From Escherichia coli (lineage in GTDB: Bacteria > Pseudomonadota > Gammaproteobacteria > Enterobacterales > Enterobacteriaceae): a stretch of DNA of 64,000 bases. Under the pieces are notes generated by a model. It was not told the origin of the DNA and made no database searches. It saw only the letters and a list, made by a program, of their open reading frames with translations. Of this stretch, positions 1 to 64,000 are shown piece by piece. The DNA is taken from the NCBI RefSeq assembly GCF_050320075.1, contig NZ_CP190018.1; one strand, given 5' to 3'. How positions within the stretch are numbered: position 1 is the stretch's first letter; each line of letters begins with the position of its first letter. Both the position numbers and the translations under genes were made by a program.

Positions 1-922
1 CCTGAATGAAACAGAGCAGCAACGTTCCCCATAAGGCCATCGTCAGGTAGGGGCTTATACCGAGAATATTGAAGCCGCTTTCAATAATTTGCAGAAGAAA
101 CAGCGCCAGCACCATACCAATTATCCGCCCGCTGCCGCCGTCCGGATTAACCCCGCCGAGTACTGCCGCGAGGATTGACACCAGCAAGTACGATTCGCCA
201 TAAGAGGCCTTAGCCGAGTTGAGTTTCGACATCATCAAAAATGCCGCTACCGCACAAAGCAAGGCGGAAATGACATAAACCCAAATCAGCACCCGACGAG
301 TGTTAATGCCGGAGTAAAGTGTTGCTCGTTCGTTAGAACCAATCAGATAAATGGATTTACCGAGCGGCGTTTTCTCCAGCAATATCCACAGCCCCAGCGC
401 CACTGCGGCAAACAACCACATCGGTAGCGGAATACCGAACCACTGTGCATGATTCAACCACAGCACCCATGAGGGATAATTGGCAATGGCGCTACCGCCT
501 GTCACCAGAATATTTACCCCTTTGAGCAACGTCATCATCCCGAGTGTTGCAAGAATTGGCGACACTCGAATACCAGCAATCAATACGCCGTTACATAAAC
601 CGATTATCACCGCCGCGCCAGCGCCCGCCAGCAGCGTAGCGACAACCGTAGCAATACCCGGTGGATACTGAGTCGCCACCCACGCCATCACCAGTGAACA
701 GGCGTTAGCAGTGGCTATAATTGACAAGTTAATGCCACCGCAAAGCATGGTCACCGCCATAGCCAACGCCAGAATGCCCAGCACGGGCATTTGCGAAGCG
801 ACGGACTGGAAATTACTTATCGACCAGAAAATCTCCGGCATAGTAATGCTGAACGCGGCAACAGTTAGCACCAGCAGGCCGATCAAGTAAAACTCAACGT
901 TATTACGCCACGATTTTTTCAT
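1..922 (-). CDS. Sugar ABC transporter permease (second permease, 3' part runs off the window start)
   Basis: Hand translation of the minus strand from ATG at 920-922 gives MKKSWRNNVEFYLIGLLVLTVAAF... with multiple hydrophobic helices, open to position 1. Its start overlaps the stop of the upstream permease (ATGA). Confidence 0.6.
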   Translation of the reverse strand, partial: MKKSWRNNVEFYLIGLLVLTVAAFSITMPEIFWSISNFQSVASQMPVLGILALAMAVTMLCGGINLSIIATANACSLVMAWVATQYPPGIATVVATLLAGAGAAVIIGLCNGVLIAGIRVSPILATLGMMTLLKGVNILVTGGSAIANYPSWVLWLNHAQWFGIPLPMWLFAAVALGLWILLEKTPLGKSIYLIGSNERATLYSGINTRRVLIWVYVISALLCAVAAFLMMSKLNSAKASYGESYLLVSILAAVLGGVNPDGGSGRIIGMVLALFLLQIIESGFNILGISPYLTMALWGTLLLCFIQ

Positions 923-1890
923 AGCAGACTCCGGTTCTGATGCTGACTCCACGCCGTGGCGCTAATGCTGGCAACGATGATGATGCCGGTGATCAATGTT
1001 TGCCAGTAAGACGAGACTCCCAATAAATTTAGCCCGTTTTGCATCACTGCCAACAACACCACGCCGAGCAAAGTACCGGTTAACGTGCCGCGCCCGCCGA
1101 GCAAACTAGTGCCGCCAAGCACCACCGCAGCCAGTACTGTCAGCTCATAACCCAGAAGAGAATCGGGGGCGACAGTCATCACCGTCCACGACTGCACTAC
1201 ACCCGCAGCGCCAGACATCAATCCCATATAGCCGTAGACGAAAAGTTGCAGTTTCAGCACGCTAAAGCCGATGCGACTGGCGGATTCACGGTTCCCGCCA
1301 AGGGCATAAATTTTGCGCCCTACACTGGTGAAATTCATGATAAACGCTGTCAGCAGCACCACCGTAATCATGGCGATCAGCGGCAGACCAAGGCCATAGT
1401 CATAGCCGTCAGCATCGGTGTACTTGAACAACATTCCCCCCTGCTCAAACCACGGCGGAAAGTCGTACAGCCACACACCTTTACTCAACCATAACAGCAG
1501 GCCATAGAAAATATTCAGCGTCGAAATGGTGATGATGATAGACGGCACCCGTAGGCGATTAACCAGTAAGGCGTTAATTAAGCCAAGTAAAATGCCGATG
1601 CCGCCCGCCAGTGCAAACGCAACAGCAAAGTTGCCACCAATTTTTTGCAGCAGCAGCACCATGCCGTATTGCGCAATGATGGTCATTGCCGGAAACGAAA
1701 TATCAATCCCACCGGAAATTAACACCACAAACAAACCACAGGCGAGAATAGTCAACATGGCATAGTTATTGGCGAGATCGTACAAATTACCGAATGTCAG
1801 AAACTCGTCGCTGCGCCAGGCAAGGCCAACAAACAGCACCACAATCAGTAATGCCAGCCAGAATTCATGGCGTTTTTTCAGTTCAGCCAT
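919..1890 (-). CDS. Sugar ABC transporter permease (RbsC/LsrC-like), 323 aa
   Basis: ORF-track protein is strongly hydrophobic and multi-helical with the typical permease core. It overlaps the ATPase stop by 8 nt, consistent with an operon. Confidence 0.75.
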   Translation of the reverse strand: MAELKKRHEFWLALLIVVLFVGLAWRSDEFLTFGNLYDLANNYAMLTILACGLFVVLISGGIDISFPAMTIIAQYGMVLLLQKIGGNFAVAFALAGGIGILLGLINALLVNRLRVPSIIITISTLNIFYGLLLWLSKGVWLYDFPPWFEQGGMLFKYTDADGYDYGLGLPLIAMITVVLLTAFIMNFTSVGRKIYALGGNRESASRIGFSVLKLQLFVYGYMGLMSGAAGVVQSWTVMTVAPDSLLGYELTVLAAVVLGGTSLLGGRGTLTGTLLGVVLLAVMQNGLNLLGVSSYWQTLITGIIIVASISATAWSQHQNRSLL

Positions 1891-3382
1891 TTACCACCTC
1901 CGCAATCCTGGCCTGAGAACTGCTGTCAGGCAGGAAGCTATGGGTGATCTGACCTTTTTGCATTACCAAAATCCGGTGGCTTTGATACCACGCTTCTTCA
2001 ATTTCATCGCAGATCATCAATACCGCAATGCCATGAGCCGCCAGATCGCTGATAATGCCGTATATTCCTGCTTTGTTGGCGATATCAACACCGATAGTCG
2101 GGCTATCGAGAATCAACAGTCGTGGCCCAATCGCCAGCCATTTGGCGATCGATACTCGCTGCGCGTTACCCCCAGAAAGCGTATTCACCGGGAGATGTGG
2201 GTCAGAGACTTTGATGGTCAATGCCTTGATTAGCCTGTCCACCAGGTCACGCACTTTAGCTTCACTCAGAAAGCCGAAGCGATCTTTTACCTTGTGAAAA
2301 ACAGTGCTAATGATGTTGTCTTCAATAGATTGCGCCATCACCAAACCGCGCGACATGCGATCTTCCGAAACATAACCAATACCGTGGCGGATGGCGTCCT
2401 GGTTACTATGCAGTGTAACCAGCTGGCCGTTGATGAGGATCTCGCCAGCATCCGGTCGGGTCATACCAAACAGACTCAGACATAATTCCGTGCGCCCCGC
2501 ACCAAGCAGGCCAACAATCGACACCACTTCGCCCGCTTCCACCCGCAAGTTAATATTTTGATATTCCCCATGACGACTTAAATTACGCACCTCCAGCACT
2601 GGGATGCTGGATTTTCCCTGCCACAACTCTCGCACCTGATATTCAAACTCCTGGCCGGTCATCAGGAAACCGAGTTGTTTTGTGGTCATCTCTGCAGCCG
2701 GAAAGGTCCCGACCAGCTCACCATCTTTCAGCACTGAAATACGGTCGGAAACTTCCATCACTTCTTCCAGACGATGACTGACGAAGACCACGCAGATCCC
2801 GCGTTCCCGCAATTGATGCACCACCTGTAATAACCCTTGCACTTCCTGATGGGTCAGCGAAGCGGTTGGTTCATCCATCACGATCAACCGTGCGTCCTGC
2901 GCCAGTGCACGGCAAATTGCCACCAGCTGACAGCGGGCAATTGAAAGCTCAGAAACGAGCGTATCCAGTGGCAATGTGACGTTAATACTGGTCATTGCCG
3001 CCTGCGCCACCTCACGCAGACGACGGCGGTTAACAAACAGACCGTGGTGATAGTGATTCACGGCGATATTCTCCCAGACACTCAGGTTAGGAAATAAAGA
3101 GAGGTCCTGATAAATCACCTGAATCCCCTGCGCCACCGAAGCGGCGGGTGTCAGCTTTGACCAGTTTTTCCCACCAAGCGTAATTTCCGCTCCCTCATCC
3201 GGGCGATAAACACCGGACATAATTTTAATCAACGTCGATTTACCACAGCCGTTTTGCCCGGCAAGGCAGTGCACCTCACCCGACATAAAGTCGAGAGAAA
3301 CATCGCGCAGCGCTCGCGTGGCATGAAACGTTTTGTTGATATGACGAAGGGAAAGGAAGGTTTCCATAGCATCCCCTGGCAA
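1883..3382 (-). CDS. Sugar ABC transporter ATP-binding protein with duplicated ABC domains, about 494-499 aa
   Basis: Two nucleotide-binding domains are visible: Walker A GQNGCGKST in the N-terminal half, a second P-loop GLLGAGRTE, and signature-like LSGGNAQ. The start may be the internal METFLSL (3367). Confidence 0.8.
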   Translation of the reverse strand: MPGDAMETFLSLRHINKTFHATRALRDVSLDFMSGEVHCLAGQNGCGKSTLIKIMSGVYRPDEGAEITLGGKNWSKLTPAASVAQGIQVIYQDLSLFPNLSVWENIAVNHYHHGLFVNRRRLREVAQAAMTSINVTLPLDTLVSELSIARCQLVAICRALAQDARLIVMDEPTASLTHQEVQGLLQVVHQLRERGICVVFVSHRLEEVMEVSDRISVLKDGELVGTFPAAEMTTKQLGFLMTGQEFEYQVRELWQGKSSIPVLEVRNLSRHGEYQNINLRVEAGEVVSIVGLLGAGRTELCLSLFGMTRPDAGEILINGQLVTLHSNQDAIRHGIGYVSEDRMSRGLVMAQSIEDNIISTVFHKVKDRFGFLSEAKVRDLVDRLIKALTIKVSDPHLPVNTLSGGNAQRVSIAKWLAIGPRLLILDSPTIGVDIANKAGIYGIISDLAAHGIAVLMICDEIEEAWYQSHRILVMQKGQITHSFLPDSSSQARIAEVVNG

Positions 3383-3415
3383 TAAGAATCGGGGCTTTCG
3401 CCCCGAAGAAATGGA

Positions 3416-4213
3416 TTAATAAAGTGAGTCGATATTGTCTTTGTTGACCAGTAATACCTTATGGAAACGGATAATTCGCTTATCCATATCTACGTCGGCC
3501 TTACCGAGATTCTCCATTTCTAATCCAGGTTTGATCTCTTCACCCTTCAGCAACGTGCTGGCGACGGCCGCGAGTGCGTAACCTGCAGAGGCCGGATCGT
3601 AAGTAATCCCTTCGGTGATATCACCACTTTTAATCAGTGATGCCGCCTGTGAAGGGATCATCATGCCATAGACTGCGACTTTATTTTTCGCCCGTTTCTC
3701 TTTCACTGCACGTCCCGCGCCAATCGGACCGTTTGAACCAAAGGAGACAACCGCTTTCAAGTCAGGATAGGTTTTCATCAGGTCCAGTGTGGTACGACGT
3801 GAGTCATCCACACTCTCGGCAACCGGCATGCGGCGGGTAACTTCATGCATATCCGGGTAATGCTCTTTCTGGTATTTCACCAGCAAGTCAGCCCATAAGT
3901 TATGCTGCGGCACGGTCAAACTACCCACGTAAATCACATAGCCGCCCTTGCCACCCATGCGTTTCGCCATATGCTCAACATATTCAGCGGCAAATTTTTC
4001 GTTATCAATGATTTCGATATCCCAGTTAGCACTTGGCTGACCGGGGGATTCGTTGGTCAGAACCACAATTCCGGCATCTCGCGCTTTTTTGAATACCGGT
4101 TCCAGCACGTTGGCATCGTTTGGCACAATTGTAATTGCATTAACCTTACGGGCGATTAAATCCTCAATGATTTTAACCTGTTGCGGAGCATCAGTACTTG
4201 AAGGCCCCACCTG
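3416..4213 (-). pseudogene. Periplasmic sugar-binding protein (LsrB/RbsB family), C-terminal fragment cut off by IS150
   Basis: The ORF runs right up to the IS150 left end. The translation continues the N-terminal fragment at 5657..5849 once IS150 and one copy of the CCTG duplication are removed (987 nt, 328 aa). The track start is a GTG created at the junction. Confidence 0.8.
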
Positions 4214-4260
4214 TGTACTGCACCCATTTTGTTGGACGATGAAATGGAATAGCCCCTAAT

Positions 4261-4782
4261 ATGTCAAAGCCAAAATACCCTTTTGAAAAGCGCCTTGAAG
4301 TCGTGAATCACTACTTCACAACTGATGATGGTTACAGGATCATCTCGGCACGTTTTGGTGTCCCCCGAACCCAGGTCAGGACATGGGTTGCCCTCTATGA
4401 AAAACATGGAGAAAAAGGTTTAATTCCCAAACCTAAAGGCGTTAGTGCTGATCCAGAGTTGCGTATTAAGGTCGTGAAAGCTGTGATCGAGCAGCACATG
4501 TCCCTTAATCAGGCTGCTGCTCACTTTATGCTTGCTGGTAGTGGTTCTGTAGCCAGGTGGCTGAAGGTCTATGAAGAGCGCGGAGAAGCTGGTTTACGCG
4601 CGCTCAAGATTGGCACCAAAAGAAACATTGCAATATCAGTTGATCCAGAAAAAGCGGCATCAGCATTGGAGCTGTCAAAAGACCGACGCATTGAGGATCT
4701 TGAAAGGCAAGTTCGATTTCTTGAAACGCGGCTTATGTATCTAAAAAAGCTGAAAGCCTTAGCTCATCCCACGAAAAAGTAA
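4261..4782 (+). CDS. insJ: IS150 OrfA (InsJ), HTH DNA-binding transposase subunit, 173 aa
   Basis: Protein MSKPKYPFEKRLEVVNHYFTTDDGYRIISARFGVPRTQVRTWV... is recognised as IS150 InsJ. The A AAA AAG frameshift heptamer lies at 4743-4749 near its 3' end. Confidence 0.9.
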   Translation: MSKPKYPFEKRLEVVNHYFTTDDGYRIISARFGVPRTQVRTWVALYEKHGEKGLIPKPKGVSADPELRIKVVKAVIEQHMSLNQAAAHFMLAGSGSVARWLKVYEERGEAGLRALKIGTKRNIAISVDPEKAASALELSKDRRIEDLERQVRFLETRLMYLKKLKALAHPTKK

Positions 4783-5630
4783 AAGTACTCAACGAGCTAA
4801 GGCAGTTTTATCCTCTTGATGAGCTTCTCAGGGCTGCGGAGATACCGCGCAGTACGTTTTATTACCATCTAAAGGCTCTCAGCAAGCCTGACAAGTATGC
4901 GGACGTTAAAAAGCGTATTGGTGAGATTTATCACGAGAATAGAGGCCGATACGGATACCGTAGGGTAACGCTGTCTCTTCATCGAGAAGGGAAACAGATT
5001 AACCATAAAGCTGTTCAGCGCCTGATGGGAACCCTCTCACTTAAAGCAGCGATTAAGGTCAAGCGATACCGCTCTTACAGAGGAGAGGTAGGGCAAACCG
5101 CCCCTAATGTTCTCCAAAGAGATTTCAAGGCTACGCGGCCAAACGAGAAGTGGGTTACCGATGTTACTGAATTTGTAGTCAATGGGCGCAAGCTGTATTT
5201 GTCTCCAGTAATAGATCTCTTCAACAACGAAGTTATTTCTTACAGCCTTTCGGAAAGACCAGTGATGAACATGGTTGAGAATATGCTCGATCAGGCATTC
5301 AAAAAGCTTAATCCTCACGAGCATCCTGTTCTGCACTCTGACCAGGGATGGCAGTATCGTATGAGAAGATATCAAAATATCCTTAAAGAACATGGTATTA
5401 AACAAAGCATGTCCAGAAAAGGCAATTGTCTGGATAATGCTGTGGTGGAGTGTTTCTTTGGAACCTTAAAGTCGGAGTGTTTTTATCTTGATGAGTTCAG
5501 TAATATAAGCGAACTGAAGGATGCTGTTACGGAATATATTGAATACTACAACAGCAGAAGAATTAGCCTGAAATTAAAAGGTCTGACTCCAATTGAATAT
5601 CGGAATCAGACCTATATGCCTCGTGTTTAA
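4743..5630 (+). CDS. insK: IS150 OrfB (InsK) integrase-core reading frame, made as an OrfAB fusion by -1 frameshift
   Basis: The -1 frame is open from the slippery site to 5630 and reads ...[32 protein letters not shown]...DVTEF...HSDQGWQY...LKSE (DDE motif). The track lists only the ATG-initiated part, 5025..5630. Confidence 0.85.
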
Positions 5631-5656
5631 CTGTCCAACTTTTTGGGGTCAGTACA

Positions 5657-5849
5657 CCTGTGAGGCATTAACACCAAAGGCTTTACCCGCCTCGACCACA
5701 CCTTCGCCCATGCGATTAAACCACGGCATACCATCGACTTTAGAGATATTCACCACGACTTTTTCCGCTGCCTGGAGCGGCGCAGAAATTAGCGCAGCGC
5801 CTAATAACAGCGAAGACACCATATTGATAACAAAACGTTTATTCATCAT
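5657..5849 (-). pseudogene. Periplasmic sugar-binding protein (LsrB/RbsB family), N-terminal fragment with signal peptide
   Basis: MMNKRFVINMVSSLLLGAALISAPLQAAEKVVVNISKVDGMPWFNRMGEGVVEAGKAFGVNASQVY: signal peptide followed by an LsrB-like N-terminal motif. It ends at the IS150 right end. Confidence 0.8.
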
Positions 5850-6099
5850 TTCAGCCTCATTGCAGGGTAGTCAGGAAGTGTTCGCCCAAATTAGCGCGCT
5901 GGAGAGAATAAGAATTTTCGAATATTTTTATGCAGAATAAACAGCCCTATTTCAGGCAGCTATTAAAAATTTGGTTATAAATATGGACAAAACGGGCAGT
6001 AACAATAAGTGTGACAATCATCACGTAAAAAACAGCAAAATAAACAAAATTAGCGATACTTTATGTTTGTGAGCTTATTTCGCGTAGAAAAATAGTTAT

Positions 6100-6510
6100 C
6101 TACACAACGTCAATAAGGGCATATTCTTCAAAGATAACGTCCATTTCTGGTGAATAGCATCCTTCTGTCTGGAAAAAACGACGGTGTTCATTACGCCAAT
6201 ATTCAAGACTGAGGTCACCTTCACCTTCCTTACGGGCAAGCTCTGCGGTGACATCAGAAAAGCGCAGTAAATGCAGGCCAATCACTCTGATAACACAGAC
6301 AGGCTCACCACGGCTATTTCCTACTATCTTATACTCACCAATCATCGGAAATGCGTTGTCTTCAATACATCCCGCCAGCGAACCACAGGAAGCTGTTTTA
6401 ACACCTGTCGCAATCAACGTTGCGAGGTGATCGGCCAACGCTGCTGAATCGCCAAAAGTACAAAAGGAAGCATGGGGATATTTTTGTGAGATTTTTTCTT
6501 TTATGGTCAT
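6100..6510 (-). CDS. ASCH-domain (PUA-like) protein, about 136 aa
   Basis: The ORF resembles small ASCH proteins such as YqfB (LIATGVKTASCGS ... GEPVCVIRVIG ... TAELARKEG). Start assumed at internal MTIKEKIS; the track start is 6543. Confidence 0.45.
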   Translation of the reverse strand: MTIKEKISQKYPHASFCTFGDSAALADHLATLIATGVKTASCGSLAGCIEDNAFPMIGEYKIVGNSRGEPVCVIRVIGLHLLRFSDVTAELARKEGEGDLSLEYWRNEHRRFFQTEGCYSPEMDVIFEEYALIDVV

Positions 6511-6807
6511 GAGAATATTTTCGCGATTACGGAAAAAAATCACATCTTAATTACTGTTGATAACCATCAGCAAGAGGATCATTGGTTTTTCTATGTTTAA
6601 TCTTTTTTATCCGAAGCCGGTCACATTTATGGCTTGATAAATACCTTTGTTAAAACTCACTTTTGTGTATTTCTCTCAAATAATCCCCTGGAAATTATGC
6701 CGGGAGATTATAAAGTTCAGGATCATTCATTAGCAAACCATTGCTGCCCCACTCCCTGGGGCTTTAAATCTCTTACGATTCACCATTGCAGGCGTTTCAA
6801 ATGCGTA

Positions 6808-8190
6808 TCAACCTGCCACACTCCCCCACACCAGTTGCCCTTTATGGAACGTCGCCGTTCTCGGCGAGATACGCGCCACCGCCTCGGCGGAACAGGAGGC
6901 GTCCACCAGCACAAAGCTGGCATCATCCTGCGCTTTGGGCCACACGCGCTCGCCTTTTTCGTTGAGCGGCAATACATCGCCAGTGGCTAAAAACAGCGAG
7001 CGGGAGAGGTTCTGTTCGTTAGGACGAATATAGAGCTGCGCGTACAGATTGGCTTTTTCCAGCATGTCGCCCAGGCCGTAAGGCGACCAGTGGTCGATAA
7101 CGCTGTCGGTGCCGGTCATCACTTTTACGCCTTTGTCGTGCAACTGTTTGAGCGGCATATGCAGCGTGCCAATCGGCACCGTCGAGGCGATAGAAATTTG
7201 CTGCGCCGCCATCCGGTGCGCCAGTTCATCTACCTGTTGCTCATTGAGCGTTGCCAGCGCAAAGGCGTGGCTGATGGTCAGCTTGCCCTTCAGTTGCGGC
7301 GTTTTCTCCACCGTTTCAACCATATAATTGATGGCTGCCACGCCTGCCGGAGTGGTTTCGTGCAGGTGAATATCAACGCCTTTGTCGTAGTCCAGCGCAA
7401 TCTGGAACATGGTGTCGAGGGATTTTTCCATCGCGCCATCAACACTGGTCGGGTCCAGCCCGCCGACGTAATGCGCCCCCGCCTGCATCGCTTCGCGCAT
7501 TAAGGGTTCTGATTTCGACAGCAGCAAACCGTGCTGCGGGAAGGCGACAATTTCACACTCGAAGCCCGCCTGACGTCGCGCCAGAACCGCCTGCAAATTT
7601 TGCAGATTTTTCAGGCCGGAAACCGGTTCGATATTGCAGTGGCTGCGGGAAATGGTAGTGCCTTTCGACTGCAATAAATCAATCAGTTTTTCCGCCCTTT
7701 CCTGAGTGTACGGTTGCAACTCCGGCAGCATTTTCTGCTCGAGTTTGATCATGTCCTGGATGGTGGTGCATGCCGGACGATTGAGCGAGCGCCACGGCCC
7801 GCCGTAGAAGGTTTTGTCGAGATGAATATGCATGTCGCGGGTGGTGGGCAGCATCAGCTTACCGCCAGCGTCATAGTGCGGCAGCGTGGCGTCCGGATGC
7901 TGATTGTTCTCGCGCAGTGCAACAATTTTGCCGTTCTGAATTTCCACAGTCTGGCGCGCCGTGCGGGTCTGCACCGCCACGCCATTTTCGTAGTCAAAAC
8001 CGGTTTCCAGCAACACGTTGTCGAGATAGTAGTGCGGGTCAGTGATTTTCATGGTGTTATTCGCGTCGCAGTGGGTTGTGCCAGAGACTGCCGCATGGGC
8101 GAGCGGCACAGAGGTACCAAACAGCGCGGCGGCGGTGACCATCTTACCGCTCTGGCTCAGAAACTCACGGCGGCTATTGCTTTCTTTCAT
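6808..8190 (-). CDS. yahJ: Metal-dependent amidohydrolase/deaminase with a twin-arginine signal peptide, 460 aa
   Basis: N-terminus MKESNSRREFLSQSGKMVTAAALFGTSVPLAHA has an SRRxFL Tat motif and an AxA cleavage site. The body carries amidohydrolase-like HxH and metal-ligand motifs. Length and context match YahJ. Confidence 0.75.
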   Translation of the reverse strand: MKESNSRREFLSQSGKMVTAAALFGTSVPLAHAAVSGTTHCDANNTMKITDPHYYLDNVLLETGFDYENGVAVQTRTARQTVEIQNGKIVALRENNQHPDATLPHYDAGGKLMLPTTRDMHIHLDKTFYGGPWRSLNRPACTTIQDMIKLEQKMLPELQPYTQERAEKLIDLLQSKGTTISRSHCNIEPVSGLKNLQNLQAVLARRQAGFECEIVAFPQHGLLLSKSEPLMREAMQAGAHYVGGLDPTSVDGAMEKSLDTMFQIALDYDKGVDIHLHETTPAGVAAINYMVETVEKTPQLKGKLTISHAFALATLNEQQVDELAHRMAAQQISIASTVPIGTLHMPLKQLHDKGVKVMTGTDSVIDHWSPYGLGDMLEKANLYAQLYIRPNEQNLSRSLFLATGDVLPLNEKGERVWPKAQDDASFVLVDASCSAEAVARISPRTATFHKGQLVWGSVAG

Positions 8191-8199
8191 CTTACGTCC

Positions 8200-9150
8200 T
8201 TACGTTTTAATAATATGGGTGCCCGTTTCACCGCGCAGCGCCGCAAGCAGGCATTCCGGCGTGGTGATAATCACTTCTTTGCCGCCCTGTTCCAGGAACG
8301 TCAGGCTGGCGATGATTTTTGGCAACATGCTGCCAGGCGGAAAATGCCCTTCCTGCATATAGCGGGTCATGGTGGCAATATCCACCCGATCGAGCGCCTG
8401 CTGCTGCGGTTTGCCAAAGTGAATACACACTTTTTCGACGCCAGTGGTGATCACCAGAATGTCGGCGTGAATTTCACGGGCCAATAGCGCGGTAGAGAGA
8501 TCTTTGTCGATAACCGCGTCCACGCTTTGGTAATCCCCCGCTTCACTGCACACCACCGGAATTCCGCCACCGCCCGCGCCAATCACCACAAAGCCTTGTT
8601 GGATCAGCGCCTTAATGGCAGGTGCTTCTACAATACGTTGCGGTTCCGGCGAGGCGACCACGCGGCGATAGCCCCGTCCGGCATCTTCAACAAAACGCCA
8701 GTCAGGGTTTGCCTTTTGTAATTCGTCACGCTGGCTGTCACTAAAGAATGCGCCGATGGGCTTGGTGGGATGAGCAAAACCCGGATCGTTTTTATCCACT
8801 TCCACCTGAGTCACCACGGTGACGGCTTTTTTCTCGCCATGACGCGCCAGTCGGTTGTTCAGCGCCTGTTGGATCAAGTAGCCAATGCCGCCTTGCGTAT
8901 CCGCCACACAGTTCGCCAGCGGCGTTAAGGGCAGCCCTTCGCGCTCGTGGGCAATCTCCGCGCGGCGTAAATCCAAACCGACCTGCGGTCCGTTGCCGTG
9001 GGTCAGCACAATGTCGTAATCGGAAGCCAGCATTTCCAGCACCGTATCGGCGACGGCTTTCACCGCCTCCGCCTGATGCTCAATCGACTGGCTGGCGTTA
9101 TCTTTGATAATGCTGTTGCCACCAATGGCAACGACCACAAGTTCTTTCAT
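8200..9150 (-). CDS. yahI: Carbamate kinase, 316 aa
   Basis: MKELVVVAIGGNSII... and the amino-acid-kinase fold are typical of carbamate kinase. Start taken at the internal ATG, giving 316 aa; the track ORF extends to 9267. Confidence 0.8.
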   Translation of the reverse strand: MKELVVVAIGGNSIIKDNASQSIEHQAEAVKAVADTVLEMLASDYDIVLTHGNGPQVGLDLRRAEIAHEREGLPLTPLANCVADTQGGIGYLIQQALNNRLARHGEKKAVTVVTQVEVDKNDPGFAHPTKPIGAFFSDSQRDELQKANPDWRFVEDAGRGYRRVVASPEPQRIVEAPAIKALIQQGFVVIGAGGGGIPVVCSEAGDYQSVDAVIDKDLSTALLAREIHADILVITTGVEKVCIHFGKPQQQALDRVDIATMTRYMQEGHFPPGSMLPKIIASLTFLEQGGKEVIITTPECLLAALRGETGTHIIKT

Positions 9151-9245
9151 ATTGTTATGTCCGCTACAGAGGGTGATGGGGTTATGAGAGTGAGGTTGCC
9201 CCTCTCCCCAGAAGGAAGAAGGGATCGTAAGGTGCAGTTGGAGGG

Positions 9246-10664
9246 TCAGACGCCGTAACGTTCGCACCAGCCAAGAATGGCTTTCTCGAAGCAGGCGAAT
9301 GGTGGATGCACAATGCCCGCGCCAATCATGCCAACGCCCGCATCTTTATGGGCAATGGCGGTGTTGATCACCGGCAGAATGCCGCTACTGCCCACGCGGG
9401 TGATGTCGATTGCCGACGGCACGCCCATAAAACCGAGCAGCGGAATGGTGACGTTGGGGTTTTCACCGAGAGTGATTTCGCGCATCTGACGGGAGAAATC
9501 GATAGCCTCTTCCACCGTGCCGCCCACCAGCGCGACGATCGCGGGCGCGGTAGCCATAGCAAATCCACCAATGCCGTAGGTTTCGGTGATGGCGCTGTCG
9601 CCAATATCCAGCCCCGAATCTTCCGGCTTATAACCGGCAAACATCGGGCCGATCACCTGCTGCGCCGGACCGGTAAACCATTGCCCCGGTAATCCGCTGA
9701 CCCGCAGGCCGAACTCGACGCCGTTACGCGCCATCGTGGTGACCACGGTGCTGTATTCGATGCCGTGCGCCGCATCCATCGCCGCTTTACACATCGCCAT
9801 CCACGTCGGGCCGGAGAAGTAGTCGCTGCTGGCGACAAACTCAAACACTTCGCGCTGTTGCTCGACGGAATAACCTGCCTGAATAATCCCCGGCGTCAGC
9901 GCCTGAATCAGCAGCGTCGTCCCGGCGTTATTACGGTTATGGCATTCATCGCCCATATGCAGCGCCTGCGCCAGCATTAAGCGCAGATCGATTTCGCCGA
10001 TAATTTTCATCGCGTCGCGCAGCATTGGCCCCTGCACATCGCGCATCCAGTTGAGGCGGTCAATCACGCTCTGGTCGTTAGCGCCCATACGCAAAATCTT
10101 CGCCATCTGCTCGCTCATATTGGTGTAAGCGATGTTGCCGTAGGTTTTGTTTTTTACGATGTGCATAAACATCGAGGCCGAGGTAACACCTGCCATCGAT
10201 CCCACACAGTCGTGTTCATGGCACGGCGAGAAGGTGATCTCCCCGGAGGCCGCCAAGTCAGCCGCCTCGTCGAGATCTTTCGCCAGCCCTTCGAACACCA
10301 GCGCCCCGGTGACCGCGCCTTTCATTGCGCCGCACATTTTTTCCCAGGTCACTGGCGGCCCGGCGTGAAGAATGGTTTTCGGCGTCATTCCCGGCACCAC
10401 GTTAATCGCCTGATCAAAACCAATCAGCACCGGATGCGACTGGATAATGCGCTCCAGCGCCTGCTGGTTAGCGGCGGCGATTTTGTCTGCCAGCGGCGAA
10501 TCGGCAATGTTATCCAGCGCCTGCACCACCTGCATATTGCCCTGCCCCGGCGGCGTCCAGTCGAGTTGGGTCACTTCTACATGCTGCTTTTTCAAATCAT
10601 CGCTAAACATGGCGATGCCGACGTTAATAACGTTCAACGGTTGGCTAAACAGTGACTGGCTCAT
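9246..10664 (-). CDS. yahG: DUF1116-family protein (YlbE-like), 472 aa
   Basis: Length and position match yahG. The stop overlaps the yahF start by 1 nt, suggesting translational coupling. Confidence 0.7.
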   Translation of the reverse strand: MSQSLFSQPLNVINVGIAMFSDDLKKQHVEVTQLDWTPPGQGNMQVVQALDNIADSPLADKIAAANQQALERIIQSHPVLIGFDQAINVVPGMTPKTILHAGPPVTWEKMCGAMKGAVTGALVFEGLAKDLDEAADLAASGEITFSPCHEHDCVGSMAGVTSASMFMHIVKNKTYGNIAYTNMSEQMAKILRMGANDQSVIDRLNWMRDVQGPMLRDAMKIIGEIDLRLMLAQALHMGDECHNRNNAGTTLLIQALTPGIIQAGYSVEQQREVFEFVASSDYFSGPTWMAMCKAAMDAAHGIEYSTVVTTMARNGVEFGLRVSGLPGQWFTGPAQQVIGPMFAGYKPEDSGLDIGDSAITETYGIGGFAMATAPAIVALVGGTVEEAIDFSRQMREITLGENPNVTIPLLGFMGVPSAIDITRVGSSGILPVINTAIAHKDAGVGMIGAGIVHPPFACFEKAILGWCERYGV

Positions 10665-12211
10665 CAGGCTTCCTCCCCTTTGCAGATAAATTCACGCGCC
10701 AGCAATCCGGTATTGGTGCTGCTGCTTGCCAGAATTACCCCAGCATCAAGCAGCATCTGGCTTTGTTGTTCTAACGATGGCGTATCGAGATCGGTACCCA
10801 GCACATAGGCGAGAATGATCAACTCGCGCCCTTCGGCAGCGGCGATCGCTTTCGCCTCTTTGATCGCCTCGATGGTGGAACCGACCGGATCTTCATGCGA
10901 TCCAAACCCGAGCACAAAATCCATCACGATCACCGCCACTTCTGGATCGTGCGCCTCTTCGATCAAGCGGCTGATACGGTTGGTGGGGTCAATCATTGGA
11001 TGCGGCTTGCCGTTGGTGAAGTCGTCATCGCCAAAGTCGAGGAAGGTGTGTTTGATGCTGCGGTTGATATCTTGCAGGCGGAATTCAGGATCGGGCTGAA
11101 TGTTGCTGTAGACATCGCCATGTTTTTCCATCACCGCGAACATGGTTTCGTCACACAGCGTACCGCCGCAGAACAGGCCACGAATGTATTTCTGTTGCGG
11201 CTTCAGGCGAGCGCGCACGTCAGCAATCAATGGCTGGTTCAGGGTATGCAGATCGAGATGTTCCTGTTTCACGCCGGAGAGCATCACCGCTTTCAGCGCC
11301 GCTTCTTTGCTGCCGCGGGCAAACTTTAGCCCCTGCTCATCCACTGGCGTTTCGCCACGACCGAGGAAGCAGACCACCACCGGCTTGCGGCAGGCGCGTG
11401 CGCGTTCCAGCACTTTGCGGGCCACCGCAGGCGCAGGCGGTTTGGAGATAAGCACAATAATTTCAGTTTGCGGATCGTTTTCCAGCATCCCGATGGCGTC
11501 GAGCATCATCAGGCCGCCGATTTTCTCGCTCAGGTCGCGCCCGCCGGTGCCGATCAGTTGCGAAACGCCGCCGCCAAATTCATGGATACGGACGCTCAGC
11601 TCCTGGCTACCGGTGCCGGATGCGCCAACAATGCCGATGTTGCCGCGACGCACGGCGTTACCAAAGCAGAGCGCCGCGCCGTTGATAATCGCCGTACCGC
11701 AGTCTGGCCCCATCATCAGCAGCCCTTTTTCGTGGGCCAACTGTTTGAGCGCCAGTTCATCTTCAACTGAGACGTTATCGGAAAACAGCATCACGTTAAG
11801 ATCGTTTTGCAGCGCCTGACGCGCTTCGCGAGCGGCAAACAGACCGTTGACCGAAATCACCGCCAGGTTACTTTCCGGGATATGCTTTTTGGCGCTGGCA
11901 ATAGTGGCGTAACGCGCCTCGTGCGGGCCGCTTTGCGCTTTGCTGTTGAACAGTTCTTCAATCTCCACCAGCAACTGCTCGTTGTCTGCGCCCGATTTAC
12001 CATTGATGACAATCATCAGGTCACCGTTTTTCGCCTGCTCCAGCTCCGGCGTCAGCAGCCCTAAATTCTTCAGCACGCCTTTGTTCATTTCGGTCGCCAT
12101 CGCCACAAATGCCTGCTCGACGCCGTCAAGTTTATTTGCACGCGTGGAGATAGACATCAGCGAGACAGAATCAAAATAGGTATTCGGTTTAATGACTATT
12201 TTAACTGACAT
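10664..12211 (-). CDS. yahF: FdrA-like protein with a CoA-ligase/succinyl-CoA-synthetase-alpha-like fold, 515 aa
   Basis: Rossmann/CoA-binding style motifs (GIVGASGTGSQ, GxGG). Length and context match YahF, the FdrA paralogue. Confidence 0.7.
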   Translation of the reverse strand: MSVKIVIKPNTYFDSVSLMSISTRANKLDGVEQAFVAMATEMNKGVLKNLGLLTPELEQAKNGDLMIVINGKSGADNEQLLVEIEELFNSKAQSGPHEARYATIASAKKHIPESNLAVISVNGLFAAREARQALQNDLNVMLFSDNVSVEDELALKQLAHEKGLLMMGPDCGTAIINGAALCFGNAVRRGNIGIVGASGTGSQELSVRIHEFGGGVSQLIGTGGRDLSEKIGGLMMLDAIGMLENDPQTEIIVLISKPPAPAVARKVLERARACRKPVVVCFLGRGETPVDEQGLKFARGSKEAALKAVMLSGVKQEHLDLHTLNQPLIADVRARLKPQQKYIRGLFCGGTLCDETMFAVMEKHGDVYSNIQPDPEFRLQDINRSIKHTFLDFGDDDFTNGKPHPMIDPTNRISRLIEEAHDPEVAVIVMDFVLGFGSHEDPVGSTIEAIKEAKAIAAAEGRELIILAYVLGTDLDTPSLEQQSQMLLDAGVILASSSTNTGLLAREFICKGEEA

Positions 12212-13064
12212 AATTCCCTCCGTAGGTTTGGCTCAGCGCACAACCATCGGCCATGCCATACAGCATGTCGCAGCCGGAACTGGAGCCAATATGTTTAATT
12301 TTTTCTATTGCCTGAGTTGCGTTCCCAGGGATGTCATAAATAATGTTATGAATAAAACGATGAATATCTTCCCGGCAGCGTTGTTGTAATGCGGCTTCCA
12401 GCGTTATGGCACTTAATAACGTGGTATTATTTCTGCCGCGTTGCAGACCGAGATAAAATTCCTCTTTGTATTTTTCCGCCGGATGCCCAGGAATAAATAA
12501 AATAAGCGCCAGACCTGTTAAATAATCGTCGGCTGATGGCGTAAGGCCAATCCCTAAGCCCATCATACTGGCGACCGCTGAGGCGATATTTTGTTTATCG
12601 TTTACGGCCTGAATAACTGCCCGTCGTTTAATATGTAATTCTTTATTTAACGCCTGATAAAACGGATTATCGCCGCAATAATTAAACAGGGTTTCATTTT
12701 CCCCCAGGTGCTGATGAATAATGTCATGCCACTGTTGCCAGGCGATAAGGTGAAAATTCACAGCGGTCATTTGCAAGGTTGGGGACAGCCAACGCCGACA
12801 ACGACTCATCTCTATATGAAGATGTTGACCAACCGTAATGCCTTGATCGTCAAACTGAACCTTATCACCATGCCGGAACAGACCATCAAAGTGAGTGAGT
12901 GCCAACCGACAACTGTTTGGCGCATTGTCGTACTCTTCACAAAGCAGCGTCAGCAACTGCTGGCGGGCCGGAAGTGCGATATTTACCGCTCTGGCAAAGA
13001 CCTGTTCAACCTGTCCTTGCCCCCGCTGCGCCAGAAAATCAGCATCCGCAGTTAGCGCCCACAC
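12201..13064 (-). CDS. yahE: DUF2877-family protein (YlbF-like), 287 aa
   Basis: ORF overlaps the yahF start by 11 nt. Length and context match yahE. Confidence 0.65.
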   Translation of the reverse strand: MWALTADADFLAQRGQGQVEQVFARAVNIALPARQQLLTLLCEEYDNAPNSCRLALTHFDGLFRHGDKVQFDDQGITVGQHLHIEMSRCRRWLSPTLQMTAVNFHLIAWQQWHDIIHQHLGENETLFNYCGDNPFYQALNKELHIKRRAVIQAVNDKQNIASAVASMMGLGIGLTPSADDYLTGLALILFIPGHPAEKYKEEFYLGLQRGRNNTTLLSAITLEAALQQRCREDIHRFIHNIIYDIPGNATQAIEKIKHIGSSSGCDMLYGMADGCALSQTYGGNYVS

Positions 13065-13103
13065 ACACCGTCTTTCTGGTGTGTTGATAGCAAGCCTCCC
13101 GGT

Positions 13104-13709
13104 TTATGCACCTGCGGCCATCAGTAACTGCGCAATCTCTTCAAAGCCTCGTTCCCGCGCCAGTTCCAGCGGCGTTTTGCCATATTTATCCGTCATGTGC
13201 GGGCTGGCACCGTGTTCCAGCAATAACTGGACAATCGCCTGCTGTTTAATCCCGCCATCATTAAGCACAATTGCTTCCAGTAGCGGCGTCCAGCCAACAT
13301 GGTTGGTCTGGTTAACGTTAATCTCCGTATGCGCCAAAAGCTCTTTTACAATACTTAAATGGCCTTTTTCACAGGCAGGCGTCAGGCCGACACCGCCAAA
13401 ACGGGTGACGCAATTAAGATCGGGTTTAGCCGGTAAAATAATCCGTAACAGGGTTAAATCGCCGGTCAGGCAGCTAATTAAAAAAGGATTTGAACATATT
13501 TGATCTTGCTTATTAATATCTGCTCCGGCATCAATTAATGCCTGAACGCAAGCATATTGCTGATATAAACTTGCCAGCGTAATTGCCGTTTTCCCCTGAC
13601 GATCGCAGGTATTAATATCGACACCCAGCGCAAGGCAGGTTTTTACTTTATCGATATCACCCTGTTGCGCAGCCAATAAATAGTCGGCAGGTAGATTTTT
13701 TATAGTCAT
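13104..13709 (-). CDS. yahD: Ankyrin-repeat protein, 201 aa
   Basis: Repeated ankyrin-like units (G.TALH/LA...G....V..LL..GAD.N) are visible in the translation. Length matches YahD. Confidence 0.75.
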   Translation of the reverse strand: MTIKNLPADYLLAAQQGDIDKVKTCLALGVDINTCDRQGKTAITLASLYQQYACVQALIDAGADINKQDQICSNPFLISCLTGDLTLLRIILPAKPDLNCVTRFGGVGLTPACEKGHLSIVKELLAHTEINVNQTNHVGWTPLLEAIVLNDGGIKQQAIVQLLLEHGASPHMTDKYGKTPLELARERGFEEIAQLLMAAGA

Positions 13710-13966
13710 TCACATTCCCCTGGTTTTTGTGGCTGTTTTCGATGAATTGAGAATAGCAACGATAATCTGATAAAAGAACCCGCTTAAATTTAATTCGCCG
13801 TATTTCGCCTTTTTGTTGAATGATGTTCAACAATCTTTTCGCAGTGTGCGGTAGTGCAATATTTGTTTCTTTGACCCGATACCCTTTCACTCAATCAGGT
13901 TTTATTTCTCTATAGTCTGCACATGTAAGAGTAGCTTTCGTCCATGTCTAACCAGAGGGGAACAAG

Positions 13967-14464
13967 ATGAACGGACTCACGGCAACGGGTGTCACCGTCG
14001 GTATTTGTGCAGGGCTTTGGCAGTTAGTGTCTTCACATGTTGGGCTCTCTCAGGGATGGGAATTATTAGGAACCATTGGCTTCGTCGCCTTTTGCAGTTT
14101 TTATGCCGCAGGCGGCGGTAAAACGGGGTTTATCAGAAGCCTGGCGGTTAATTATTCCGGGATGGTGTGGGCGTTTTTCGCCGCGCTGGCTGCCGGTTGG
14201 CTGGCCTCGGTGAGTGGATTGTCCACGTTCTGGGCGAGCGTGATTATGACTGTACCCTTCTCGGCGGTAGTGGTCTGGCAAGGACGTTTCGGTTTATTGT
14301 CTTTTATTCCCGGAGGCTTTCTCGGCATGACGCTATTTTTTGCCAGCGGGATGAACTGGACGGTGACATTACTGGGTTTTCTGGCGGGTAACTGCGTGGG
14401 GATAATTTCAGAATATGGCGGACAAAAATTAAGCGAAGCGACGACTAAACGCGACGGGTATTAA
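13967..14464 (+). CDS. yahC: Inner-membrane protein, 165 aa
   Basis: Highly hydrophobic ORF with several predicted helices, transcribed divergently from yahD. Length matches YahC. Confidence 0.65.
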   Translation: MNGLTATGVTVGICAGLWQLVSSHVGLSQGWELLGTIGFVAFCSFYAAGGGKTGFIRSLAVNYSGMVWAFFAALAAGWLASVSGLSTFWASVIMTVPFSAVVVWQGRFGLLSFIPGGFLGMTLFFASGMNWTVTLLGFLAGNCVGIISEYGGQKLSEATTKRDGY

Positions 14465-14555
14465 AAGTTATTCAAAAATGATTATCTATCTTTAACCGAT
14501 ACCTCTACAGTCATGGCTGGAGAAATTCATAGTAGATAATGGCGGGAATGGTTTA

Positions 14556-15488
14556 ATGAACTCAATTTTTACCGAAGAGAATCTGTTGGCATTTACTACC
14601 GCTGCGCGTTTTGGCAGCTTCAGTAAAGCCGCAGAAGAGTTGGGTTTAACCACTTCCGCCATTAGCTACACCATCAAGCGAATGGAAACAGGGCTGGATG
14701 TGGTGCTGTTCACTCGCAGTACCCGAAGCATTGAGTTAACGGAGTCCGGGCGTTATTTTTTCCGCAAAGCTACCGACCTGCTGAATGATTTTCACGCCAT
14801 CAAACGCAGCATCGATACTATTTCGCAGGGTATAGAAGCACGGGTGCGCATTTGTATTAACCAACTGCTTTATACGCCCAAACACACCGCACGCTTATTA
14901 CAGGTACTGAAAAAGCAGTTTCCTACCTGCCAGATTACCGTCACCACCGAAGTGTATAACGGCGTCTGGGATGCGATTATTAATAATCAGGCGAATATCG
15001 CTATCGGCGCACCCGACACGCTGCTGGACGGTGGCGGCATTGATTACACGGAGATTGGCGCGATTCGCTGGGCTTTTGCCATCGCCCCGGATCACCCGTT
15101 AGCCTTTGTGCCGGAGCCGATCGCCGAAAGCCAACTGCGTCTCTACCCTAATATCATGGTGGAGGACACCGCACATACGATTAATAAAAAAGTGGGCTGG
15201 TTGCTGCATGGGCAGGAGTCAATTCTGGTGCCAGATTTCAACACCAAATGTCAGTGCCAGATTTTAGGTGAAGGAATTGGTTTTTTGCCGGATTACATGG
15301 TCCGTGAGGCGATGGCGCAATCCCTGCTGGTTACCCGACAAATCCATAATCCGCGCCAGGATTCGCGCATGTTACTGGCGACCCAGCACTCTGCCACCGG
15401 TCAGGTGACGCAGTGGATTAAAAAACAATTTTCGCCAAATGGCATATTAACGGGGATCTATCAGGATTTACTGCATCGGGAGAATTAA
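14556..15488 (+). CDS. yahB: LysR-family transcriptional regulator, 310 aa
   Basis: N-terminal LysR HTH (FTTAARFGSFSKAAEELGLTTSAISYTIKRME) plus a substrate-binding domain. Confidence 0.8.
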   Translation: MNSIFTEENLLAFTTAARFGSFSKAAEELGLTTSAISYTIKRMETGLDVVLFTRSTRSIELTESGRYFFRKATDLLNDFHAIKRSIDTISQGIEARVRICINQLLYTPKHTARLLQVLKKQFPTCQITVTTEVYNGVWDAIINNQANIAIGAPDTLLDGGGIDYTEIGAIRWAFAIAPDHPLAFVPEPIAESQLRLYPNIMVEDTAHTINKKVGWLLHGQESILVPDFNTKCQCQILGEGIGFLPDYMVREAMAQSLLVTRQIHNPRQDSRMLLATQHSATGQVTQWIKKQFSPNGILTGIYQDLLHREN

Positions 15489-15529
15489 TCGCTGCCAACT
15501 TCCCGATGCGCTGTGAATAGCGGTTTACA

Positions 15530-16618
15530 TCAACCACCTGCTTTCATTACCCATTCAGAGATAAATTTATTACCCGGTACTGGCGGAGAGTACAAATAGC
15601 CCTGCAAAAAGTGAACGCCTTTGCCGATCATTAAATCCGCCTGCTCCTGGGTTTCTACCCCTTCCGCCACGATACTCAGACCAGGCTTACGCGCCAGTTC
15701 GACAATATTGTCCACAATATGACCGGATATTTCGTCCACGCTCGCCATTTGCACAAATGACTTATCGATCTTAATAAAATCGACCGGGAACGCCTGCAAG
15801 TAACGATAGGTCGCATAACCCGTACCAAAGTCATCCAGCGCAAAGGTAATGTTGTGCTGATGAAGGCTGTCAAATATCGCTCTGGCTTCTGGCGTTACCG
15901 GAATAGGGTTACGTTCCGTTAGCTCGAGAACCAGTTTGATTTTATCGTTACCTAATTTCTTAACCAGGTTCAGGCATTCTTTTTCAAATCCCGCAGCCAA
16001 AAAACAACCCGCCGAGACGTTGATGCCAATATGGAAATTGTCCGGCAGCAAATGTTTTACCGGCATCAGAATATCCGCAGTCTGTTTCATCAACTGGCGA
16101 GTCATTATGACGATAAGACCAGATGACTCCGCCAGAGGAATAAACTGATCCGGTGGGATAATTCCCGTTTGTGGATGTTCCCAGCGGACAAGCACCTCAC
16201 AGCCCGTCAGTACCCCAGTCTGCGCGCAGAAAACCGGTTGGATCCACGGTTTAAATTCATGGTTTTCCAACGCCAGACTGATGGCTTCAGGCGTGACGAT
16301 ATGGTGATAGTGATTATCATTAATATATTTGTGACTATTATTACCCGTGGCGGATATGATCTCCGGATTGTACTGAAAGAAAATATCCCGCCAGAAAGTA
16401 ATATCGCTCTGAATCCCCAGTTTCTCAAAGAGCTGTTTCTTTTGATGTGAAATGGTCTTTGCACTGCGATTTCTGTACTGTGATATTTCTGTTACAGACA
16501 TTCCCTGCATCAGCAGCTTGAGTAGCAGTCGTTCTTTCTCGGATACGCTACCAGGCAATGACAAATGAACCGTTGTACCGAACTCTTGCAGAAAAACACG
16601 AAAATCACATGAATTCAT
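15530..16618 (-). CDS. pdeL: c-di-GMP phosphodiesterase with N-terminal LuxR-type HTH and C-terminal EAL domain, 362 aa
   Basis: LuxR-type HTH (LLKLLMQGMSVTEISQYRNRSAKTISHQKKQLFEKLG) followed by EAL-domain motifs (ELTER, DDFGTGY). Length matches YahA/PdeL. Confidence 0.85.
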   Translation of the reverse strand: MNSCDFRVFLQEFGTTVHLSLPGSVSEKERLLLKLLMQGMSVTEISQYRNRSAKTISHQKKQLFEKLGIQSDITFWRDIFFQYNPEIISATGNNSHKYINDNHYHHIVTPEAISLALENHEFKPWIQPVFCAQTGVLTGCEVLVRWEHPQTGIIPPDQFIPLAESSGLIVIMTRQLMKQTADILMPVKHLLPDNFHIGINVSAGCFLAAGFEKECLNLVKKLGNDKIKLVLELTERNPIPVTPEARAIFDSLHQHNITFALDDFGTGYATYRYLQAFPVDFIKIDKSFVQMASVDEISGHIVDNIVELARKPGLSIVAEGVETQEQADLMIGKGVHFLQGYLYSPPVPGNKFISEWVMKAGG

Positions 16619-17495
16619 GAACACACCTTTTATCTTTTATCGCTGTTCAGTATGAGTGATTACCTGTGGATTCCTGAGCACACATAAGGGGTAACCATAA
16701 ACATCAGCGATGCCATACGCATAACATCCCACATCACTATCAAAAAGATTATCTTTACCTCTGATGCTCGCTCAAAAACAGTTACGCTAAATACCTTAAA
16801 AAGGTAATCACAAGTCAAACTCAGGAGATAATCACGCAAGAATGCAATATTAAAATTCAGATACTCATTTTTGGTAATAAAGAAGTAGTTGGACTATTTC
16901 AATATTTATAATTTCCCACTACGTATTGACGCCCATTCATGAGTAAAGGCGCATTATATGAATTTAACAATCCAGATCAACTGAAAATACCTCAACCTCA
17001 TAAACACATAGCGTCAACATTCAATGACATAATGAGTAAAGATGTTGGTTATGCATACACGTCATTACTCTATGCCTATCCCTTAACAACCTGCTTTTTA
17101 AGGCTGAATCCATTCAGCAATAGATAGCCAACATTATAACAATGACAATAAAAACAATATTTAAAACAATCAATAAAATATCAGACACAGACAATTAAAC
17201 CTTAAACAACAAACAGTTACATTGATTTTAGTTGATTTGCGCTACGCGTTTCCCATGAATAAAGCGTCATTTCAAATTAGCACCAATATTTACATTAAAT
17301 AAGACTAAGCTTATTGAACATTCACAACAGTCCAAGCGTAGGTTTTGGGCTTCAATAGTTCTTTTCTTTTTTATTATCTGTTGCCTGGCAATCATCAATC
17401 GATACTAAGGGCTTAACTGTACACAGATATAACGTATCAAGAGGTAAGAGAAACCGCGCCATATGCAGACATGGCGCGGTTTTATGCAATAACAA

Positions 17496-19529
17496 TCACG
17501 CGTCCGGGAACATCACGCTATGGCCCGGCGCTTCACGATGGAGATGGATAAAGTTAAGGTGCCGCTCGTACTGATCGAGAATATCGGTGATCACCTGCTC
17601 TTTGCTGTAGTCCATCAGGTCGTTGCCCTGGCTGCCTTCTAACAGGAAAGTTTCCAGCCGGTAGTAGGTCGATTTACCGCTACGTGCGCGGTAGGTAAAG
17701 CCCGGCACCGAATATTGCTGCGGCCAAATCTGATAGACAAAGTTTTGCTCTTCGCCCATATGCACCAACAAATCCAGATGCCCCAACTGTTGTCCCTCTT
17801 CCGGCGGCAGGCTTTTTAGCTCCACGTACGCGCCGCGCAACCGCAGCTCCTGCGCCACTTCTTCCATTGCCGGGTAACAGACCGTCTCCATCATCTGTTT
17901 AGTGTAACGCGTGCCCGGATAATTCATCAGGCGCGAGAGACGTTTTTTCCAGCTCAGGCGATCCTGAAGCCCCAGCGGTCGCGGCGCGGTATCACGGTTG
18001 GCACTTTCACGGCGGTAATCTTCTACCTTCAGAGATTTATACAACCCCGCCATCACGAAGAAAATCACAAAGCTGAACGGCAGCCCCATGATTACCGTGG
18101 TGTTTTGCAGCGCGGATATCCCGTTGGTCATCAGCATGCCGAGCGTCAGCAGGCCAATCGCCACCGACCAGAAGACGCGCAGCCAGCCGGGGGCGTCGCT
18201 GTTGATATCTTTAAGCTGCGAGGTGAAATTCCCCAGCACCAGCGCCCCGGAGTCCGCCGAGGTCACATAAAACAGCAGGCCAGTAATGGTGGCGACGGAG
18301 GCGCTAAAGGTAAACGCCGGATACTGCGCCAGCAGGCTGTAGAAGCCGCGCTCCGGATGGACCATCGCTTCCTCGGCAAATGCCGCGCCGCCGTGGATGA
18401 TTTCATACAGCGCGCTATTGCCGAACACCGAGAGCCATAACAGCGTGAAGGTAAACGGAATAATCAACGTGCCCAGCACGAACTGGCGAATGGTACGCCC
18501 ACGCGAGATACGCGCCAGGAACAGGCCGACAAACGGCGACCATGCCACCCACCATGCCCAGAAGAAGAGCGTCCAGTTATTCATCCACTCAACCGGACGG
18601 TCGAAGGCAAAACTGTTGAGCGTCATGCCCATAAAGCGATTCACATAGTCGCCAACGTTCAGCACCAGCGCATTAAGCAGGAACGAGGTGTCGCCCATAA
18701 ACAGCACGAACAGGATCAACCCCAGCGCCAGCGCAACGTTGAGTTCCGATAACACGCGAATGCCCTTATCGACACCGGAGGTGACAGAGATCGTGGCGAT
18801 GATCACCGACAAGGCGATCAGTGCCGCTTTCGCCGCCATTGAATCGGGAATATCAAACAGTACGCTCAAGCCATAGTTAAGCTGTACCACACCGATACCG
18901 AGCGTAGTGGCAATACCGAAGATGGTGCCGATTACCGCTGCAATATCCACTGAATGACCAATCGGCCCGTTAATCCGTTTACCGAAGATCGGGTACAGCG
19001 CCGAGCGGATGGTGAGCGGCAAATTATAACGATAGCTAAAGTATCCGAGCGCCATGCCCATCAGCGCATACATCGACCAGCCGGTTAAGCCGTAGTGAAA
19101 CAGCGTCCAGACCATCGCCTGACGCGCAGCCTCAATCGTCTGACCCGCGCCTTCCGGCGGCTGCATATACTGCGTTACCGGTTCGGCTACGGAGAAGAAC
19201 ATCAGGTCGATACCGATCCCGGCAGCAAACAGCATCGCCGCCCAACTCAGCAGACTGAATTCCGGTTTGGATTGTTCTGGCCCGAGCTTCACCGAACCAA
19301 AACGCGAACAAGCGATACAGACCACAAAGACAATATAGAGCGTTGCCGCCAGCAGATAGTACCAACCGAAGGTTTTAGAGACCCAGTCCAGCGTGCGTCC
19401 AATCCACAGGGCCGAGAAGTCGCGAAACAGGATCGTTGTCAGGGAAAACAACAAAATCAGTCCGGCGGAAGTGTAAAACACCACCGGATTGATTTTGTCC
19501 TTTTCCCTGCTGTGTGAAAGGTCTGTCAT
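17496..19529 (-). CDS. betT: BCCT-family choline transporter, 677 aa
   Basis: Long polytopic membrane protein with the BCCT tryptophan-rich segment (WTLFFWAWWVAWSPFVG). Divergent from betI. Confidence 0.9.
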   Translation of the reverse strand: MTDLSHSREKDKINPVVFYTSAGLILLFSLTTILFRDFSALWIGRTLDWVSKTFGWYYLLAATLYIVFVVCIACSRFGSVKLGPEQSKPEFSLLSWAAMLFAAGIGIDLMFFSVAEPVTQYMQPPEGAGQTIEAARQAMVWTLFHYGLTGWSMYALMGMALGYFSYRYNLPLTIRSALYPIFGKRINGPIGHSVDIAAVIGTIFGIATTLGIGVVQLNYGLSVLFDIPDSMAAKAALIALSVIIATISVTSGVDKGIRVLSELNVALALGLILFVLFMGDTSFLLNALVLNVGDYVNRFMGMTLNSFAFDRPVEWMNNWTLFFWAWWVAWSPFVGLFLARISRGRTIRQFVLGTLIIPFTFTLLWLSVFGNSALYEIIHGGAAFAEEAMVHPERGFYSLLAQYPAFTFSASVATITGLLFYVTSADSGALVLGNFTSQLKDINSDAPGWLRVFWSVAIGLLTLGMLMTNGISALQNTTVIMGLPFSFVIFFVMAGLYKSLKVEDYRRESANRDTAPRPLGLQDRLSWKKRLSRLMNYPGTRYTKQMMETVCYPAMEEVAQELRLRGAYVELKSLPPEEGQQLGHLDLLVHMGEEQNFVYQIWPQQYSVPGFTYRARSGKSTYYRLETFLLEGSQGNDLMDYSKEQVITDILDQYERHLNFIHLHREAPGHSVMFPDA

Positions 19530-19593
19530 CCAGTATCCCCACTGTTATTGTTACCATTTAAAATCAAATTCGTAACAATTAAGACACATTTTA

Positions 19594-19613
19594 TATTGAA
19601 CGTCCAATCAATA
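19594..19613. promoter_or_regulatory. Candidate BetI operator in the betT / betI divergent promoter region
   Basis: Inverted repeat TATTGA-ACGTCCAA-TCAATA lies in the 128-bp region between the divergent betT and betI starts. Confidence 0.45.
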
Positions 19614-19657
19614 ACCGCTTTAATAGATAAACAACGCTGATGAATGGAGTGGCGAAA

Positions 19658-20245
19658 ATGCCCAAATTGGGGATGCAGTCGATCCGGCGCAGACAACTGA
19701 TCGACGCCACGCTGGAAGCAATAAATGAAGTGGGCATGCACGATGCAACGATCGCGCAGATCGCCCGCCGTGCAGGCGTTTCTACGGGGATCATCAGCCA
19801 CTATTTCAGGGACAAAAATGGTCTGCTGGAAGCAACCATGCGCGATATCACCAGTCAGCTGCGTGACGCGGTTTTGAATCGATTACATGCACTTCCGCAG
19901 GGCAGTGCAGAGCAGCGATTATAGGCGATTGTTGACGGGAATTTCGATGAAACGCAGGTCAGTAATGCTGCGATGAAAGCCTGGTTGGCGTTTTGGGCCA
20001 GCAGTATGCATCAGCCAATGCTTTACCGTTTGCAGCAGGTGAGCAGCCGCCGCTTGTTGTCGAATCTGGTGAGCGAATTTCACCGCGAGTTACCGCGCCA
20101 ACAGGCACAGGAAGCGGGCTACGGCCTTGCCGCGCTGATTGACGGATTATGGCTGCGCGCGGCACTGAGCGGCAAACCGCTGGATAAACCTCTCGCACAC
20201 TCGCTGACCCGTCACTTTATTACTCAGCATTTACCCACCGATTAA
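19658..20245 (+). pseudogene. betI: betI (TetR-family choline-responsive repressor) interrupted by an in-frame TAG at 19922-19924
   Basis: Translation [50 protein letters not shown]...GSAEQRL stops at TAG, then continues in the same frame ([12 protein letters not shown]...[10 protein letters not shown]) to the expected end. The track splits it into 19640..19924 and 19973..20245. Confidence 0.8.
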
Positions 20246-20258
20246 CCGAGGAGACGTG

Positions 20259-21731
20259 ATGTCCCGAATGGCAGAACAGCAGCTTTATATACATGGTGGT
20301 TATACCTCCGCCACCAGCGGTCGCACCTTCGAGACCATTAACCCGGCCAACGGTAACGTGCTGGCGACCGTGCAGGCCGCCGGGCGTGAGGATGTCGATC
20401 GCGCCGTGAAGAGTGCCCAACAGGGGCAAAAAATCTGGGCGGCGATGACCGCTATGGAACGCTCGCGTATTCTGCGTCGGGCCGTTGATATTCTGCGTGA
20501 ACGCAATAACGAACTCGCAAAACTGGAAACCCTCGACACCGGAAAAGCGTATTCGGAAACCTCAACCGTCGATATCGTTACCGGCGCGGACGTGCTCGAG
20601 TACTACGCCGGGCTGATCCCGTCGCTGGAAGGCAGCCAGATCCCATTGCGTGAGACGTCATTTGTCTATACCCGCCGCGAACCGCTGGGCGTAGTGGCAG
20701 GGATTGGCGCATGGAACTACCCGATCCAGATTGCCCTGTGGAAATCCGCCCCGGCGCTGGCGGCAGGCAATGCAATGATCTTCAAACCGAGCGAAGTCAC
20801 CCCGCTTACCGCGTTAAAGCTGGCTGAAATTTACAGCGAAGCGGGCCTGCCGGACGGTGTATTTAACGTGTTGCCGGGCGTGGGCGCGGAGACCGGGCAA
20901 TATCTGACCGATCATCCGGGCATTGCCAAAGTGTCATTTACCGGCGGTGTCGCCAGCGGCAAAAAAGTGATGGCTAACTCGGCAGCTTCCTCCCTGAAAG
21001 AAGTGACCATGGAACTGGGCGGTAAATCGCCGCTGATCGTTTTCGACGATGCAGATCTCGATCTCGCCGCTGATATCGCCATGATGGCGAACTTCTTCAG
21101 CTCCGGTCAGGTGTGTACCAACGGCACCCGCGTCTTCGTTCCGGCGAAATGCAAAGCCGCATTTGAACAAAAGATTCTGGCGCGCGTTGAGCGCATTCGC
21201 GCGGGCGACGTTTTCGATCCGCAAACTAACTTTGGCCCGCTGGTCAGCTTCCCGCATCGCGATAACGTGCTGCGTTACATCGCCAAAGGCAAAGAGGAAG
21301 GCGCGCGCGTACTGTGCGGCGGCGATGTACTGAAAGGCGATGGCTTCGATAACGGCGCATGGGTTGCACCGACCGTGTTCACCGATTGCCGCGACGAAAT
21401 GACCATCGTGCGCGAAGAGATCTTCGGTCCGGTGATGTCGCTTCTCACTTATGAATCTGAGGACGAAGTGATTCGCCGCGCCAATGATACCGACTACGGC
21501 CTGGCGGCGGGCATCGTGACGGCGGACCTGAACCGCGCGCATCGCGTCATTCATCAGCTGGAAGCGGGTATTTGCTGGATCAACACCTGGGGCGAATCCC
21601 CTGCTGAGATGCCCGTTGGCGGCTACAAACACTCCGGCATTGGTCGCGAGAACGGCGTGATGACGCTCCAGAGTTACACCCAGGTGAAGTCCATCCAGGT
21701 TGAGATGGCTAAATTCCAGTCCATATTCTAA
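20259..21731 (+). CDS. betB: Betaine-aldehyde dehydrogenase, 490 aa
   Basis: [32 protein letters not shown]... with aldehyde dehydrogenase motifs (ELGGKSP, catalytic Cys region [13 protein letters not shown]). Confidence 0.9.
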
Positions 21732-21744
21732 CCAGGAGGTTTAT

Positions 21745-23415
21745 TTGCAATTTGACTACATCATTATTGGTGCCGGCTCAGCCGGCAACGTTCTCGCTAC
21801 CCGTCTGACTGAAGATCCGAACACAACCGTGCTGCTGCTTGAAGCAGGCGGCCCGGACTATCGCTTTGACTTCCGCACCCAGATGCCCGCCGCGCTGGCA
21901 TTCCCGCTACAGGGTAAACGCTATAACTGGGCCTATGAGACGGAACCGGAACCGTTTATGAACAACCGTCGCATGGAGTGCGGACGCGGTAAGGGGCTTG
22001 GCGGGTCATCACTGATCAACGGCATGTGTTACATCCGTGGTAACGCGCTGGATCTCGATAACTGGGCGCAAGAACCCGGTCTGGAGAACTGGAGTTATCT
22101 CGACTGCCTGCCCTACTACCGCAAGGCCGAGACTCGCGATGTAGGCGAGAACGACTACCACGGTGGCGATGGCCCGGTGAGCGTCACTACCTCCAAACCC
22201 GGCGTCAATCCGCTGTTTGAAGCGATGATTGAAGCGGGCGTGCAGGCAGGCTACCCGCGCACGGACGATCTCAACGGCTATCAGCAGGAAGGTTTTGGCC
22301 CGATGGATCGCACCGTCACGCCGCATGGCCGTCGCGCCAGCACCGCGCGTGGCTATCTCGATCAGGCCAAATCGCGCCCTAACCTGACCATTCGTACTCA
22401 CGCCATGACCGATCACATCATTTTTGACGGCAAACGCGCGGTGGGCGTCGAGTGGCTGGAAGGCGACAGCACCATTCCAACCCGCGCGACAGCGAATAAA
22501 GAGGTGCTGTTATGTGCAGGTGCGATCGCCTCTCCGCAGATCCTGCAACGTTCCGGCGTGGGTAGCGCTGAACTGCTGGCGGAGTTTGATATTCCGCTGG
22601 TGCATGATTTACCCGGCGTCGGCGAAAATCTTCAGGATCACCTGGAGATGTACCTGCAATATGAGTGCAAAGAACCGGTTTCCCTCTACCCTGCCCTGCA
22701 GTGGTGGAATCAGCCGAAAATCGGTGCGGAGTGGCTGTTTGGCGGCACCGGCGTTGGTGCCAGCAACCACTTTGAAGCAGGCGGATTTATTCGCAGCCGT
22801 GAGGAATTTGCGTGGCCGAATATTCAGTACCATTTCCTGCCAGTGGCGATTAACTATAACGGCTCGAACGCAGTGAAAGAGCACGGCTTCCAGTGCCACG
22901 TCGGATCGATGCGCTCGCCAAGCCGTGGGCATGTGCGGATTAAATCCCGCGACCCGCACCAGCATCCAGCGATTCTGTTTAACTACATGTCGCACGAGCA
23001 GGACTGGCAGGAGTTCCGCGACGCAATTCGCATCACCCGCGAGATCATGCATCAACCGGCGCTGGATCAGTATCGTGGCCGCGAAATCAGCCCCGGTGTC
23101 GAATGCCAGACGGATGAGCAGCTCGATGAGTTCGTGCGTAACCACGCCGAAACCGCCTTCCACCCGTGCGGTACCTGCAAAATGGGTTATGACGAGATGG
23201 CAGTGGTTGACGGCGAAGGCCGCGTACACGGGCTGGAAGGCCTGCGCGTGGTGGATGCGTCAATTATGCCGCAGATTATCACCGGCAATTTGAACGCCAC
23301 GACTATTATGATTGGCGAGAAAATGGCGGATATGATTCGCGGGAAGGATGCGTTGCCGAGGAGCACGGCGGGATATTATGTGGCAAATGGGAGGCCGGTG
23401 AGAGCGAAAAAATGA
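21745..23415 (+). CDS. betA: Choline dehydrogenase (GMC oxidoreductase), 556 aa, TTG start
   Basis: FAD fingerprint [20 protein letters not shown]. An AGGAGG ribosome-binding site sits 7 nt upstream of TTG at 21745. The track's upstream start (21700) lies inside betB. Confidence 0.85.
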
Positions 23416-23625
23416 GTCGTGATGTGAACTGACTCAGGAACCTATCAGATTGAGAGTTACCGTTCTACTATGAGGACCGAATCCTTATATAAAACACTGA
23501 GGTAACTCTCATGCTTCATATCCAGTATTCATGATGCTGGTTTTTTGCTGATATTTAACCCGAACACTCCTGATACAGCCTATTAATTCATTTATCTGCG
23601 GCAGATTTTATTTTCTGGATATATT

Positions 23626-24294
23626 ATGAGTGAACAAATCAAACAGGATATCGATCTGATTGAGATTTTATTTTATCTGAAGAAAAAGATTCGTATTATC
23701 CTTTTTATTATAACTATCTGTATGGCAATGGTGCTGTTGTTTCTGTATATCAATAAAGATAATATAAAAGTGAGTTACAGCCTAAAAATAAACCAGACAA
23801 CACCAGGCATACTTGTTAGCTGTGATAGCAATAATAACTTTGCCTGTCAGACCACAATGACTGAAGATGTTATTCAGCGAATTACTACATTTTTTCAGAC
23901 CAGCCCAGATGTCAAGAACAGAGAAATAAAGCTGGAATGGTCAGGAGATAAGAGAGATTTACCAACTGCTGAAGCGGAAATATCTCGCGTGCAGGCGTCT
24001 ATTATCAAATGGTATGCGTCAGAATATCATAATGGCAGGCAAGTTCTCGATGAGATACAAACACCTTCAGCAATTAACAGTGAGCTTTATACAAAAATGA
24101 TATACCTGACCAGGAACTGGTCATTGTATCCGAACGGTGATGGCTGTGTAACTATAAGCTCACCAGAAATAAAAAATAAATACCCTGCTGCCATTTGCCT
24201 GGCTCTGGGATTTTTTATAAGCATTGTAATTTCTGTAATGTTTTGCCTTGTCAAAAAAATGGTAGATGAATACCAACAAAACTCTGGGCAGTAA
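23626..24294 (+). CDS. ykgH: Membrane protein, 222 aa
   Basis: N-terminal and C-terminal hydrophobic helices. Position between betA and ykgG matches ykgH. Confidence 0.6.
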   Translation: MSEQIKQDIDLIEILFYLKKKIRIILFIITICMAMVLLFLYINKDNIKVSYSLKINQTTPGILVSCDSNNNFACQTTMTEDVIQRITTFFQTSPDVKNREIKLEWSGDKRDLPTAEAEISRVQASIIKWYASEYHNGRQVLDEIQTPSAINSELYTKMIYLTRNWSLYPNGDGCVTISSPEIKNKYPAAICLALGFFISIVISVMFCLVKKMVDEYQQNSGQ

Positions 24295-24536
24295 TAAACA
24301 GCATTCTGACAGAGAGTGCCTGTATAAAACTATAGTGACAATGACCGGGAAGGGAGCCCGTCTTCAGGAATGGATTCCTGTCTTTTTCACTGTAAATATC
24401 CTGGCATTACTAATGCCAGGATATTTACAGAAGAGCAGCATAACCATGACGGAACGGGGTTAAGTCAGGTTGTCCTTAACGCTATTCACAACCTCGTATG
24501 CCGCCTTCAGGTTTATGTCCAGACTTCATATCTCTC

Positions 24537-25232
24537 TCAGCAATCCTCAATAATCAGATACACCGCTTTCACCGGGCCATGAACCCCGACGACTTTGATA
24601 AGCTCAATATCCGCCGTTGAACTAGGGCCGCTAATGATGTTAATGCAGGACGGCATTCGTTCACCGGCCTGCGCTTTCTGATGCAATTTTTCTGCGAGTT
24701 GCGCTACACGCGGCAGGATTGTGCTTTTACGCAGGATAAAAAGAGAAGATTCCGGGAGCAGGCTCAATGAACGCCCGCGCTCGGCGGCGGAAAAAAGAAC
24801 CACGCCTCCCGATTCGGTTAAACCATATTCAGCATACACGACACCCACTTTAGCCTGCTCTGCCTGCGAGATATTCTCGGCACCTTTCGCCGGATCCCAA
24901 ACAACGGCATTGCATTCCTGCTGCAAACGTTCGCTAATCCCTAATTCCTCCAGCCTCGTGTCATCGCTAATCACGACCGACTGATCTCCCAGCTCTTTAC
25001 ACAGTCGTATTGCAGCTTCTGCCGCCTGCGCCTCGCTGGTCAGTTCGCAGCGCGTCAACATAACATCGCTGGCAAACTGGATAAACGCGTCACAGCGCTG
25101 CTGTTGGTTAAGTTCGGTAAGCCGCTCGTTAGCATAGTTGTTAAGCGGCGCATCTTCTGCTTGCGGTTCAAGTCGCAGCGGGCGACCCAGTGCCTGAGCA
25201 ACGTTATTCAAAAATTCGCTCCGATTATCCAT
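24537..25232 (-). CDS. ykgG: LutC-like lactate-utilisation protein, 231 aa
   Basis: Third gene of the ykgEFG operon. Start taken at the internal MDNRSEFL, which gives the expected length and an 8-nt overlap with ykgF. Confidence 0.7.
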   Translation of the reverse strand: MDNRSEFLNNVAQALGRPLRLEPQAEDAPLNNYANERLTELNQQQRCDAFIQFASDVMLTRCELTSEAQAAEAAIRLCKELGDQSVVISDDTRLEELGISERLQQECNAVVWDPAKGAENISQAEQAKVGVVYAEYGLTESGGVVLFSAAERGRSLSLLPESSLFILRKSTILPRVAQLAEKLHQKAQAGERMPSCINIISGPSSTADIELIKVVGVHGPVKAVYLIIEDC

Positions 25233-26652
25233 TCTTTTTCTCCTGCGCCTGATGTTTCTTAAACCAACTACGGAAACTCTCTCCGTCAGCTTCAGGAAGA
25301 TCGCGTGCTTCCATCCAGTCGCTAATCGCGCCAAATTTGAGTGGTGTTTTGCCGCCATTGATAAACCAGCTTGCCGCATGAGCGCCGGCCATCATCCCGA
25401 CTTTCCACAATCCTGGATGACTATTGGCATAAGCGAACATTTTTATCGCCCGTTGCTCTGCTTTTGCGGTGATCCCTTTTTCAGCCATCACCCGACGATG
25501 ACGCAAAATCAGTTTTGACAGCGGAATACGCACCGGACACACGCTGTCACAAGCGGTGCATAAAGAGCAGGCGTAGGGTAAATCTTTAAAATCTTTATAG
25601 CCGCCAAGTAGCGGAGAAATCACCGCACCAATTGGCCCTGGATAAATAGAGCCATATCCATGACCGCCAATATGGCGATATGCCGGACAAGTATTCATAC
25701 AAGCCCCGCAGCGAATACAGCGCAGCACATCCCGAAATTCAGAGGCCAGCACCTCAGAACGCCCGTTATCGACAATAACCAGATGAAACTCTTCAGGACC
25801 ATCAACGTGCCCCGCTTCGCGCGGTCCTGTCAGCCAGGTGTTGTATCCCGTCAAACGTGCACCAACGGCACTGCGCGCCAGCATGGTGATCAATACATCT
25901 ACCTCGGCAAACGTGGGGGCAATACGCTCCATTCCCATCACTGCAATATGCGTTTTAGGCAGCGTGGTACACATTCGCGCATTACCTTCATTGGTCACCA
26001 GGCATACCGAACCTGTCTCTGCCACCGCGAAATTACAGCCGGTAATACCTATTTCAGCACTGAGGAAATCTTCGCGGATTTTTTGCCGGATGAATAAGGT
26101 CATTGCTTCAGGCGTTTCCGACCCCTCATAGCCCAGACGTTCGTGTAGCACCCGACGGATCTGATGGCGATCTTTATGAATTGCCGGGACCACAACATGA
26201 GAGGGCGGATCTTGATCCAGCTGGAGAATGTATTCACCCAGATCGGTTTCAATCACCTGAATGCCAGCATCCTGCAACACATGATTGACACCAATCTCTT
26301 CGGTCACCATCGATTTAGATTTCACCACCTTCCGGGCATTTTTGCGTTGGGCAACCTGTAAAATGTAGCGGGTAGCGTCTTCTTTGGTTTTTGCAAAATA
26401 GACGTGACCGCCGTTTTGCGTCACTTTTTCTGAGAGCTGGTACAGATAAGCGTCGAGATTACTCAGAACATGATCACGTATCTGGGCGGCCCGATCGCGC
26501 CACTCCTCCCAGTGCCCCAATTCATCGACCATTTTTTGCCGATTTGCCCCGATACGCTGCTGCGCGTTTGCCACCGCTTTGCGCATGATCGGATCTTCAA
26601 TTTGCTGACGGATGCGTGTCTTAAAATCTGTATTACTGGTTTTGATCGACAT
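25225..26652 (-). CDS. ykgF: LutB-like iron-sulfur oxidoreductase, 475 aa
   Basis: Two 4Fe-4S ferredoxin-type Cys clusters (CIRCGACMNTCPAY, CSLCTACDSVCP). Confidence 0.8.
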   Translation of the reverse strand: MSIKTSNTDFKTRIRQQIEDPIMRKAVANAQQRIGANRQKMVDELGHWEEWRDRAAQIRDHVLSNLDAYLYQLSEKVTQNGGHVYFAKTKEDATRYILQVAQRKNARKVVKSKSMVTEEIGVNHVLQDAGIQVIETDLGEYILQLDQDPPSHVVVPAIHKDRHQIRRVLHERLGYEGSETPEAMTLFIRQKIREDFLSAEIGITGCNFAVAETGSVCLVTNEGNARMCTTLPKTHIAVMGMERIAPTFAEVDVLITMLARSAVGARLTGYNTWLTGPREAGHVDGPEEFHLVIVDNGRSEVLASEFRDVLRCIRCGACMNTCPAYRHIGGHGYGSIYPGPIGAVISPLLGGYKDFKDLPYACSLCTACDSVCPVRIPLSKLILRHRRVMAEKGITAKAEQRAIKMFAYANSHPGLWKVGMMAGAHAASWFINGGKTPLKFGAISDWMEARDLPEADGESFRSWFKKHQAQEKKNG

Positions 26653-26662
26653 CTTTATATCC

Positions 26663-27382
26663 TCAGCAGCTCATCAACACTTCAGCAATATGCATCACTT
26701 TGACTTTCTGCCCTTCCCGTTGTAATCGCCCACTGATGTTCAGCAGGCAACTCACGTCAGCACCTATTAAATACTCAGGGCGGACTTCCATCAGGTGCGC
26801 AACCTTTTCTTTCACCATCTCGCCGGATATTTCGGCCATTTTGACCGAGAACGTGCCGCCAAATCCGCAGCAGGTATCCTGTTCAGCAAAGGTCAACAGC
26901 TCCAGTCCACGCACATTTTTCAGCAGCGTAAGTGGCTCGTCCTTCACCCCCAGCTTACGGGCCAGGCTACAAGATGGGTGATACACCGCTCTCCCTTGCA
27001 AACTGGCACCTACATCGACTACCCCTAATGTATTAACAATAAAAGAGGTGAGATCCTGCATACGCGCGGCAACCTTTTCGGCACGTGATGCCCATTCAGG
27101 CTCATCCGCCAGATACGTTGGGTAACTTTTTACGGCATAGGTACAGGAGCCAGCCGGTGAAATAATGGGATCGTCGTTATCCTCCAGTGCGGCGATCAGA
27201 TTTTTCATCCCTGGAATCGCTTCTTTGATATAACCACTATTGATCGCAGGCTGACCGCAGCATCCTTGTTTCTCCGGGAAATTTACGCGACAGCCGAGTT
27301 TTTCCAGTAGCAGCACGGAGTCTCGTGCCATTCTTGATTTCAGGGCGTCACCAATACAGGTGACAAAGAAATTGACATTCAC
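26663..27382 (-). CDS. ykgE: LutA-like cysteine-rich (CCG-domain) Fe-S oxidoreductase, 239 aa
   Basis: Cysteine-rich CCG-type motifs (CCGQP, CCGFGG). First gene of the ykgEFG operon. Confidence 0.8.
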   Translation of the reverse strand: MNVNFFVTCIGDALKSRMARDSVLLLEKLGCRVNFPEKQGCCGQPAINSGYIKEAIPGMKNLIAALEDNDDPIISPAGSCTYAVKSYPTYLADEPEWASRAEKVAARMQDLTSFIVNTLGVVDVGASLQGRAVYHPSCSLARKLGVKDEPLTLLKNVRGLELLTFAEQDTCCGFGGTFSVKMAEISGEMVKEKVAHLMEVRPEYLIGADVSCLLNISGRLQREGQKVKVMHIAEVLMSC

Positions 27383-27908
27383 AACTAATACTCCATTACT
27401 TCATGCCCATTTATGCCCGATGGTTCCCCCCACCGGGGGATCAATCATCAATAAATATGGCGTTCTTTTTTAATTGGCTAGCAACATACCACCCCTCATT
27501 TGTATGACAAATGATAATCTTTCATCCAAACTTCAAATGCAATAACTAATTTTATTTCTTTCGGCATCGCTCACATTTTATAGGGAAATCGACGATCATT
27601 TTTGGCATAAGAAATCCATTTAAAAAGGCTACATCCCTTATACCTATTCAGTGCTACTTATTCAGGGGTTATTGAGATATACACTGATGGTGTACAAACA
27701 AAATCACCAACAATAATTACGTATCAAGTAATAATCGGCATTTTATTTAATTGAAGCAATTTAGTTTGCATTTTTATTTAAAAACTGAGCTAGAGTCCAT
27801 CAGAAAAAAATATATAAAGCCCAAACCACCGTTGGAAATAGAAATAGTTGAAAGGCTCACAACTCCCGGAATGCGGATTATCTTTGCCCTGATTTCTGGC
27901 GGTTTTAT

Positions 27909-28763
27909 TCAGGGTGCAAGCTGTCTGACCCTTTCCCGATATTCTCCCGGAGTACAACCAAACTCGCGGACAAACGCCTTGTGAAAAGATGATTCACTGG
28001 CATAGCCTACTGACTCAGCGATCACCACAACAGGGAGCATTTCCCGGGAAAACATCTGGGCCGCTATTTGTAGACGCAACTTTGTTAATACAGCTAGCGG
28101 CGTGGTTCCGGAAACATCACGGAAAAGCTGGGCAAAACTTGCCCGGGACATGTGGGCGATGCTGGCCAGCGATTCGACGGTCCAGGCGTGTCCTGGCATT
28201 TCCAGCATTTGCTGTATTACCGCACCAAGACGTGGATGCAGAAGCAAACTGAGAATGTTTTTCTCTGTATTAACCTGTGCAATCCACTCACGCACCGCGA
28301 GGGTAAAGAATGTAGCGCAGATCTGGCTACACAGAGCATCCACTCCCGGCATTGCCGATCTGGATTCCTGTTGTAAAAACGGGATCGCCTCCCTCAGCCA
28401 GTTATATTCCACGCTATGGTTCACTGGTGCTACAAACAGCGTTTCCGGCAAAGACGTTAAAAAATAACGCGCCGAATGTTGCAGCCGAAGAGTGCCACAG
28501 ACAATACAGGTCGATTCATTTTCGACATGACTCAGGCGATGAGCTGAATTTTGTGGTAGCAGGACCACATTTCCCGGGCGTAATGTAAAAATCTCTCCCG
28601 TCGGCATTTCCAGCTTCGCCGCTCCTTGCGTTAACGCATGCCAACGAATAACCGACAATTCCCCGGCACCATGTGGAAGTTGCCAGTCACTTCCTAACAC
28701 GCAATTCTTATCGATCGTTCCTTGTGGAGCGTTAAGCATCAACAAACGGCTAAGAGCATCCAT
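27909..28763 (-). CDS. rclR: AraC-family activator of reactive-chlorine resistance, 284 aa
   Basis: C-terminal AraC HTH. Divergent from rclA. Start at the internal MDALSRLL gives 284 aa. Confidence 0.8.
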   Translation of the reverse strand: MDALSRLLMLNAPQGTIDKNCVLGSDWQLPHGAGELSVIRWHALTQGAAKLEMPTGEIFTLRPGNVVLLPQNSAHRLSHVENESTCIVCGTLRLQHSARYFLTSLPETLFVAPVNHSVEYNWLREAIPFLQQESRSAMPGVDALCSQICATFFTLAVREWIAQVNTEKNILSLLLHPRLGAVIQQMLEMPGHAWTVESLASIAHMSRASFAQLFRDVSGTTPLAVLTKLRLQIAAQMFSREMLPVVVIAESVGYASESSFHKAFVREFGCTPGEYRERVRQLAP

Positions 28764-28989
28764 ATCAGACTCCTGAGTAGTTTTTTGATTACAAACACCA
28801 ACAATCTTAGTCAATAATTAATCTAATACCATCAAATAGTTAATCATGATTTTTGTTTTGTGATTCTGATTAAGAAAAAGAAAATACCAGACGATAAGAC
28901 AAAACATCAAGCGTTGTGAAGAAATGTTATTTGCTCTTTTGCGTCTATAGTCATGATGTCAAATGAACGCGTTTCGACAGGAAATCATC

Positions 28990-30315
28990 ATGAATAAATA
29001 TCAGGCAGTTATTATTGGTTTTGGCAAGGCTGGAAAAACATTAGCCGTCACGCTGGCAAAAGCAGGTTGGCGTGTGGCTCTCATCGAACAATCAAATGCA
29101 ATGTATGGCGGGACCTGTATTAATATCGGCTGTATCCCAACCAAAACATTGGTTCATGACGCACAGCAGCACACAGATTTTGTCCGTGCCATACAGCGTA
29201 AAAATGAAGTGGTTAATTTTTTACGTAATAAGAATTTTCATAATCTTGCGGATATGCCCAATATCGACGTGATCGACGGCCAGGCGGAGTTTATCAATAA
29301 TCATAGCCTGCGTGTTCATCGGCCTGAGGGAAATCTGGAAATTCATGGCGAGAAAATTTTTATTAATACCGGTGCACAAACCGTGGTTCCGCCAATTCCT
29401 GGAATTACCACCACGCCAGGAGTATATGACAGCATCGGATTACTTAATCTAAAAGAATTGCCTGGGCATTTAGGTATTTTGGGCGGCGGATATATTGGCG
29501 TTGAGTTCGCCTCTATGTTCGCTAATTTTGGCAGCAAGGTAACCATTTTAGAAGCAGCTTCGCTGTTTTTGCCTCGGGAAGATCGGGATATTGCTGATAA
29601 TATCGCGACGATTTTACGCGATCAGGGCGTCGATATTATCCTCAATGCCCATGTGGAGCGAATCAGTCACCATGAAAATCAAGTGCAAGTGCATAGCGAG
29701 CACGCCCAACTGGCGGTGGATGCACTGTTAATAGCTTCCGGTCGTCAACCGGCTACCGCTTCGTTACATCCAGAAAATGCCGGTATCGCAGTAAACGAGC
29801 GCGGGGCAATTGTCGTTGACAAGCGATTACATACCACCGCAGACAATATTTGGGCGATGGGAGATGTTACCGGCGGGCTGCAATTTACTTATATTTCACT
29901 GGATGATTACCGCATTGTACGTGATGAGTTACTGGGTGAAGGCAAACGTAGTACTGATGATCGGAAAAATGTGCCTTATTCCGTATTTATGACACCGCCC
30001 CTGTCCAGGGTTGGTATGACAGAAGAACAAGCCAGAGAGAGTGGTGCTGATATTCAGGTGGTGACATTGCCTGTAGCTGCAATTCCGCGCGCCAGAGTGA
30101 TGAACGATACCCGTGGGGTATTAAAAGCGATTGTTGATAATAAAACCCAACGTATATTAGGGGCATCACTGCTGTGTGTTGACTCCCACGAGATGATTAA
30201 TATAGTGAAAATGGTGATGGATGCCGGGCTGCCTTATAGCATATTACGCGATCAGATATTTACTCATCCGTCGATGAGCGAATCACTCAATGATCTATTT
30301 TCATTAGTCAAATAA
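28990..30315 (+). CDS. rclA: Pyridine-nucleotide-disulfide oxidoreductase, 441 aa
   Basis: MNKYQAVIIGFGKAGKTLA FAD fingerprint, redox-active GGTCINIGCIPTK, second NAD(P) fingerprint GILGGGYIGVE. Confidence 0.85.
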   Translation: MNKYQAVIIGFGKAGKTLAVTLAKAGWRVALIEQSNAMYGGTCINIGCIPTKTLVHDAQQHTDFVRAIQRKNEVVNFLRNKNFHNLADMPNIDVIDGQAEFINNHSLRVHRPEGNLEIHGEKIFINTGAQTVVPPIPGITTTPGVYDSIGLLNLKELPGHLGILGGGYIGVEFASMFANFGSKVTILEAASLFLPREDRDIADNIATILRDQGVDIILNAHVERISHHENQVQVHSEHAQLAVDALLIASGRQPATASLHPENAGIAVNERGAIVVDKRLHTTADNIWAMGDVTGGLQFTYISLDDYRIVRDELLGEGKRSTDDRKNVPYSVFMTPPLSRVGMTEEQARESGADIQVVTLPVAAIPRARVMNDTRGVLKAIVDNKTQRILGASLLCVDSHEMINIVKMVMDAGLPYSILRDQIFTHPSMSESLNDLFSLVK

Positions 30316-30423
30316 ACTCAAAATCAGACGCCAGAACAAATATTCTGGCGTCTCAGAGAAAAGAATCTTATTAATTCTCTGTTACTCTATAACTTCTTAA
30401 TCACTTCATTGATGGTATTTTAT

Positions 30424-30660
30424 ATGTTTAAAAAATCTGTTTTATTTGCAACACTATTATCTGGCGTTATGGCATTTTCCACCAATGCAGATGATAAAAT
30501 AATTCTGAAACATATCAGCGTCTCGTCAGTATCAGCATCACCGACAGTTCTGGAGGATGCCATTGCTGATATAGCCAGAAAATATAATGCTTCATCCTGG
30601 AAAGTCACATCGATGCGAATTGATAATAATTCAACCGCAACAGCAGTATTGTATAAATAA
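30424..30660 (+). CDS. rclB: Small secreted protein, 78 aa
   Basis: Signal peptide MFKKSVLFATLLSGVMAFSTNA. Position between rclA and rclC. Confidence 0.7.
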   Translation: MFKKSVLFATLLSGVMAFSTNADDKIILKHISVSSVSASPTVLEDAIADIARKYNASSWKVTSMRIDNNSTATAVLYK

Positions 30661-30671
30661 GGATGTTCACA

Positions 30672-31265
30672 ATGGAAAAATACCTTCACCTGTTAAGTCG
30701 GGGAGATAAAATTGGCCTGACATTGATTCGTCTGAGTATTGCGATTGTTTTTATGTGGATTGGGTTATTAAAGTTTGTCCCTTACGAGGCAGACAGCATT
30801 ACACCATTCGTCGCAAACAGTCCACTAATGTCGTTCTTTTATGAACACCCGGAAGACTATAAACAGTATCTGACTCACGAAGGCGAATACAAACCAGAAG
30901 CAAGGGCATGGCAATCGGCCAATAATACCTATGGTTTTTCCAACGGTCTTGGCGTCGTGGAGGTGATTATTGCTCTGCTGGTTTTGGCTAATCCTGTCAA
31001 TCGCTGGTTAGGTTTATTGGGAGGGCTGATGGCATTTACCACACCGTTGGTAACACTCTCATTTTTAATCACCACCCCGGAGGCATGGGTACCCGCATTG
31101 GGTGACGCTCATCATGGTTTCCCTTATTTATCTGGTGCTGGTCGCCTGGTATTGAAAGATACTCTGATGCTGGCAGGTGCTGTCATGATAATGGCAGATT
31201 CGGCGCGGGAAATTCTTAAACAACGCAGTAATGAATCCAGTTCAACGTTAAAAACTGAATATTGA
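30672..31265 (+). CDS. rclC: Inner-membrane protein, 197 aa
   Basis: MEKYLHLLSRGDKIGLTLIRLSIAIVFMWIGLLKF..., polytopic. Last gene of rclABC. Confidence 0.75.
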   Translation: MEKYLHLLSRGDKIGLTLIRLSIAIVFMWIGLLKFVPYEADSITPFVANSPLMSFFYEHPEDYKQYLTHEGEYKPEARAWQSANNTYGFSNGLGVVEVIIALLVLANPVNRWLGLLGGLMAFTTPLVTLSFLITTPEAWVPALGDAHHGFPYLSGAGRLVLKDTLMLAGAVMIMADSAREILKQRSNESSSTLKTEY

Positions 31266-31424
31266 TAATCCGAACACTGTCTGTTGTTCACTTTTTCAGG
31301 CGTCAGGCCCCCTTTCTGATGATGAAGCCTGACGCCATATTACCGGAGATATGACAGAGTGAAGATCAATATCACTCCCCTGTTAAAAGATTCTTGTCGT
31401 CTCAGGTAAAATACATGATTAATA

Positions 31425-32294
31425 TCAATCATGTATTTTTACAGCAAGACAACCACGAACAAATTCAGGATTAAAATGTTTTACCGACTCCCCAACATAA
31501 CCCAAATCAAGCGAACTAATTTGTGCCATTTCTTTCTCTGTCAGTGAGAAATCCCAGATAGCAAAATTTTCTTCGATACGCTGTTGATGTGTCGATTTCG
31601 GAATAACGACCACTCCCCGTTGAATATTCCAACGCAGAATGACTTGAGAAATCGATTTTTGATGGGCATCTGCAATACTCTGAAGCAGATTATTTTCAAA
31701 GGGTTTATGTCGTCCACCACCTAACGGAGCCCATGCTTCAGGCTGCACGTTATAATACTTCATGGTTGCCAGCGCCTCTGGTTGGGCAAAATAGGGATGC
31801 AACTCGACCTGGTTGACCATCGGTTTAACTCTTACCGTTTCACAAAAGTTCGCCAGAACATGAGGATAGAAATTGGAAACCCCAATTGCTTTTAATTTGC
31901 CCTCTTCATAGGCATCTTCGAGTGCACGCCACGCACTGAAATAATCGCGCATAGCCTGGTGCAATAAATAGAGGTCGAAGTATTCTAGTCCCGATTTTTT
32001 TAATGATGCTTCAATACCTGCTTTTGCCGTATCCTGATTCAACATATCCTGCACCCACAATTTAGACGTTATAAATAACTCATCTCGGGTACATAAACCT
32101 TCAGATATAGCTTCACGAACGGCTTCACCGACGGCATCTTCATTACCGTATACCGCTGCAGTGTCGATGAGTCGATAACCCGTGCGGATAGCATTCAACA
32201 CTGACTGTTTGCACACGTCTTTATCGGTAACCTGAAAAACACCAAATCCCATCATCGGCATTTTCAGATTGTTACTTAATACGGAAAATTCCAC
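31425..32294 (-). CDS. Aldo-keto reductase (NADPH-dependent), about 289 aa
   Basis: AKR motifs (GFGVFQ, IDTAAVYGNE, LYLLHQ, GVSNF). Paralogue of the ORF at 38340..39191. Probable GTG start 7 nt after a GGAGGG ribosome-binding site; the track start is 32309. Confidence 0.75.
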   Translation of the reverse strand: MEFSVLSNNLKMPMMGFGVFQVTDKDVCKQSVLNAIRTGYRLIDTAAVYGNEDAVGEAVREAISEGLCTRDELFITSKLWVQDMLNQDTAKAGIEASLKKSGLEYFDLYLLHQAMRDYFSAWRALEDAYEEGKLKAIGVSNFYPHVLANFCETVRVKPMVNQVELHPYFAQPEALATMKYYNVQPEAWAPLGGGRHKPFENNLLQSIADAHQKSISQVILRWNIQRGVVVIPKSTHQQRIEENFAIWDFSLTEKEMAQISSLDLGYVGESVKHFNPEFVRGCLAVKIHD

Positions 32295-32508
32295 TGTCAG
32301 TCCCTCCATTAGGTATGAACAATGAGTCTACGTTAAAACGTAACCTCAAATTAGTATGTGGATTTTGATATCACTTATGCAAAAAATTCATTAATAATGT
32401 AGGACTGAAACCTCTCTATTTTTGGGGCAATGAAGCAGACGCTATCAGTGCTTTTGCCTTGGGACTTGCTGTTTTTGATACACTTAAGGCCCAGGACATA
32501 ACGAAAAT

Positions 32509-33399
32509 GTGCGATATGACAAAGAATTAACGGAGAATGTGATGATCAGGCAGAAGATTCTACAGCAGCTCCTGGAGTGGATTGAGTGCAATCTTGAGCA
32601 CCCTATTTCAATCGAAGATATCGCACAGAAATCTGGCTACAGCAGACGCAACATCCAGCTTCTGTTCCGAAATTTCATGCATGTGCCTTTGGGAGAATAC
32701 ATTCGCAAACGAAGGCTTTGTCGTGCCGCCATTCTTGTCCGACTCACCGCGAAATCTATGCTTGATATTGCACTCTCTTTACATTTTGACTCACAGCAGT
32801 CATTCAGCCGCGAATTTAAAAAGTTATTCGGCTGCTCTCCCCGTGAATACCGCCACCGTGATTATTGGGATCTCGCAAATATCTTCCCTTCTTTTTTAAT
32901 ACGTCAACAGCAAAAGACGGAGTGTAGATTAGTCAACTTTCCTGAGACACCTATTTTTGGCAATTCATTTAAATATGATATTGAAGTATCGAATAAATCA
33001 CCGGATGAAGAAGTCAAACTGCGACGTCATCATTTAGCCAGATGTATGAAGAATTTTAAGACGGATATCTATTTCGTCTCCACATTCGAACCGTCAACAA
33101 AATCGGTCGATTTGCTCACAGTTGAAACTTTTGCCGGTACGGTATGCAAACAAACCGATTCAGAGATGTCGAAAGAGTGGACAATTAACCGAGGACTGTA
33201 TGCCTCTTTCCGCTATGAAGGTGAGTGGGAGCACTACCCTGAATGGGCGCGAAACCTCTATCTGATGGAATTACCTGCCAGGGGGTTAGCCAGAGTGAAC
33301 GGCAGTGATATTGAGCGATTTTATTACAATGAAAACTTCGTCGAAATTGATAGCAATAACATTGTTTGCGAAATTTTTATCCCCGTTCGCCCGGTTTAG
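32509..33399 (+). CDS. ykgA: AraC-family regulator with a C-terminal GyrI-like effector-binding domain
   Basis: N-terminal AraC HTH (ISIEDIAQKSGYSRRNIQLLFRNFMHVPLGEYIRKRRL) plus a C-terminal domain of about 150 aa. The symbol is assigned by position only. Confidence 0.55.
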   Translation: MRYDKELTENVMIRQKILQQLLEWIECNLEHPISIEDIAQKSGYSRRNIQLLFRNFMHVPLGEYIRKRRLCRAAILVRLTAKSMLDIALSLHFDSQQSFSREFKKLFGCSPREYRHRDYWDLANIFPSFLIRQQQKTECRLVNFPETPIFGNSFKYDIEVSNKSPDEEVKLRRHHLARCMKNFKTDIYFVSTFEPSTKSVDLLTVETFAGTVCKQTDSEMSKEWTINRGLYASFRYEGEWEHYPEWARNLYLMELPARGLARVNGSDIERFYYNENFVEIDSNNIVCEIFIPVRPV

Positions 33400-33471
33400 C
33401 CTGTAAATCCATCACATAAGATTTACCCTACCCTGCCACCGTCTAATCGGTACCAGGGTAGGTATTCAGTA

Positions 33472-33511
33472 AATAATGGCGCTGCGCATGTCAACGCCAT
33501 TATTATTTATT
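33472..33511. terminator. Stem-loop with T-rich tail between the convergent ykgA-like gene and eaeH
   Basis: Perfect 10-bp inverted repeat AATAATGGCG...CGCCATTATT followed by ATTTATT. Confidence 0.45.
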
Positions 33512-33523
33512 ACATCGTCGTTT

Positions 33524-36500
33524 TTATTTCTCCTCAGCACCTTCAGTATCTGCAGGAACGGCGTTAATTGTCACAGTCACTGGTTTCATTTCATACCCTC
33601 CATATGTCAAAGAGTTGAATGTGAATGTGTATGTACCTGGCTTGTTGGTACTAAATGTACGCGTGATTTTCCCGCTCGCGAAATGGTCATTTTTCGACGG
33701 CAGGAACTGATAATCCGCCTCTGTCACCCCTTCCGGAGCCTCAATGTCGACCCACATGGTTCCTCCTACGGGGTTGACACCCGACATCAGAGTAACCGTC
33801 AGTGTTGCAGTAGTCTTCCCGTCCGCCACCAGAGAATCTACACGCTCTGGAGATGCAGCGAGCTCCGCGTTTTTATCATCCGCGACGAATTTAGATTCGG
33901 CAGTTTTCGTCGATTCCTGACCGTCGGCCTGTTCCACTTTCGCCGTGAGTGTATATGTCGCTGCGACAGTGGTCGTGGCGGTGAAAATAGCCTGTCCTTG
34001 CTCATTCGTTGTCGCCGTCCCATCGGGATCCAGAGCTAAATTTGCCGGGCTAGCAGTCAGCGTCACCTCGCTATCTTTCAACAGGTTGTTATTGGCATCA
34101 GTCACCGTAACTTTATACGTCTGTTTGGCTTTGCCATCCGCCAGTGCATAGTTGCCAATCACCTCAATACCGGAGACGGTTGCGGTCGCCTTATCGGCCA
34201 CAAACGTTATAGTCTGCGCATCCGAAGGCTGGTCATTTCCTGCCGATGCCGTGATCTCATAGGTTCCGGCAGTCACGGAAACCACCTGCAACTCTGCTTT
34301 CCCCTCATCGTTGGCTTTCACCCAGACATTATCGCCAGTAAGCGGCTTGACACCCCGGGGCAGATTAAAGGTCACCAGAGTGCCTGGAACAGGGTTACCG
34401 TTTTTATCCTCAACGGTCGCCGTCAGCGTAAAGGCATCTTTGCCGTTTGCCACTTTTTGAACGGCGGTGTCAACCTGCAGGTTTGCCTGACCGGTGCTGG
34501 CATCCGCGTTGAATTTCACCGTGACCGTCTTCTGAGAGTTTTTCACCGCGGCCGCGATTTCAAGTTCCCCTGCAACGGTTGATATCAACTCAATATCCGC
34601 TTTACCTGCCGCATTGGTTGTTACTGTATTCCCCGTCTTGCTAGTCACACCCTGCGGTAAAGTCAGCGTAACTTCTTGCCCCTGCAACGGGTTACCATAG
34701 CTGTCCACGACGGTCAGGGTTATCTGGTTAGCAGACTGTCCATTAGCCAGTTGGTTATTAACCTTCACTGTCATATCACGAATCTCAGCCTGAGAAGCGT
34801 CCCCTGCAACGTTCAGCACCAGTGGCTGAGCAACAGCATTTTGGCCGTTCACTCGCGGCATCACAGACAACTGACCCGCGGCAGATCCCAGCGTTAAGGT
34901 CGACACGTAGACCCCATTACCTTTCTCTGTCCAGTTTCCTGCTGAAGGACGCTCACTCCCCGTGCTGGCGGCACCGCTAAACACTGGTGCATCTGGCTTC
35001 AGCCCGGTGACCGGATTCCCGTACGCATCCTTCACGGTGAAGGTGAGTTCCGTCGTCGTTTTAACCGTTGGAGTTTTATTGTCCGCAACAAGCGTAGAAT
35101 TCGCTGATGACATCTCTCCGGCAATAACAGTCAGCTGCGCGGCTTCGGTGGCTGCTGGCTGGCCGTTGAAGAGCGGCATGACACGAAGCTCGCCCGTCTT
35201 TCCGCCTGTAGTTAACGTAGCAACATAGGAACCGTCACCTTTTTCGGTCCAACTGGAAACGGTCGCCCCTTCAGAGGCGGTCCCCGTCAAACTTGCCGAC
35301 AACGAAAGACCACTGATAGCGTTGCCATGTGCATCTTTCGCCACCAACGTCACGGTTGTGCTTTCGCCGGCTTTTACGTGATCTTCCGCGACAGAGACTT
35401 TCGACTGGTTTGAAGATAACGCATCAGCCACCACGGTTACTTTTGCCGCATTTGCTGCCGCATCCTGTCCATTTAGCTTCGGCATAACTTCTAATTCACC
35501 CGCCGTAGAGCCGAGAGTAATCTGCGCAGTCCACGTCCCATCACCATTATTTGTCCAGCCAGATGCCGTAGAACCAACAGCAGCGGCACCCGCTAATGAC
35601 GGCGCTTCCGGCGTGAGGCTGGTCACAGGGTTGTCATTGGCATCTTTTGTCGACCAGATTGCCGTAAGCGTACCGCCGACCACCGGTTTATCAGGATTCA
35701 GGGTGATGGACGAATGTGCTGCATCAAGCGGCCCGGCAACAAACTTCAGCGTTTGTTGTAATGTGCCCAGCTGATACTGCTCGCTGAAGGCGCGCACAAC
35801 AACGTTTCCGGCACGGGTCGAAGAAACCGTGGCGCTGTAAACCCCTGGTTTTATTTCCGAAATGGCACCAACGGTAACACCATTAGTGTCTTGCGGAACA
35901 AGTCGCAGGCGGCTGGCTTCTCCCGTCACCGGATTACCCTCGGAGTCCACCGCAGTCAGCGTCAGCGTGTAGGCTTGCTGACCATCAGCAACCACGTCAC
36001 CTGACGGCTCGTTAGCGCTCAGGGTGGAGTTTGCCACATCCATCATCGTGGCCCGCAGTTCTGCAGTGACGGTTTTGCTCATGCCATCAACGCTAACAGT
36101 AATCGTTGCCTCACCTGACTGCGTTCCGGTCGTAAAGACAGACTGGTACACCCCTGCTTCAGTTTCGGTGAACTCACCCAGTGTGGGCTGTGCCTGTGAT
36201 TTAGTGGCCTTCAGGGTACGAGTCACAATATTTCCAGCCGGTTTGAAGGTTAGTTCAGTCTTGATCTGCTCCTTCATGCCCGTGACTGGCTGACCCTCGG
36301 CGTCGCGCATAGACAGCACCAGCGGCTTTTGCTCATTACCGTTAGCAAGCATTTGAATACGGCTCTGACCGTCAAGCGTTAACGCCGTGCGATCGGCGCT
36401 CATACCAGCTCCGGTAATAACCACTTCTGTCTGCACACGTTTCGAGGCATTGCCTTTGTTATCGTAGGCAACTGCTGAAATCGCATAATAATTGTCTTTG

Positions 36501-37774
36501 CCTGGACGATAAGCCGGGAGCGTTACTTGCCACTGACTACCCTGACCGGTAATTTTGCCACCTTCAGCCAGTAATGACGGCGCTTCCCACTGCACATTTT
36601 TCAGTCCGTGTGTTGCTTTGCTGACCACAAGCCCCAGGGAAACCGTCTGACCGCCCTTACCTTCAATACGCTCAGGCAGAGCAATACGGATCACTTCAGA
36701 TTTGCGGTACTCAAGAACGATGTTGTTATTACGCTCAACCAGGTCATAGCGGCTGCCTGCCAGCATTCGACGCTCGCGAATGCTGTCTGTATCGAGTTGT
36801 TTTTGCAGAGGTTCGCCAATCCGATAATTAACTTCCAAGCCAAAGCGAGTGTCATTCTCACCACTCTTGCCCTGCTTATGCCCGGCACTCAGGGTCAGAA
36901 GAGGCACTGGCGTGTAATTCACTTCAGCGGTAATCGCATGTGGATCTTTCTGGCGTTTATCTTTGCCAAACAGCCCGACTTCATCGCCATAATACTGCTC
37001 ATACATCAGGCTTGCGCCAAGCTGCGGCCAGGCGGGTAAATAGCCCTCAGCACGAATATCCCAGCCATTCGCCGGGCGTTCCTGATAATCCTCAACATCC
37101 GGCGATTTTTTCCAGCCAGAAGCCCGGATATAACCATTGGCGCTCAATTTCAAATAATCACGCCAGTATTCCGCACCAACACCAATGCGGGTATGACTAC
37201 GGGATAAATCATGGTCGATAAAGGTGTTCACCCCCGCCATCCAGTCATTTCCTGAAAAATGACGCCAGCCAAAACCAATATTTGACTGAGTACGATCGTC
37301 GGTACGATGTATTGCCCCCTGAGTGAACAACATATTTGTCGGTGTATCATAAATCGGATAAAGCATTTCCAGCGAAGAATCCTTCAGCGAGAAATCTTTA
37401 TCGACATTCAGTTTGACGCGCGCAGTACCGTATTTCCCGAGCCACTCCTGAATTTCCTGGTTAGCTTTAGCGGTGGCCATTCCGGTAATAAAGTTACGTG
37501 TCGCATCGCTATCTGGCTGACTGCTTAAAAATGTCCCGGCATTTGCGGCAAACGACGCGACATTTTTCTCCACATTATTATCAGCAGCTACTGTGGTATT
37601 TTCCATGCTCAAACGTGGCTGAACCGCATGCTGCGCACGTGCTGCCATTACTGGCGTAAAGGTGACAGCGAGTGGAAAAAGAACCTGAACAGAGATATTT
37701 GCCCACGCCACGCAGCGGGCCAGAACTGAATAACGAAATCGTGGTTGTTTATGACCTGTTTTATAACGTGACAT
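33524..37774 (-). CDS. eaeH: Intimin/invasin-family inverse-autotransporter adhesin with tandem bacterial Ig-like domains, 1416 aa, apparently full length
   Basis: N-terminal signal and beta-barrel region, then many repeated Ig-like modules (for example GWTNNGDGTWTAQITLGSTAGELEVMPKLNGQ / SWTEKGDGSYVATLTTGGKTGELRVMPLFNGQ / NWTEKGNGVYVSTLTLGSAAGQLSVMPRVNGQ). Single uninterrupted ORF. Confidence 0.85.
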   Translation of the reverse strand: MSRYKTGHKQPRFRYSVLARCVAWANISVQVLFPLAVTFTPVMAARAQHAVQPRLSMENTTVAADNNVEKNVASFAANAGTFLSSQPDSDATRNFITGMATAKANQEIQEWLGKYGTARVKLNVDKDFSLKDSSLEMLYPIYDTPTNMLFTQGAIHRTDDRTQSNIGFGWRHFSGNDWMAGVNTFIDHDLSRSHTRIGVGAEYWRDYLKLSANGYIRASGWKKSPDVEDYQERPANGWDIRAEGYLPAWPQLGASLMYEQYYGDEVGLFGKDKRQKDPHAITAEVNYTPVPLLTLSAGHKQGKSGENDTRFGLEVNYRIGEPLQKQLDTDSIRERRMLAGSRYDLVERNNNIVLEYRKSEVIRIALPERIEGKGGQTVSLGLVVSKATHGLKNVQWEAPSLLAEGGKITGQGSQWQVTLPAYRPGKDNYYAISAVAYDNKGNASKRVQTEVVITGAGMSADRTALTLDGQSRIQMLANGNEQKPLVLSMRDAEGQPVTGMKEQIKTELTFKPAGNIVTRTLKATKSQAQPTLGEFTETEAGVYQSVFTTGTQSGEATITVSVDGMSKTVTAELRATMMDVANSTLSANEPSGDVVADGQQAYTLTLTAVDSEGNPVTGEASRLRLVPQDTNGVTVGAISEIKPGVYSATVSSTRAGNVVVRAFSEQYQLGTLQQTLKFVAGPLDAAHSSITLNPDKPVVGGTLTAIWSTKDANDNPVTSLTPEAPSLAGAAAVGSTASGWTNNGDGTWTAQITLGSTAGELEVMPKLNGQDAAANAAKVTVVADALSSNQSKVSVAEDHVKAGESTTVTLVAKDAHGNAISGLSLSASLTGTASEGATVSSWTEKGDGSYVATLTTGGKTGELRVMPLFNGQPAATEAAQLTVIAGEMSSANSTLVADNKTPTVKTTTELTFTVKDAYGNPVTGLKPDAPVFSGAASTGSERPSAGNWTEKGNGVYVSTLTLGSAAGQLSVMPRVNGQNAVAQPLVLNVAGDASQAEIRDMTVKVNNQLANGQSANQITLTVVDSYGNPLQGQEVTLTLPQGVTSKTGNTVTTNAAGKADIELISTVAGELEIAAAVKNSQKTVTVKFNADASTGQANLQVDTAVQKVANGKDAFTLTATVEDKNGNPVPGTLVTFNLPRGVKPLTGDNVWVKANDEGKAELQVVSVTAGTYEITASAGNDQPSDAQTITFVADKATATVSGIEVIGNYALADGKAKQTYKVTVTDANNNLLKDSEVTLTASPANLALDPDGTATTNEQGQAIFTATTTVAATYTLTAKVEQADGQESTKTAESKFVADDKNAELAASPERVDSLVADGKTTATLTVTLMSGVNPVGGTMWVDIEAPEGVTEADYQFLPSKNDHFASGKITRTFSTNKPGTYTFTFNSLTYGGYEMKPVTVTINAVPADTEGAEEK

Positions 37775-38324
37775 TGAGATAATTTCCTGATGAACGAATT
37801 AACGAACATAGGCAGACACAAATAATGGCGTCTGCTTGTCAGAAAAACCGGGGATTTCCCGGTTTCCTTTTCCGCAGAAAAGGAAATACCTTTATGTAAG
37901 AAAGTACACCGCCACCTAATATATCCAGTGTCTGTAGCCACTCATCAGGTGGTTGGGCGCGGGATTATATTTTTATTTATGGGTAAAAATTTAGCTTTTT
38001 GTGCAAGTTATTAAATAGATACTTAAGTTATATTTCTTACTCTGCGGGCAGTGAATAATTCATTATTAAGAGTGAATAATAATGACCCGTCTTTAATTAA
38101 CTGCTATTGGGAGTACGTCGAAGTGAGTATATACGCCAGGATAAACCAATATATTTTTTATGGACATTCATTTATATTCATCGGACTGTAAATTCCGGGG
38201 ATATCGAACTTGCACGACTAATCTCAACCCTCAAACAGATTTATGAATTTTGTTCATAACCCCTGACAAATCCTGCCGTCTAATCGAGCTTTTCCCTTTA
38301 CGTTATGCTTCTCATGAACGATAA

Positions 38325-41248
<2,924 letters not shown>

Positions 41249-41330
41249 CTAAACTTTCAGGAGATTTATTATGAATAAACGTATCCTCACGATTGCGCCA
41301 TTCTTCTTACCGATATTCTGACACACATCA

Positions 41331-42257
41331 TTAACTTTCTATTTTTACTCTTTTCTCCACCATAAAATCAATAAAAGCACGAACTTTAGAGGGCATTCTC
41401 ACCCGTGATGAAACATATATATAAAATCCAGGAAATGAAACGGCCCAATCCTCAAGAATCGGCTGTAACTTGCCCGCATTGATATGTTCAGCGATTGCAA
41501 AATCCAGATGTTGAATGATACCCGTTCCATTCAGCGCCATTCGTATCATGCTTTCGTCATCATTAGAAATATACTTACCTGAAACCTCTATTTCGAACTC
41601 TTCATTACCCCCCACAACATTAGAAAACTCCCATGCAGAGAGTGCACCGCTACTTTTATGCCGCAACCGAAGGCAATTATGGTTACTCAGTTCCTGAGGC
41701 GTTTCAGGAATACCGTGTTCTTTTAAATAATCTGGCGATGCCACAGTAACCAGTTTAATAAGCGGAGAAACAGGAACGGCAGTCATATGCTCATCCAGTC
41801 CTTGCTCAAGACGTATGCCCACATCACAGCCGTCCGCAATAATGTTAGATAAACCGTCATCCATAATGAGTTCTATCTTTGTTTTGGGGTAACGAGTAAG
41901 AAACTCGCCAATATGAGGCTCAACAAGCATCCGTGCTGCAACACGGGAGGAATTTATTCTCAACAGGCCTGTAGGTTCAAGTTGGGTATCACCAACATCT
42001 TTCAAAGCATCATCAATTTGCCCCAAAGCCGACACCAGCACTTCATACAGACGCTGTCCTTCCTCAGTAAGCGACATATTGCGGGTCGTACGGTATATCA
42101 GCTTGGTGTTAAGACGTTCCTCAAGAGATTTTAAATTCTGGGACAATGCGGCCCGCGTAATACCCATTTCAGAAGCGGCTCTGGAAAAACTGCCGGCACG
42201 AACAATAAGCGCAAACCAGGCAAGAGAAGGCAAAATTGAAGGCTCTATTTTCATCAT
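41331..42257 (-). CDS. LysR-family transcriptional regulator, about 308 aa
   Basis: HTH LAWFALIVRAGSFSRAASEMGITRAALSQNLKSLEERL. Divergent from the hydrolase/OYE genes. Start uncertain (internal MMKIEPS). Confidence 0.75.
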   Translation of the reverse strand: MMKIEPSILPSLAWFALIVRAGSFSRAASEMGITRAALSQNLKSLEERLNTKLIYRTTRNMSLTEEGQRLYEVLVSALGQIDDALKDVGDTQLEPTGLLRINSSRVAARMLVEPHIGEFLTRYPKTKIELIMDDGLSNIIADGCDVGIRLEQGLDEHMTAVPVSPLIKLVTVASPDYLKEHGIPETPQELSNHNCLRLRHKSSGALSAWEFSNVVGGNEEFEIEVSGKYISNDDESMIRMALNGTGIIQHLDFAIAEHINAGKLQPILEDWAVSFPGFYIYVSSRVRMPSKVRAFIDFMVEKRVKIES

Positions 42258-42413
42258 TGTAAACCTTAACTTAACACTGTGATAGATATTAGACCATTGA
42301 TGATAACCAATACAAGTCATACTATTACGCCGTTCTCGATATGAACACGAATGCCAGTTGCGGATAATAGAAATGATATTTAAATCTGTTTAGGCAAATC
42401 CCCGGAGCTTGAA

Positions 42414-43334
42414 ATGAAAACTGTTTCGATAAAACATACTTACTGGGATATAGCTGCTGATATCTATTTCCCTGACGATTTTAATAGTGAAAAAAAGTAT
42501 CCTGCCATTATCAGCGCCCATCCAATTGGAAGCTGCAAAGAACAGACATCGGGTAGTGTGTATGGTGCCGCCCTGGCAAAAGCTGGTTTTATCGTCATTG
42601 CTTTTGATGCCAGTTTTCAGGGAAGCAGCGGTGGAGAACCGCGTTATCTGGAAGATCCAACAATGCGAGTAAAAGACTTCAGCATTGTCGTTGATTACCT
42701 TACCACCTTACCTTACGTTGATGCCGGGCGTATTGGTGTACTGGGTATTTGTGGTGGAGGTGGATATGCCATTAATGCCGCAATGACAGAACGTCGAATT
42801 AAAGCTATTGGTACTGTCACGGGTGCAAACTACGGGCGTCTTATGCGTGAGGGATTTACAGCGTTTAATCCTATCGGAGCACTCGAAGCGATGGCGCAAC
42901 AAAGAACAGACGAAGCTAACGGCGCAAAACTTCGCGTAGATGATTTACTCCCCTCTTCTCCGGATGCAGCTCTTGAAGCGGGATTAACAGAAATAGACCT
43001 TTTTGAAGCCACAGAATATTATCGTTCGCCACGAGGCTGTGCACCTAATGGGGTAAATCGTTCGCTATTCTCACATCAGACTGTTGCCGTGGGTTGGGAT
43101 GCATTTCATCTTGCAGAAGTCCTGTTAACTCAACCAATAATGGTTGTGGTGGGCGATAGAGTGGGCGCATTTGGTGCCTACCGTGACGGCTGCGAAATTA
43201 TTGGCCGCGCTGCCTCAAAACATAAAGAGCTGGTCGTGGTTGAAGGTTATTCACATTACGACCTGTATGATAAGCCAGAACCTGTGAAACAGGCACTCGA
43301 AAAATTAATTCCTTTTTATAAAACACATTTGTAA
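42414..43334 (+). CDS. Alpha/beta-fold hydrolase (dienelactone-hydrolase-like), cytoplasmic, 306 aa
   Basis: Nucleophile-elbow-like LGICGGGGYA and a C-terminal HxD region (GYSHYDLYD). No signal peptide. Paralogue of 61616..62752. Confidence 0.65.
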   Translation: MKTVSIKHTYWDIAADIYFPDDFNSEKKYPAIISAHPIGSCKEQTSGSVYGAALAKAGFIVIAFDASFQGSSGGEPRYLEDPTMRVKDFSIVVDYLTTLPYVDAGRIGVLGICGGGGYAINAAMTERRIKAIGTVTGANYGRLMREGFTAFNPIGALEAMAQQRTDEANGAKLRVDDLLPSSPDAALEAGLTEIDLFEATEYYRSPRGCAPNGVNRSLFSHQTVAVGWDAFHLAEVLLTQPIMVVVGDRVGAFGAYRDGCEIIGRAASKHKELVVVEGYSHYDLYDKPEPVKQALEKLIPFYKTHL

Positions 43335-43507
43335 TAATCTTACAGGGAGATTCCTTATCTCCCTGACATTTATCCTTTATTGACTACACAACAATAATAA
43401 AATTACTCAAAAAGAATTCTATTAAAGGAAAAAAAGCATCAAAAAGTAGCAACTCAACTTATTAAGATTATACGCATTAAAATCAGATAAACATTTGAGG
43501 TATTGTT

Positions 43508-44650
43508 ATGACAAATAAACACCCATCATTGTTTTCTCCTTTTATGCTGACAGAAAAAATAAAGCTACGTAATCGTATCGTTATGGCTCCTATGACAACC
43601 TGGTCAGCTAATCCTGATGGAACCATCTCTGAGCAAGAACTCGAATTTTATAAACGTCGCTCACAAAATGTTGGTTTAGTAATAACAGGATGCACCTATG
43701 TCACGCCAAGCGGCATTGGGTTTACTCATGAATTTGCCGCGTATGACGACCGTTTCATTAACAGCCTTGAAAAGTTAGCAGCTGCAGCCAAAAGTGGCGG
43801 TGCTCCGGCTATTTTGCAGATTTTCCACGCTGGTAATAAAGCCATCCCGGAGCTTGTGCCAAATAACGATGTTATTAGTGCCAGCGCATCAAGCGTAAAA
43901 TCTGGTGACTTTATGAAGAGAGTGGTACAAAGCAGGGAAATGACTGAAAACGAAATTCAGGAAACCATTAGAGCATTCGGAGATGTCACAAAAAGGGCGA
44001 TTAAAGCAGGTTTTGATGGCGTTGAACTTCATGGTGCGCACGGATTCCTTCTACAGAATTTCTTCTCCCCTCTATTTAACCAGCGTAATGACCGATGGGG
44101 AGGAGATCTCGAAAGACGTATGCGATTCCCGCTGGCCGTATTACAGGAAGTAAAAAATGTAGTCTATGAATATGCGACAAAGCCCTTTGCCATCGGTTAC
44201 AGAATATCTCCTGAAGAATCTGCAACAGGGGGGCTGCGGATAGAGGATACTTATAAACTCCTTGATCGGCTCATTGCATCCGGTATTTCGTATATACATA
44301 CCTCGCTGGTCAGTATTAACGATAGCTACCCTGTTGAGTCGCCAAATGGCCCCCGAACTATTGAATTGATTTTAAATCATATTGCAGGCAGAGTGCCGGT
44401 AATCGCTGCAGGTAAAATACGCACACCGTCTCAGGCTCAAGAAGCAATTTCCACTGGCCTGCCACTTGTTGCGATCGGTAAAGGGCTGGTGATAAATCCA
44501 GAATGGGTGACTTTAGCTGAATCAGGTAGAAGCCATGAAATTCAAACAACCCTTAATCCACAACTTGTTCCTGAATTAACCATTCCGGATAAACTATGGG
44601 ATCAAATTCAGGCATCGAAAGGAACTGGCTGGTTTCCGTTAATGGATTAA
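43508..44650 (+). CDS. Old-Yellow-Enzyme family NADH:flavin oxidoreductase, 380 aa
   Basis: OYE motifs: RIVMAPMTT, GFDGVELHGAHGFLLQNFFSP, and a C-terminal TIM-barrel GKG segment. Confidence 0.8.
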   Translation: MTNKHPSLFSPFMLTEKIKLRNRIVMAPMTTWSANPDGTISEQELEFYKRRSQNVGLVITGCTYVTPSGIGFTHEFAAYDDRFINSLEKLAAAAKSGGAPAILQIFHAGNKAIPELVPNNDVISASASSVKSGDFMKRVVQSREMTENEIQETIRAFGDVTKRAIKAGFDGVELHGAHGFLLQNFFSPLFNQRNDRWGGDLERRMRFPLAVLQEVKNVVYEYATKPFAIGYRISPEESATGGLRIEDTYKLLDRLIASGISYIHTSLVSINDSYPVESPNGPRTIELILNHIAGRVPVIAAGKIRTPSQAQEAISTGLPLVAIGKGLVINPEWVTLAESGRSHEIQTTLNPQLVPELTIPDKLWDQIQASKGTGWFPLMD

Positions 44651-45121
44651 ATATCTATTACTCTCCCGAGTGTAAAACTATCAAACCAATGAGTAACCGA
44701 TACAGCCTCGCAAATTCTTTCAGATAATTAACCCGTCACTGCGGCACGTTCTCTCATAAGGCGTGCCTGCTGTGTAATCCAGTATGGATCCAGCATAGTT
44801 GACGGCTTAATAGACTCAATTCCTTTCCCAGGTTACCAACAACGATATCTTGTATAACACCCCAGAAGATACGACATTATGATGAGATGAGGTATGCTCC
44901 TCAGCGCCAATCAACGCCAGGGCTGGGCCAGTTTTGAGATCAGACTCATTCCCGGACTGACTTCAGGCGACATATATCAATGACGTTGGGGCAATAAAAG
45001 ATAGCCGATGTAATACATCTATTCAAATTTGTGATACATGTCAAAAAATTGGTTGACCAAACTCGTTATTTATATAAGGGCACTTACGAAGTGCACTCTT
45101 TTTTAAAGCGAGGAAGTACCA

Positions 45122-45223
45122 ATGAAAGAGAATAAAGTACAACAAATCAGTCATAAACTGATTAATATCGTTGTTTTTGTCGCAATTGTAGAATACGCCT
45201 ATTTATTTCTCCATTTCTATTAA
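45122..45223 (+). CDS. ykgR: Small membrane protein, 33 aa
   Basis: ATG preceded by a GAGGAAG ribosome-binding site. Translation MKENKVQQISHKLINIVVFVAIVEYAYLFLHFY has a single helix. Found by hand; too short for the ORF track. Confidence 0.55.
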   Translation: MKENKVQQISHKLINIVVFVAIVEYAYLFLHFY

Positions 45224-45552
45224 TAACGGCAATAAACTGTTCACTTCAGTGATATTAAAAAATATGCATCCTCTCCCTTTTTTGTAAGTAATTATTATAT
45301 CCGTGGGAGAGGAATACACGCTGTCCGGCAATCAATCAAACTGCGATAAATCATCGGCCAGTAAAATGGAGATAGCCTCCATTCTCGAAAAATTCATACT
45401 CTCAGCGAAACCATCACTCATCAAGGCGTTTATGGGAGCGTCGCCAATGGCTGCTAACAATGCCAGACTTCCCCGTTGCCGAAATTCCACATACCACAAA
45501 TGGTCACAGGGATTGGGTGTTGAAATGATCCGGATGAGCATGTATCTTTATG

Positions 45553-45570
45553 GTTATGTTATAACATAAC
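45553..45570. promoter_or_regulatory. Zur box (zinc-uptake-regulator operator) upstream of ykgM
   Basis: Perfect 18-bp palindrome GTTATGTTATAACATAAC ending 12 nt before the ykgM start codon. Confidence 0.7.
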
Positions 45571-45581
45571 AGGTAAAAATG

Positions 45582-45845
45582 ATGAAGCCCAATATCCATC
45601 CTGAGTATCGTACTGTGGTGTTCCACGACACCAGTGTTGATGAGTACTTTAAAATCGGCTCGACTATCAAAACAGACCGTGAGATTGAGCTGGATGGAGT
45701 AACGTATCCGTACGTGACAATTGATGTCTCTTCTAAATCGCACCCGTTCTATACAGGGAAGCTGAGAACAGTGGCATCAGAAGGAAATGTTGCACGATTC
45801 ACCCAACGTTTTGGTCGTTTTGTTAGCACGAAAAAGGGGGCATGA
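45582..45845 (+). CDS. ykgM: Ribosomal protein L31 paralogue (type B, lacks the zinc ribbon), 87 aa
   Basis: [32 protein letters not shown]... is an L31-type sequence without the CxxC pairs. Zur box immediately upstream. Confidence 0.9.
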
Positions 45846-45985
45846 TGAAAGTCCTTAACTCTCTGCGTACCGCAAAAGAACGCCATCCAGACTGTCAGAT
45901 TGTGAAGCGAAAAGGACGGCTATATGTGATTTGTAAATCTAATCCACGTTTTAAGGCCGTTCAGGGTCGTAAGAAAAAACGTTGA
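45845..45985 (+). CDS. ykgO: Ribosomal protein L36 paralogue, 46 aa
   Basis: Hand translation [46 protein letters not shown]. The start overlaps the ykgM stop. Too short for the ORF track. Confidence 0.85.
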
Positions 45986-46036
45986 TTCAAAATTCGACGA
46001 ATTAACGATATTTGTCTGATTAATAATCAGACCGGA

Positions 46037-46075
46037 TTAATGTTGGTGTATTTATTACACCAGCATTAATTTTCC
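46037..46075 (+). terminator. Probable rho-independent terminator of ykgM-ykgO
   Basis: 14-bp stem TTAATGTTGGTGTA / TACACCAGCATTAA with one mismatch, loop TTTAT, then TTTTCC. Confidence 0.55.
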
Positions 46076-46391
46076 TGGGGATGTATCTTCCTGTTCATTT
46101 AAAGTCAACTGCCTGACGTTTCTCTCCGAATATTCCATTATATTAATGTTGACTTGTTGACCAGGTGCGCCCTGTATGCTGGCATCAACTCTCTTTTAGA
46201 CTGAACACGCCACTCAGTTTCCTCCCTTTGCGACGCAGCCTGCATTTACACTCAAACGGTTAAGATGATAAATGTGGTAAATCTGTTGGTACTGACATAA
46301 AAACGTTTACGCCACAGGAACGGCCTGATCCACCGGTAACCCCATCGCCGACGTTCGAGTGCCAGTTAGAGTAACGCGCACAGATGACTGA

Positions 46392-46616
46392 ATGCAGTGC
46401 CCTGGCAAAGAGGCCATCGTTCCTGTGACAACTGGCAGTCTTCGTTTAACTTCACTTAATTTGGCTCTTAGGGGGCTTACCGGACAGATGACGTACTTAC
46501 ACCTGTTTAATTTTTCATCACTTATTGGGATGAACCCCCATAACCATTTTGTGCGGCATGTTAATCCATTAAAACACCTTACTGATTGGCAAATCATCTT
46601 TAATTATGACTCATGA
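46392..46616 (+). CDS. Hypothetical small protein, 74 aa; possibly ykgL by position
   Basis: ORF-track entry in the AT-rich region upstream of ecpR. No recognisable motif, so coding status is uncertain. Confidence 0.25.
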   Translation: MQCPGKEAIVPVTTGSLRLTSLNLALRGLTGQMTYLHLFNFSSLIGMNPHNHFVRHVNPLKHLTDWQIIFNYDS

Positions 46617-46999
46617 TAGTTTTATATTCTATTTCTTATCATTTAAACTTGTTTTTTTACTAGTCCATTACACAACACATTAAGACTATTCCTAACACCT
46701 CAGGGCAAAGTTCCTGGCTAATATAAAATGCAAGTAAGAATTGAACGTTATATTGCCAATAACCTTATGAAACTGAATGTCTTTTTCTTCTTATCAAAAA
46801 AGCAATATTTTCATTTTTTGTAAATATTGACTTAACCATGGAATTCCTTTTCTGTTCACATATTGACACTCATCAGGAAAAAAACATAAATTTAAACCTA
46901 ATCGAAATAATTAAAACTTAATCTCGTTTAACCTATATTGATATGTGCTACGTATCTTATTTACTTCCGATTTACTAAAGAAACTGAATGTACCTGTAA

Positions 47000-47611
<612 letters not shown>

Positions 47612-47685
47612 ACTCCAGGCAAGTTAGTTTTAAAAAATGACTCACAGGGACATCACGTCCTCAATTCAACTCGGGAAGAAAAGCA

Positions 47686-48273
47686 ATGAAAAAAAAGGTT
47701 CTGGCAATAGCTCTGGTAACGGTGTTTACCGGCATGGGTGTGGCGCAGGCTGCTGACGTAACAGCTCAGGCTGTAGCGACCTGGTCAGCAACAGCCAAAA
47801 AAGACACCACCAGTAAGCTGGTTGTGACGCCACTCGGTAGCCTGGCGTTCCAGTATGCCGAAGGCATTAAAGGTTTTAACTCACAGAAAGGTCTATTTGA
47901 CGTAGCTATCGAGGGTGACTCAACGGCTACCGCCTTTAAACTGACCTCACGTCTTATCACCAACACCTTAACCCAGTTGGATACCTCAGGTTCCACACTG
48001 AATGTGGGCGTTGATTATAACGGCGCGGCAGTCGAAAAAACTGGCGATACCGTGATGATCGATACCGCCAACGGCGTACTGGGCGGCAACCTTAGCCCAC
48101 TGGCTAACGGTTACAATGCCAGCAATCGTACCACCGCACAGGATGGTTTCACTTTCTCCATCATCAGCGGCACCACCAATGGTACCACCGCAGTAACCGA
48201 TTACAGCACTCTACCGGAAGGCATCTGGAGCGGCGACGTTAGCGTACAGTTCGACGCTACCTGGACCAGTTAA
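47686..48273 (+). CDS. ecpA: E. coli common pilus major subunit, 195 aa
   Basis: Signal peptide [22 protein letters not shown] followed by a Thr/Gly-rich pilin domain. Confidence 0.9.
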
Positions 48274-48329
48274 TCTCTCTGATGTACCAGCAGGGGTACC
48301 CCCCTGCTTTATTCCTGGACGGAATTGTT

Positions 48330-48998
48330 ATGAAAAAGCACCTTCTGCCTCTCGCTCTGCTGTTTTCCGGAATATCTCCGGCCCAGGCGCTGGATGTCGG
48401 CGATATATCATCGTTTATGAACAGTGACAGCAGCACGCTGAGCAAAACGATCCAAAACAGTACCGACAGTGGCCGCCTCATCAATATCCGTCTCGAACGG
48501 CTCTCTTCACCGCTTGACGACGGGCAGGTTATCGCAATGGACAAGCCGGATGAGTTGCTACTCACTCCCGCTAGCTTGCTGCTACCCGCCCAAGCCAGCG
48601 AAGTGATCCGCTTCTTCTATAAGGGACCAGCAGATGAAAAAGAGCGCTACTACCGCATTGTCTGGTTCGATCAGGCCCTCAGTGATGCGCAGCGCGATAA
48701 TGCCAACCGCAGCGCTGTAGCCACTGCTTCCGCCCGCATCGGCACCATTCTGGTCGTCGCCCCCCGCCAGGCGAACTACCGCTTTCAGTACGCCAACGGC
48801 TCCCTGACGAATACAGGAAATGCGACGCTGCGGATCCTCGCCTACGGCCCCTGCCTGAAAGCCGCCAATGGTAAGGAGTGTAAAGAGAATTACTACCTGA
48901 TGCCGGGTAAGTCGCGTCGTTTTACCCGCGTGGATACGGCGGATAACAAAGGACGGGTTGCACTTTGGCAGGGTGATAAGTTCATTCCCGTGAAATAG
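48330..48998 (+). CDS. ecpB: Ecp periplasmic chaperone, 222 aa
   Basis: Signal peptide [20 protein letters not shown]. Start taken at the internal ATG; the track start is 48282. Confidence 0.85.
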
Positions 48999-49023
48999 AT
49001 AGCTGTGCAGATGGATAACGACA

Positions 49024-51549
49024 ATGCCTTTACGACGGTTCTCCCCAGGACTGAAAGCCCAGTTTGCCTTCGGCATGGTCTTTTTGTTCGTTCAGCCCGA
49101 TGCCAGCGCTGCTGACATAAGTGCGCAGCAAATCGGTGGGGTGATTATTCCGCAGGCCTTCAGTCAGGCGCTTCAGGACGGCATGAGCGTCCCGCTCTAT
49201 ATTCATCTTGCCGGTAGCCAGGGTCGCCAGGACGATCAGCGAATCGGCAGCGCTTTTATCTGGTTGGATGATGGACAGCTACGCATCCGGAAAATACAGC
49301 TGGAAGAGAGTGAAGATAACGCCAGTGTCAGCGAACAAACTCGACAGCAGCTGATGGCTCTGGCCAACGCCCCGTTCAATGAGGCCCTTACCATCCCCCT
49401 GACTGACAACGCGCAGCTGGATCTCAGCTTGCGCCAACTGCTGCTGCAGCTGGTGGTCAAGCGCGAAGCGCTGGGCACCGTACTACGCTCACGTAGCGAA
49501 GACATCGGGCAGTCCAGTGTTAACACCCTCAGCAGTAATCTGAGCTATAACTTCGGCGTCTATAACAACCAGTTGCGTAACGGCGGGAGCAACACATCCA
49601 GCTATCTGTCGCTGAATAACGTTACTGCGCTGCGCGAACATCACGTGGTGCTCGACGGCTCACTGTACGGGATTGGTAGCGGTCAACAGGACAGTGAATT
49701 ATATAAAGCGATGTATGAACGCGATTTTGCTGGTCACCGATTTGCCGGTGGAATGCTCGACACCTGGAACTTGCAGTCCTTAGGGCCGATGACCGCCATT
49801 TCAGCAGGGAAGATTTACGGCCTTTCCTGGGGAAACCAGGCCAGCTCCACCATCTTCGACAGCAGCCAGTCAGCCACGCCAGTGATCGCCTTTTTACCGG
49901 CGGCGGGCGAAGTACATCTCACCCGTGATGGGCGACTACTAAGCGTTCAGAACTTCACCATGGGCAATCATGAAGTGGATACCCGGGGTCTACCGTACGG
50001 TATTTACGATGTGGAAGTTGAGGTGATCGTTAACGGTCGCGTGATCAGCAAACGCACCCAGCGGGTCAATAAGCTGTTTAGCCGGGGGCGCGGCGTCGGT
50101 GCACCACTGGCGTGGCAGATATGGGGCGGTAGCTTTCATATGGATCGCTGGTCGGAAAACGGGAAAAAGACGCGACCAGCTAAAGAGAGTTGGCTGGCAG
50201 GTGCCTCAACCTCCGGCTCACTGAGTACGCTTAGCTGGGCGGCAACGGGATATGGATACGATAATCAGGCGGTGGGTGAAACCCGTCTGACGCTGCCGCT
50301 TGGGGGGGCGATCAACGTTAACCTGCAAAACATGCTGGCCAGTGACAGCTCATGGAGCAACATCGCCAGCATCAGCGCCACTCTACCTGGAGGCTTCAGT
50401 TCTCTGTGGGTTAACCAGGAAAAAACCCGCATTGGCAATCAATTGCGACGTAGCGATGCCGACAACCGTGCAATCGGCGGCACACTCAACCTGAACTCAC
50501 TGTGGTCGAAGCTGGGTACGTTCAGCATCAGCTACAATGATGACCGCCGCTACAACAGCCATTATTACACGGCAGATTACTATCAAAATGTCTACAGCGG
50601 TCCCTTTGGTTCGCTTGGCCTGCGGGCCGGTATTCAGCGCTATAACAACGGCGACAGCAGCGCCAATACAGGGAAATATATCGCTCTCGATCTCTCGCTA
50701 CCACTGGGCAACTGGTTTAGCGCAGGGATGACCCATCAAAACGGCTACACCATGGCAAACCTGTCAGCACGCAAACAGTTTGATGAAGGAACCATTCGCA
50801 CTGTTGGTGCCAATCTGTCACGAGCCATCTCCGGCGATACCGGTGATGACAAAACCCTCAGCGGTGGGGCGTATGCACAGTTCGACGCTCGTTACGCCAG
50901 CGGAACGCTGAACGTCAATAGCGCGGCGGACGGCTACATCAATACCAATTTGACCGCCAACGGCAGCGTCGGCTGGCAAGGTAAAAACATCGCTGCCAGC
51001 GGGCGGACCGATGGCAATGCTGGGGTGATATTCGACACTGGCCTGGAGAACGATGGTCAGATCAGCGCCAAAATCAACGGGCGGATTTTCCCGCTTAACG
51101 GCAAGCGTAACTATCTCCCGCTCTCTCCCTATGGAAGATATGAGGTGGAGTTACAGAACAGCAAAAACTCACTCGACAGTTACGATATCGTCAGCGGTCG
51201 CAAAAGCCATCTGACTCTCTATCCAGGCAATGTCGCTGTCATTGAGCCAGAAGTGAAGCAGATGGTTACCGTCTCCGGTCGTATCCGTGCGGAAGACGGC
51301 ACACTGCTGGCTAACGCACGGATTAACAACCATATCGGCCGAACCCGAACCGATGAAAACGGCGAGTTTGTCATGGACGTGGATAAGAAATACCCCACTA
51401 TCGATTTTCGCTACAGTGGCAATAAAACCTGCGAAGTGGCACTGGAACTCAACCAGGCGCGCGGTGCCGTCTGGGTCGGTGATGTGGTCTGCAGCGGCCT
51501 CTCATCGTGGGCGGCGGTGACGCAGACAGGAGAAGAGAATGAGAGTTAA
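49024..51549 (+). CDS. ecpC: Ecp outer-membrane usher, 841 aa
   Basis: Large beta-rich protein with a signal peptide, in the usher position. Confidence 0.85.
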
Positions 51550-53182
51550 CCTACTGATAGCGATGATAATCGTTGCGCTAATCTGGCCTGCAACCGCGCT
51601 CAGAGCGGCAGTGAGCAAAACCACCTGGGCGGATGCTCCGGCACGCGAGTTTGTGTTTGTCGAAAACAACTCAGACGACAACTTTTTCGTCACTCCTGGC
51701 GGGGCGCTGGATCCGCGCCTGACCGGTGCCAACCGCTGGACCGGTTTAAAATACAATGGTTCAGGAACCATCTATCAGCAAAGCCTCGGCTACATTGATA
51801 ACGGTTACAACACCGGCCTTTATACCAACTGGAAGTTTGATATGTGGCTGGAAAATTCACCAGTTTCATCTCCTTTAACTGGCTTGCGCTGCATCAACTG
51901 GTACGCTGGGTGTAATATGACCACCAGTCTTATCCTGCCGCAAACCACCGACGCCAGTGGATTTTATGGCGCGACGGTGACCAGCGGCGGCGCGAAGTGG
52001 ATGCACGGCATGTTGTCAGACGCGTTTTACCAGTATCTGCAACAAATGCCCGTCGGCAGCAGCTTTACAATGACCATCAATGCCTGCCAGACCTCTGTGA
52101 ACTATGACGCCAGCAGCGGCGCACGCTGTAAGGATCAGGCCTCCGGCAACTGGTATGTTCGCAACGTCACCCATACGAAAGCAGCAAATCTACGGTTGAT
52201 AAATACCCACTCGCTGGCGGAGGTGTTTATCAACAGCGACGGAGTACCGACTCTGGGCGAAGGGAACGCCGACTGCCGGACGCAAACCATCGGCAGCCGT
52301 TCAGGATTAAGTTGTAAGATGGTTAACTATACCCTGCAAACAAACGGACTCAGCAACACCTCAATCCATATATTCCCGGCGATCGCCAACTCGTCGTTAG
52401 CCTCGGCCGTCGGGGCGTACGATATGCAGTTCAGTCTGAATGGCAGTTCATGGAAACCGGTGAGCAATACTGCCTATTACTACACCTTCAACGAGATGAA
52501 GAGCGCAGACTCGATCTATGTTTTCTTCTCGAGCAACTTCTTTAAGCAGATGGTGAACCTCGGGATCAGCGATATCAACACCAAAGATCTATTCAACTTT
52601 CGCTTTCAGAACACCACATCACCGGAGTCTGGCTGGTATGAATTTTCTACCTCCAACACGCTGATTATCAAACCCCGTGATTTCAGCATCAGTATTATCT
52701 CCGATGAATATACTCAGACACCGTCGCGGGAGGGATATGTTGGCAGCGGCGAGTCGGCACTCGATTTCGGCTATATCGTAACCACCAGCGGTAAAACAGC
52801 TGCCGACGAAGTGCTGATCAAGGTGACCGGACCCGCGCAGGTGATTGGCGGGCGCTCCTATTGTGTCTTCAGCTCCGATGATGGTAAGGCGAAAGTACCG
52901 TTCCCGGCGACGCTTTCCTTTATTACCCGCAGCGGAGCTACAAAAACCTACGATGCCGGGTGCGATGATAGCTGGCGGGATATGACCGATGCGCTGTGGC
53001 TGACCACACCGTGGACTGATATCTCTGGCGAAGTGGGGCAGATGGATAAGACCACAGTCAAATTTTCGATTCCAATGGATAACGCCATTTCGCTGCGTAC
53101 GGTAGATGATAACGGCTGGTTTGGCGAAGTCAGCGCTTCAGGAGAGATTCATGTTCAGGCGACGTGGCGTAACATTAACTAA
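51539..53182 (+). CDS. ecpD: Ecp tip adhesin / polymerised minor subunit, 547 aa
   Basis: Signal peptide [23 protein letters not shown]. Overlaps ecpC by 11 nt. Confidence 0.85.
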
Positions 53183-53861
53183 GGCCCTGCTGACAGTGGT
53201 CTGTATGCTGGCGGCACCTTTGACACAGGCGATTTCGGTCGGCAATCTGACTTTTTCACTGCCGTCCGAGACTGACTTTGTCAGCAAACGTGTAGTGAAT
53301 AACAACAAAAGCGCACGGATATACCGTATTGCCATCAGTGCTATTGATAGCCCGGGCAGCAGTGAATTGCGCACCCGACCGGTGGATGGTGAACTGCTTT
53401 TCGCCCCCCGCCAGCTGGCGTTGCAGGCTGGTGAGAGCGAGTATTTTAAATTTTACTATCATGGTCCACGGGATAACCGCGAGCGCTACTACCGGGTCTC
53501 ATTTCGCGAGGTCCCCACTCGTAACCTGACAAAACGCAGCCCTACCGGCGGTGAGGTCAGCACGGAGCCGGTGGTGGTGATGGATACCATTCTGGTAGTA
53601 CGACCACGTCAGGTTCAGTTTAAATGGTCCTTCGACCAGGTGACAGGAACGGTAAGTAACACTGGCAACACATGGTTTAAGCTACTGATTAAGCCAGGAT
53701 GTGATTCGACCGAAGAGGAAGGCGATGCCTGGTATCTACGTCCGGGAGAGGTGGTTCATCAGCCTGAGTTACGTCAGCCGGGGAATCATTATCTGGTCTA
53801 TAACGACAAATTCATTAAGATTAGCGATTCCTGTCCGGCTAAGCCCCCTTCGGCGGACTAA
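53151..53861 (+). CDS. ecpE: Ecp second periplasmic chaperone, 236 aa
   Basis: Signal peptide [27 protein letters not shown]. Paralogous to EcpB (shared [15 protein letters not shown] / [15 protein letters not shown] motif). Confidence 0.85.
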
Positions 53862-54173
53862 GACTTATCCATCGGTCAAGGGAAGAACTCCACCTCAGAG
53901 ACTCAAAAATCGTTTAAATAATGTGGAAGCGATCGTCAATGTCACCTGTAACGATGGGCTTTCTCATATGTACACCATAGTGTTCAGGAGACGCGGAAAG
54001 GTACCAGGCAGCCTGCTAACGAGTGGTTTATTCACGAATTAGTACGTAAAATCGGTAACGGCTGGAAATCATTCAATACTCACACTATCGAAAGTTCCCC
54101 AGCCAACCGCGGTACGTTCTTACATACGATGTACCGCTGTTCTCTTTACGATTTATAGCTGTACTGGTGAATT

Positions 54174-54503
54174 ATGAGCAATCTGAATCCATGCATGACG
54201 TGTGGTGCCTGTTGTGCATTTTTCCGCGTCTCTTTTTACTGGGCCGAAGCCGACGATGCTGGCGGTACCATTCCCGCCAGGCTCACTGAACAAATATCCC
54301 CTTTTCACCGATGCATGAGCGGTACCAATCAGAAAAACCCCCGATGTATTGCCCTTGCAGGAACACCGGGCAAAAATGCCTGCTGCACGATATATAAAAA
54401 TCGATCGTCCACGTGCAGAGAATTCGCCATGTCTGGTGAGAACGGAGTCGTCAATGAGGCTTGCAATCGTGCAAGAGCTAAATACGGGCTGACACCGTTA
54501 TAA
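54174..54503 (+). CDS. ykgJ: YkgJ-family cysteine-cluster protein (putative Zn/Fe-binding), 109 aa
   Basis: CMTCGACC and further Cys motifs (CxxxxC, ACCTIY, CREF). Confidence 0.75.
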
Positions 54504-54525
54504 ATATGCAATAATTAATTGCACT

Positions 54526-54558
54526 GCCCCGCCAGCTATAATCGCGGGGCTTCGTTTT
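54526..54558 (+). terminator. Probable rho-independent terminator after ykgJ
   Basis: GCCCCGC-(11 nt loop)-GCGGGGC followed by TTCGTTTTT. Confidence 0.6.
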
Positions 54559-54709
54559 TCAGGGATAACAAAACCCGAAACTTCTTCCATCTGCCAGCAA
54601 CAATGCCTCTTCCTCTATAGTGTTCTCCGGATCTACAGCATCCTGAAGTAGCGCGATGTACTCACGGGCTATCTGCTTCAGAAAGTAAAAAGCAATGTTT
54701 TTAACCTAT

Positions 54710-54738
54710 AAAAATGGCGCTGCATTTGCGCCATTTTT
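54710..54738. terminator. Probable terminator hairpin downstream of yagU (possibly bidirectional)
   Basis: AAAAATGGCGC-TGCATTT-GCGCCATTTTT: an 11-bp perfect stem flanked by A- and T-runs. Confidence 0.6.
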
Positions 54739-54751
54739 ATTATTCAATGCA

Positions 54752-55366
54752 TTATCTGTTTGAGCCTAAAGGGATCTCAGGGTCTGGCTCATGAGTAATT
54801 CTGTTTCGTAAATCTCTGCGAATAATTTCAATGGACCAGAACCAGACTAAATGTCCAAAAATTTCAGAAACATTCTCATACCACGGGAGATCAAACAGAG
54901 GTGGCGTCAGTCCCATGAGAGGGAATGAAATCATATGAACAAAAAGTTGGGCTAAAGCACCTGCCAGTAAGCCCTGCCAGAGTTTAATTTTTGGAAATAC
55001 TTCAGCGACCACACAATAACCGACAGCAAACACTATCGAAAAGATAATGTGCGTAACACCAACCCAGTTAAAGACATGCCCGGCAAAGGTATAAACAGCC
55101 GCATTGGGATCTGTCAGCCCCAACCAGTCTCGAAGAAAAATATACGGAGGATTGAGAAAATTACGGGAGCAATCAATTTGCCCAGCAGCCCTGATTAATG
55201 ATTCCGGGCCACACGCTGCATTAAACATATCCACCGGGCTACGTGGCGGCAATGGAACTTCAGCCCCCCACTTCACAAATGCGGAAACAACGCCAGCAAT
55301 CAGCCCAATGAATGCAGCAAGACCATAACGTCTGCGGTTCGGTGGAGTTTGTTCAAATATATTCAT
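54752..55366 (-). CDS. yagU: DUF1440-family inner-membrane protein, 204 aa
   Basis: Polytopic membrane protein. Length and position (between ykgJ and paoA) match yagU. Confidence 0.75.
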
Positions 55367-55771
55367 ATCTACCCTGCTTGTACCATTATGTTATACACCT
55401 CTTCAGGAGTATTCATAAAATAAGACAAATGTAAAGAACTGTATTGTTTTGTATAATGCAATGGTGACTAATCGCCAATGAATATAAGCACCATCATTTC
55501 TCCCTATTTTTATATTAAAAGTGACAACGATTTACAGGGTGATGCTGAGCTGACAATCACAGGTTTCCTTATCGGTTTTTGCATCGCACAACTAAAGCAA
55601 TAAACTAGCTCCCGTCATCGGCGAATATGAATTAATTAGCCGGGCTCATAGCTGCATTCGCGTTTTAAGAATAATCCTCCTGCTCTCACCGACTATGCTT
55701 AACGTTTAAAAAAGCATCAGCACTCTCGCAACGCACTCTTATTTTCCCCTTTAGAATACCGGAGGCCTGGT

Positions 55772-56461
55772 ATGAGCAACCAAGGCGAATACCCCGAAGA
55801 TAATCGGGTTGGGAAGCACGAGCCGCACGATTTTAGTTTGACCCGTCGCGATCTGATTAAAGTCAGCGCCGCAACGGCGGCGACCGCCGTGGTTTATCCT
55901 CATTCTACGCTTGCGGCAAGCGTTCCGGCAGCTACACCCGCGCCAGAGATAATGCCCCTGACACTTAAGGTGAACGGCAAAACCGAGCAGTTGGACGTTG
56001 ATACCCGAACCACGCTACTGGACGCTTTGCGTGAAAATCTGCATCTGATCGGTACCAAGAAAGGTTGCGATCACGGACAGTGCGGAGCCTGTACCGTGCT
56101 GGTCAATGGTCGAAGGCTTAATGCCTGCCTGACGCTTGCAGTCATGCATCAGGGGGCCGAGATCACCACCATTGAAGGCCTGGGTTCACCAGAGAATCTT
56201 CACCCCATGCAGGCGGCCTTTATCAAGCATGATGGCTTCCAGTGCGGCTACTGCACCTCCGGGCAAATTTGCTCATCAGTAGCGGTGCTAAAAGAGATTC
56301 AGGACGGCATTCCCAGTCACGTCACGGTCGATTTGGTTTCCCCTCCAGAAAGAACGGCCGATGAGATCCGTGAACGTATGAGCGGCAACATCTGTCGCTG
56401 TGGTGCATACGCTAACATCCTTGCCGCCATTGAAGACGCTGCGGGGGAGATAAAATCATGA
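55772..56461 (+). CDS. paoA: Periplasmic aldehyde oxidoreductase 2Fe-2S subunit with Tat signal peptide, 229 aa
   Basis: Twin-arginine motif [19 protein letters not shown]. Two [2Fe-2S] clusters ([11 protein letters not shown]..., [17 protein letters not shown]). Confidence 0.9.
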
Positions 56462-59205
56462 AGGCGTTTACCTATGAACGTGTGAACACCCCGGCCGAGG
56501 CGGCACTTAGCGCTCAGCGCGTACCTGGCGCAAAATTTATCGCTGGCGGGACCAATCTGCTGGACCTGATGAAGCTGGAAATTGAAACGCCAACCCACCT
56601 TATCGATGTGAACGGGCTCGGGCTCGATAAGATTGAAGTGACCGACGCGGGTGGGCTGCGCATCGGCGCACTGGTACGGAACACCGACCTGGCGGCTCAC
56701 GAGCGCGTGCGTCGTGATTACGCGGTACTCTCCCGCGCCCTGCTCGCTGGCGCGTCTGGTCAGTTACGCAATCAGGCAACCACCGCAGGTAATCTGCTCC
56801 AGCGCACGCGCTGCCCCTATTTTTACGACACCAATCAGCCCTGCAATAAGCGCCTGCCCGGGAGCGGCTGCGCGGCACTTGAAGGCTTTAGCCGTCAGCA
56901 CGCGGTGGTAGGCGTAAGCGAAGCCTGCATTGCCACCCATCCGAGCGATATGGCGGTCGCAATGCGGTTGCTGGATGCGGTGGTGGAAACCATCACGCCG
57001 GAGGGAAAGACTCGCAGTATCACACTGGCTGATTTTTATCACCCTCCGGGAAAAACGCCGCACATTGAAACCGCCCTGCTTCCCGGTGAGCTTATCGTTG
57101 CGGTGACGTTACCTCCGCCGCTCGGCGGAAAACATATCTACCGCAAGGTGCGCGATCGCGCCTCCTACGCCTTTGCCCTGGTATCGGTCGCGGCGATTAT
57201 TCAGCCTGACGGCAGCGGGCGCGTCGCGCTGGGCGTACTGGCTGTCATTACCGCCAGTAACGCCGGGGCACTCGGCAAAGGCGACAAAAACACCGCCAGG
57301 CTGTTAGGCGGCCCCACTATTGAACACTATCATCAGGCCATTGCGCTGGTAGTGGCCGAGACCTTCGAACAGGCGCGAGCGGCGGCCTCGCTGGTGCAGG
57401 CGCACTATCGCCGTAATAAAGGAGCTTACTCCCTGGCGGACGAGAAACAGGCCGTCAGTCAGCCGCCGGAAGACACGCCCGATAAAAATGTTGGTGACTT
57501 TGACGGGGCTTTCACCTCCGCTGCGGTGAAGATTGATGCTACCTACACGACCCCGGACCAGAGCCATATGGCGATGGAGCCGCATGCCTCGATGGCCGTC
57601 TGGGATGGAAATAAGCTTACCCTCTGGACCTCAAATCAGATGATTGACTGGTGCCGCACCGATCTGGCAAAAACGCTGAAAGTGCCCGTGGAGAATGTGC
57701 GTATTATCTCCCCGTATATCGGCGGAGGGTTTGGCGGCAAGCTGTTCCTGAGAAGCGATGCGCTGCTGGCGGCCCTCGCCGCCCGTGCGGTGAAACGTCC
57801 GGTTAAAGTGATGCTCCCCCGCCCCACTATTCCCAATAACACCACGCACCGCCCCGCCACCCTTCAGCACTTGCGTATCGGTACTGACCAGAGCGGGAAA
57901 ATCACCGCTATCTCACATGAAAGCTGGTCCGGAAACCTGCCCGGCGGCACGCCGGAAACGGCGGTACAGCAAAGCGAATTTCTTTACGCAGGGGCGAATC
58001 GTCATACCGGCCTGCGGCTCGCCATGCTTGATTTGCCGGAAGGGAACGCCATGCGTGCGCCCGGCGAAGCCCCCGGTCTGATGGCGCTCGAAATCGCGAT
58101 CGATGAACTGGCGGAAAAAGCGGGCATCGATCCCGTCGAGTTTCGCATCCTGAATGACACTCAGGTTGACCCCGCCGATCCGACGCGCCGCTTCTCTCGC
58201 CGTCAGCTTATCGAGTGCTTGCGCACCGGAGCGGATAAATTTGGCTGGAAGCAGCGCAACGCCACACCCGGACAGGTACGCGACGGGGAGTGGCTAGTCG
58301 GCCACGGTGTTGCGGCGGGCTTTCGCAATAATCTGCTGGAAAAATCGGGTGCGTGGGTTCACCTGGAGCAAAACGGCACCGTTACCGTGGAAACGGACAT
58401 GACCGATATTGGCACTGGCAGCTACACCATTCTGGCCCAGACGGCAGCGGAAATGCTTGGCGTACCGCTGGAGCAGGTTGCGGTTCACCTCGGCGATTCC
58501 AGTTTCCCGGTTTCTGCGGGGTCTGGTGGACAATGGGGCGCGAATACCTCCACCTCCGGCGTTTACGCCGCCTGTGTGAAGCTTCGCGAAATGATTGCCT
58601 CGGCAGTCGGGTTTGATCCTGAGCAGTCGCAGTTTGCCGACGGCAAGATTACCAACGGTACCCGAAGCGCCACGCTACATGAGGCCACCGCAGGCGGCAG
58701 ACTGACAGCGGAAGAGAGCATTGAATTCGGAATACTGAGCAAGGAGTACCAGCAATCGACCTTTGCCGGGCATTTTGTGGAGGTCGGCGTGCATAGCGCG
58801 ACGGGAGAAGTTCGGGTCCGGCGTATGCTCGCCGTGTGCGCAGCGGGGCGCATTCTGAATCCGAAAACTGCACGCAGCCAGGTCATTGGCGCGATGACTA
58901 TGGGCATGGGCGCGGCACTGATGGAGGAGCTGGCGGTAGATGACCGTTTGGGCTACTTCGTTAATCACGATATGGCGGGGTATGAAGTGCCGGTTCATGC
59001 GGATATCCCAAAACAGGAGGTGATTTTCCTGGATGATACCGACCCCATCTCCTCCCCGATGAAGGCCAAAGGTGTCGGTGAGCTGGGCCTGTGCGGCGTG
59101 AGCGCGGCTATCGCCAACGCGGTGTATAACGCCACCGGTATTCGGGTACGGGATTATCCCATCACTCTGGATAAGCTGCTCGATAAGCTGCCGGATGTGG
59201 TTTAA
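56458..59205 (+). CDS. paoC: Apparent in-frame fusion of paoB (FAD subunit, truncated C-terminus) to paoC (molybdopterin subunit, truncated N-terminus), 915 aa
   Basis: The ORF starts with a CO-dehydrogenase-type FAD-binding domain ([13 protein letters not shown]...), overlapping the paoA stop. Around residue 250 (...[26 protein letters not shown]...) it passes directly into a molybdopterin-subunit sequence that runs to the end (...[14 protein letters not shown]). Junction is near 57228-57235. Confidence 0.7.
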
Positions 59206-59214
59206 GGAGGAACA

Positions 59215-60168
59215 ATGTCATACTCGCTTTTTGACAAAGACGAGCACTGGCATAAGCCAGAGCAGGCGTTTCTCACCGATGACCACCGGGCCATTCTGCG
59301 CTTCGCCGTAGAGGCGCTAATGTCCAGTAAAGGAGCGGTGCTGGTGACGCTGGTGGAAATACGCGGCGGCGCGGCGCGCCCGCTCGGGGCGCAGATGGTG
59401 GTGCGCGAAGATGGTCATTACTGCGGTTTTGTCTCTGGCGGCTGCGTGGAGGCCGCTGCCGCTTTTGAAGCGCTGGAGATGATGGGCTCAGGCCGCGATC
59501 GCGAAATTCGCTATGGTGAAGGTTCGCCGTGGTTTGACATCGTTCTGCCCTGCGGCGGTGGGATCACGCTGACGCTCCATAAACTACGCTCGGCACAACC
59601 TCTGCTCGCCGTGCTGAACCGCCTGGAACAGAGAAAACCGGCGGGTCTGCGCTACGATCCGCAAGCACAATCGTTGGTGTGCCTGCCCACGCAAACCCGG
59701 ACGGGCTGGAATCTCAATGGCTTTGAGGTGGGGTTCAGACCATGCGTCAGGCTGATGATTTACGGACGTTCTCTTGAGGCGCAGGCAACCGCGAGTCTTG
59801 CAGCAGCCACAGGCTATGACAGCCATATCTTCGATCTTTTTCCGGCCTCAGCCAGCGCTCAGATCGATACCGATACGGCGGTCATTTTGCTGTGCCATGA
59901 TCTCAACCGGGAACTGCCAGTGTTGCAGGCCGCGCGAGAAGCAAAACCCTTTTATCTCGGCGCATTGGGCAGCTATCGAACCCACACTTTACGTCTGCAA
60001 AAGCTCCACGAGCTGGGATGGTCCAGGGAGGAGACAGAGCAAATCCGGGCACCTGTCGGGATATTCCCCAAAGCCCGGGATGCGCATACTCTGGCCCTTT
60101 CCGTACTGGCAGAAGTCGCCGCTGTACGTCTCCGTCAGGAGGATTCATGCCTGCCCCCATCGTCCTGA
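59215..60168 (+). CDS. paoD: XdhC-like molybdenum-cofactor insertion chaperone, 317 aa
   Basis: XdhC/CoxI-family architecture. Follows paoC after 9 nt with a GGAGG ribosome-binding site. Confidence 0.8.
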   Translation: MSYSLFDKDEHWHKPEQAFLTDDHRAILRFAVEALMSSKGAVLVTLVEIRGGAARPLGAQMVVREDGHYCGFVSGGCVEAAAAFEALEMMGSGRDREIRYGEGSPWFDIVLPCGGGITLTLHKLRSAQPLLAVLNRLEQRKPAGLRYDPQAQSLVCLPTQTRTGWNLNGFEVGFRPCVRLMIYGRSLEAQATASLAAATGYDSHIFDLFPASASAQIDTDTAVILLCHDLNRELPVLQAAREAKPFYLGALGSYRTHTLRLQKLHELGWSREETEQIRAPVGIFPKARDAHTLALSVLAEVAAVRLRQEDSCLPPSS

Positions 60169-60254
60169 TCCTCGCGGCGGGGCGTGGGGAGCGCTTCCTC
60201 ACCTCCGGGGGAAATACCCATAAATTAAGAGAAAAATCTGCAGTAGCCGTTTAA
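60150..60254 (+). pseudogene. 35-codon remnant resembling the N-terminus of a MobA/MocA-type molybdenum-cofactor nucleotidyltransferase
   Basis: MPAPIVLILAAGRGERFLTSGGNTHKL carries the LAAGxGxRF nucleotide-binding motif of that family, then stops after 35 codons. Overlaps the paoD 3' end. Confidence 0.4.
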
Positions 60255-60346
60255 GAAAATCACCTAAATCGTTTAAAAGAGCGCCCAACCCATAGTGGGC
60301 GCTTATCGCCTTGTGAAACTTATTCAGCAACGCGCGCCTCGCCGGA

Positions 60347-61540
60347 CTAAAGCGCACCGGCCTTCTGGCGTGCGGTAACAAAGGTCAGTACGCCAGCGCA
60401 AAGGAGCAGCACGCTACTCATAGCAAACGTGCTCTGCCAGCCAAGGCGGTCAAACACAATGCCTCCTGCCGTTGATCCAAGGGCGATGGCGAGCTGAATC
60501 ACCGCGACCATGAGCCCGCCTCCAGCTTCGGCGTTGTCAGGCAACGTACGCGCAATCCATGTCCACCATCCGGTTGGCGCGGCGGTGGCCAGCATGCCCC
60601 AGAGTCCTAACAGCAGCGAGACCGTCCAGACGTGATGCCCGGTAAGCATCAGACCGATGGCAATGACGGCCATCAGTCCGGGTATGGCCATCAGCGTGGG
60701 GTAGAATTTTCTGTTGAGAAATGCCGAAACAACCAGCGTGCCAATAAAACCGGCCACGCCGATAATCAGCAAAATCGACGACAAGCCTAAGGAATTAACC
60801 CGTGTCACCGACTCCAGAAACGGGCGCACATAGGTGAATAGCGCAAACTGCCCCATGAAAAACAGGCCACAAGCTATCATGCCGACCACAACCATGCGGC
60901 GGCTAAATAAGCGGAATACCGCGCCACATGAAGTGTGGCTTTTATTCGCATCCATGCTTGGCAGGCTGATGCACTGCCAGATAAAGGCGACAACCGCGAT
61001 GGGCACCAGGCACAAGAAAGCGCCTCGCCATCCGACCGTAGCCCCCAGATAGCTTCCCAGCGGTGCGGCCACGACCGTCGCCAGCGCATTACCGGCGTTG
61101 AAAATTGCCAGCGCACGCGTGACCTGATGCTGCGGCACCAGACGAATCGCCGTTGCCGCTGACATCGACCAGAATCCGCCAATAGCCACACCAATCATCG
61201 CACGACCGACCATATACATCAGATAACTGGAAGCCAGCGCAATAATAAGCCCCGATACGGCCATCAGAACCGTCATCCCCAGCTGCAGGAACTTACGATT
61301 CATCTTTCCAGCTAGCGTTGAAAGCGTCAGGCTGGTCAGAACCGCCAGCGCGCCGGAGATAGCAATCCCCTGCCCTGCCAGCCCCTCCGTCACGCCTAAA
61401 TCGCGGGTAATCGGCGTGAGCAGGCTGACGGGCATAAATTCAGAAGCAATCAGCACAAACACGCACAGGGTCATGGCAAAAATACCGCCCCAGTATGCGC
61501 GCTGATGATGAGGTGATAGTGTTTGGCTTAGTGTCGACAT
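60347..61540 (-). CDS. MFS-family transporter (12 predicted helices), 397 aa
   Basis: Hydrophobic throughout, with MFS-like repeats. The stem-loop AGCGCCCA...TGGGCGCT at 60281-60304 just beyond the stop may terminate it. Confidence 0.75.
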   Translation of the reverse strand: MSTLSQTLSPHHQRAYWGGIFAMTLCVFVLIASEFMPVSLLTPITRDLGVTEGLAGQGIAISGALAVLTSLTLSTLAGKMNRKFLQLGMTVLMAVSGLIIALASSYLMYMVGRAMIGVAIGGFWSMSAATAIRLVPQHQVTRALAIFNAGNALATVVAAPLGSYLGATVGWRGAFLCLVPIAVVAFIWQCISLPSMDANKSHTSCGAVFRLFSRRMVVVGMIACGLFFMGQFALFTYVRPFLESVTRVNSLGLSSILLIIGVAGFIGTLVVSAFLNRKFYPTLMAIPGLMAVIAIGLMLTGHHVWTVSLLLGLWGMLATAAPTGWWTWIARTLPDNAEAGGGLMVAVIQLAIALGSTAGGIVFDRLGWQSTFAMSSVLLLCAGVLTFVTARQKAGAL

Positions 61541-61615
61541 AGTGAAATTTCACAAAGATCAGGATAAAAGCCACCAGCCTATGGCCGGTGGCTTTGCATC
61601 AATTCAGGAGAGGTT

Positions 61616-62752
61616 TTATTTCAGTTTGGTCTGGAAAAATTGTTCGAACTTCGCGAAAGGTATTTTTCCGGCCACGTTATCGTACAGGTCCACGTGATTT
61701 GCCCCTGGTACCACCACCAACTCTTTGTCTTTACTGCCAACCGCCTTGTAAGCATCTTCAGCAAAATAGCGTGAATGTGCTTTCTCACCGGTCACAATCA
61801 GCGTCGGAATGGTGATTTCACTGGCGTAGCTCAACAGCGGCATATTCATAAATGACAGCGGCATCGTTGCCGTCCACGCCCCGGTAGAGTTAACGGAACG
61901 TTCGTGGAAGCCGCGCGGCATGCGATAGTAGTCAAAGAACTCTTTCAGTACCGGATGAGGATTTGCCGGCAGCGTTTCTGGCAGAATGCGCTCGCCCGCA
62001 CTGACCTTGCCGTTGCTGTCGACATTAATATCATGACCACCGTGAGCGAACGTTCCGCTCTGCGCATCCTTCCAGCGCTGTTCATTCAGATATTGCAGAA
62101 CAGCACGACGGTCGGCGGTAGAATAACGGTCTTTGCCATCCCCCACACCATGGCCCATCGCCCGGCTCATGTCATACATCACGCTGGTAGCTACCGCTTT
62201 AACGCGGGTATCCATCGCCGCGTCGTTCAGCGCCATGCCGCCCCAGCCACAAATACCGAGCAGCCCGATACGGTTGCGATCTACCTCTTTTTGCAGCCCT
62301 AAGAAATCCACTGCCGCGCTGAAATCTTCAGTGTTGATATCCGGTGAGGCGACGTTTCGCGGATAGCCGCCGCTTTCCCCGGTGTAAGAAGGATCGAACG
62401 CCAGGGTAACAAACCCTCGTTCCGCCAGCGTCTGCGCATACAGGCCGCTGGATTGCTCTTTCACCGCGCCAAATGGCCCACTGACCGCAATCGCCGCCAG
62501 CTTGCGATCGCCACGGTCTTTAGGCAGGTAAAGATCGCCCACTAAGGTGATGCCATATCGGTTCGGGAACGAGACTTTACGGTGATCGACTTTCTGGCTC
62601 TCGGCGAACGTTTTATCCCATTTATCTGTCATGGACACAGGGGCATTAGGATTGGTTGAATCAGCATAACTCATTGTCGTGACTCCACTTAATGATGCGA
62701 AAAGCAGCATGGTCGGCATCGCGGTTTTTAGCGTGCGGGTGAAGGCTTTCAT
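61616..62752 (-). CDS. Secreted alpha/beta-fold hydrolase (dienelactone-hydrolase-like), about 378 aa
   Basis: Signal peptide MKAFTRTLKTAMPTMLLFASLSGVTTMSYA. Shares motifs with the cytoplasmic paralogue at 42414..43334 (LGICGWGG, YYRMPRG, VVVPGANHVDLYD). Confidence 0.65.
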   Translation of the reverse strand: MKAFTRTLKTAMPTMLLFASLSGVTTMSYADSTNPNAPVSMTDKWDKTFAESQKVDHRKVSFPNRYGITLVGDLYLPKDRGDRKLAAIAVSGPFGAVKEQSSGLYAQTLAERGFVTLAFDPSYTGESGGYPRNVASPDINTEDFSAAVDFLGLQKEVDRNRIGLLGICGWGGMALNDAAMDTRVKAVATSVMYDMSRAMGHGVGDGKDRYSTADRRAVLQYLNEQRWKDAQSGTFAHGGHDINVDSNGKVSAGERILPETLPANPHPVLKEFFDYYRMPRGFHERSVNSTGAWTATMPLSFMNMPLLSYASEITIPTLIVTGEKAHSRYFAEDAYKAVGSKDKELVVVPGANHVDLYDNVAGKIPFAKFEQFFQTKLK

Positions 62753-62938
62753 AAAAATCCCCATAAAAAACAACAGAGAGATACAGGTTTCCGACGGACA
62801 ACGCTGCGGTGCTTTACTTTGATGGGGTCATTATAGTGAGCAGAATTAGTGCTGATTAGGGGGCGATTAATGCTAAGATTAATACCATATTGTTATAAAT
62901 TAATGTGGAGATTGCCGGCATGAAGGGGGGATGTTTCA

Positions 62939-63823
62939 ATGGCGAAAAGGGAGAACTACAACGAGCTGTACCTGTTTATGCAGGTGGTGCGGGAAGGCAG
63001 CTTTACCGCAGCGGCTCAGCGGCTGGGTCTTGCTCAGTCAGGAGTCAGCCGTTCTGTTCGCGAGCTTGAAGAAAGGCTGGGTGTCCAGCTGCTAGTGCGC
63101 ACCACGCGTAAACTGTCGCTGACACAAGCAGGCGAGCAGCTCTACCAGAAGACGGCATCTGGATTTGAAATGTTAGATCTTGGGCTTGCCACGCTGGCGC
63201 ATTATCGAGAGACGCCCTCCGGCACGGTGCGTATCAATGCCAGCCAGCACGCGATTGATAAATGCCTGCTGCCAAAGCTGGCGGTATTTAAACAGAGATA
63301 TCCTGATATCCGGCTTGAACTGATAAATGAGAGCCGGTTCGTCGATATCATCGAGGAAAGATTCGATGCAGGTGTCCGCCTGGGGCCTGAAGTCGGCCAG
63401 GGTATGGTCGCGGTACGCATCACGCCCGATATGGAGATGGCAATTGTGGGGACTCCGGAACATTTTCGTCGCTATGGTTTTCCGCAAACCCCGGCGGATT
63501 TAAAGGCGCATCCCTGTATCGCCTATCAGTTTGCCGACGGCAGCGTATACCAGTGGGAACTCAATCAGGATGATAAAAAAATCACTCATCGCCCTGAAGG
63601 GCAATGGGCCCTATCCGACAGCTATATGGAAGCAGAAGCCGCCCGGCTGGGCCTCGGATTGGCCTATGTTCCTGTTGAACTGGTCGCGGATGATTTAGAA
63701 CACGGTAAGCTTATCAGGGTGTTGCAGCGTTACAGCCTGCGAATGGAGGGATTGTTTCTCTATTACCCTCATCGCAACGTCTCCCCCGCCCTGCGGATGG
63801 TCATTGATACATTGAAAATCTGA
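62939..63823 (+). CDS. LysR-family transcriptional regulator, 294 aa
   Basis: HTH LYLFMQVVREGSFTAAAQRLGLAQSGVSRSVRELEERLG. Divergent from the hydrolase/MFS genes. Confidence 0.8.
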   Translation: MAKRENYNELYLFMQVVREGSFTAAAQRLGLAQSGVSRSVRELEERLGVQLLVRTTRKLSLTQAGEQLYQKTASGFEMLDLGLATLAHYRETPSGTVRINASQHAIDKCLLPKLAVFKQRYPDIRLELINESRFVDIIEERFDAGVRLGPEVGQGMVAVRITPDMEMAIVGTPEHFRRYGFPQTPADLKAHPCIAYQFADGSVYQWELNQDDKKITHRPEGQWALSDSYMEAEAARLGLGLAYVPVELVADDLEHGKLIRVLQRYSLRMEGLFLYYPHRNVSPALRMVIDTLKI

Positions 63824-64000
63824 ACGTTAACAACGACCGACTCTTCACTGTGCAAAATTGTGTCAGGTAGTCCCTCTGCGTTCAATTCCAGGGTCTGCTT
63901 TGAGCGAGAAAGAGGGGACTATCCAGCAATGGAGATCACCCAAAAGAAAAAACCACCTGGCTCCCTCGACAACCTTCATCCGGGCATTTAGCCTCAATCA

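Follow-up and report, generated by a model that had tools for sequence, protein, structure and literature searches.

What has become of an accessory sugar importer whose binding-protein gene is interrupted by an insertion sequence, and which importer was it? The question is raised by one end of the window, a 64,000-nucleotide stretch of Escherichia coli contig NZ_CP190018.1, in which a sequence-only reading had recognized a minus-strand operon for a binding protein, a dual-domain ATPase and two permeases, labelled it 'LsrB/RbsB-type', and proposed a recent inactivation by IS150. The reading that we favor, with a probability of about 0.93, is an ordinary natural knockout, in which IS150 has inactivated aauA of the known accessory Aau transporter in one lineage.

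Anatomy of the insertion

A complete IS150 of 1,443 bp, with termini TGTACTG...CAGTACA, lies on the plus strand within the minus-strand aauA and is bracketed by direct repeats of CCTG (Table 1). In silico excision of 4214..5660, the element together with one CCTG copy, fuses the 5' part (from the ATG at 5849 to 5657) to the 3' part (from 4213 to the stop at 3416) in an open reading frame of 987 nt and 328 aa with zero internal stops, and the frame is lost if 0 or 3 extra bases are removed with IS150. These results bear out the earlier description of the element, its duplication and the restored gene. The coordinates given there for the two fragments also stand, although in the truncated product 65 native residues, rather than 64, precede a Tyr and a stop at 5649 within IS150. 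PGAP annotates the 5' and 3' fragments as pseudogenes 'missing C-terminus' and 'missing N-terminus' respectively, and no secondary decay is visible in either, as had been noted.

A natural empty site is provided by E. coli strain 746, in which aauA is uninterrupted and identical to the restored gene. The restored 7,853 bp (positions 1..9300 of the window minus 1,447 bp) is colinear with strain 746 and differs from it by 4 SNPs, 0 of them in aauA. The filled site exceeds the empty one by 1,447 bp (1,443 + 4), and the target-site duplication measured against it is the 4-bp CCTG. IS150 duplicates 3-4 bp of its target, and 4 bp is the upper end of this range; a literature search on the length of the IS150 duplication and on its polar effects settled neither point.

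The ∼1.44-kb element is near-identical to known IS150 and has the orfA/orfB frameshift DDE (rve) transposase of the IS3 family, with profile matches to HTH_28, rve and transpos_IS3 (348 bits). A -1 frameshift heptamer, A AAA AAG, lies at 4743..4749 in the orfA frame, with a stem-loop downstream of it by folding, and the 456-aa fusion is open; PGAP likewise annotates the transposase with a 'programmed frameshift'. This active-looking IS150 would have entered codon 65 of aauA by the copy-out/paste-in route of the IS3 family, duplicating CCTG in doing so.

Table 1. Features of the interrupted aau locus and its surroundings (window coordinates).
Feature	Position	Strand	Remarks
aauD, distal permease	1..922	-	BPD_transp_2, E 1.2e-31; ∼35 nt of 3' end beyond window edge
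aauC, proximal permease, 323 aa	919..1890	-	BPD_transp_2, E 3.6e-34
aauB, fused two-domain ABC ATPase, 494 aa, intact	1883..3367	-	Two ABC_tran stretches
G+C-rich hairpin in aauA-aauB spacer, native intercistronic stem-loop	3389..3406	-	Terminator-like scan match; -15.1 kcal/mol, z -2.5
aauA, 3' fragment	3416..4213	-	Codon 65/66 to stop; without own signal peptide/start context
Target-site duplication copy 1, CCTG	4210..4213
IS150 (IS3 family), antisense to operon	4214..5656	+	orfA 4261..4782; OrfAB fusion to 5630
Perfect 15-bp hairpin then UUUUAAUUU, antisense strand of IS150	5579..5613	-	Terminator-like scan match; -24.6 kcal/mol, z -5.9
aauA, 5' fragment	5657..5849	-	Signal peptide and first ∼38 mature residues
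Target-site duplication copy 2, CCTG	5657..5660
Candidate AraC I1/I2-like half-sites TGCCCGTTTTGTCCATA, TAACCAAATTTTTAATA	5961..5998	-	Direct repeats, 21 bp apart, upstream of aauA
ASCH-domain gene, upstream of aauA	6100..6510	-	PF04266, E 2.5e-21

Identity of the transporter

The operon encodes an accessory sugar ABC importer, as had been claimed, and one of CUT2 type: restored AauA matches the periplasmic binding-protein family Peripla_BP_4 (PF13407; E 4.5e-63, 213.6 bits), the ATPase has two PF00005 stretches and both permeases have PF02653, all above gathering scores. The four-gene arrangement stands, with the qualification that the window ends within the fourth gene; aauD is complete in the source genome, as a 318-aa CDS (WP_000750344.1). 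The aauB start is most likely the ATG at 3367 annotated by PGAP (494 aa) rather than the TTG at 3382, and an Rfam scan of 1..9300 found no RNA family.

By its sequence, the locus is the Aau (AauABCD) L-arabinose/D-ribulose importer of E. coli, an already characterized system encoded in EHEC by Z0415-Z0419 of O-island 17 (Cottam et al. 2024, PMC11127945; 2025, PMC12307932). Aau is induced by AraC and L-arabinose, and AauA binds D-ribulose tightly, with a Kd of ∼2 uM, and L-arabinose weakly (PMC11127945, PMC12307932). Restored AauA is identical at 326/328 positions, over its full length, to the AauA of PDB 9I1M (E 1e-213), and has 6/6 of the D-ribulose contact residues defined for AauA (PMC12307932). 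IS150 splits these contacts 2 + 4, leaving K37 and W43 in the 5' part and E118, H167, E196 and S223 in the 3' part. The operon layout agrees as well: between yahJ and yahK, at the position of O-island 17, genes for a binding protein and a fused ATPase are followed by two for permeases, and the order yahJ-ASCH-aauABCD-yahK is common to O157:H7 (Z1768), with 97.7% nucleotide identity over the locus.

The PGAP/RefSeq name for intact AauA is 'autoinducer 2 ABC transporter substrate-binding protein'. Proteins of LsrB type are expected to have >63% identity to LsrB together with all six AI-2 residues (Pereira et al., via PMC3386761). AauA has 29% identity with E. coli LsrB and keeps only K35 among the contacts K35, D116, D166, Q167, P220 and A222, the five lost positions reading E, Q, H, F and S; its score against NCBIfam NF011937 is 111.1 bits, the equivalog cut-off being 384. 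There is no lsrK, lsrR, lsrF or lsrG near aau, where the neighbors are ASCH, yahJ and yahK, and the real lsr operon sits elsewhere in K-12. RbsB is rejected by NF007936 (45.9 bits against a cut-off of 337, and in the N-terminal third only), as is RhaS by TIGR02637, which is the best NCBIfam match though at 136.9 bits it falls short of its cut-off of 342. Because all three membership tests failed, the label 'LsrB/RbsB-type' holds at the superfamily level only. This has value for annotation: the protein that carries the autoinducer 2 name in RefSeq is AauA, which binds D-ribulose and L-arabinose.

The locus is absent from the yahJ-yahK interval of K-12, in agreement with the earlier reading. K-12 retains 3' scraps of two of the genes, so its loss of aau was by deletion; the ASCH gene, which is part of the segment that K-12 lacks and is present in aau-positive genomes, survives there as its last 50 nt only.

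Distribution and consequences of the interrupted allele

Although aauA is carried by ∼41% of complete E. coli genomes, the filled IS150 junction occurs in 2/5,426 of them, and among 2,215 genomes with the stretch the empty site is present in 2,213. Among draft assemblies, three contigs span IS150 with both junctions and two further contigs have the left junction and end inside the element; the empty site is found in 0/5. All 24 contigs read with the lineage's AauB allele, which is distinguished by the substitution V425I (one SNP relative to strain 746, at 2095), carry the IS150 allele. The clone has been sampled from chicken faeces in China (the strain bearing the window) and from human urine in Burkina Faso (a sister isolate). 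The allele therefore belongs to one clonal lineage and is fixed in a disseminated clone, and the insertion, proposed earlier to be recent, is so in relative terms but is not brand new. We note that the same sublineage has a betI nonsense mutation. A count of the paoB-paoC deletion junction was uninformative, BLAST having joined the flanks over a 394-bp gap in intact genomes, and a literature search on strain YZLc1-3 found no paper.

The product remaining from aauA would be a 66-residue peptide, in which the signal peptide is followed by the initial ∼38 residues of the mature protein, and the 3' part appears promoterless and without an export signal. We infer that functional AauA is not made and, since Aau is binding-protein-dependent, that the importer no longer functions, despite intact aauB, aauC and aauD. 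With aauA split, uptake of D-ribulose and L-arabinose via Aau is predicted to be lost, and with it the Aau-dependent scavenging of D-ribulose with L-arabinose; canonical arabinose use through AraE, AraFGH and AraBAD would be expected to be unaffected.

The candidate AraC half-sites upstream of aauA score 8/10 and 7/10 against TAGCN7TCCATA, where a score of at least 8/10 is expected 0.18 times in the region. An AraC site here is a prediction from the consensus match; Paau is AraC-dependent (PMC11127945). Transcripts from the still-intact arabinose-responsive promoter would run antisense into IS150, where translation would end at 5649 and a strong hairpin and U-run would follow at 5613..5579. 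This hairpin, which 0/200 shuffles match in folding, is likely to be an intrinsic terminator for operon transcripts entering IS150. An untranslated transcript meeting it would probably lower aauBCD expression, and polarity on these genes is thus plausible.

Was the loss of Aau selected, rather than carried along neutrally? It might have been costly, for example, in an extraintestinal or poultry niche, to couple D-ribulose uptake to arabinose. The fixation of the allele across chicken faeces, human urine and 24/24 contigs with the lineage's AauB is compatible with this, yet fixation within a clone requires no selection, and the betI nonsense mutation fits plain drift. A broader form of the idea would make Aau a recurrent target of lineage-specific inactivation, its loss bringing an advantage to strains outside the niche in which EHEC benefits from Aau; besides IS150, both forms would call on the independent null AauB Q87* (TAG) of the O157:H7 EDL933/TUV93-0 lineage and strain Z1768 (PMC11127945) and on the deletion of aau in K-12. 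Against selection for loss, the data examined show a single insertion event among 2,215 carriers and no parallel insertion elsewhere in aau. We regard selection for loss as improbable in this clone, and recurrent advantageous loss as equally doubtful; if true, the clone would be a natural experiment on the costs and benefits of D-ribulose scavenging.

It is very improbable that Aau still works through an outward, antisense promoter in IS150 that drives AauBCD without AraC, the complex using another binding protein or none. The aauB, aauC and aauD ORFs are intact in every clone member examined, but this is equally expected for a young neutral knockout, and CUT2 importers normally depend on their cognate binding protein. 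One promoter-like hexamer pair (5530..5502) does occur downstream of the hairpin on the antisense strand of IS150; the promoter scan as a whole gave 3 hits against 4.2 expected from shuffled sequence, and since these are not above the shuffle it speaks neither for nor against such a promoter, which we keep as a low-probability rival. The transcripts would, moreover, have to cross ∼2.1 kb of untranslated RNA. Finally, misassembly often arises at IS elements, but an artefact of assembly or annotation, such as a mis-joined IS copy, is rejected, since independent assemblies show identical junctions, with the same perfect 4-bp duplication in two complete genomes and no empty site among the five drafts.

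The ordinary knockout of aauA thus makes this lineage a natural aauA null in which the remaining aau genes are undamaged and, set against strain 746, whose AauC (WP_001595373.1) is identical, it could provide a near-isogenic comparison for testing the role of Aau outside EHEC.

Comparison with known systems

No new system or mechanism is revealed by this locus, Aau being already known. The IS150 copy closely resembles that of K-12 (insJ/insK, next to hokA), with which it shares its length of 1,443 bp, its ends, the orfA/orfB layout and the A AAA AAG site; there are 4 substitutions (99.7% identity) and 2 OrfAB amino acid differences, the orfA stop is TAA here and TGA in K-12, and the insertion site is different. 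LsrB is of the same fold class as AauA, Peripla_BP_4, and the lsr and aau operons have a CUT2-type architecture in common. A closer relative is Klebsiella pneumoniae PDB 3D02, which aligns with residues 27-328 (E 4e-188); this long alignment with only scattered substitutions makes it an AauA ortholog in another enterobacterial genus. It is a structural-genomics entry deposited as a 'putative LacI-type transcriptional regulator', a name that gives no ligand or function.

The closest comparison is with the Aau of EHEC, which our strain is not. Relative to O157:H7, the permeases differ by 2-3 substitutions (316/319 residues are identical in AauD) and the ATPase by 4 together with the O157 nonsense codon: AauB is full-length here, with Q87 intact, whereas the EDL933/TUV93-0-type allele is Q87*, and Z1768 has TAG at the same codon. 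The other difference is in aauA, which is split here by IS150, so that the system is a predicted null.

Insertion of IS150 in aauA and its uninterrupted counterpart

The gene encoding the binding protein of the Aau ABC importer, aauA, is split on the minus strand of the window by an element of 1,443 bp (4214..5656) that has the termini TGTACTG/CAGTACA and a copy of CCTG on either side, in agreement with the complete IS150 described in the sequence-only reading. An open reading frame beginning with the ATG at 5849 enters the element and ends at 5649 after 66 codons (65 native codons plus a Tyr), and a second frame picks up at 4213 and runs to a stop at 3416. The gene is thus split, and no full-length secretable binding protein can be encoded; both fragments are already annotated as pseudogenes in RefSeq. 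In silico removal of 4214..5660 restores, as had been proposed, an intact gene of 987 nt and 328 codons whose only stop is the terminal one, and the frame is broken when the element is removed alone or with 3 bp.

A natural empty site is provided by strain 746 (NZ_CP023353.1), a close relative with an uninterrupted aauA that is colinear with 7,853 bp around the site after in silico excision and differs at four positions, none of them within the binding-protein gene. The restored sequence is therefore an allele that exists in nature, and the target-site duplication measures exactly 4 bp. The four differences are all nonsynonymous, although with n = 4 in 7.85 kb this is not significant and too small a sample to interpret; AauB V425I is a conservative substitution.

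The element differs from the K-12 IS150 at four of 1,443 positions and lies antisense to the aau operon. The OrfAB fusion is open (456 aa) and bears an rve domain, folding predicts a 10-bp stem downstream of the slippery heptamer, and this copy looks fully functional.

Features of the aau region of the window
Feature	Position	Remark
CCTG flanking repeats	4210..4213 and 5657..5660	either side of the element
orfA	4261..4782	within IS150
Slippery heptamer A AAA AAG	4743..4749	in frame
aauD, distal permease gene	cut by window start	complete, 318 aa, in source genome
Candidate AraC I1/I2-like half-sites	5998..5961	21 bp apart; promoter region of aauA
AauB V425I	2095	SNP versus strain 746
ASCH E64G	6320	SNP versus strain 746
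YahJ G141C	7770	SNP versus strain 746
YahI P302L	8246	SNP versus strain 746

Distribution and age of the insertion allele

The aauA target stretch is present in 2,215 of 5,426 complete E. coli genomes (41%); the site is empty in 2,213 of these carriers and the filled junction is found in two, YZLc1-3 and Ec-U3. YZLc1-3 (NZ_CP123240.1; chicken faeces, Yangzhou) matches the window at every base over 1..9300 and 9219..59119, and Ec-U3, isolated from human urine in Burkina Faso, is separated from the window over ~49 kb by four substitutions, a small gap and one additional IS1. This near-identity indicates that the strains are clonal and that the insertion was inherited. The additional element in Ec-U3, an IS1A between betT and pdeL (L005:32172-32869) that the window lacks at ~17061-17076, shows that IS activity is ongoing in the clone.

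The index of public assemblies lists the AauB-I425 protein of the lineage in 206 blocks, and the 24 contigs examined, all 24 carrying it, reduce to five places. Each of the five has either the IS150 junction or a contig end 111-127 bp into IS150, and none has an empty site; short-read assemblies typically end inside IS elements. The repeats are perfect, the IS is intact and aauA has zero changes, so the description of a recent event free of secondary decay fits the state of the allele, but the insertion, young as it is, had occurred before this well-sampled clone spread.

Strain 746 shares the paoB-paoC deletion and the ykgL frameshift of the window, and its betI and aauA are intact, which leaves the betI nonsense mutation and aauA::IS150 as the lesions specific to the sublineage. 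The deletion, 394 bp relative to K-12 at window 57226-57235 (paoB from 56458), takes the paoB 3' end and the paoC 5' end with a 10-bp junction overlap and inactivates the periplasmic aldehyde oxidoreductase; since strain 746 has it too, the deletion arose before the IS150 insertion. The gene betI (19658-20245, plus strand), which encodes the choline-glycine betaine operon repressor, is interrupted by a stop at codon 89 beside intact betT, betB and betA, and as this stop is present in Ec-U3 and absent from strain 746 it belongs to the same sublineage as aauA::IS150. The ykgL frameshift (46020-46245, minus strand) is annotated in the source genome and also occurs in Ec-U3. We also note a match to the Rfam IS009 sRNA family (RF02111) at 54546-54746 on the minus strand, between ykgJ and yagU (187.8 bits; gathering score 117).

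Predicted consequences for the importer

ABC importers of this kind depend on their binding protein, and Aau would thus be non-functional even though aauBCD are intact. The insertion would presumably also be polar on aauBCD. Transcripts would leave an unchanged promoter region, translation would stop at 5649, and ~40 nt further on the RNA would reach a hairpin predicted by folding at 5613..5579 (a perfect 15 bp, then UUUUAAUUU; -24.6 kcal/mol, z -5.9), beyond which ~2.1 kb of untranslated RNA would precede aauB. A promoter scan gave three hits against 4.2 in shuffles, which is not above chance, and an outward promoter carried by IS150 is therefore an unsupported alternative of low probability.

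The insertion is real and was correctly read, but it is ordinary, and neither the transporter nor the IS element is new. Its main use lies in correcting the annotation and in offering a natural aauA knockout alongside an almost identical strain in which the locus is intact.

Identity of the transporter and comparison with other Aau loci

Restored AauA matches Pfam Peripla_BP_4 along its whole length (E 4.5e-63); profile searches likewise identify an ATPase with two ABC_tran domains in the following gene and BPD_transp_2 permeases in the two genes beyond. The proposed four-gene operon is thus matched in its families, although its distal gene runs past the window start. The restored protein falls short of the equivalog cut-offs for LsrB (111 bits, cut-off 384), RbsB (46 bits, cut-off 337) and RhaS (137 bits, cut-off 342). 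E. coli LsrB, judged by criteria as in PMC3386761, is 29% identical to restored AauA, which retains one of six AI-2 contacts; the label "LsrB/RbsB-type" is therefore correct only at the level of fold or CUT2, and "autoinducer 2 ABC transporter substrate-binding protein", as RefSeq calls the product, is misleading.

A PDB sequence search returns 9I1M_A, identical at 326 of 328 positions, and the Klebsiella ortholog 3D02. The 9I1M structure is that of AauA from EHEC, where it serves as the binding protein of Aau, the "accessory L-arabinose uptake" system (Z0415-Z0419, O-island 17). Aau is induced only by L-arabinose, via AraC, and full fitness in the mouse gut requires it; the Kd of AauA is 1.98 uM for D-ribulose versus 598 uM for L-arabinose, and imported D-ribulose is phosphorylated by AraB (PMC11127945, PMC12307932). 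All six published ligand contacts are retained in restored AauA, and IS150 parts K37 and W43 from E118, H167, E196 and S223. An ASCH-domain gene (6100-6510, minus strand) is found alongside aauABCD between yahJ and yahK in every genome inspected; the available text of the Aau papers names Z0415-Z0419 alone as the locus (PMC11127945, PMC12307932).

The transporter is absent from K-12 at this position, as the sequence-only reading stated: yahJ and yahK are 376 bp apart in MG1655. This spacer (L003:9509-9885) still contains the 3'-terminal 72 nt of aauD plus a 72-bp stretch that includes the final 50 nt of the ASCH gene; these correspond to window 1-37 and 6078-6149, and 63 bp without a match lie between them. 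ASCH-aauABCD was therefore lost by deletions rather than never acquired, and the remnants are at odds with the locus being simply a horizontally acquired island.

An O157:H7 genome shares the gene order yahJ-ASCH-aauABCD-yahK, and its nucleotide sequence is 97.7% identical. In O157:H7 strain Z1768, aauB (L007:4250-5734, equivalent to window 1883-3367) carries a CAG to TAG change at codon 87 (Q87*), which specifies the glutamine of the Q-loop in the first ATP-binding domain; the aauB of the window is intact at this codon. This is an independent natural Aau null, the second, and is already published as the TUV93-0 AauB "premature stop at position 259", that is, Q87* (PMC11127945).

Follow-up and report, generated by a model that had tools for sequence, protein, structure and literature searches.

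A complete insertion sequence at positions 4214-5656 interrupts a gene in the window, the 64,000-nucleotide stretch of Escherichia coli DNA analysed here. This locus raises the questions of whether its copy of IS150 is intact and mobile, by what kind of event it came to split the gene, how recent that event was, and why it took place at this particular site. A sequence-only reading had described an intact, probably transposition-competent element with a frameshift site and a 4-bp target duplication, and all of its coordinates proved correct. Comparison with reference copies, complete genomes and metagenome contigs makes it highly probable that a complete IS150 entered codon 63/64 of a substrate-binding gene next to yahJ in a single, evolutionarily recent transposition that duplicated CCTG. 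The copy itself is an ordinary, already-known element in a simple and recent insertion.

Anatomy and coding capacity of the element

The structure of the element is described with reference to the following features.

4214-5656, plus strand: complete IS150, variant allele (alignment with the K-12 and REL606 copies)
4214-4244, plus strand: left inverted repeat (IRL), TGTACTGCACCC..., identical to K-12
5626-5656, plus strand: right inverted repeat (IRR), ...GGGGTCAGTACA, from the IRL/IRR alignment and identical to K-12
4261-4782, plus strand: orfA (InsA/InsJ), 173 aa with two HTH domains (ORF listing; Pfam HTH_28)
4743-4749, plus strand: slippery heptamer A AAA AAG for programmed -1 frameshifting, in the cuA-AAA-AAG phase of orfA
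4756-4803, plus strand: predicted frameshift-stimulating hairpin (inverted repeat and RNA fold)
4749-5630, plus strand: orfB part of the OrfAB transposase (translation; Pfam, NCBIfam)

Positions 4214-5656 hold a full-length IS150 of 1,443 bp that opens with TGTACTGCACCC and closes with GGGGTCAGTACA. Alignment to the IS150 reference, which the sequence-only reading had suggested as a check, was gapless and revealed neither truncation nor indels: 1439 of 1443 nucleotides (99.72%) are shared with the annotated K-12 copy (NC_000913 3720633-3722075), and the termini are the same. The REL606 copy beside rbsD (the kup/rbsD copy) is identical in sequence to that of K-12. For the source genome, the RefSeq annotation of the element reads 'IS3-like element IS150 family transposase, programmed frameshift' (WP_085948682.1). 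On these grounds the element is classified as an isoform of IS150 in the IS150 group of the IS3 family. IS150 occurs in 2,864 of 5,426 complete E. coli genomes, at a median of 2 and a maximum of 14 places per genome, and many copies in this collection are 100% identical to the one in the window. Both terminal inverted repeats are present, as had been claimed. They are imperfect, with a perfect match over the terminal 7 bp (TGTACTG...CAGTACA) and 18/24 and 22/31 matches over longer stretches. A scan of the entire element with sigma-70 promoter and terminator consensus sequences found sites no commoner than in shuffled sequence.

The 173-aa OrfA reported earlier was recovered at 4261-4782 and matches Pfam HTH_28 in two stretches (1.6e-23). 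Its protein is identical to K-12 InsJ, as none of the four nucleotide differences falls within the coding positions of orfA; the stop codon is TAA in the window copy and TGA in K-12. The heptamer A AAA AAG likewise lies where it had been placed, in phase with orfA, and RefSeq joins the coding sequence of the source genome at this heptamer as a programmed frameshift. Six nucleotides past it begins the predicted hairpin, whose stem is a perfect 10 bp (4756-4765 paired with 4794-4803) enclosing a loop of 28 nt and is unaltered relative to K-12. The computed fold has an energy of -18.3 kcal/mol (z = -3.6), which was equalled by 0 of 200 shuffles.

The -1 frame is open from a point 5' of the heptamer through to the stop codon at 5628-5630, and joining the frames at the heptamer gives an OrfAB of 456 aa. 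This transframe protein carries the Pfam domains rve (2.7e-28), rve_2 (8.8e-22) and HTH_21 (1.7e-15) as well as HTH_28, and it matches the NCBIfam model NF033516 (IS3-family transposase) end to end at 413 bits, the cutoff of the model being 160 bits. The full length of the element, its near identity to the reference and this end-to-end match bear out the earlier description of the copy as intact. The open OrfB frame with a DDE motif was confirmed as well, and the triad can be assigned in OrfAB numbering to D301 (5160-5162), D361 (5340-5342) and E397 (5448-5450), that is, D-59-D-35-E, with K404 seven residues past E397. The IS150 group is characterized by an N-terminal HTH, a C-terminal DDE domain, a D(57-60)D(35)E spacing and a K or R about seven residues after the E (PMC5771124); the spacing and the K at +7 of the predicted protein match this signature. 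The two reading frames overlap in phases 0 and -1 and, together with an AnG slippery motif that is followed by a structured region, correspond to the OrfAB layout of the IS3 family, with predicted frameshifting.

The insertion event and its age

Four further features define the junctions and the interrupted gene.

4210-4213, unstranded: left target-site duplication CCTG (read directly; single CCTG in strain 746)
5657-5660, unstranded: right target-site duplication CCTG (read directly; single CCTG in strain 746)
3416-4213, minus strand: 3' fragment of an ABC-transporter substrate-binding gene (pseudogene fragment in the source-genome annotation)
5657-5849, minus strand: 5' fragment of the substrate-binding gene, with the signal peptide and the first ~63 codons (annotation, sequence)

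When 4214-5660 is deleted, what remains of the window matches the empty site of strain 746 exactly across the junction. The uninterrupted region of that strain comprises 1,996 bp, compared with 2,000 bp of window flanks, and differs at one position in 1,996 bp. At the junctions the repeat in fact reads ACCTGTG, since the IS termini (TG... and ...A) chance to match the target. Duplications of 3 or 5 bp were ruled out: IS150 copies elsewhere define where the IS ends, the empty site contains one CCTG, and the duplication is therefore 4 bp long. Because the empty site is reproduced exactly, the duplication is real and no rearrangement is associated with it. Among 54 simple IS150 insertions from an evolution experiment, duplications measured 3 bp in 44 cases, 4 bp in six, 5 bp in two and 1 bp in two (PMC11708052, Table S1). 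A 4-bp duplication is thus a normal but minority outcome of IS150 transposition, 3 bp being usual.

The intact target gene, present in strain 746, is 987 bp long and encodes a periplasmic protein of 327 aa, annotated 'autoinducer 2 ABC transporter substrate-binding protein' (WP_001042105.1). The duplication spans codon Q63 and the first base of V64, and the gene is consequently split at codon 63/64. It leads a minus-strand operon for an accessory (sugar-type) ABC transporter; the operon adjoins an ASCH-domain gene and yahJ and is ordered as substrate-binding protein, ATPase and two permeases. The transposase is oriented opposite to the operon. An outward promoter has been documented at the 3' end of IS150 (PMC11101190). 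In the present orientation such a promoter would read antisense into the 5' fragment and the ASCH-domain gene, and not into the downstream transporter genes; we therefore infer that the insertion is a knockout of the operon in its first gene, with probable polarity on the downstream ATPase and permease genes. Two other lesions are annotated in the source genome YZLc1-3 and are unrelated to IS150: betI (19658-20245 of the window) is a pseudogene with an internal stop codon, and ykgL is frameshifted.

When the IS together with 1 kb of sequence from either side was used as a query, an occupied site was recovered from only two of 5,426 complete genomes, namely YZLc1-3 (chicken, China) and Ec-U3 (human), both at 100% identity; the first 50 kb of the window match YZLc1-3 without a difference. 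The uninterrupted site, with contiguous flanks, occurs in thousands of genomes. The restriction of the insertion to two genomes points to a recent and simple event.

The earlier reading had taken the flanking CCTG repeat to mean a simple insertion and not a rearrangement, an interpretation that the comparison with strain 746 upholds. The contrary view, that the repeat is coincidental and the element marks the junction of a rearrangement or deletion, could appeal to the 1/256 chance of a 4-bp match, to IS150 copies that have no duplication, the K-12 reference copy among them, and to documented IS150-adjacent deletions without duplications (PMC11708052). However, the two flanks adjoin each other in thousands of genomes, the gene halves rejoin in frame to encode the 327-aa protein, and the window without the IS and one CCTG is the empty site exactly. 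The last of these observations refutes a rearrangement junction, and we consider the probability of this alternative negligible. A different objection concerns not the nature of the event but where it happened. Two genomes from different hosts, a chicken in China and a human, share this exact insertion together with flanks that are 100% identical, as would be expected if the IS had not transposed in this strain and the interrupted locus had instead been inherited, or acquired by homologous recombination, from another strain. Such a history is compatible with a simple IS150 transposition as the origin of the locus, and close relatives have an empty site with one mismatch in ~2 kb of flank, which makes the event recent on the scale of the species. 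We judge transfer or inheritance of the locus to be unlikely, at a level that still deserves consideration, and the insertion event common to the two genomes may predate this strain. A single recent transposition remains our preferred account of how the gene was split.

A minority allele and its mobility

The window copy differs from the K-12 and REL606 sequence by four substitutions (G568A, T652C, A707G and C963T in IS positions).

4781, plus strand: IS568 G>A, GTG to GTA in the orfB frame and TGA to TAA at the orfA stop
4865, plus strand: IS652 T>C, synonymous (K-12 alignment)
4920, plus strand: IS707 A>G, OrfAB S221G in the HTH_21 region (K-12 alignment)
5176, plus strand: IS963 C>T, OrfAB A306V, five residues past the catalytic D301 (K-12 alignment)

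The exact 61-mer around base 4781, with A at this base, was the best match in 152 of 3,394 IS150-bearing records (~4.5%), and the window copy therefore represents a minority allele. Nearly all remaining records have one mismatch to the 61-mer and presumably carry the GTG allele, as do K-12 and REL606. G568A removes the GTG that is annotated in K-12 as the start of InsB (insK) and is silent in both OrfA and OrfAB (Val). Upstream of 5025, the orfB frame of the window copy has no ATG, GTG or TTG left. The substitution lies in the loop of the predicted hairpin and leaves the stem untouched; the computed energy changes from -20.4 to -18.3 kcal/mol with the loss of a sub-helix within the loop.

What the loss of this GTG means depends on how InsB is made. 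Vogele et al. reportedly found in 1991 that the expression of ins150B also involves frameshifting. If InsB synthesis requires frameshifting, InsB would naturally start elsewhere than at the lost GTG, whose removal may then be inconsequential. An in-frame AUG is present within orfA at 4735-4737, two codons 5' of the slippery heptamer. It is tempting to speculate that initiation at this AUG followed by a -1 shift could yield an InsB-like protein of ~298 aa, which would make the lost GTG irrelevant. A weaker possibility is that the allele represents a de-repressed lineage, should free InsB restrain transposition as OrfB of related elements does; free OrfB has been reported to inhibit transposition in several IS3-family relatives (PMC5771124).

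The identical 1,443-bp allele is found at no fewer than four distinct loci, each with a duplication of its own.

glyS-hokA intergenic region: identical allele, duplication AAG
ybdK-hokE intergenic region: identical allele, duplication CCC
trg-hokB intergenic region: identical allele, duplication AAC
window site: identical allele, duplication CCTG

An IS150 count for the whole genome, proposed in the sequence-only reading, gives four places in YZLc1-3, three of which were located: the copies at hokA, at hokB and in the window all carry the exact allele and lie on the same strand. The hokE site is empty in YZLc1-3 according to a synteny search. Because identical sequence occurs at several loci with different duplications and the insertion in the window is private to two of 5,426 genomes, we infer that the allele is mobile and transposition-competent; this is good indirect evidence and lends support to the earlier designation of the element as probably transposition-competent. 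The donor of the window copy was likely the identical hokA or hokB copy of the same genome.

The REL606 copy, which has the K-12 sequence, is experimentally very active (PMC11708052, PMC5289635, PMC7881107), and the window copy departs from that active sequence at four positions, with A306V close to D301. One could argue on this basis that S221G, A306V and the lost InsB GTG have impaired or altered the copy and that it arrived through a canonical IS150 transposase acting in trans; with three of the four IS150 places of the source genome located, a canonical helper at the fourth is possible. The distribution of the allele speaks against such dependence, as it is present at the four or more loci listed above across different genomes, all three located copies of the source genome match it, and some genomes in which it is the only IS150 match still have it at the usual hotspot. 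G568A, moreover, is silent in OrfA and OrfAB, and IS3-family transposases act preferentially in cis. We thus regard an impaired, trans-mobilized copy as very improbable and retain the interpretation of a mobile allele.

Target-site preference, genome instability and related systems

The sequence at the right junction offers a possible answer to the question of why IS150 inserted at this site.

5661-5666, plus strand: hexamer TGAGGC directly after the duplication, on the IRR side, fitting YGRGGC

In the window the duplicated CCTG is followed immediately by TGAGGC, which is the sole TGAGGC on either strand of the 987-bp target gene. At the other sites of the allele the IRR-side hexamer is TGAGGC (hokA), CGAGGC (hokB) and TGGGGC (hokE). 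The motif was tested on ten held-out REL606 sites, comprising the native rbs copy and nine positions hit in the evolution experiment; with whichever strand fits, strict YGRGGC was present at 4/10 and the relaxed form YGRGRY at 7/10, at a strict expectation of ~0.001 per site. The pflB gene is intact in REL606 itself, and the IS150 insertion in pflB belongs to a derived clone.

Metagenome contigs were scanned for the exact IRR end, which yielded 111 junctions with 60 distinct IRR-side flanks. Strict YGRGGC was found in 39 of these 60 flanks, many of whose targets are related hok-family sequences, and at a local background frequency of 0.0019 per position. The motif starts at +4 in 30 flanks, at +5 in eight and at +6 in one, proportions that mirror the 3-, 4- and 5-bp duplication lengths. 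After clustering of the targets it was retained in 16 of 28 clusters and in 13 of 22 unrelated singletons. In the IRL-side control it was present at none of 11 junctions. The idea that the hotspots reflect mere shared ancestry of the targets was rejected, given the unrelated singletons that keep the motif and the IRL-side result.

These patterns amount to a strong, asymmetric target motif and lead us to propose, tentatively and with somewhat less than even confidence, that IS150 integration is guided by a YGRGGC hexamer (TGAGGC, CGAGGC, TGGGGC or CGGGGC) that comes immediately after a duplication of 3-5 bp and always lies on the IRR side. One example of such guidance would be the insertion in the window, where the motif would have contributed to the choice of landing site, and the hok hotspots would follow from it. 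Chromosomal and plasmid hok-family loci, among them hokA, hokE, hokB, REL606 mokC/hokC and many metagenome loci, are recurrent targets of IS150. Insertions at these loci occupy homologous positions ~70-100 bp upstream of hok, with YGRGGC at each. The trg-mokB region is a reported IS150 hotspot (PMC5289635), and an unexplained IS150 hotspot has been reported elsewhere (PMC11101190). No description of the YGRGGC motif was found in the open literature searched; the motif may already be known, for example from ISfinder/TnPedia or from older IS150 papers. If undocumented, it would account for the repeated hits on hok toxin loci and would help to predict IS150 hotspots, with relevance for the stability of production hosts of the E. 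coli B/BL21 type and for parallel insertions in evolution experiments.

From its anatomy and from what is established for IS150 and the IS3 family, the window copy is expected to be expressed and to transpose as follows. A single transcript from the left end would be translated into OrfA, the 173-aa HTH DNA-binding protein, and ribosomes that slip by -1 on A AAA AAG, aided by the hairpin 6 nt downstream, would produce the 456-aa OrfAB with both HTH and DDE regions. OrfAB would then link the two ends of the IS, giving first a figure-of-eight and subsequently a circle, and it would integrate this circle through cuts staggered by 3-4 bp. A preference of the transposase for YGRGGC abutting the duplication on the IRR side, here TGAGGC, would probably determine the landing site. 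OrfAB-catalysed figure-of-eight and circular intermediates of IS150 are attributed to Haas and Rak 2002, as cited in PMC3299598.

The statement that an active IS in this region is a source of further instability was generic but reasonable. Deletions adjacent to IS150 are well documented (PMC11708052), and three metagenome contigs (L081, L067 and L052) hold full-length IS150 copies with hybrid, non-matching flanks. On L081 the left flank derives from the hokB site and the right flank from the hokA site. Such hybrids indicate that IS150 copies located at different hok loci recombine with one another in natural populations. In the source genome, at least three identical copies in the same orientation can seed further insertions and adjacent deletions.

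Signs of rearrangement or of other insertion sequences were also observed away from the window copy. The K-12 reference IS150 has no duplication and is flanked by GTA and AAC (L001, positions 620-633 and 2077-2100), and its IRR abuts the reverse complement of the IRL-side flank seen at the hokA site in other strains, which suggests that the hokA locus of K-12 has undergone an inversion or an adjacent rearrangement. In YZLc1-3, two IS1 copies flank a truncated gene of the yiaA/yiaB family near xylB/wecH (L012, positions 13271-14950), and a fimbrial usher gene is disrupted by additional copies of IS1 (L015). Several active-looking IS families are present in the source genome.

Among known systems, the window copy is closest to insJ/insK of K-12 and the IS150 of REL606, with which it shares the length of 1,443 bp, the same OrfA, the heptamer, the hairpin stem and the DDE triad. 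These copies differ from it in that they are without the four substitutions of the window allele and have a duplication of 3 bp (REL606 rbs) or none (K-12), compared with 4 bp here. IS911, IS3, IS2 and ISSau2 resemble it in the arrangement of orfA and orfB, an A6G-type slippery site with a downstream structure and an OrfAB transposase, as well as in TG...CA ends, 3-4 bp duplications and the circle-intermediate pathway (PMC3299598, PMC5771124), yet they belong to other subgroups and are only distantly related in sequence. With regard to target choice, a parallel is provided by IS1397 and ISKpn1, which insert into REP/BIME and likewise have a short, sequence-defined target by the duplication that leads to recurrent hotspots (PMC1525189). 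The targets of IS1397 and ISKpn1, however, are palindromic repeat elements, whereas the motif proposed for IS150 is the 6-mer YGRGGC on the IRR side.

Follow-up and report, generated by a model that had tools for sequence, protein, structure and literature searches.

The yah gene cluster of Escherichia coli: a candidate operon for an arginine-deiminase-like pathway

Which reactions do the products of yahD, yahE, yahF, yahG, yahI and yahJ of Escherichia coli catalyze, and on what substrate? In a preliminary description of the stretch of DNA analyzed here (64,000 nucleotides, hereafter called the window), these genes were read as a cryptic catabolic module that forms carbamoyl phosphate and then ATP, with an undefined substrate and role. 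The latter still holds: literature searches found no functional study of the cluster, the 2024 y-ome survey retains yahC, E, G, H, I and J as an uncharacterised cluster, and the yah genes go unmentioned in PMC11326118 and PMC9843812.

Gene anatomy, conservation and selection

What the data show directly is the anatomy of the genes, their homology, conservation and context, and the purifying selection on them. The window is from E. coli and its 6.9-kb yah region is 100% identical to several chromosomes; at a coverage of at least 80% the region was recovered from 4998 of 5426 complete genomes, with identities of 95-100%. The minus strand encodes all six genes, at the positions described before: yahD, the first gene of the operon (13104-13709, 201 aa), yahE (12201-13064, 287 aa, GTG start), yahF (10664-12211, 515 aa), yahG (9246-10664, 472 aa), yahI (8200-9150, 316 aa) and yahJ (6808-8190, 460 aa). 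For yahI the annotated ATG at 9150 was taken as the start, the mechanical open reading frame running to 9267. Direct reading of the sequence bears out both reported overlaps, one of 11 nt between yahE and yahF (12201-12211, ATGTCAGTTAA), where a GGAGGG Shine-Dalgarno sequence is found at the junction, and one of 1 nt between yahF and yahG (TGATG at 10664). The remaining gaps measure 39 nt (yahD/yahE), 95 nt (yahG/yahI) and 9 nt (yahI/yahJ).

These overlaps and the tight spacing, together with two conserved elements upstream of yahD, a LysR box and one that resembles a -10 element, underlie our reading of yahD to yahJ as one operon. The conserved, extended -10-like element (TTGCTATTCT, 13750..13759, minus strand) went unflagged in a generic promoter scan; 73 of 80 loci have TTGCTATNCT at most 90 nt away from the yahD start. 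Further upstream lies a dyad of the LysR T-N11-A type (TTGAACATCATTCAA, 13816..13830, minus strand), which is a candidate operator for YahB. With at most one mismatch allowed, 65 of 80 loci have the pattern TTGAA-N5-TTCAA at a distance of 112-197 nt upstream of the start codon of yahD, where 1.5 would be expected; its half-sites are conserved and its spacer varies. Of 80 related loci, 75 have the divergent yahB gene itself (14556..15488, plus strand) beside the cluster, with identities of 74-99%; it encodes a LysR-type regulator catalogued as uncharacterised (PMC9068703, PMC8464067).

In 80 species genomes, from Enterobacterales and Aeromonas, YahG keeps an identity of 86-99%, and the values for Bacilli and Janthinobacterium are still about 75-79%, as compared to 45% for the AllG of the same genome. 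Rather than a recent duplicate, the yah genes form an orthogroup that is old and separate. The dN/dS ratio was 0.01-0.27 for every yah gene (0.012-0.04 for YahG), and 0.012-0.17 for every gene between E. coli and E. whittamii. The qualification 'cryptic' should hence not be taken to imply decay, since all genes are under purifying selection. Four partners recur across phyla: an ankyrin protein, a membrane transporter after yahG, a carbamate kinase and a nucleobase-type deaminase. Clusters in the Firmicutes have PucR-family regulators, and none of the ~100 yah-type loci examined had allantoin genes beside it.

A probable second AllFGH-type enzyme and its carbamate kinase

Profile matches confirmed the domains that had been assigned before: DUF2877 in YahE (PF11392, now named AllH), an FdrA-like protein in YahF and DUF1116 in YahG (PF06545, now named AllG). 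YahF is an AllF/FdrA-type subunit composed of HMA_AllF_N, CoA_binding and Ligase_CoA domains; it scored 490 bits against the 'FdrA' model NF004760 (cut-off 433), is 38% identical to FdrA (AllF; E 2e-101), with which it has the motif G(K/R)PHPMIDP in common, and matches PDB entry 3DMY (FdrA; E 5e-82). The AllG-type subunit YahG, the most conserved protein of the cluster, is 45% identical to YlbE (AllG; E 2e-119) and about 75% identical to PDB entry 3CLQ. The AllH-type accessory subunit YahE is 25% identical to YlbF (AllH; E 2e-10) and has the invariant motifs of the AllH family in common with the all system. The proposed pairing of YahE/F/G with YlbF/FdrA/YlbE is therefore right despite the differing gene order. 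Recent PGAP names, like 'oxamate carbamoyltransferase subunit AllH family protein' and 'YlbE family protein', already mirror the paralogy.

The oxamate carbamoyltransferase activity, which the preliminary description gave as a proposal, was established experimentally for AllFGH in 2024: the purified enzyme interconverts oxalurate plus Pi and carbamoyl phosphate plus oxamate, albeit with a very high KM for oxamate (36.9 mM), which counts against our preferred reading (PMC11326118). As in the AllFGH-AllK system of anaerobic allantoin degradation (FdrA-YlbE-YlbF-YbcF), the three families and a carbamate kinase are encoded in one operon. The order differs, however, being allF-allG-allH-allK in the one and yahE(H-type)-yahF-yahG-yahI in the other, and yah adds an ankyrin protein, a Tat-exported amidohydrolase, a permease slot and a LysR regulator, lies away from the allantoin genes, can dispense with the H subunit in many lineages and does not replace AllFGH in vivo (PMC11326118). 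Another difference concerns the N-terminal ~45-50 residues of YahG, which match the C-terminus of FdrA, the all system carrying this segment on AllF. The alignments thus indicate that a segment of ~45 aa has shifted across the F/G gene boundary between both systems.

YahE evolves fast and is missing from 25 of 78 related loci, thus dispensable in many lineages, which points to YahF and YahG as the probable core of the enzyme. The shift of the segment across the F/G boundary also backs this reading, and an allFG-only construct was found to keep 7% of the AllFGH activity (PMC11326118). The ankyrin-repeat protein YahD, identified by Ank matches and without counterpart in the all operon, is present in all 78 loci that cover the yahD-yahF segment, and an Ank or Ank+TPR protein is found in the clusters of Brevibacillus, Sporosarcina, Trichococcus, Jeotgalibaca, Peribacillus, Janthinobacterium and Shimwellia. 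The notion of a three-protein set hence stands as regards homology and is incomplete in that YahE is often absent and YahD is a conserved partner.

YahI scored 643 bits against the carbamate kinase model NF009007 (cut-off 266) and 345.1 against the arcC equivalog model, just under the cut-off of 358.25, which counts against our reading. It is 38% identical to YbcF (AllK; E 2e-57), a catabolic carbamate kinase (PMC9843812), and its alignment with the solved kinases 1E19 and 1B7B covers the full length. The motifs GGN, HGNGPQVG, KPIG, IDKD and GSMxPK are intact, and the signatures kept with respect to both structures argue for the earlier assignment to the carbamate kinase family.

The probable deaminase and the transporter slot

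The description of YahJ as a Tat-signal amidohydrolase is corroborated by its twin-arginine N-terminus (MKESNSRREFLSQSGKMVTAAALFGTSVPLAHA, with SRREFL) and by a score of 713 bits against the amidohydrolase model NF005312 (cut-off 447), which defines a subfamily of its own; the N-terminal peptide appears among Tat substrates (PMC7549933). The protein belongs to the CodA/AtzC clade of metal-dependent amidohydrolases, the nearest solved structures being 6NBO, AtzC (2QT3/4CQB) and cytosine deaminase. The alignment with CodA and AtzC spans the full catalytic domain and places H121, H123, H275, D362, H308, E278 and Q219 on the metal and catalytic residues of CodA. The metal ligands (HxH, His and Asp), both catalytic residues (His and Glu) and the glutamine of AFPQ are thereby retained. 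Nevertheless, YahJ has a Tat signal, the identity to CodA is 23%, Asp314 of CodA is a Ser in YahJ, and the cytosine-deaminase models gave 66-101 bits against cut-offs of 403-483. YahJ is probably a periplasmic deaminase.

The yahJ gene follows yahI in 75 of 76 related loci. A YahJ-type deaminase is encoded in the clusters of Enterobacterales (75 of 76 loci), Trichococcus (two copies) and Peribacillus, and Brevibacillus and Sporosarcina have a 150-aa CDA-fold deaminase instead. Considering that the clusters of Janthinobacterium, Shimwellia and Pantoea and the plasmid copies lack a deaminase, which counts against our reading, YahJ may be an optional feeder. A yahJ deletion mutant of ExPEC had a weak competition defect in mice (CI 0.70, p 0.02; PMC7549933).

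Between yahG and yahI, the window contains an empty slot of 95 nt (9151..9245, minus strand), which in K-12 measures 421 nt and holds REP/'yahH', and which in 58 of 76 related loci is filled by a gene for a 516-aa transporter (Mem516). The predicted structure of Mem516 (pLDDT 92.7) has the 7+7-TM fold of UraA, UapA, SVCT1, AZG2 and SLC26. In Proteobacteria and Jeotgalibaca it is Mem516 that directly follows the AllG-type gene, in Brevibacillus and Sporosarcina an NCS1 allantoin-permease-like carrier and in Trichococcus and locus L092 a 394-aa multi-TM protein. Escherichia and its nearest cluster relatives do not have Mem516; E. coli has lost the gene, and its lack of a dedicated transporter counts against our reading. 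The yahC gene (13967..14464, plus strand), which is divergent from yahD and encodes a small DUF1097 membrane protein (the orthologue matches PF06496), is restricted to the cluster lineage without Mem516: it occurs in 17 of 75 loci, Mem516 being absent from each of these, and every locus has one of the two genes.

Proposed pathway and alternatives

Given the above, we lean towards the view that yahDEFG-yahI-yahJ and the divergent yahB constitute an operon for an arginine-deiminase-like pathway of substrate-level phosphorylation, whose substrate is not allantoin-derived oxalurate. We infer the catalytic activity, the direction, the composition of the complex, the order of the steps and the class of substrate as follows. 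In the periplasm, YahJ would release NH3 from a nucleobase-like precursor that carries an amino or imino substituent, yielding, or leading to, the compound that is used by the cytoplasmic enzyme and that in most species would be imported by the UraA-fold permease encoded between yahG and yahI. YahF and YahG, with YahE as accessory and probably YahD, would form a second AllFGH-type enzyme, which would remove the terminal carbamoyl group from an N-acyl-urea or ureido compound with the aid of phosphate. This compound would be related to allantoin-derived oxalurate yet distinct from it. YahI would then convert the resulting carbamoyl phosphate and ADP to ATP, NH3 and CO2. The equivalents of the periplasmic YahJ of Proteobacteria are cytoplasmic in Firmicutes, and for that reason the order (deaminate and import, import and deaminate, or deaminate the product) is left free. 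Against the scheme it counts that the conserved core includes no obvious ring-opening enzyme, so that the step from a heterocycle to a terminal ureide is unaccounted for. As to the carbamoyl-phosphate-to-ATP module suggested before, homology supports it, neither of the two refuting checks proposed for it (a lack of homology of YahE/F/G to the fdrA-ylbE-ylbF products and of carbamate kinase activity in YahI, the latter judged by its sequence signatures) speaks against it, and the ATP-yielding, catabolic direction is suggested by homology and context.

In the arginine and agmatine deiminase pathways (ArcA-ArcB-ArcC-ArcD), a deiminase yields NH3, a transcarbamoylase carbamoyl phosphate and a carbamate kinase ATP, and a dedicated transporter is present. 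The functional logic is the same as proposed for yah, although among the first three enzymes only the carbamate kinase is homologous, the yah deaminase has an amidohydrolase/CDA fold and is periplasmic in Proteobacteria, and the substrate would not be arginine or agmatine. The same logic was demonstrated in 2025 for YgeW-YqeA of E. coli, where a carbamoyltransferase and a carbamate kinase give ATP, and the parallel to the deiminase pathways is drawn in that study as well (bioRxiv 10.1101/2025.04.24.650524). In that system (2,8-dioxopurine/anaerobic urate), the ATP likewise comes from a purine-derived ureide, on which a phosphorolytic carbamoyltransferase and a paralogous carbamate kinase act after amidohydrolase-superfamily steps (SsnA, HyuA). 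YgeW is, however, a single-chain OTC/ATC-fold transcarbamylase, unrelated to the AllFGH type of YahEFG, and the carbamate kinase is the only family in common with yah.

Alternatively, oxalurate itself could be the substrate of YahEFG, which would then be another oxamate carbamoyltransferase, expressed as an isozyme of AllFGH under other conditions, with YahJ making periplasmic oxalurate from a precursor like parabanate or an oxaluric amide/imine. The protein families and the carbamate-kinase coupling are identical to those of the all system, and the enzyme could be the sole one of its kind in some relatives, as Klebsiella aerogenes, K. spallanzanii and Raoultella have yah clusters and K. pneumoniae lacks allFGHK (PMC11326118). 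Moreover, the partial rescue of an allFGH deletion by allGH (16%) or allFG (7%) alone could reflect cross-complementation by chromosomal YahF or YahE. Yet we consider this doubtful: K-12 has an intact yahEFG and the allFGH deletion nevertheless abolishes oxamate formation from allantoin (PMC11326118), the yah proteins are only 25-45% identical to the All proteins as opposed to 75-79% to yah-type proteins of other phyla, and yah comes with a transporter, an ankyrin protein, a deaminase and a regulator of its own, away from allantoin genes in all ~100 loci. That the E. coli cluster is a functionless remnant, its genes intact but unused since the loss of the permease, is quite unlikely. The missing Mem516 in Escherichia and its nearest cluster relatives, the REP elements in the K-12 slot, the dense block of uncharacterised y-genes around the cluster, the truncated yahF frame of E. 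albertii NBRC 107761 and the acquisition by many E. coli of a plasmid copy with Mem516 would fit such a remnant, but the 95-100% identity throughout the 4998 genomes, the low dN/dS of every gene with respect to E. whittamii, the constant presence of yahC where Mem516 is missing and the small fitness cost of the yahJ deletion in mice (PMC7549933) do not.

A biosynthetic direction, with YahI making carbamoyl phosphate and YahEFG carbamoylating an amide or amine, e.g. in the detoxification or modification of nucleobase analogues, seems very unlikely in view of the catabolic context (permeases, deaminases, a RidA fusion, PucR and LysR regulators), the lack of downstream biosynthetic genes and the catabolic operation of both characterised E. 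coli counterparts, AllFGH-AllK and YgeW-YqeA. In its favor, and against our reading, the best structural relative of YahI is 1E19 of Pyrococcus, which has been described as a carbamate-kinase-like carbamoyl-phosphate synthetase that works biosynthetically. The AllFGH assay, too, was run in the carbamoylating direction (PMC11326118). Most improbable, finally, is that YahF is an acyl-CoA synthetase/NDP-forming CoA ligase in a cluster that activates or cleaves acyl-CoA, with YahI as an unrelated neighbor. Its PGAP name is still 'acyl-CoA synthetase FdrA', and residues ~100-315 have the CoA-binding Rossmann and Ligase_CoA folds of the succinyl-CoA synthetase alpha subunit (matches with E 1e-7 to 3e-17) and ATP-citrate lyase. 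However, the GHAGA phosphohistidine loop of the former finds no match at the aligned position of YahF, the cluster lacks an ATP-grasp beta subunit, and YahF carries, besides, an HMA-like domain at its N-terminus and a second C-terminal domain. Furthermore, most lineages have a carbamate kinase linked to the cluster, and AllF, the nearest characterised relative, was active in a CoA-independent carbamoyltransferase assay (PMC11326118).

Returning to the deiminase-like pathway, the cluster probably turns a nitrogen-rich, nucleobase-like compound into ammonia and ATP. It is the third such module in E. coli, next to AllFGH-AllK and YgeW-YqeA, whose substrates are known.

The yah cluster and the allantoin-region enzyme set

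On the minus strand, the cluster comprises the ORFs yahD (13104-13709, 201 aa), yahE (12201-13064, 287 aa), yahF (10664-12211, 515 aa), yahG (9246-10664, 472 aa), yahI (8200-9150, 316 aa) and yahJ (6808-8190, 460 aa). A base-by-base reading of the junctions returned the overlaps that had been described before, 11 nt between yahE and yahF (ATGTCAGTTAA, preceded by a GGAGGG Shine-Dalgarno sequence) and 1 nt between yahF and yahG (TGATG), and gave spacings of 39 nt for yahD-yahE, 95 nt for yahG-yahI and 9 nt for yahI-yahJ. The domains that the preliminary description had assigned to the proteins agree with our family-model searches, with DUF2877 and DUF1116 since renamed AllH and AllG in Pfam. 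The 6.9-kb yahD-yahJ region is matched at 100% identity by several chromosomes and is present at a coverage of at least 80% in 4998 of the 5426 complete E. coli genomes (about 92%). It is flanked by yahB, yahC, pdeL and betT on one side and by an ASCH gene, IS150 and an ABC transporter on the other; linkage to allB, allC, allD or allE was absent among these neighbors, and in K-12 the all genes lie ~200 kb from the yah cluster. Within the window, IS1 (~17132-17829) separates pdeL and betT, and in 3416-5940 an IS150 element (ORFs 4261-4782 and 5025-5630) interrupts an AI-2/sugar ABC substrate-binding gene. The ASCH-domain gene (6100-6543) and the ABC transporter occupy the position 3' of yahJ, where K-12 has yahK-yahL. 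In strain Ec-U3, which is identical across the yah region, the annotation lists a betI with an internal stop and partial paoB and paoC genes.

The analogy that was drawn initially hinged on homology of YahE, YahF and YahG to YlbF, FdrA and YlbE (AllH, AllF and AllG, respectively), and such homology was detectable for all three pairs. Pairwise comparison with the K-12 allantoin-region proteins gave 38% identity for YahF and AllF (E 2e-101), 45% for YahG and AllG (E 2e-119), 25% for YahE and AllH (E 2e-10) and 38% for YahI and YbcF/AllK (E 2e-57). YahF classifies as AllF-type, with 490 bits on NF004760 (cut-off 433) and the domains HMA_AllF_N, CoA_binding and Ligase_CoA on an orthologue; YahG classifies as AllG-type, PF06545 being present on all homologues, and YahE as AllH-type on basis of PF11392 and the invariant AllH-family motifs. 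The proposal that the fdrA-ylbE-ylbF product is an oxamate carbamoyltransferase was borne out by the work of Kim and Kim (2024), who reported oxamic transcarbamylase activity of purified AllF-AllG-AllH and a requirement for each of allF, allG and allH in the formation of oxamate from allantoin (PMC11326118). The same authors demonstrated that YbcF is a catabolic carbamate kinase (PMC9843812). Neither paper mentions the yah genes. In line with the earlier statement that the role of the cluster is undefined, a 2024 y-ome survey still has yahC, E, G, H, I and J as an uncharacterised cluster, and our literature search on yahD-yahJ, DUF1116/DUF2877, yahB and yahI/yqeA recovered no functional study; a yahF mutation in gemcitabine-evolved E. 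coli was attributed by its authors to a side effect of a nupC rearrangement. Recent PGAP product names ('AllH family protein' for YahE, 'YlbE family protein' for YahG) make clear that the databases already know the yah/all paralogy, though not the function, and the kinship will come as no surprise to specialists aware of the 2024 AllFGH paper. The observation of the yah locus is thus confirmed, and its initial interpretation is supported as far as sequence and context permit. The cluster differs from the AllFGH system in composition and, probably, in substrate.

Conservation, locus architecture and the putative carrier Mem516

A scan of one genome per species yielded 475 YahG relatives, and the locus counts given here rest on the best 80 of these (Enterobacterales and Aeromonas), which show 86-99% identity. 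Full-length YahG-type proteins of Brevibacillus, Paenibacillus, Psychrobacillus, Sporosarcina and Janthinobacterium are 76-79% identical and the structural-genomics entry 3CLQ ~75%, as compared to 45% for the AllG of the same E. coli genome. The yah set is an old, separate and highly constrained orthogroup.

On basis of ORF calling and BLASTP on the 80 loci, the ancestral gene order is a divergent yahB (LysR) followed by yahD (ankyrin)-yahE-yahF-yahG-Mem516-yahI-yahJ, a set with conserved partners not found in the all operon. Mem516, a membrane protein of 516 aa and ~11 TM that E. coli lacks, is encoded between yahG and yahI in 58 of 76 loci (L025-L086 and, for instance, position 13922-15472 of the related locus L005). 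It has no match by sequence in Pfam, NCBIfam or the PDB; the family counts 2224 representatives at 50% clustering, a few distant members of which touch PF00860 or PF16983. A Foldseek search with its AF2 model (pLDDT 92.7; short beta strands, as expected in TM3 and TM10 of this fold, at residues 85-87 and 303-305) recovered SVCT1, UraA, UapA, AZG2, prestin and BicA (SLC26) at probability 1.0, so that Mem516 is predicted to be a transporter of the UraA-fold type (NAT/NCS2-AzgA-SulP) with a 7+7-TM inverted repeat, an assignment reached through structure prediction alone. The transporters recovered (SVCT1, UraA, UapA, AZG2, SLC26/BicA) transport nucleobases, ascorbate or small oxyanions.

Mem516 is missing from the loci of Escherichia, Kluyvera, Klebsiella, Raoultella, Citrobacter amalonaticus and Pseudocitrobacter, and exactly these have yahC (DUF1097) between yahB and yahD; loci with both yahC and Mem516, or with neither, were not encountered. 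We rejected this exclusivity as proof of a functional replacement: the pattern is perfect, but it is the yahC-type loci that stand closest to the E. coli cluster (YahG 94-99% identical), and they therefore most simply reflect a single replacement event and not repeated evidence. The empty slot measures 95 nt in the window (9151-9245) and 421 nt with REP elements, formerly yahH, in K-12. An arrangement of yahB and yahD-E-F-G-Mem516-yahI between IS elements was found on ~70 conjugative plasmids of E. coli and Klebsiella, at ~82% nucleotide identity and without yahJ; the listed sources include chicken and swine, and the two plasmids that were inspected, AP026455.1 (6979-15412 of the extracted locus L090) and NZ_MG825378.1 (3719-12158 of L091), are both IncF. 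Many strains thus own a second, transporter-equipped yah set.

Enzyme core, downstream enzymes and predicted regulation

The subunit boundaries of AllF and AllG are not kept by YahF and YahG. YahF is shorter than AllF (515 vs 555 aa) and YahG longer than AllG (472 vs 419 aa), and residues 8-53 of YahG match the last ~45 residues of FdrA (residues 8-52 to the final 45 positions of the NCBIfam model, confirmed by BLASTP). The segment that ends AllF thus begins YahG, and such a shift of the gene boundary is sensible only if the F and G proteins act as one unit. YahF and YahG together are the enzyme core. YahE is the fastest-evolving component (35-96% identity vs 86-99% for YahG over the 80 loci), and was undetectable in 25 of the 78 loci having both yahD and yahF, including those of Enterobacter (where the yahD-yahF gap is just ~57 nt), Leclercia, Lelliottia, Silvania, Huaxiibacter, Aeromonas and one Serratia; the Shimwellia and Jeotgalibaca clusters are also without YahE. 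In strains deleted for allFGH, allFG alone restored 7% of oxamate formation (PMC11326118) and allGH alone brought oxamate to 16% of its level in the wild type (PMC11326118, Table 3). The missing subunit could have been supplied by the chromosomal YahF or YahE, which was not considered by the authors of that study.

Several loci are of separate interest. Zophobihabitans entericus (L065, 7536-9989) encodes a YahE-YahF fusion as a single 817-aa ORF, where the other species have an out-of-frame overlap. Pseudocitrobacter (L009 and L011, 5175-13994) is a mosaic in which YahF, G, I and J are 95-99% and YahC, D and E merely 55-74% identical to E. coli, indicative of a recent recombination breakpoint near the yahE/yahF junction. 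In E. albertii NBRC 107761 (L010, 5626-7169) the detected yahF ORF covers only the C-terminal ~284 codons, and the gene may be disrupted in that strain.

YahI scored 642.9 bits on the carbamate kinase subfamily NF009007 (cut-off 266) and fell narrowly under the arcC equivalog TIGR00746 (345.1 vs 358.25). When aligned to 1E19 and 1B7B, YahI shows identical GGN, HGNGPQVG, KPIG, GGGGIPV, IDKD and GSMxPK motifs; we take their residues to have the nucleotide- and carbamoyl-phosphate-binding roles seen in the E. faecalis structures. A published YahI assay was not found in the literature. The yahJ gene follows yahI in 75 of 76 loci. The N-terminus of its product, SRREFLS...PLAHA-A, is a predicted twin-arginine (Tat) signal with an RR motif, a hydrophobic stretch and an AxA site, and an identical peptide is listed among the E. 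coli Tat substrates (PMC7549933); the RR motif is kept in the orthologues of Providencia, Aeromonas and Serratia and is absent from Firmicute homologues. YahJ keeps the metal ligands and catalytic residues of CodA (H121, H123, H275, D362, H308, E278 and Q219), but has Ser363 at the position of the substrate-binding Asp314 and reaches 66-101 bits on the cytosine deaminase (CodA) equivalogs, which have cut-offs of 403-483. YahJ is thus a member of the CodA clade and not an orthologue of cytosine deaminase.

Cross-species comparison revealed a putative LysR box upstream of yahD, the dyad TTGAACATCATTCAA (13816-13830), which has the T-N11-A form. With at most 1 mismatch allowed, 65 of the 80 loci have a match at 112-197 nt upstream of the yahD start codon, vs 1.5 expected from shuffling; the half-sites are conserved and the spacers variable. 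A -10-like element, TTGCTATNCT (13750-13759), is present in 73 of the 80. The conservation of both elements supports a yahD-J operon under the predicted control of YahB, a regulator that is uncharacterised in the literature. Generic promoter and terminator scans of 6400-14700 gave fewer matches than the shuffled controls and nothing useful. Rfam searches, run at gathering score on seven clusters (five genera) and at E<=1 on 5500-17000 of the window, gave no riboswitch or other RNA clue to the ligand; together they returned only two tRNAs.

A candidate carbamoyl-phosphate pathway and its substrate

By homology to AllFGH, YahFG, together with YahE and probably YahD, would phosphorolyse the terminal carbamoyl group of an activated ureide to release carbamoyl phosphate, from which YahI would then make ATP. 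We consider this general model rather probable. The same logic, in which a deaminase, a carbamoyltransferase and a carbamate kinase act in succession next to a carrier, is found in the arginine and agmatine deiminase pathways, and also holds for YgeW-YqeA, for which ATP formation from a urate-derived diureide was reported in 2025 (bioRxiv 10.1101/2025.04.24.650524).

Given the homology to AllFGH, YahEFG might be a second oxalurate enzyme, yet allantoin-derived oxalurate is an unlikely substrate because a K-12 allFGH deletion strain forms no oxamate (PMC11326118) though its yahEFG genes are intact, and because none of the ~100 yah-type loci examined adjoins allantoin genes. Somewhat more doubtful still is that the cluster is a functionless remnant in E. 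coli. Pairwise comparison of E. coli with five other genera gave dN/dS values of 0.012-0.04 for yahG, 0.05-0.09 for yahF, yahI and yahJ, about 0.07-0.14 for yahD and 0.14-0.27 for yahE, and the closest pair, E. coli and E. whittamii, lies within these ranges; such low values argue that the genes are kept by selection and are not decaying. A module that runs biosynthetically is highly improbable.

We regard it as hardly credible that YahF is a true CoA ligase. The protein matches the FdrA crystal structure 3DMY and, more weakly, the succinyl-CoA synthetase alpha subunit, but the GHAGA phosphohistidine loop is unmatched when YahF is aligned to 2YV2, where it lies opposite a gap and non-homologous residues, and a gene for an ATP-grasp beta subunit was found in none of the clusters examined. 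The notion that YahF is without any catalytic histidine was dropped, as only the canonical loop is missing and the histidine of PHPM, part of a G(K/R)PHPMIDP motif common to YahF and AllF, is conserved.

In the clusters of other phyla, too, the AllF/AllG-type core is accompanied by an ankyrin protein and a membrane carrier, and usually by a carbamate kinase and a deaminase. The deaminase has either an amidohydrolase fold as in CodA/AtzC or a CDA fold; among nucleobase deaminases, the CodA and CDA types form the classic non-homologous pair. Next to a PucR gene, Brevibacillus (L087) has Ank-AllH-AllF-AllG-NCS1 permease-carbamate kinase-150-aa CDA-fold deaminase; Sporosarcina (L089) AllH-AllF-AllG-Ank/TPR-NCS1-CDA deaminase; Trichococcus (L093) two amidohydrolases of the YahJ subfamily that lack signal peptides (484 and 460 bits on NF005312, cut-off 447)-Ank/TPR-AllH-AllF-AllG-394-aa 10-TM protein-triple RidA fusion; Jeotgalibaca (L097) a Mem516 homologue (57% identical)-Ank/TPR-AllF-AllG; and Peribacillus (L098) AllH-AllF-AllG-Ank/TPR-carbamate kinase, with a YahJ homologue (41% identical) 3.4 kb downstream. 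Janthinobacterium (L088) and Shimwellia (L096) combine Ank-(AllH)-AllF-AllG-Mem516-carbamate kinase with a LysR gene and have no deaminase. The carrier slot, directly before or after the core genes, is filled by three unrelated families; for the NCS1 permeases of the Firmicute clusters the top model is allantoin permease, at 434-444 bits and under the 620-bit cut-off. The triple RidA protein of Trichococcus collinsii (L093, 12971-14239; 422 aa, three enamine/imine deaminase domains) is encoded immediately behind the yah-type cluster and gives a hint of an enamine or imine as the possible product of the pathway. Region GR29 of the APEC strain BEN2908 carries a third FdrA/DUF1116/carbamate-kinase set, present in some E. 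coli, that adjoins a CodB-like NCS1 permease and a RutB-like isochorismatase-family hydrolase (PMC12928451), a further instance of the pattern of hydrolase, AllFG-type enzyme, carbamate kinase and nucleobase carrier.

A nucleobase- or ureide-like substrate is suggested by the folds of the transporters, the types of deaminase and the PucR regulators. Tentatively, the yah-type cluster may represent a widespread, unnamed energy-yielding pathway of Enterobacterales, Aeromonas, Betaproteobacteria and Bacilli, in which a four-part enzyme (ankyrin scaffold, AllF-type and AllG-type core, optional AllH-type subunit) would phosphorolyse a nucleobase-derived acyl-urea or a deiminated guanidino compound, with deaminases (amidohydrolase or CDA fold) and permeases (UraA fold, NCS1 or the 394-aa family) exchanged non-orthologously. 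Candidate substrates would include the products of 5-azacytosine or ammelide-like triazines, guanylurea/biuret, creatinine-type cyclic acylguanidines and parabanate-type products of purine oxidation. The conserved yah core contains no ring-opening enzyme, and the deaminase may act before import, as the predicted periplasmic YahJ would, after import, as the Firmicute enzymes would, or on the product.

Among the three carbamate-kinase paralogues of E. coli, AllK has been connected to oxalurate (2022-2024) and YqeA to the anaerobic urate pathway (2025), and YahI with its partners is the last orphan of these modules. The cluster is stringently conserved (YahG 75-79% between phyla) and mobilised on IncF plasmids that come from poultry and swine isolates, and the comparative data offer handles in the form of the core subunits, species with a complete permease-bearing system and a probable regulator site. 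Its substrate, once known, would fill an old gap in the y-ome of E. coli, delimit the specificity of the new AllFGH enzyme class and possibly reveal a gut-relevant source of nitrogen and ATP. If the cluster does represent a widespread pathway, it would constitute a fourth kind of carbamoyl-phosphate-based substrate-level phosphorylation and would give a conserved bacterial ankyrin protein its first metabolic role.

Follow-up and report, generated by a model that had tools for sequence, protein, structure and literature searches.

Why does the last gene of an operon with clearly cytoplasmic enzymes encode a protein with an export signal, and does the product of that protein feed the other enzymes? 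This question was addressed for yahJ of Escherichia coli, which lies in a stretch of 64,000 nt (the window; all positions are counted from its first letter). The yah operon belongs to the uncharacterised 'y-ome' (PMC11551758). The best explanation overall, given a probability of about 0.6, is that YahJ is exported by Tat, acts in the periplasm and yields a product that feeds YahEFGI. The features of the locus are listed in Table 1.

Table 1. Features of the yah locus, in order of position in the window.
Feature	Position	Strand	Evidence
yahJ CDS, 460-aa precursor	6808..8190	-	ORF list; RefSeq annotation of identical strain; Pfam, NCBIfam
Catalytic amidohydrolase domain, residues 49-459	6814..8046	-	H121, H123, H275, E278, H308, D362
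c-region A31-H-A33, predicted signal peptidase I site	8092..8100	-	Sequence; A-x-A in 79/80 homologues
Tat-type signal peptide, codons 1-33, MKESNSRREFLSQSGKMVTAAALFGTSVPLAHA	8092..8190	-	Sequence; PMC7549933 Table 2; dN/dS 0.04-0.21
h-region, residues 17-30, MVTAAALFGTSVPL, uncharged, mildly hydrophobic	8101..8142	-	Hydropathy
Twin-arginine motif S-R-R-E-F-L, residues 6-11	8158..8175	-	Motif screen; 80/80 homologues
Shine-Dalgarno AAGGA	8197..8201	-	Direct reading; overlaps yahI stop TAA 8200-8202
yahI, carbamate kinase family, without signal peptide	8200..9150	-	Pfam AA_kinase; NCBIfam PRK12352 643 bits vs 266
yahG-yahI intergenic gap, 95 nt; site of 515-aa transporter gene in most other genera	9151..9245	-	
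yahG, AllG-family subunit, without signal peptide	9246..10664	-	Pfam AllG 298 bits
yahF, FdrA/AllF-family subunit, without signal peptide	10664..12211	-	Pfam CoA-binding and CoA-ligase; NCBIfam PRK06091 490 bits vs 433
yahE, AllH-family subunit, without signal peptide	12201..13064	-	Pfam AllH 99 bits
yahD, ankyrin-repeat protein, first operon gene, without signal peptide	13104..13709	-	Pfam ankyrin families
yahC, DUF1097 small membrane protein, divergent from yahD	13967..14464	+	Pfam DUF1097
yahB, LysR-type regulator	14556..15488	+	Annotation

The yahJ gene and its signal peptide

The yahDEFGIJ operon ends with yahJ. The RefSeq coordinates in the annotation of an identical strain agree exactly with those of the reading frame. 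The yahI stop codon and the yahJ start are separated by 9 nt, and the ATG (8188-8190) follows the AAGGA Shine-Dalgarno sequence at a spacing of 6 nt. AGGA or GGAA boxes were kept before the same ATG in eight relatives.

The precursor begins with MKESNSRREFLSQSGKMVTAAALFGTSVPLAHA, followed by AV, and has the n-, h- and c-regions of a Tat signal. Residues 6-11 fit the consensus S/T-R-R-x-F-L-K, with S at the position of the consensus K. Residues 17-30 form an uncharged stretch within the 12-20 or so residues expected of a Tat h-region. Its Kyte-Doolittle mean was 1.64 for the best 12 residues; by the method used for the published table, mean hydropathy was 0.74, compared with 0.95 +/- 0.49 for 20 other published E. 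coli Tat signals, a reference set composed of Tat signals alone. The c-region lacks a basic Sec-avoidance residue. Cleavage after A-H-A is predicted and would give a mature YahJ starting at A34. Cys41 was considered as a lipoprotein site and rejected: the residues before it form no lipobox and the cysteine is not conserved.

A motif screen of all 1470 ORF/start combinations in the window returned the full Tat pattern in only two real genes, yahJ and yagT/paoA, the latter encoding a known Tat substrate. Reversed-sequence decoys gave 0 matches.

Species-level YahJ homologues carried RRx[F/L][L/I] in 80 of 80 cases, followed by A-x-A in 79. Compared with seven relatives, codons 1-33 of yahJ had dN/dS values of 0.04-0.21, synonymous sites being almost saturated. 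The arginine codons of the motif vary between CGC and CGT among relatives while the residues stay constant. The signal is under purifying selection. A Tat-type signal was retained by representatives at least 43% identical to YahJ and by one at 34%, the pair reading R-K in two cases; the N-terminal extension is absent from a sister clade of approximately 400 aa at approximately 35-46% identity. The initial annotation had read SRREFL ... AHA as a twin-arginine signal, and this reading held: n-, h- and c-regions were all found and are strongly conserved. It had also named a start codon downstream of the arginine pair as one circumstance that would undo the claim. Such a start is excluded by the conserved Shine-Dalgarno sequence and ATG, the dN/dS values and the arginine pair of all 80 species-level homologues. 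Judged by its sequence, the peptide is a genuine Tat-type signal.

That YahJ carries a Tat signal is already known. YahJ is listed among E. coli Tat substrates (PMC7549933, PMC3027627), TatP calls it a substrate (PMC7549933) and the 33-residue signal in Table 2 of PMC7549933 is identical to the peptide described here. As YahJ is a textbook entry in such lists, the signal itself adds nothing new; the useful part of the locus is the yah operon. Deletion of yahJ caused a small competitive defect in mouse infection by ExPEC (competitive index 0.70, p = 0.02; PMC7549933).

AmiA, AmiC, SufI, MdoD and FhuD, which use Tat and have no redox cofactors (PMC7549933), resemble YahJ in having an S/T-R-R-x-F-L-type motif, a mild h-region and A-x-A. 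They are soluble periplasmic passengers, as YahJ is predicted to be, and YahJ stands in the same published table. Among them YahJ is the sole one whose gene shares an operon with clearly cytoplasmic enzymes. A periplasmic location of YahJ is considered highly probable.

The enzyme domain and the operon partners

YahJ matched Pfam Amidohydro_3 at 71.2 bits (cut-off 29.7) and NCBIfam PRK06846 at 713 bits (cut-off 447), the latter alignment beginning only at residue 49. The best solved relatives were an AtzC-like structure (6nbo, E = 3.9e-43) and cytosine deaminase (E = 1e-15 to 1e-18). The active-site motifs are of deaminase type (HxH, HxxE, H, D) and the catalytic residues are intact. H121, H123, H275, H308 and D362 were invariant in a 17-sequence alignment; E278 was kept within the YahJ clade and replaced in distant and signal-less clades. 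By these profiles and motifs YahJ is assigned to the AtzC/cytosine-deaminase branch of the amidohydrolase superfamily. A metal site is expected because the metal-ligand residues are conserved.

AtzC (N-isopropylammelide isopropylaminohydrolase; 6nbo, 2qt3) and CodA (1k6w) belong to the same branch and have HxH, HxxE, H and D at the matching motifs. The solved chains of these enzymes align from chain residues 11-63 opposite YahJ residues 76-107, so that these alignments show no counterpart to the YahJ signal. Both enzymes are cytoplasmic. The catalytic residues of YahJ presumably match the CodA positions (strand-5 His, strand-6 His, strand-8 Asp). Identity between YahJ and AtzC or CodA is low and the substrate can therefore not be transferred from them. 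Assignment of YahJ as a cytosine deaminase was rejected: three models (two subfamily, one equivalog) scored 66-101 bits against cut-offs of 403-483. Enzymes of this branch hydrolyse C-N bonds of amino-substituted N-heterocycles.

The N-termini of YahE, YahF, YahG and YahI were examined, and neither a Tat motif nor n-h-c signal architecture was present in any of the four, as the initial annotation had stated for these partners. The hydrophobic stretch at the N-terminus of YahI corresponds to the first strand of the amino-acid-kinase fold. Lacking signal peptides and using phosphate and ADP, the four proteins must be cytoplasmic.

In yahEFGI, three subunits of the AllF, AllG and AllH families are encoded together with a carbamate kinase. 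AllFGH is the oxamic transcarbamylase, which splits oxalurate with phosphate into oxamate and carbamoyl phosphate, and AllK is the carbamate kinase (PMC11326118). YahE, YahF and YahG are paralogues of AllH, AllF and AllG, respectively. Since AllFGH was only recently established as the oxamic transcarbamylase (PMC11326118), YahEFG and YahI can now be taken as a second pathway that yields carbamoyl phosphate. The two operons follow one logic, a carbamoyltransferase followed by a kinase. The yah set differs from the all cluster in being a separate paralogous copy accompanied by an ankyrin protein, an amidohydrolase with a Tat signal and, in most genera, a transporter; the preceding enzymes of the all cluster come from the adjacent allECD operon (PMC11326118). 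PMC11326118, in which the activity was shown for AllFGH, makes no mention of the yah paralogues. A literature search on YahC/DUF1097 and YahD returned nothing useful. yahB is the likely regulator of the divergent yah operon.

Gene context and possible coupling to YahEFGI

Gene context was surveyed for 80 species-level YahJ homologues, 38 of which have the yahEFGI cluster. yahI and yahJ are adjacent in 38 species. In 30 of the 38 cluster-bearing species a gene for a 515-aa transporter lies between yahG and yahI. Searching the window by tblastn gave no remnant of this gene. The E. coli lineage lacks the gene and carries yahC, and the E. coli cluster holds no recognisable importer. Cluster-bearing loci comprised 7 with yahC, 30 with the transporter and 0 with both, yahC occurring only where the transporter is missing. 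Repeated independent alternation of the two genes was rejected: neighbour-joining trees of YahG and of YahF placed all yahC-type clusters in a single clade. The pattern therefore represents a single event and not statistical support, and YahC is weakly indicated as the E. coli transporter by this one replacement.

The 515-aa transporter gave no match in Pfam, NCBIfam or PDB profiles, and hhalign against true Xan_ur_permease gave none. Its AlphaFold model had a pLDDT of 86 and a pTM of 0.83; residues 85-87 and 303-305 form short strands of the kind that the UraA-type fold has in TM3 and TM10. In a Foldseek search with this model the best 50 of 72 matches (E <= 0.001) were all SVCT1, UraA, SLC26, BicA, Bor1 and AZG carriers. 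The model thus points to a UraA-type carrier fold with a 7+7 inverted repeat (NCS2/AzgA/SulP). Source databases label the protein a xanthine or AGZA permease.

Context beyond the enterobacterial cluster also bears on where YahJ acts. In Priestia a yahJ homologue, tatA and tatC lie in a row, with gaps of 30 nt and 67 nt, divergent from a Xan_ur_permease gene. The phoD-tatAd-tatCd operon of Bacillus subtilis likewise combines a phosphodiesterase gene with its own tat genes. In both arrangements the substrate gene is directly followed by tatA and tatC; the passenger in Priestia is an amidohydrolase of YahJ type and that of phoD a phosphodiesterase, and the Priestia translocase is presumably dedicated to its passenger. 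In Caulobacter the yahJ homologue lies 30 nt downstream of a gene for a TonB-dependent receptor. A distant contig encodes the transporter, an Ank-TPR protein, AllH, AllF, AllG, carbamate kinase and an amidohydrolase that again bears a Tat signal, with an adjoining PucR regulator.

These arrangements are part of the basis for the favoured reading. YahJ would fold and take up a single metal ion in the cytoplasm, cross the membrane via TatABC and be cut after A-H-A, so that mature YahJ would be a soluble periplasmic amidohydrolase. In a first stage it may hydrolyse a nucleobase-like or ureide nitrogen compound in the periplasm. The product would then be imported, in most genera by the cluster-encoded transporter of 7+7 fold and in the E. 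coli lineage by YahC or an unlinked carrier. In a third stage, phosphorolytic cleavage of a carbamoyl group would give carbamoyl phosphate and from it ATP, NH3 and CO2. Here we infer that native YahJ is exported by Tat and that its signal is cleaved, and likewise to which class the substrate belongs, in what order the steps run and which protein is the importer; YahJ is placed first in that order presumptively. The three-stage scheme in its entirety is held tentatively, with somewhat less than even odds of being correct throughout. The comparative evidence for a periplasmic step followed by uptake is new; it suggests such a sequence and supports it short of proof. If YahJ is periplasmic as predicted, the search for the substrate is narrowed by this location, by the carrier of nucleobase or anion type that most genera encode within the cluster and by the loss of that carrier in E. 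coli.

The principal alternative is that YahJ is exported but independent. In the periplasm it would act as a hydrolase for nitrogen scavenging or detoxification, partnered by YahD; in some enterobacteria it would share an operon and a regulator with YahEFGI and feed them no substrate. A Tat-bearing YahJ without yahEFGI within 10 kb was found in 42 of the 80 species. yahD adjoins the yahJ homologue in 42/80 species, 8 of which have yahD and yahJ alone, without yahEFGI. A LysR gene was the commonest neighbour (36 loci), as called with a simple ORF caller that is noisy in high-GC loci. Besides LysR and YahD, the cluster-less loci contained unrelated housekeeping genes (gor, rlmJ, dbpA, cheV-like, tctA and others), which gave no hint of the substrate. 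On plasmids of E. coli the LysR/Ank/AllH/AllF/AllG/transporter/kinase set occurs with yahJ missing. The YahJ-like enzyme of the distant cluster L006 is only 35% identical, compared with 73% for YahG and 70% for the transporter. In Alphaproteobacteria and in the metagenomic contig L008 the ankyrin protein itself carries an export signal, of Sec or lipoprotein type. The active site of YahJ is of deaminase type and nothing else in the cluster could open a ring to give a carbamoyl substrate, which makes a chemical link between YahJ and YahEFG less certain.

Against independence stand the short yahI-yahJ spacing, the I-J adjacency, which is seen again, Tat signal included, in the distant contig, and the transporter within the cluster, which is most simply explained as taking up a product made outside the cytoplasm. 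On balance an independent YahJ is considered the less likely reading. The initial annotation had proposed a compartment split, with hydrolysis outside the cytoplasm followed by uptake. This was borne out in part: the transporter gene, the Priestia tatA-tatC and permease genes and the Caulobacter TonB receptor favour it, whereas the many species with Tat-YahJ and no yahEFGI, together with the plasmid clusters without yahJ, speak against a general link. From these last two observations the coupling of YahJ to YahEFGI is therefore optional.

Export route, direction of the pathway and YahD

A second alternative accepts a periplasmic YahJ and questions its route. If YahJ were taken in vivo mainly by Sec, export of a folded, metal-loaded enzyme would be wrong. 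PMC6788121 describes the YahJ signal peptide (ssYahJ) as carrying reporter proteins to the periplasm (citing Tullman-Ercek 2007 and Fisher 2008), as a secretion tag and as recognised by Tat and Sec alike (citing Tullman-Ercek 2007); by this report it is Sec-compatible, unlike the signals of the AmiA/AmiC/SufI/MdoD/FhuD group. The missing basic residue in the c-region points in the same direction. However, this promiscuity was seen with reporters and not with native folded YahJ. Sec has no need of the arginine pair that is invariant among the homologues, the h-region is weakly hydrophobic, as in other Tat signals, and a Gram-positive homologue is encoded in one operon alongside tatA and tatC genes of its own. 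A mainly Sec-routed YahJ is accordingly judged improbable.

The reverse direction, in which the cytoplasmic enzymes make or modify a compound, the transporter exports it and YahJ hydrolyses it last in the periplasm, would suit the final place of yahJ in the gene order and the ability of 7+7-fold transporters to work in both directions. It is nevertheless very improbable: AllFGH and AllK act together in catabolism and yield ATP (PMC11326118), by its score YahI is a carbamate kinase of the AllK kind, and the neighbouring TonB-dependent receptor and uptake-type nucleobase permease suggest incoming substrates. That the N-terminal peptide is no working signal, through a wrong start or a vestigial motif, and that YahJ stays in the cytoplasm is scarcely credible given the conserved Shine-Dalgarno sequence and ATG, the low dN/dS of the peptide, the arginine pair in all homologues and the export of reporters by ssYahJ (PMC6788121).

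Tat export of YahJ, the favoured reading, also bears on YahD, a conserved but unexplained companion of YahJ. In PaoABC (PMC4273604) and HybOC a signal-less hitchhiker is encoded beside a protein with a Tat signal, as enterobacterial YahD is beside YahJ. The YahD-YahJ pairing differs from these in being drawn from gene neighbourhood, and relatives of YahD elsewhere carry their own signals. A fusion of YahD to mature YahJ through a (GGGGS)6 linker was modelled with AlphaFold from 20 paired rows to look for a complex; it gave a pTM of 0.59 and a mean pLDDT of 73, with parts of YahJ itself poorly modelled. One speculative and rather improbable proposal is that YahD and YahJ are physical partners and that in Alphaproteobacteria and L008 YahD is exported through a Sec or lipoprotein signal of its own. 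With that signal lost in Enterobacterales, YahD would there either hitchhike through Tat with folded YahJ or act in the cytoplasm to keep YahJ inactive or competent for export. For a bacterial ankyrin protein each of these roles would be novel, and each would offer a fresh reason for the use of Tat by YahJ.

Signal peptide and translational start of YahJ

Several complete E. coli chromosomes match window positions 6000-14600 at 100% identity, and their annotation names the genes as yahJ, yahI, yahG, fdrA (yahF), yahE, yahD, yahC and yahB. The interval examined matched the annotated yahJ gene exactly, and the yahI-yahJ spacing was 9 nt. The N-terminus of YahJ reads MKESNSRREFLSQSGKMVTAAALFGTSVPLAHA followed by AVSG and contains the elements of a twin-arginine (Tat) signal listed in the table. 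A loose Tat motif was run against all 1470 ORF/start combinations (minimum 60 aa) in the window. Among real genes, the full pattern was found only in YahJ and YagT/PaoA, and reversed-sequence decoys gave 0 matches. The window therefore holds two Tat substrates. Hydropathy of the YahJ h-region was 0.74; 20 E. coli Tat signals from the literature, scored by the same measure, gave 0.95 +/- 0.49, a range that includes YahJ. The Tat signal described in the initial annotation is thus a correct observation, well above chance.

Coordinates of features in the window and in the YahJ protein
Feature	Position	Strand	Remarks
Sugar-type ABC transporter genes	919-3382		remaining genes, adjoining the IS150-interrupted gene
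IS150 (IS3 family)	3416-5630		inserted into AI-2-type ABC substrate-binding protein gene
ASCH-domain gene	6100-6543	minus	directly downstream of yahJ, between yahJ and the IS element
yahJ	6808-8190	minus	460 aa
yahJ ATG	8188-8190	minus	AAGGA box 6 nt before, overlapping the yahI stop codon
yahG-yahI gap	9151-9245		95 nt
yahD	13104-13709	minus	ankyrin protein
yagT/paoA	55772-56461	plus	twin-arginine signal; known Tat substrate; passed the screen
S-R-R-x-F-L motif	residues 6-11		YahJ
h-region	residues 17-30		YahJ; uncharged, mildly hydrophobic
A-H-A	residues 31-33		YahJ

The main objection anticipated was that translation truly begins after the RR motif, and the evidence argues against it. Compared with seven other Enterobacterales, codons 1-33 gave dN/dS values of 0.04-0.21, with many synonymous and few non-synonymous changes. 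In the same comparison the arginine codons alternated between CGC and CGT with the residues unchanged, and an AGGA/GGAA box preceded the same ATG in each relative. The curated NCBIfam amidohydrolase subfamily model aligned to YahJ only from residue 49, which marks residues 1-48 as an addition to the catalytic domain.

The Tat signal of YahJ is established knowledge rather than new. The protein (b0324) is among predicted Tat substrates (PMC3027627) and among 25 substrates predicted by TatP in an ExPEC strain, with an identical 33-residue peptide; deletion of yahJ there gave a mild competitive defect (competitive index 0.70, p = 0.02; PMC7549933). The signal peptide, ssYahJ, has been employed as a secretion tag in a study which states that Tat and Sec both recognise it, as they do ssDmsA and ssYcdB (PMC6788121). 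No published demonstration of the location of native YahJ was found in a literature search. We put the probability that YahJ is periplasmic at roughly 0.85.

Enzyme family and conservation of the signal

YahJ passed the Pfam Amidohydro_3 and NCBIfam PRK06846 'amidohydrolase' models. Among proteins of solved structure it was closest to N-isopropylammelide hydrolases of the AtzC type (E = 3.9e-43) and to cytosine deaminases (E values of about 1e-15 to 1e-18). Cytosine deaminase models were failed by a wide margin, and YahJ should therefore not be named as such. In an alignment of 17 sequences, H121, H123, H275, H308 and D362 were invariant, and in the YahJ clade E278 supplied the Glu of an HxxE motif. 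By analogy with CodA and adenosine deaminase, we take these six residues to be ligands and proton shuttles, and YahJ is presumably a one-metal enzyme displacing exocyclic amino groups.

Scanning a single genome for each species yielded 80 yahJ loci (57-98% identity) from Enterobacterales, Aeromonas/Shewanella-type Gammaproteobacteria, Halomonas and many Rhizobiales and Rhodobacterales. RR-x-[F/L]-[L/I] was present near the N-terminus in 80/80, and A-x-A followed the hydrophobic stretch in 79. Among 1.84 billion cluster representatives searched, the full-length relatives of at least 43% identity, and one at 34%, bore a Tat-type signal; R-K replaced R-R in two of them. A sister group (~400 aa, roughly 35-46% identity) begins with the catalytic domain and has no signal. 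The signal is thus ancient and has been maintained within one defined clade.

Partner proteins and a candidate carrier

YahF, YahG, YahE and YahI belong to the AllF/FdrA, AllG, AllH and carbamate kinase families, respectively. In 2024 AllFGH proved to be an oxamic transcarbamylase, converting oxalurate and phosphate to oxamate and carbamoyl phosphate, from which AllK makes ATP; the yah paralogues are not mentioned in that study (PMC11326118). Inspection of the N-termini of YahD, YahE, YahF, YahG and YahI revealed no Tat motif or signal-like sequence; the hydrophobic start of YahI is the strand with which the kinase fold begins. YahEFGI accordingly lack signal peptides, as first proposed, and must act in the cytoplasm because they use phosphate and ADP. 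If YahJ is exported, the proposed compartment split is genuine.

Of the 80 species loci, 38 had yahI immediately upstream of yahJ. In 30 of these clusters, covering most genera, a gene for a highly conserved polytopic membrane protein of 512-526 aa (the 515-aa transporter) was located between yahG and yahI (for example L018:7461-9011, in one of the homologue loci). Seven clusters had no such gene and carried yahC divergent from yahD; none had both, and one was cut off by the locus edge. The window cluster is of the yahC type, from a lineage without the transporter, and tblastn found no transporter remnant in the window. The transporter had no match in Pfam, NCBIfam or PDB sequences. Its AlphaFold model (pLDDT 86, pTM 0.83) has two short intramembrane strands, and the matches listed for the predicted fold were solely 7+7 inverted-repeat carriers (SVCT1, UraA, SLC26/prestin, BicA, Bor1 and AZG1/2). 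Source databases name it a xanthine or AGZA permease; database matches (63-73% identity) came from Bacillales, Alpha- and Betaproteobacteria. A carrier dedicated to the cluster is a prediction of the hydrolysis-then-uptake model of the initial annotation.

Neighbour-joining trees built for YahG and for YahF placed all yahC-type clusters in one clade nested among transporter types, so the exchange of the transporter gene for yahC was essentially one event. It hints faintly that YahC replaces the transporter functionally; a literature search on DUF1097 (YahC) found nothing useful, and the suggested role of YahC in uptake remains weak. On a distant metagenomic contig, L006, the transporter (70% identical to that of Citrobacter) occurs with an ankyrin-TPR protein, AllH, AllF, AllG, carbamate kinase, an adjoining PucR-type regulator and an amidohydrolase that is 35% identical to YahJ and bears an SRRRTFI signal. 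Thus the split arrangement is found again at a great distance from E. coli.

The gene for YahD accompanied yahJ in 42/80 species loci, eight of them as a two-gene module without yahEFGI. YahD relatives also lay beside YahJ homologues on metagenomic contigs at 46-62% identity; related loci were L001, L008, L040-L048, L067, L069 and L073. Among Alphaproteobacteria, the ankyrin proteins of Microvirga and Leisingera bear their own Sec or lipoprotein signal, as do those of a soil contig and of the metagenomic contig L008; those of Enterobacterales and L006 have none. Enterobacterial YahD might thus partner YahJ in the cytoplasm until YahJ is exported, or leave through Tat along with folded YahJ. 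An AlphaFold run on a YahD-YahJ fusion protein gave a pTM of 0.59.

YahJ outside the cluster

In Priestia (Bacillaceae), a homologue 51% identical to YahJ has an SRRRFI signal and is followed after 30 nt by tatA, then tatC, in an apparent operon (L002:10001-12438), with a divergent Xan_ur_permease gene. The layout resembles phoD-tatAd-tatCd of B. subtilis and looks like a dedicated Tat translocase for a YahJ-type enzyme in a Gram-positive host. A Caulobacter homologue lies 30 nt after a TonB-dependent receptor gene, and a signal-less Acinetobacter relative is preceded by a Bmp-family ABC uptake system and a TetR regulator. Jointly, these gene neighbourhoods put the enzymes that carry a Tat signal outside the cytoplasm and point loosely to nucleobase-like compounds.

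Hydrolysis outside the cytoplasm is a reasonable interpretation with new comparative support from the transporter, tatAC, the TonB-dependent receptor and the exported ankyrin partners. Coupling to YahEFGI is optional across genomes. In 42/80 species Tat-bearing YahJ had no yahEFGI within 10 kb; a LysR regulator was the commonest neighbour there, and other neighbours were unrelated genes. A second, transporter-type cluster copy was found in 142 of 5426 complete E. coli genomes, mostly plasmid-borne (106 plasmid places). On the one plasmid inspected (L095, IncFII, NZ_JBVWEU010000002.1, 41096-49529), the cluster comprised LysR, ankyrin, AllH, FdrA, YlbE, transporter and carbamate kinase genes without yahJ, and ended in IS fragments. 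How a deaminase-type YahJ would yield a carbamoyl donor is not obvious, and the cluster genes include none for a ring-opening enzyme. The complete scheme, in which hydrolysis outside the cytoplasm is followed by uptake and the formation of carbamoyl phosphate and ATP, is tentative, at somewhat below even odds.

At residues 141 and 180, YahJ of this strain has Cys and Ser, against Gly and Ala in the other E. coli alleles retrieved. In-frame internal deletions occur in some E. coli alleles (414-433 aa), suggesting that yahJ is decaying in part of the species.

Follow-up and report, generated by a model that had tools for sequence, protein, structure and literature searches.

In the list of open reading frames for the window, a stretch of 64,000 nucleotides of Escherichia coli DNA, the minus strand, which the first-pass annotation left unstated, carries an ATG-initiated frame of 201 codons that corresponds to yahD. 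The annotated yahD DNA of several complete E. coli genomes is 100% identical to this frame, and the yahD region was found in 5091 of 5426 genomes. The gene and the ankyrin nature of its product are already known from annotation, the K-12 entry being b0318, 'ankyrin repeat-containing protein YahD'. The genes yahE, yahF and yahG follow downstream on the same strand and yahC is divergent (Table 1), so that the neighbours named in the first-pass annotation agree with both the open reading frames and the annotated genes. Downstream, yahE and yahF overlap by 11 nt, and the stop codon of yahF overlaps the start of yahG by 1 nt. The genes yahC, E, G, H, I and J have been described as a dense cluster of uncharacterised genes (PMC11551758). 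In the literature that could be searched, we came across no work on the function of yahD; a yahD knockout was left out of a metabolome screen owing to an injection error.

Table 1. Features of the yah locus, with positions numbered from the first nucleotide of the window
Feature	Position	Strand	Remarks
yahJ	6808..8190	-	cytosine-deaminase-related amidohydrolase; N-terminal twin-arginine motif SRREFL
yahI	8200..9150	-	carbamate kinase family; NCBIfam PRK12352, 643 bits
yahG	9246..10664	-	472 aa; AllG/DUF1116 homologue; Pfam AllG, 298 bits
yahF	10664..12211	-	515 aa; FdrA/AllF homologue; Pfam CoA_binding and Ligase_CoA; NCBIfam FdrA subfamily, 490 bits
yahE as annotated	12201..13064	-	287 aa, GTG start; AllH/DUF2877 homologue; Pfam AllH, 99 bits
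proposed yahE start, ATC (AUC)	13086..13088	-	15 nt past the yahD stop; YahE would be 297 aa
yahE Shine-Dalgarno, GGGAGG	13095..13100	-	begins 4 nt past the yahD stop
yahD coding sequence	13104..13709	-	201 aa, six ankyrin repeats; stop TAA 13104..13106
YahD repeats 3-6, codons 61-201	13107..13529	-	near-invariant part
yahD ribosome-binding region and ATG, CAGGGGAATGTGAATG	13707..13722	-	from alignment
TTGCTATTCTC box, candidate -10 of yahD promoter	13749..13759	-	from alignment, Escherichia to Proteus and Herminiimonas
TTAAATTTAAGCGGG box upstream of yahD	13779..13793	-	conserved in alignment
palindrome ATTGTTGAA-N5-TTCAACAA, candidate YahB operator	13813..13834	-	conserved in alignment
TGCACTACCGCACA box, TGC..GCA dyad, upstream of yahD	13845..13858	-	conserved in alignment
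yahC	13967..14464	+	165 aa; DUF1097 membrane protein; divergent from yahD
yahB	14556..15488	+	310 aa; LysR family; Pfam HTH_1 and LysR_substrate

The earlier description of the product as a 201-residue ankyrin-repeat protein is borne out by a Pfam scan and by structure prediction. YahD matches Ank_2 (94 bits, cut-off 27.3), Ank_4 (93 bits, cut-off 22.7), Ank (82.5 bits, cut-off 21.1) and Ank_5 (64.4 bits, cut-off 27), with E-values of ~1e-24 to 1e-27 for Ank_2, Ank_4 and Ank, and its ankyrin content is far above chance expectation. The AlphaFold2 models contain six successive helix pairs, spanning residues 6–27, 42–60, 75–94, 110–127, 142–165 and 180–198, at pLDDT values of ~90 or higher. Taking tandem repeats of ~33 residues, each with a helix-turn-helix and a hairpin, as the criterion, YahD is predicted to form one ankyrin solenoid. 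Ankyrin and DARPin chains are matched in a sequence search of the PDB with E-values down to 5e-70, and the output consists mostly of designed DARPins. Two natural bacterial single-domain ankyrins align with YahD from end to end: 5D66 ('uncharacterized protein', 198 aa; E 5e-42), whose alignment spans the insertion in repeat 5 of YahD ungapped, and 3HRA ('ankyrin repeat family protein', 201 aa; E 3e-32). Neither entry carries a function.

Inspection of the YahD sequence gave no sign of an N-terminal signal peptide or membrane anchor. Among the NCBIfam models of type IV secretion ankyrin effectors (Legionella/Coxiella), the best for YahD is AnkG at 73 bits, against a cut-off of 500, and the others score lower still; generic repeats alone are being matched. 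A profile search with the YahD alignment against 1.84 billion representatives was uninformative for tracing the family and was set aside: the best 150 matches are giant multi-ankyrin proteins, which rank first because the scores of their many repeats add up. One match of another kind (P0327) is a tandem YahD-like lipoprotein.

The enzymes encoded next to yahD resemble a system of known activity. AllF-AllG-AllH was described in 2024 as an oxamic transcarbamylase of a new, three-gene type, which converts oxalurate and phosphate to carbamoyl phosphate and oxamate (PMC11326118). AllH is sub-stoichiometric in purified AllFGH, which is active without an ankyrin protein (PMC11326118); the enzyme class therefore needs none for its chemistry. 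The yah paralogues and their ankyrin companion do not figure in the discussion of that paper. At the yah locus, AllF/FdrA, AllG/DUF1116 and AllH/DUF2877 genes are adjacent as yahF, yahG and yahE, with a catabolic carbamate kinase gene, yahI, alongside. The composition is that of AllFGH with AllK, a carbamate kinase lying next to proteins of the same three families (FdrA-like CoA-ligase fold, DUF1116/AllG and DUF2877/AllH), and we assign YahE, YahF and YahG from their sequences as paralogues of AllH, AllF and AllG. Identities to the K-12 proteins are 38% for YahF/AllF, 45% for YahG/AllG and 24% for YahE/AllH. Orthology with allFGH does not hold, the K-12 all cluster being a separate locus with a different order (F-G-H, against E-F-G in yah), different neighbours and genomic context, and a different regulator. 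Moreover, the yah cluster has a deaminase, a permease and an ankyrin gene, whereas the all cluster is without an ankyrin gene.

Across yah-type clusters the companion genes comprise a cytosine-deaminase-like amidohydrolase or a CDA-fold deaminase, a carbamate kinase, and a regulator that belongs to the LysR family in Proteobacteria and to the PucR 'purine catabolism' family in Firmicutes. The membrane companion varies, and is an NCS1 'cytosine/purine/uracil/allantoin' permease, the membrane protein X or YahC, the last found solely in those genera without gene X. Gene X has no match in Pfam, NCBIfam or the PDB, so that its assignment as an AzgA-type nucleobase permease is unsupported. The presence of a deaminase, a permease, a regulator and a carbamate kinase points to the catabolism of a nucleobase-derived ureido compound via carbamoyl phosphate. 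Most likely, YahEFG would act with YahI, the deaminase or amidohydrolase and the permease to break such a compound down through carbamoyl phosphate to ATP, CO2 and ammonia. Of the cluster proteins, YahG is the best conserved (median identity among orthologues 93%) and YahE the least (median 55%, minimum 32%). The gene yahB is present in 59 of 61 proteobacterial loci, the other two lying on contigs that are cut off upstream, and its product is the likely regulator of the yahD operon.

The first-pass annotation had placed yahD at the head of the cluster, and the sequences on both sides of the gene support this. There is no terminator-like site between yahD and yahE, and upstream of yahD lies a region resembling a promoter and operator that is conserved in all genera compared; a translatomics study of EHEC likewise took yahDEFGIJ as a possible operon (PMC4765031). 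The purine-rich Shine-Dalgarno sequence before the yahD ATG is kept in every aligned genus. Further upstream, four boxes are conserved from Escherichia to Proteus and in Herminiimonas, in loci with yahC as the divergent neighbour and in those with yahB alike, and they identify yahD as the gene at the head of a regulated unit. The TTGCTATTCTC box is a candidate promoter element by its conservation, and the palindrome ATTGTTGAA-N5-TTCAACAA is, by analogy with the practice of the LysR family, a candidate binding site for YahB. Transcription would start from this region, under the putative control of the divergently encoded YahB.

The junction of yahD and yahE reads, on the minus strand, TAA ACC GGGAGG CTTGCT ATC AAC ACA CCA GAA AGA CGG TGT GTG, where the first triplet is the stop codon of yahD and the last is the annotated start of yahE. 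The 39-nt gap noted earlier between the two genes (13065..13103) agrees with the annotation, but its intergenic status does not stand up well: the interval carries a Shine-Dalgarno sequence and a conserved in-frame ATC, is probably coding, and as a gap is probably an artefact of annotation. An AGGAG or GGAGG core lies 1–5 nt past the yahD stop in 52 of 62 scanned loci and within 12 nt in 60, and in 54 of the 62 an in-frame ATC or ATT follows 5–10 nt beyond the core. Yokenella has ATG at the codon aligned to the E. coli ATC, and Atlantibacter, Providencia and Proteus have GTG there. The peptide read from this point, I/M-(N/D/A)-T-P-x-R-(R/Q)-C-V-x-A-L-T-A-D, is maintained while its codons vary synonymously. 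At the position of the annotated E. coli GTG, 12 of 14 loci of the Citrobacter freundii group have GTA, GTC or GTT, and in ten of those loci there is no canonical start within 15 codons; the NCBI entry for C. freundii YahE, of 299 aa, begins MATPSRRCV precisely at the aligned ATC.

A Shine-Dalgarno sequence and a conserved in-frame AUC or AUU just past the yahD stop argue that translation of yahE is coupled to that of yahD. We conclude that yahE most likely starts at the AUC, with ribosomes engaging a few bases past the yahD stop and initiating at this weak codon 15 nt on. This coupled, non-canonical start is a new proposal. A weak coupled start would hold YahE low relative to YahD, which would fit the sub-stoichiometric AllH of the AllFGH preparation. 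Since yahE shares the frame of yahD in many loci, readthrough of the stop codon to give a YahD–YahE fusion was also considered; it was rejected as a general mechanism, the frames being different in Serratia, Pantoea and Buttiauxella.

To what extent the ankyrin gene travels with these enzymes was examined in a comparison of about 70 genomes overall. A scan with the YahE alignment, taking one genome per species, gave 78 loci, in which ankyrin proteins were sought among six-frame open reading frames by BLAST and HMM. A YahD orthologue is encoded immediately upstream of yahE in all 61 proteobacterial yah-type loci. The 15 genera with this yahD-yahE arrangement are Escherichia, Kluyvera, Citrobacter, Klebsiella, Raoultella, Trabulsiella, Pseudocitrobacter, Yokenella, Serratia, Pantoea, Buttiauxella, Atlantibacter, Providencia, Proteus and the betaproteobacterium Herminiimonas. 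Within 10 kb of the K-12 all cluster, and likewise of each of 14 distant AllH-family loci, no ankyrin reading frame was found. A DUF2877 protein from a supposed 'E. coli' (P0205), 52% identical to YahE, was ruled out as an AllH, its contig being a yah-type cluster cut off at the start.

The survey was extended to Firmicutes by using a yah-type G from a Firmicute as the query and reading the gene contexts of the matches. All eight Firmicute yah-type clusters encode an Ank-TPR protein of 362–393 aa, mostly directly after G, with ankyrin repeats over the first ~195 residues and TPR repeats over the remainder; they come from E. phoeniculicola, Trichococcus, Vagococcus, Carnobacterium, Neobacillus, Psychrobacillus, Paenibacillus and E. 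termitis. In Gallibacterium (Pasteurellaceae) a LysR gene and a 196-aa ankyrin gene are followed by E-F-G-X-kinase. Psychrobacter urativorans alone departs from the pattern: it has a G of the yah type (66% identical) and lacks an ankyrin gene within 10 kb of it. In Kluyvera, Raoultella and Pseudocitrobacter the block yahB-yahC <> yahD-E-F-G-I-J is the same and everything beyond it is different. The earlier view of the surroundings as a housekeeping locus does not hold: the yah locus is an accessory module of eight genes, and its flanks outside yahB to yahJ differ among genera. A linkage that outlasts changes of both phylum and gene order argues strongly for a common function, and YahD probably works with the AllFGH-like enzyme.

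The conservation of YahD is unevenly distributed along the solenoid. Among 64 unique orthologues, median identity to the E. coli protein is 78% over residues 61–201 as against 53% over residues 1–60, and 25 of the 38 residues of repeat 5 are invariant as against 4 of 33 in repeat 1. The invariant positions take in hairpin residues that usually vary among ankyrin proteins, and the length is exactly 201 aa in 57 of 58 orthologues from outside Escherichia. Repeats 3–6 carry the family motifs NPFL, RFGGxGxTPAxEKxH and VGWTPLLEAIVLNDG..QQ. We defined a YahD subtype by the motifs NPF(L/I), (R/Q)FGG..(L/I).P..EKG(H/Y/F) and (G/S)W(S/T).L(L/I)E(A/S)..L.(D/N)(G/E)G, by the insertion in repeat 5 and by location within a yah-type F/G cluster; the signature motifs are invariant across the 64 unique proteobacterial orthologues.

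These motifs are common to Gallibacterium and the eight Firmicute Ank-TPR proteins and are not found in the DARPin consensus. The Firmicute ankyrin halves share with YahD the motifs NRFGG..L.PSSEKGY and LGW(S/T)ALLEAVILG(D/N)GG together with the repeat 5 insertion. An HMM of YahD built from Proteobacteria only gives a near full-length alignment for seven of the eight Firmicute proteins and for Gallibacterium; the eight score 84–143 bits, in comparison with two partial matches of ~40 bits for the consensus DARPin. The comparison reveals, as a further new result, an ankyrin subtype linked across phyla to one AllFGH-like subclass and fused to TPR repeats in Firmicutes.

The first-pass annotation had suggested that YahD could be a scaffold or regulator of a YahEFG complex. 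The idea of a partnership has become considerably more credible through co-inheritance, which extends across Enterobacterales, Pasteurellaceae, a betaproteobacterium and Firmicutes, but modelled fusions with YahE and YahG lend it no support. In the AlphaFold2 tests, in which YahD-(GGGGS)6-YahE and YahD-(GGGGS)6-YahG were modelled with paired alignments, the halves fold confidently and the pTM values are 0.59 and 0.60, respectively, roughly as expected of undocked halves of these sizes; this is a crude and weak binary test, read from pTM only and against our own estimate of the baseline. Neither YahF nor YahG was found, on sequence comparison, to have an ankyrin-specific insertion or extension as a possible docking site. 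F and G always accompany YahD, and Vagococcus retains Ank-TPR beside F and G but has no E gene within 9 kb. As YahE is also the least conserved of the enzyme components, the YahF–YahG core is a likelier target than YahE, and a conserved surface on this core is most likely what repeats 3–6 of YahD would contact. As to the role of YahD in such an association, the comparative evidence is consistent with a scaffold or with a regulator.

Our preferred reading, in which we place moderate confidence, is that YahD is a dedicated protein-binding partner of the YahEFG-type enzyme, encoded by the first gene of the yahD-E-F-G-I-J operon. This cytoplasmic protein of six ankyrin repeats would serve as an assembly, stabilising or regulatory subunit, and the addition of TPR repeats to the Firmicute module would fit an adaptor that bridges two partners. 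A bolder form of the proposal, which we offer tentatively and consider rather doubtful, is that YahD-family ankyrins, on their own in Proteobacteria and as Ank-TPR in Firmicutes, are an obligatory fourth, non-catalytic subunit that defines a subclass of AllFGH-type carbamoyltransferases acting on a nucleobase-derived ureide, with subunit ratios set by the coupling at the AUC.

Small ankyrin proteins associated with catalases are known in bacteria, namely Pseudomonas aeruginosa AnkB with KatB and Campylobacter Cj1386 with KatA. To our knowledge no closer precedent exists for an ankyrin protein that is encoded in an operon with a metabolic enzyme and assists it. The likeness lies in a small bacterial ankyrin gene that adjoins, and serves, one particular enzyme; the partner of AnkB and Cj1386 is, however, a catalase, whereas that of YahD would be an AllFGH-like enzyme, no heme is involved, and YahD has signature motifs of its own. 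There is no catalase gene among the annotated neighbours of yahD, which is accordingly not a catalase-associated ankyrin gene. By analogy only, YahD may be compared with PyrI of aspartate transcarbamylase, a non-catalytic subunit that is encoded with a carbamoyl-transferring enzyme and modulates it (PMC11326118). The folds of PyrI and YahD are unrelated, and the catalytic partner of PyrI belongs to the classical transcarbamylase family and not to the AllFGH type.

YahD might instead act on expression of the operon rather than on the enzyme, by binding YahB as an anti-activator or co-sensor. Eukaryotic ankyrin proteins do sequester transcription factors, as IkB does NF-kB, and both the divergent yahB of 59 of the 61 proteobacterial loci and the conserved operator-like palindromes just 5' of yahD would suit such a role. 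The ankyrin module is, however, kept across phyla while the regulator switches from LysR to PucR, and an invariant YahD surface is hard to square with unrelated regulators; in Firmicutes, moreover, the ankyrin gene follows G and lies among the enzyme genes. We therefore regard binding to YahB as unlikely. To a similar degree we doubt that YahD links YahFG to YahI or to the membrane permease, for handover of carbamoyl phosphate or for coupling of uptake to catabolism. Carbamoyl phosphate is unstable, most of the clusters have a carbamate kinase, and the Firmicute versions contain in their TPR repeats the second interaction module that a two-sided adaptor predicts. Against this, no carbamate kinase is encoded within 9 kb downstream in Carnobacterium and E. 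termitis, both of which have Ank-TPR, the permease type changes among X, YahC and NCS1, and the all cluster carries out the same handover with no ankyrin protein.

The three other readings are less probable still. Binding of a small molecule, be it substrate, intermediate or nucleotide, by YahD as a sensor or buffer seems very unlikely: ankyrin domains that bind ligands are rare, and the TPR fusion indicates protein binding. The invariant surface formed from repeats 3–6 and the lack of docking in the modelled YahE and YahG fusions would both be compatible with a ligand. The PDB matches to residues 95–187 include the ankyrin domain of RNase L, which binds 2-5A, but that match is to the generic repeat rather than to the ligand site. 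It is common for a Tat substrate to have its own chaperone encoded in its operon, and the twin-arginine motif SRREFL at the start of YahJ raises the thought that YahD could act in the cytoplasm as a maturation or Tat-proofreading chaperone for an exported YahJ. We consider this highly improbable, as three loci with ample flanking sequence keep yahD without yahJ (Pantoea L042, P. rustigianii L061 and Herminiimonas L066), a small CDA-fold deaminase replaces YahJ in most Firmicute clusters, and the folds of known Tat chaperones differ. Finally, YahD could have an unrelated cellular role, for example in cell division, and merely travel with the operon. A cloned yahD-yahE-yahF fragment of UTI89 was enriched 17-fold in a filamentation screen (PMC6206680), and FdrA was first known as a multicopy suppressor of ftsH mutations (PMC11326118). 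That screen was by overexpression, however, and did not single out the causal gene among the three, while the linkage holds across phyla though the gene order changes, and translation of yahE is most likely coupled to yahD; an unrelated role is accordingly the most improbable of these readings.

For the biology of E. coli, yahD and its neighbours sit in an uncharacterised part of the genome. The AUC or AUU start of yahE, if true, would be a rare natural case of non-canonical initiation in E. coli and would mean a correction of ten residues to the YahE annotation. In genome annotation, the ankyrin gene may serve as a marker that tells yah-type from all-type clusters. The tie between ankyrin and enzyme over two phyla leads to a testable hypothesis, that of a fourth subunit or adaptor, and speaks for co-expression of YahD in any reconstitution of the enzyme aimed at its substrate. 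Should YahD indeed be a fourth subunit, it would be the first such subunit with ankyrin repeats in any bacterial metabolic enzyme, and the subclass to which it belongs would be both distinct and widespread.

The annotated intergenic stretch between yahD and yahE appears to be coding sequence. Translation of yahE is probably initiated at a conserved non-canonical AUC/AUU codon situated 15 nt past the yahD stop codon; YahE would therefore consist of 297 residues, not 287. In the NCBI annotation of the YahE ortholog from C. freundii, the protein already begins at the codon equivalent to this ATC. Of the four conserved boxes upstream of yahD, one is a palindrome with 9-bp arms, and together they are candidates for, and probably constitute, the operon's promoter and regulator-binding sites. 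In a published screen of an expression library, filamentous cells showed a 17-fold enrichment of a UTI89 genome fragment (361,550–364,162) that carries yahD, yahE and a portion of yahF (PMC6206680, Table 2). This enrichment belongs to the fragment as a whole, and the authors pinned it on no single gene (PMC6206680).

Features of the yah cluster and of related loci
Feature	Coordinates	Strand	Remark
Four conserved boxes upstream of yahD	13749..13858		conservation extends from Escherichia as far as Proteus and Herminiimonas
Annotated yahD–yahE gap	13065..13103	minus	
yahE Shine-Dalgarno sequence	13095..13100	minus	
Proposed yahE start, ATC	13086..13088	minus	
Counterpart of the enriched UTI89 fragment (yahD–yahE–yahF)	13104..about 10664		
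yahJ	6808..8190	minus	N-terminus MKESNSRREFLSQSGKMVTAAALFG, twin-arginine (Tat) signal motif
Gene for membrane protein X	L026:13928-15478		equivalent position in 42 of the 61 proteobacterial yah-type loci L007-L067, all within L018-L067

In most genera, a membrane protein of about 515 residues, here called X, is encoded between yahG and yahI. It has no match in Pfam, NCBIfam or PDB. Across loci L007-L067, X and yahC (DUF1097) are mutually exclusive, with yahC present in 18 loci, and the two may be alternative transporters. X is absent from the yahG–yahI spacer of the window (9151..9245), and no remnant of it is detectable in E. coli. This spacer is 95 nt long here, compared with 421 nt in K-12, where it holds yahH/REP. 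The strain differs from K-12 also between yahJ and yahK, where roughly 5.4 kb of extra DNA (about 1413..6510), missing from K-12, carries the gene for an ASCH-domain protein together with four genes for a sugar-type ABC transporter whose binding protein is AI-2-like.

In the K-12 all cluster (L086, 15681..18617), AllF/FdrA ends in a stretch of some 55 residues that aligns with the N-terminus of YahG-type G proteins, and AllG is correspondingly short at 419 residues. The F/G boundary is displaced in K-12, and this may be linked to the reported ylbE frameshift. Psychrobacter urativorans (L083, 6877..12384) encodes a yah-type G that is 66% identical to E. coli YahG in the gene order F-G-E, which is that of the all cluster; it is the only such G found to have no ankyrin gene within 10 kb. 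The yah-type cluster of Vagococcus fluvialis (L087, 7464..14450) consists of F, G, the ankyrin–TPR fusion Ank-TPR, an NCS1 permease, a deaminase and a carbamate kinase, and no AllH/YahE-like sequence was found within 9 kb.

The Tat motif at the N-terminus of YahJ, the amidohydrolase of the cluster, suggests that this protein is probably exported, with YahD, YahE, YahF, YahG and YahI predicted to be cytoplasmic. A 428-residue protein retrieved with a YahD profile (P0327) has two YahD-like ankyrin domains in tandem, preceded by a lipoprotein-type signal (..LLLQAC). This architecture indicates that, outside yah clusters, the YahD subtype also occurs in the form of an exported lipoprotein.
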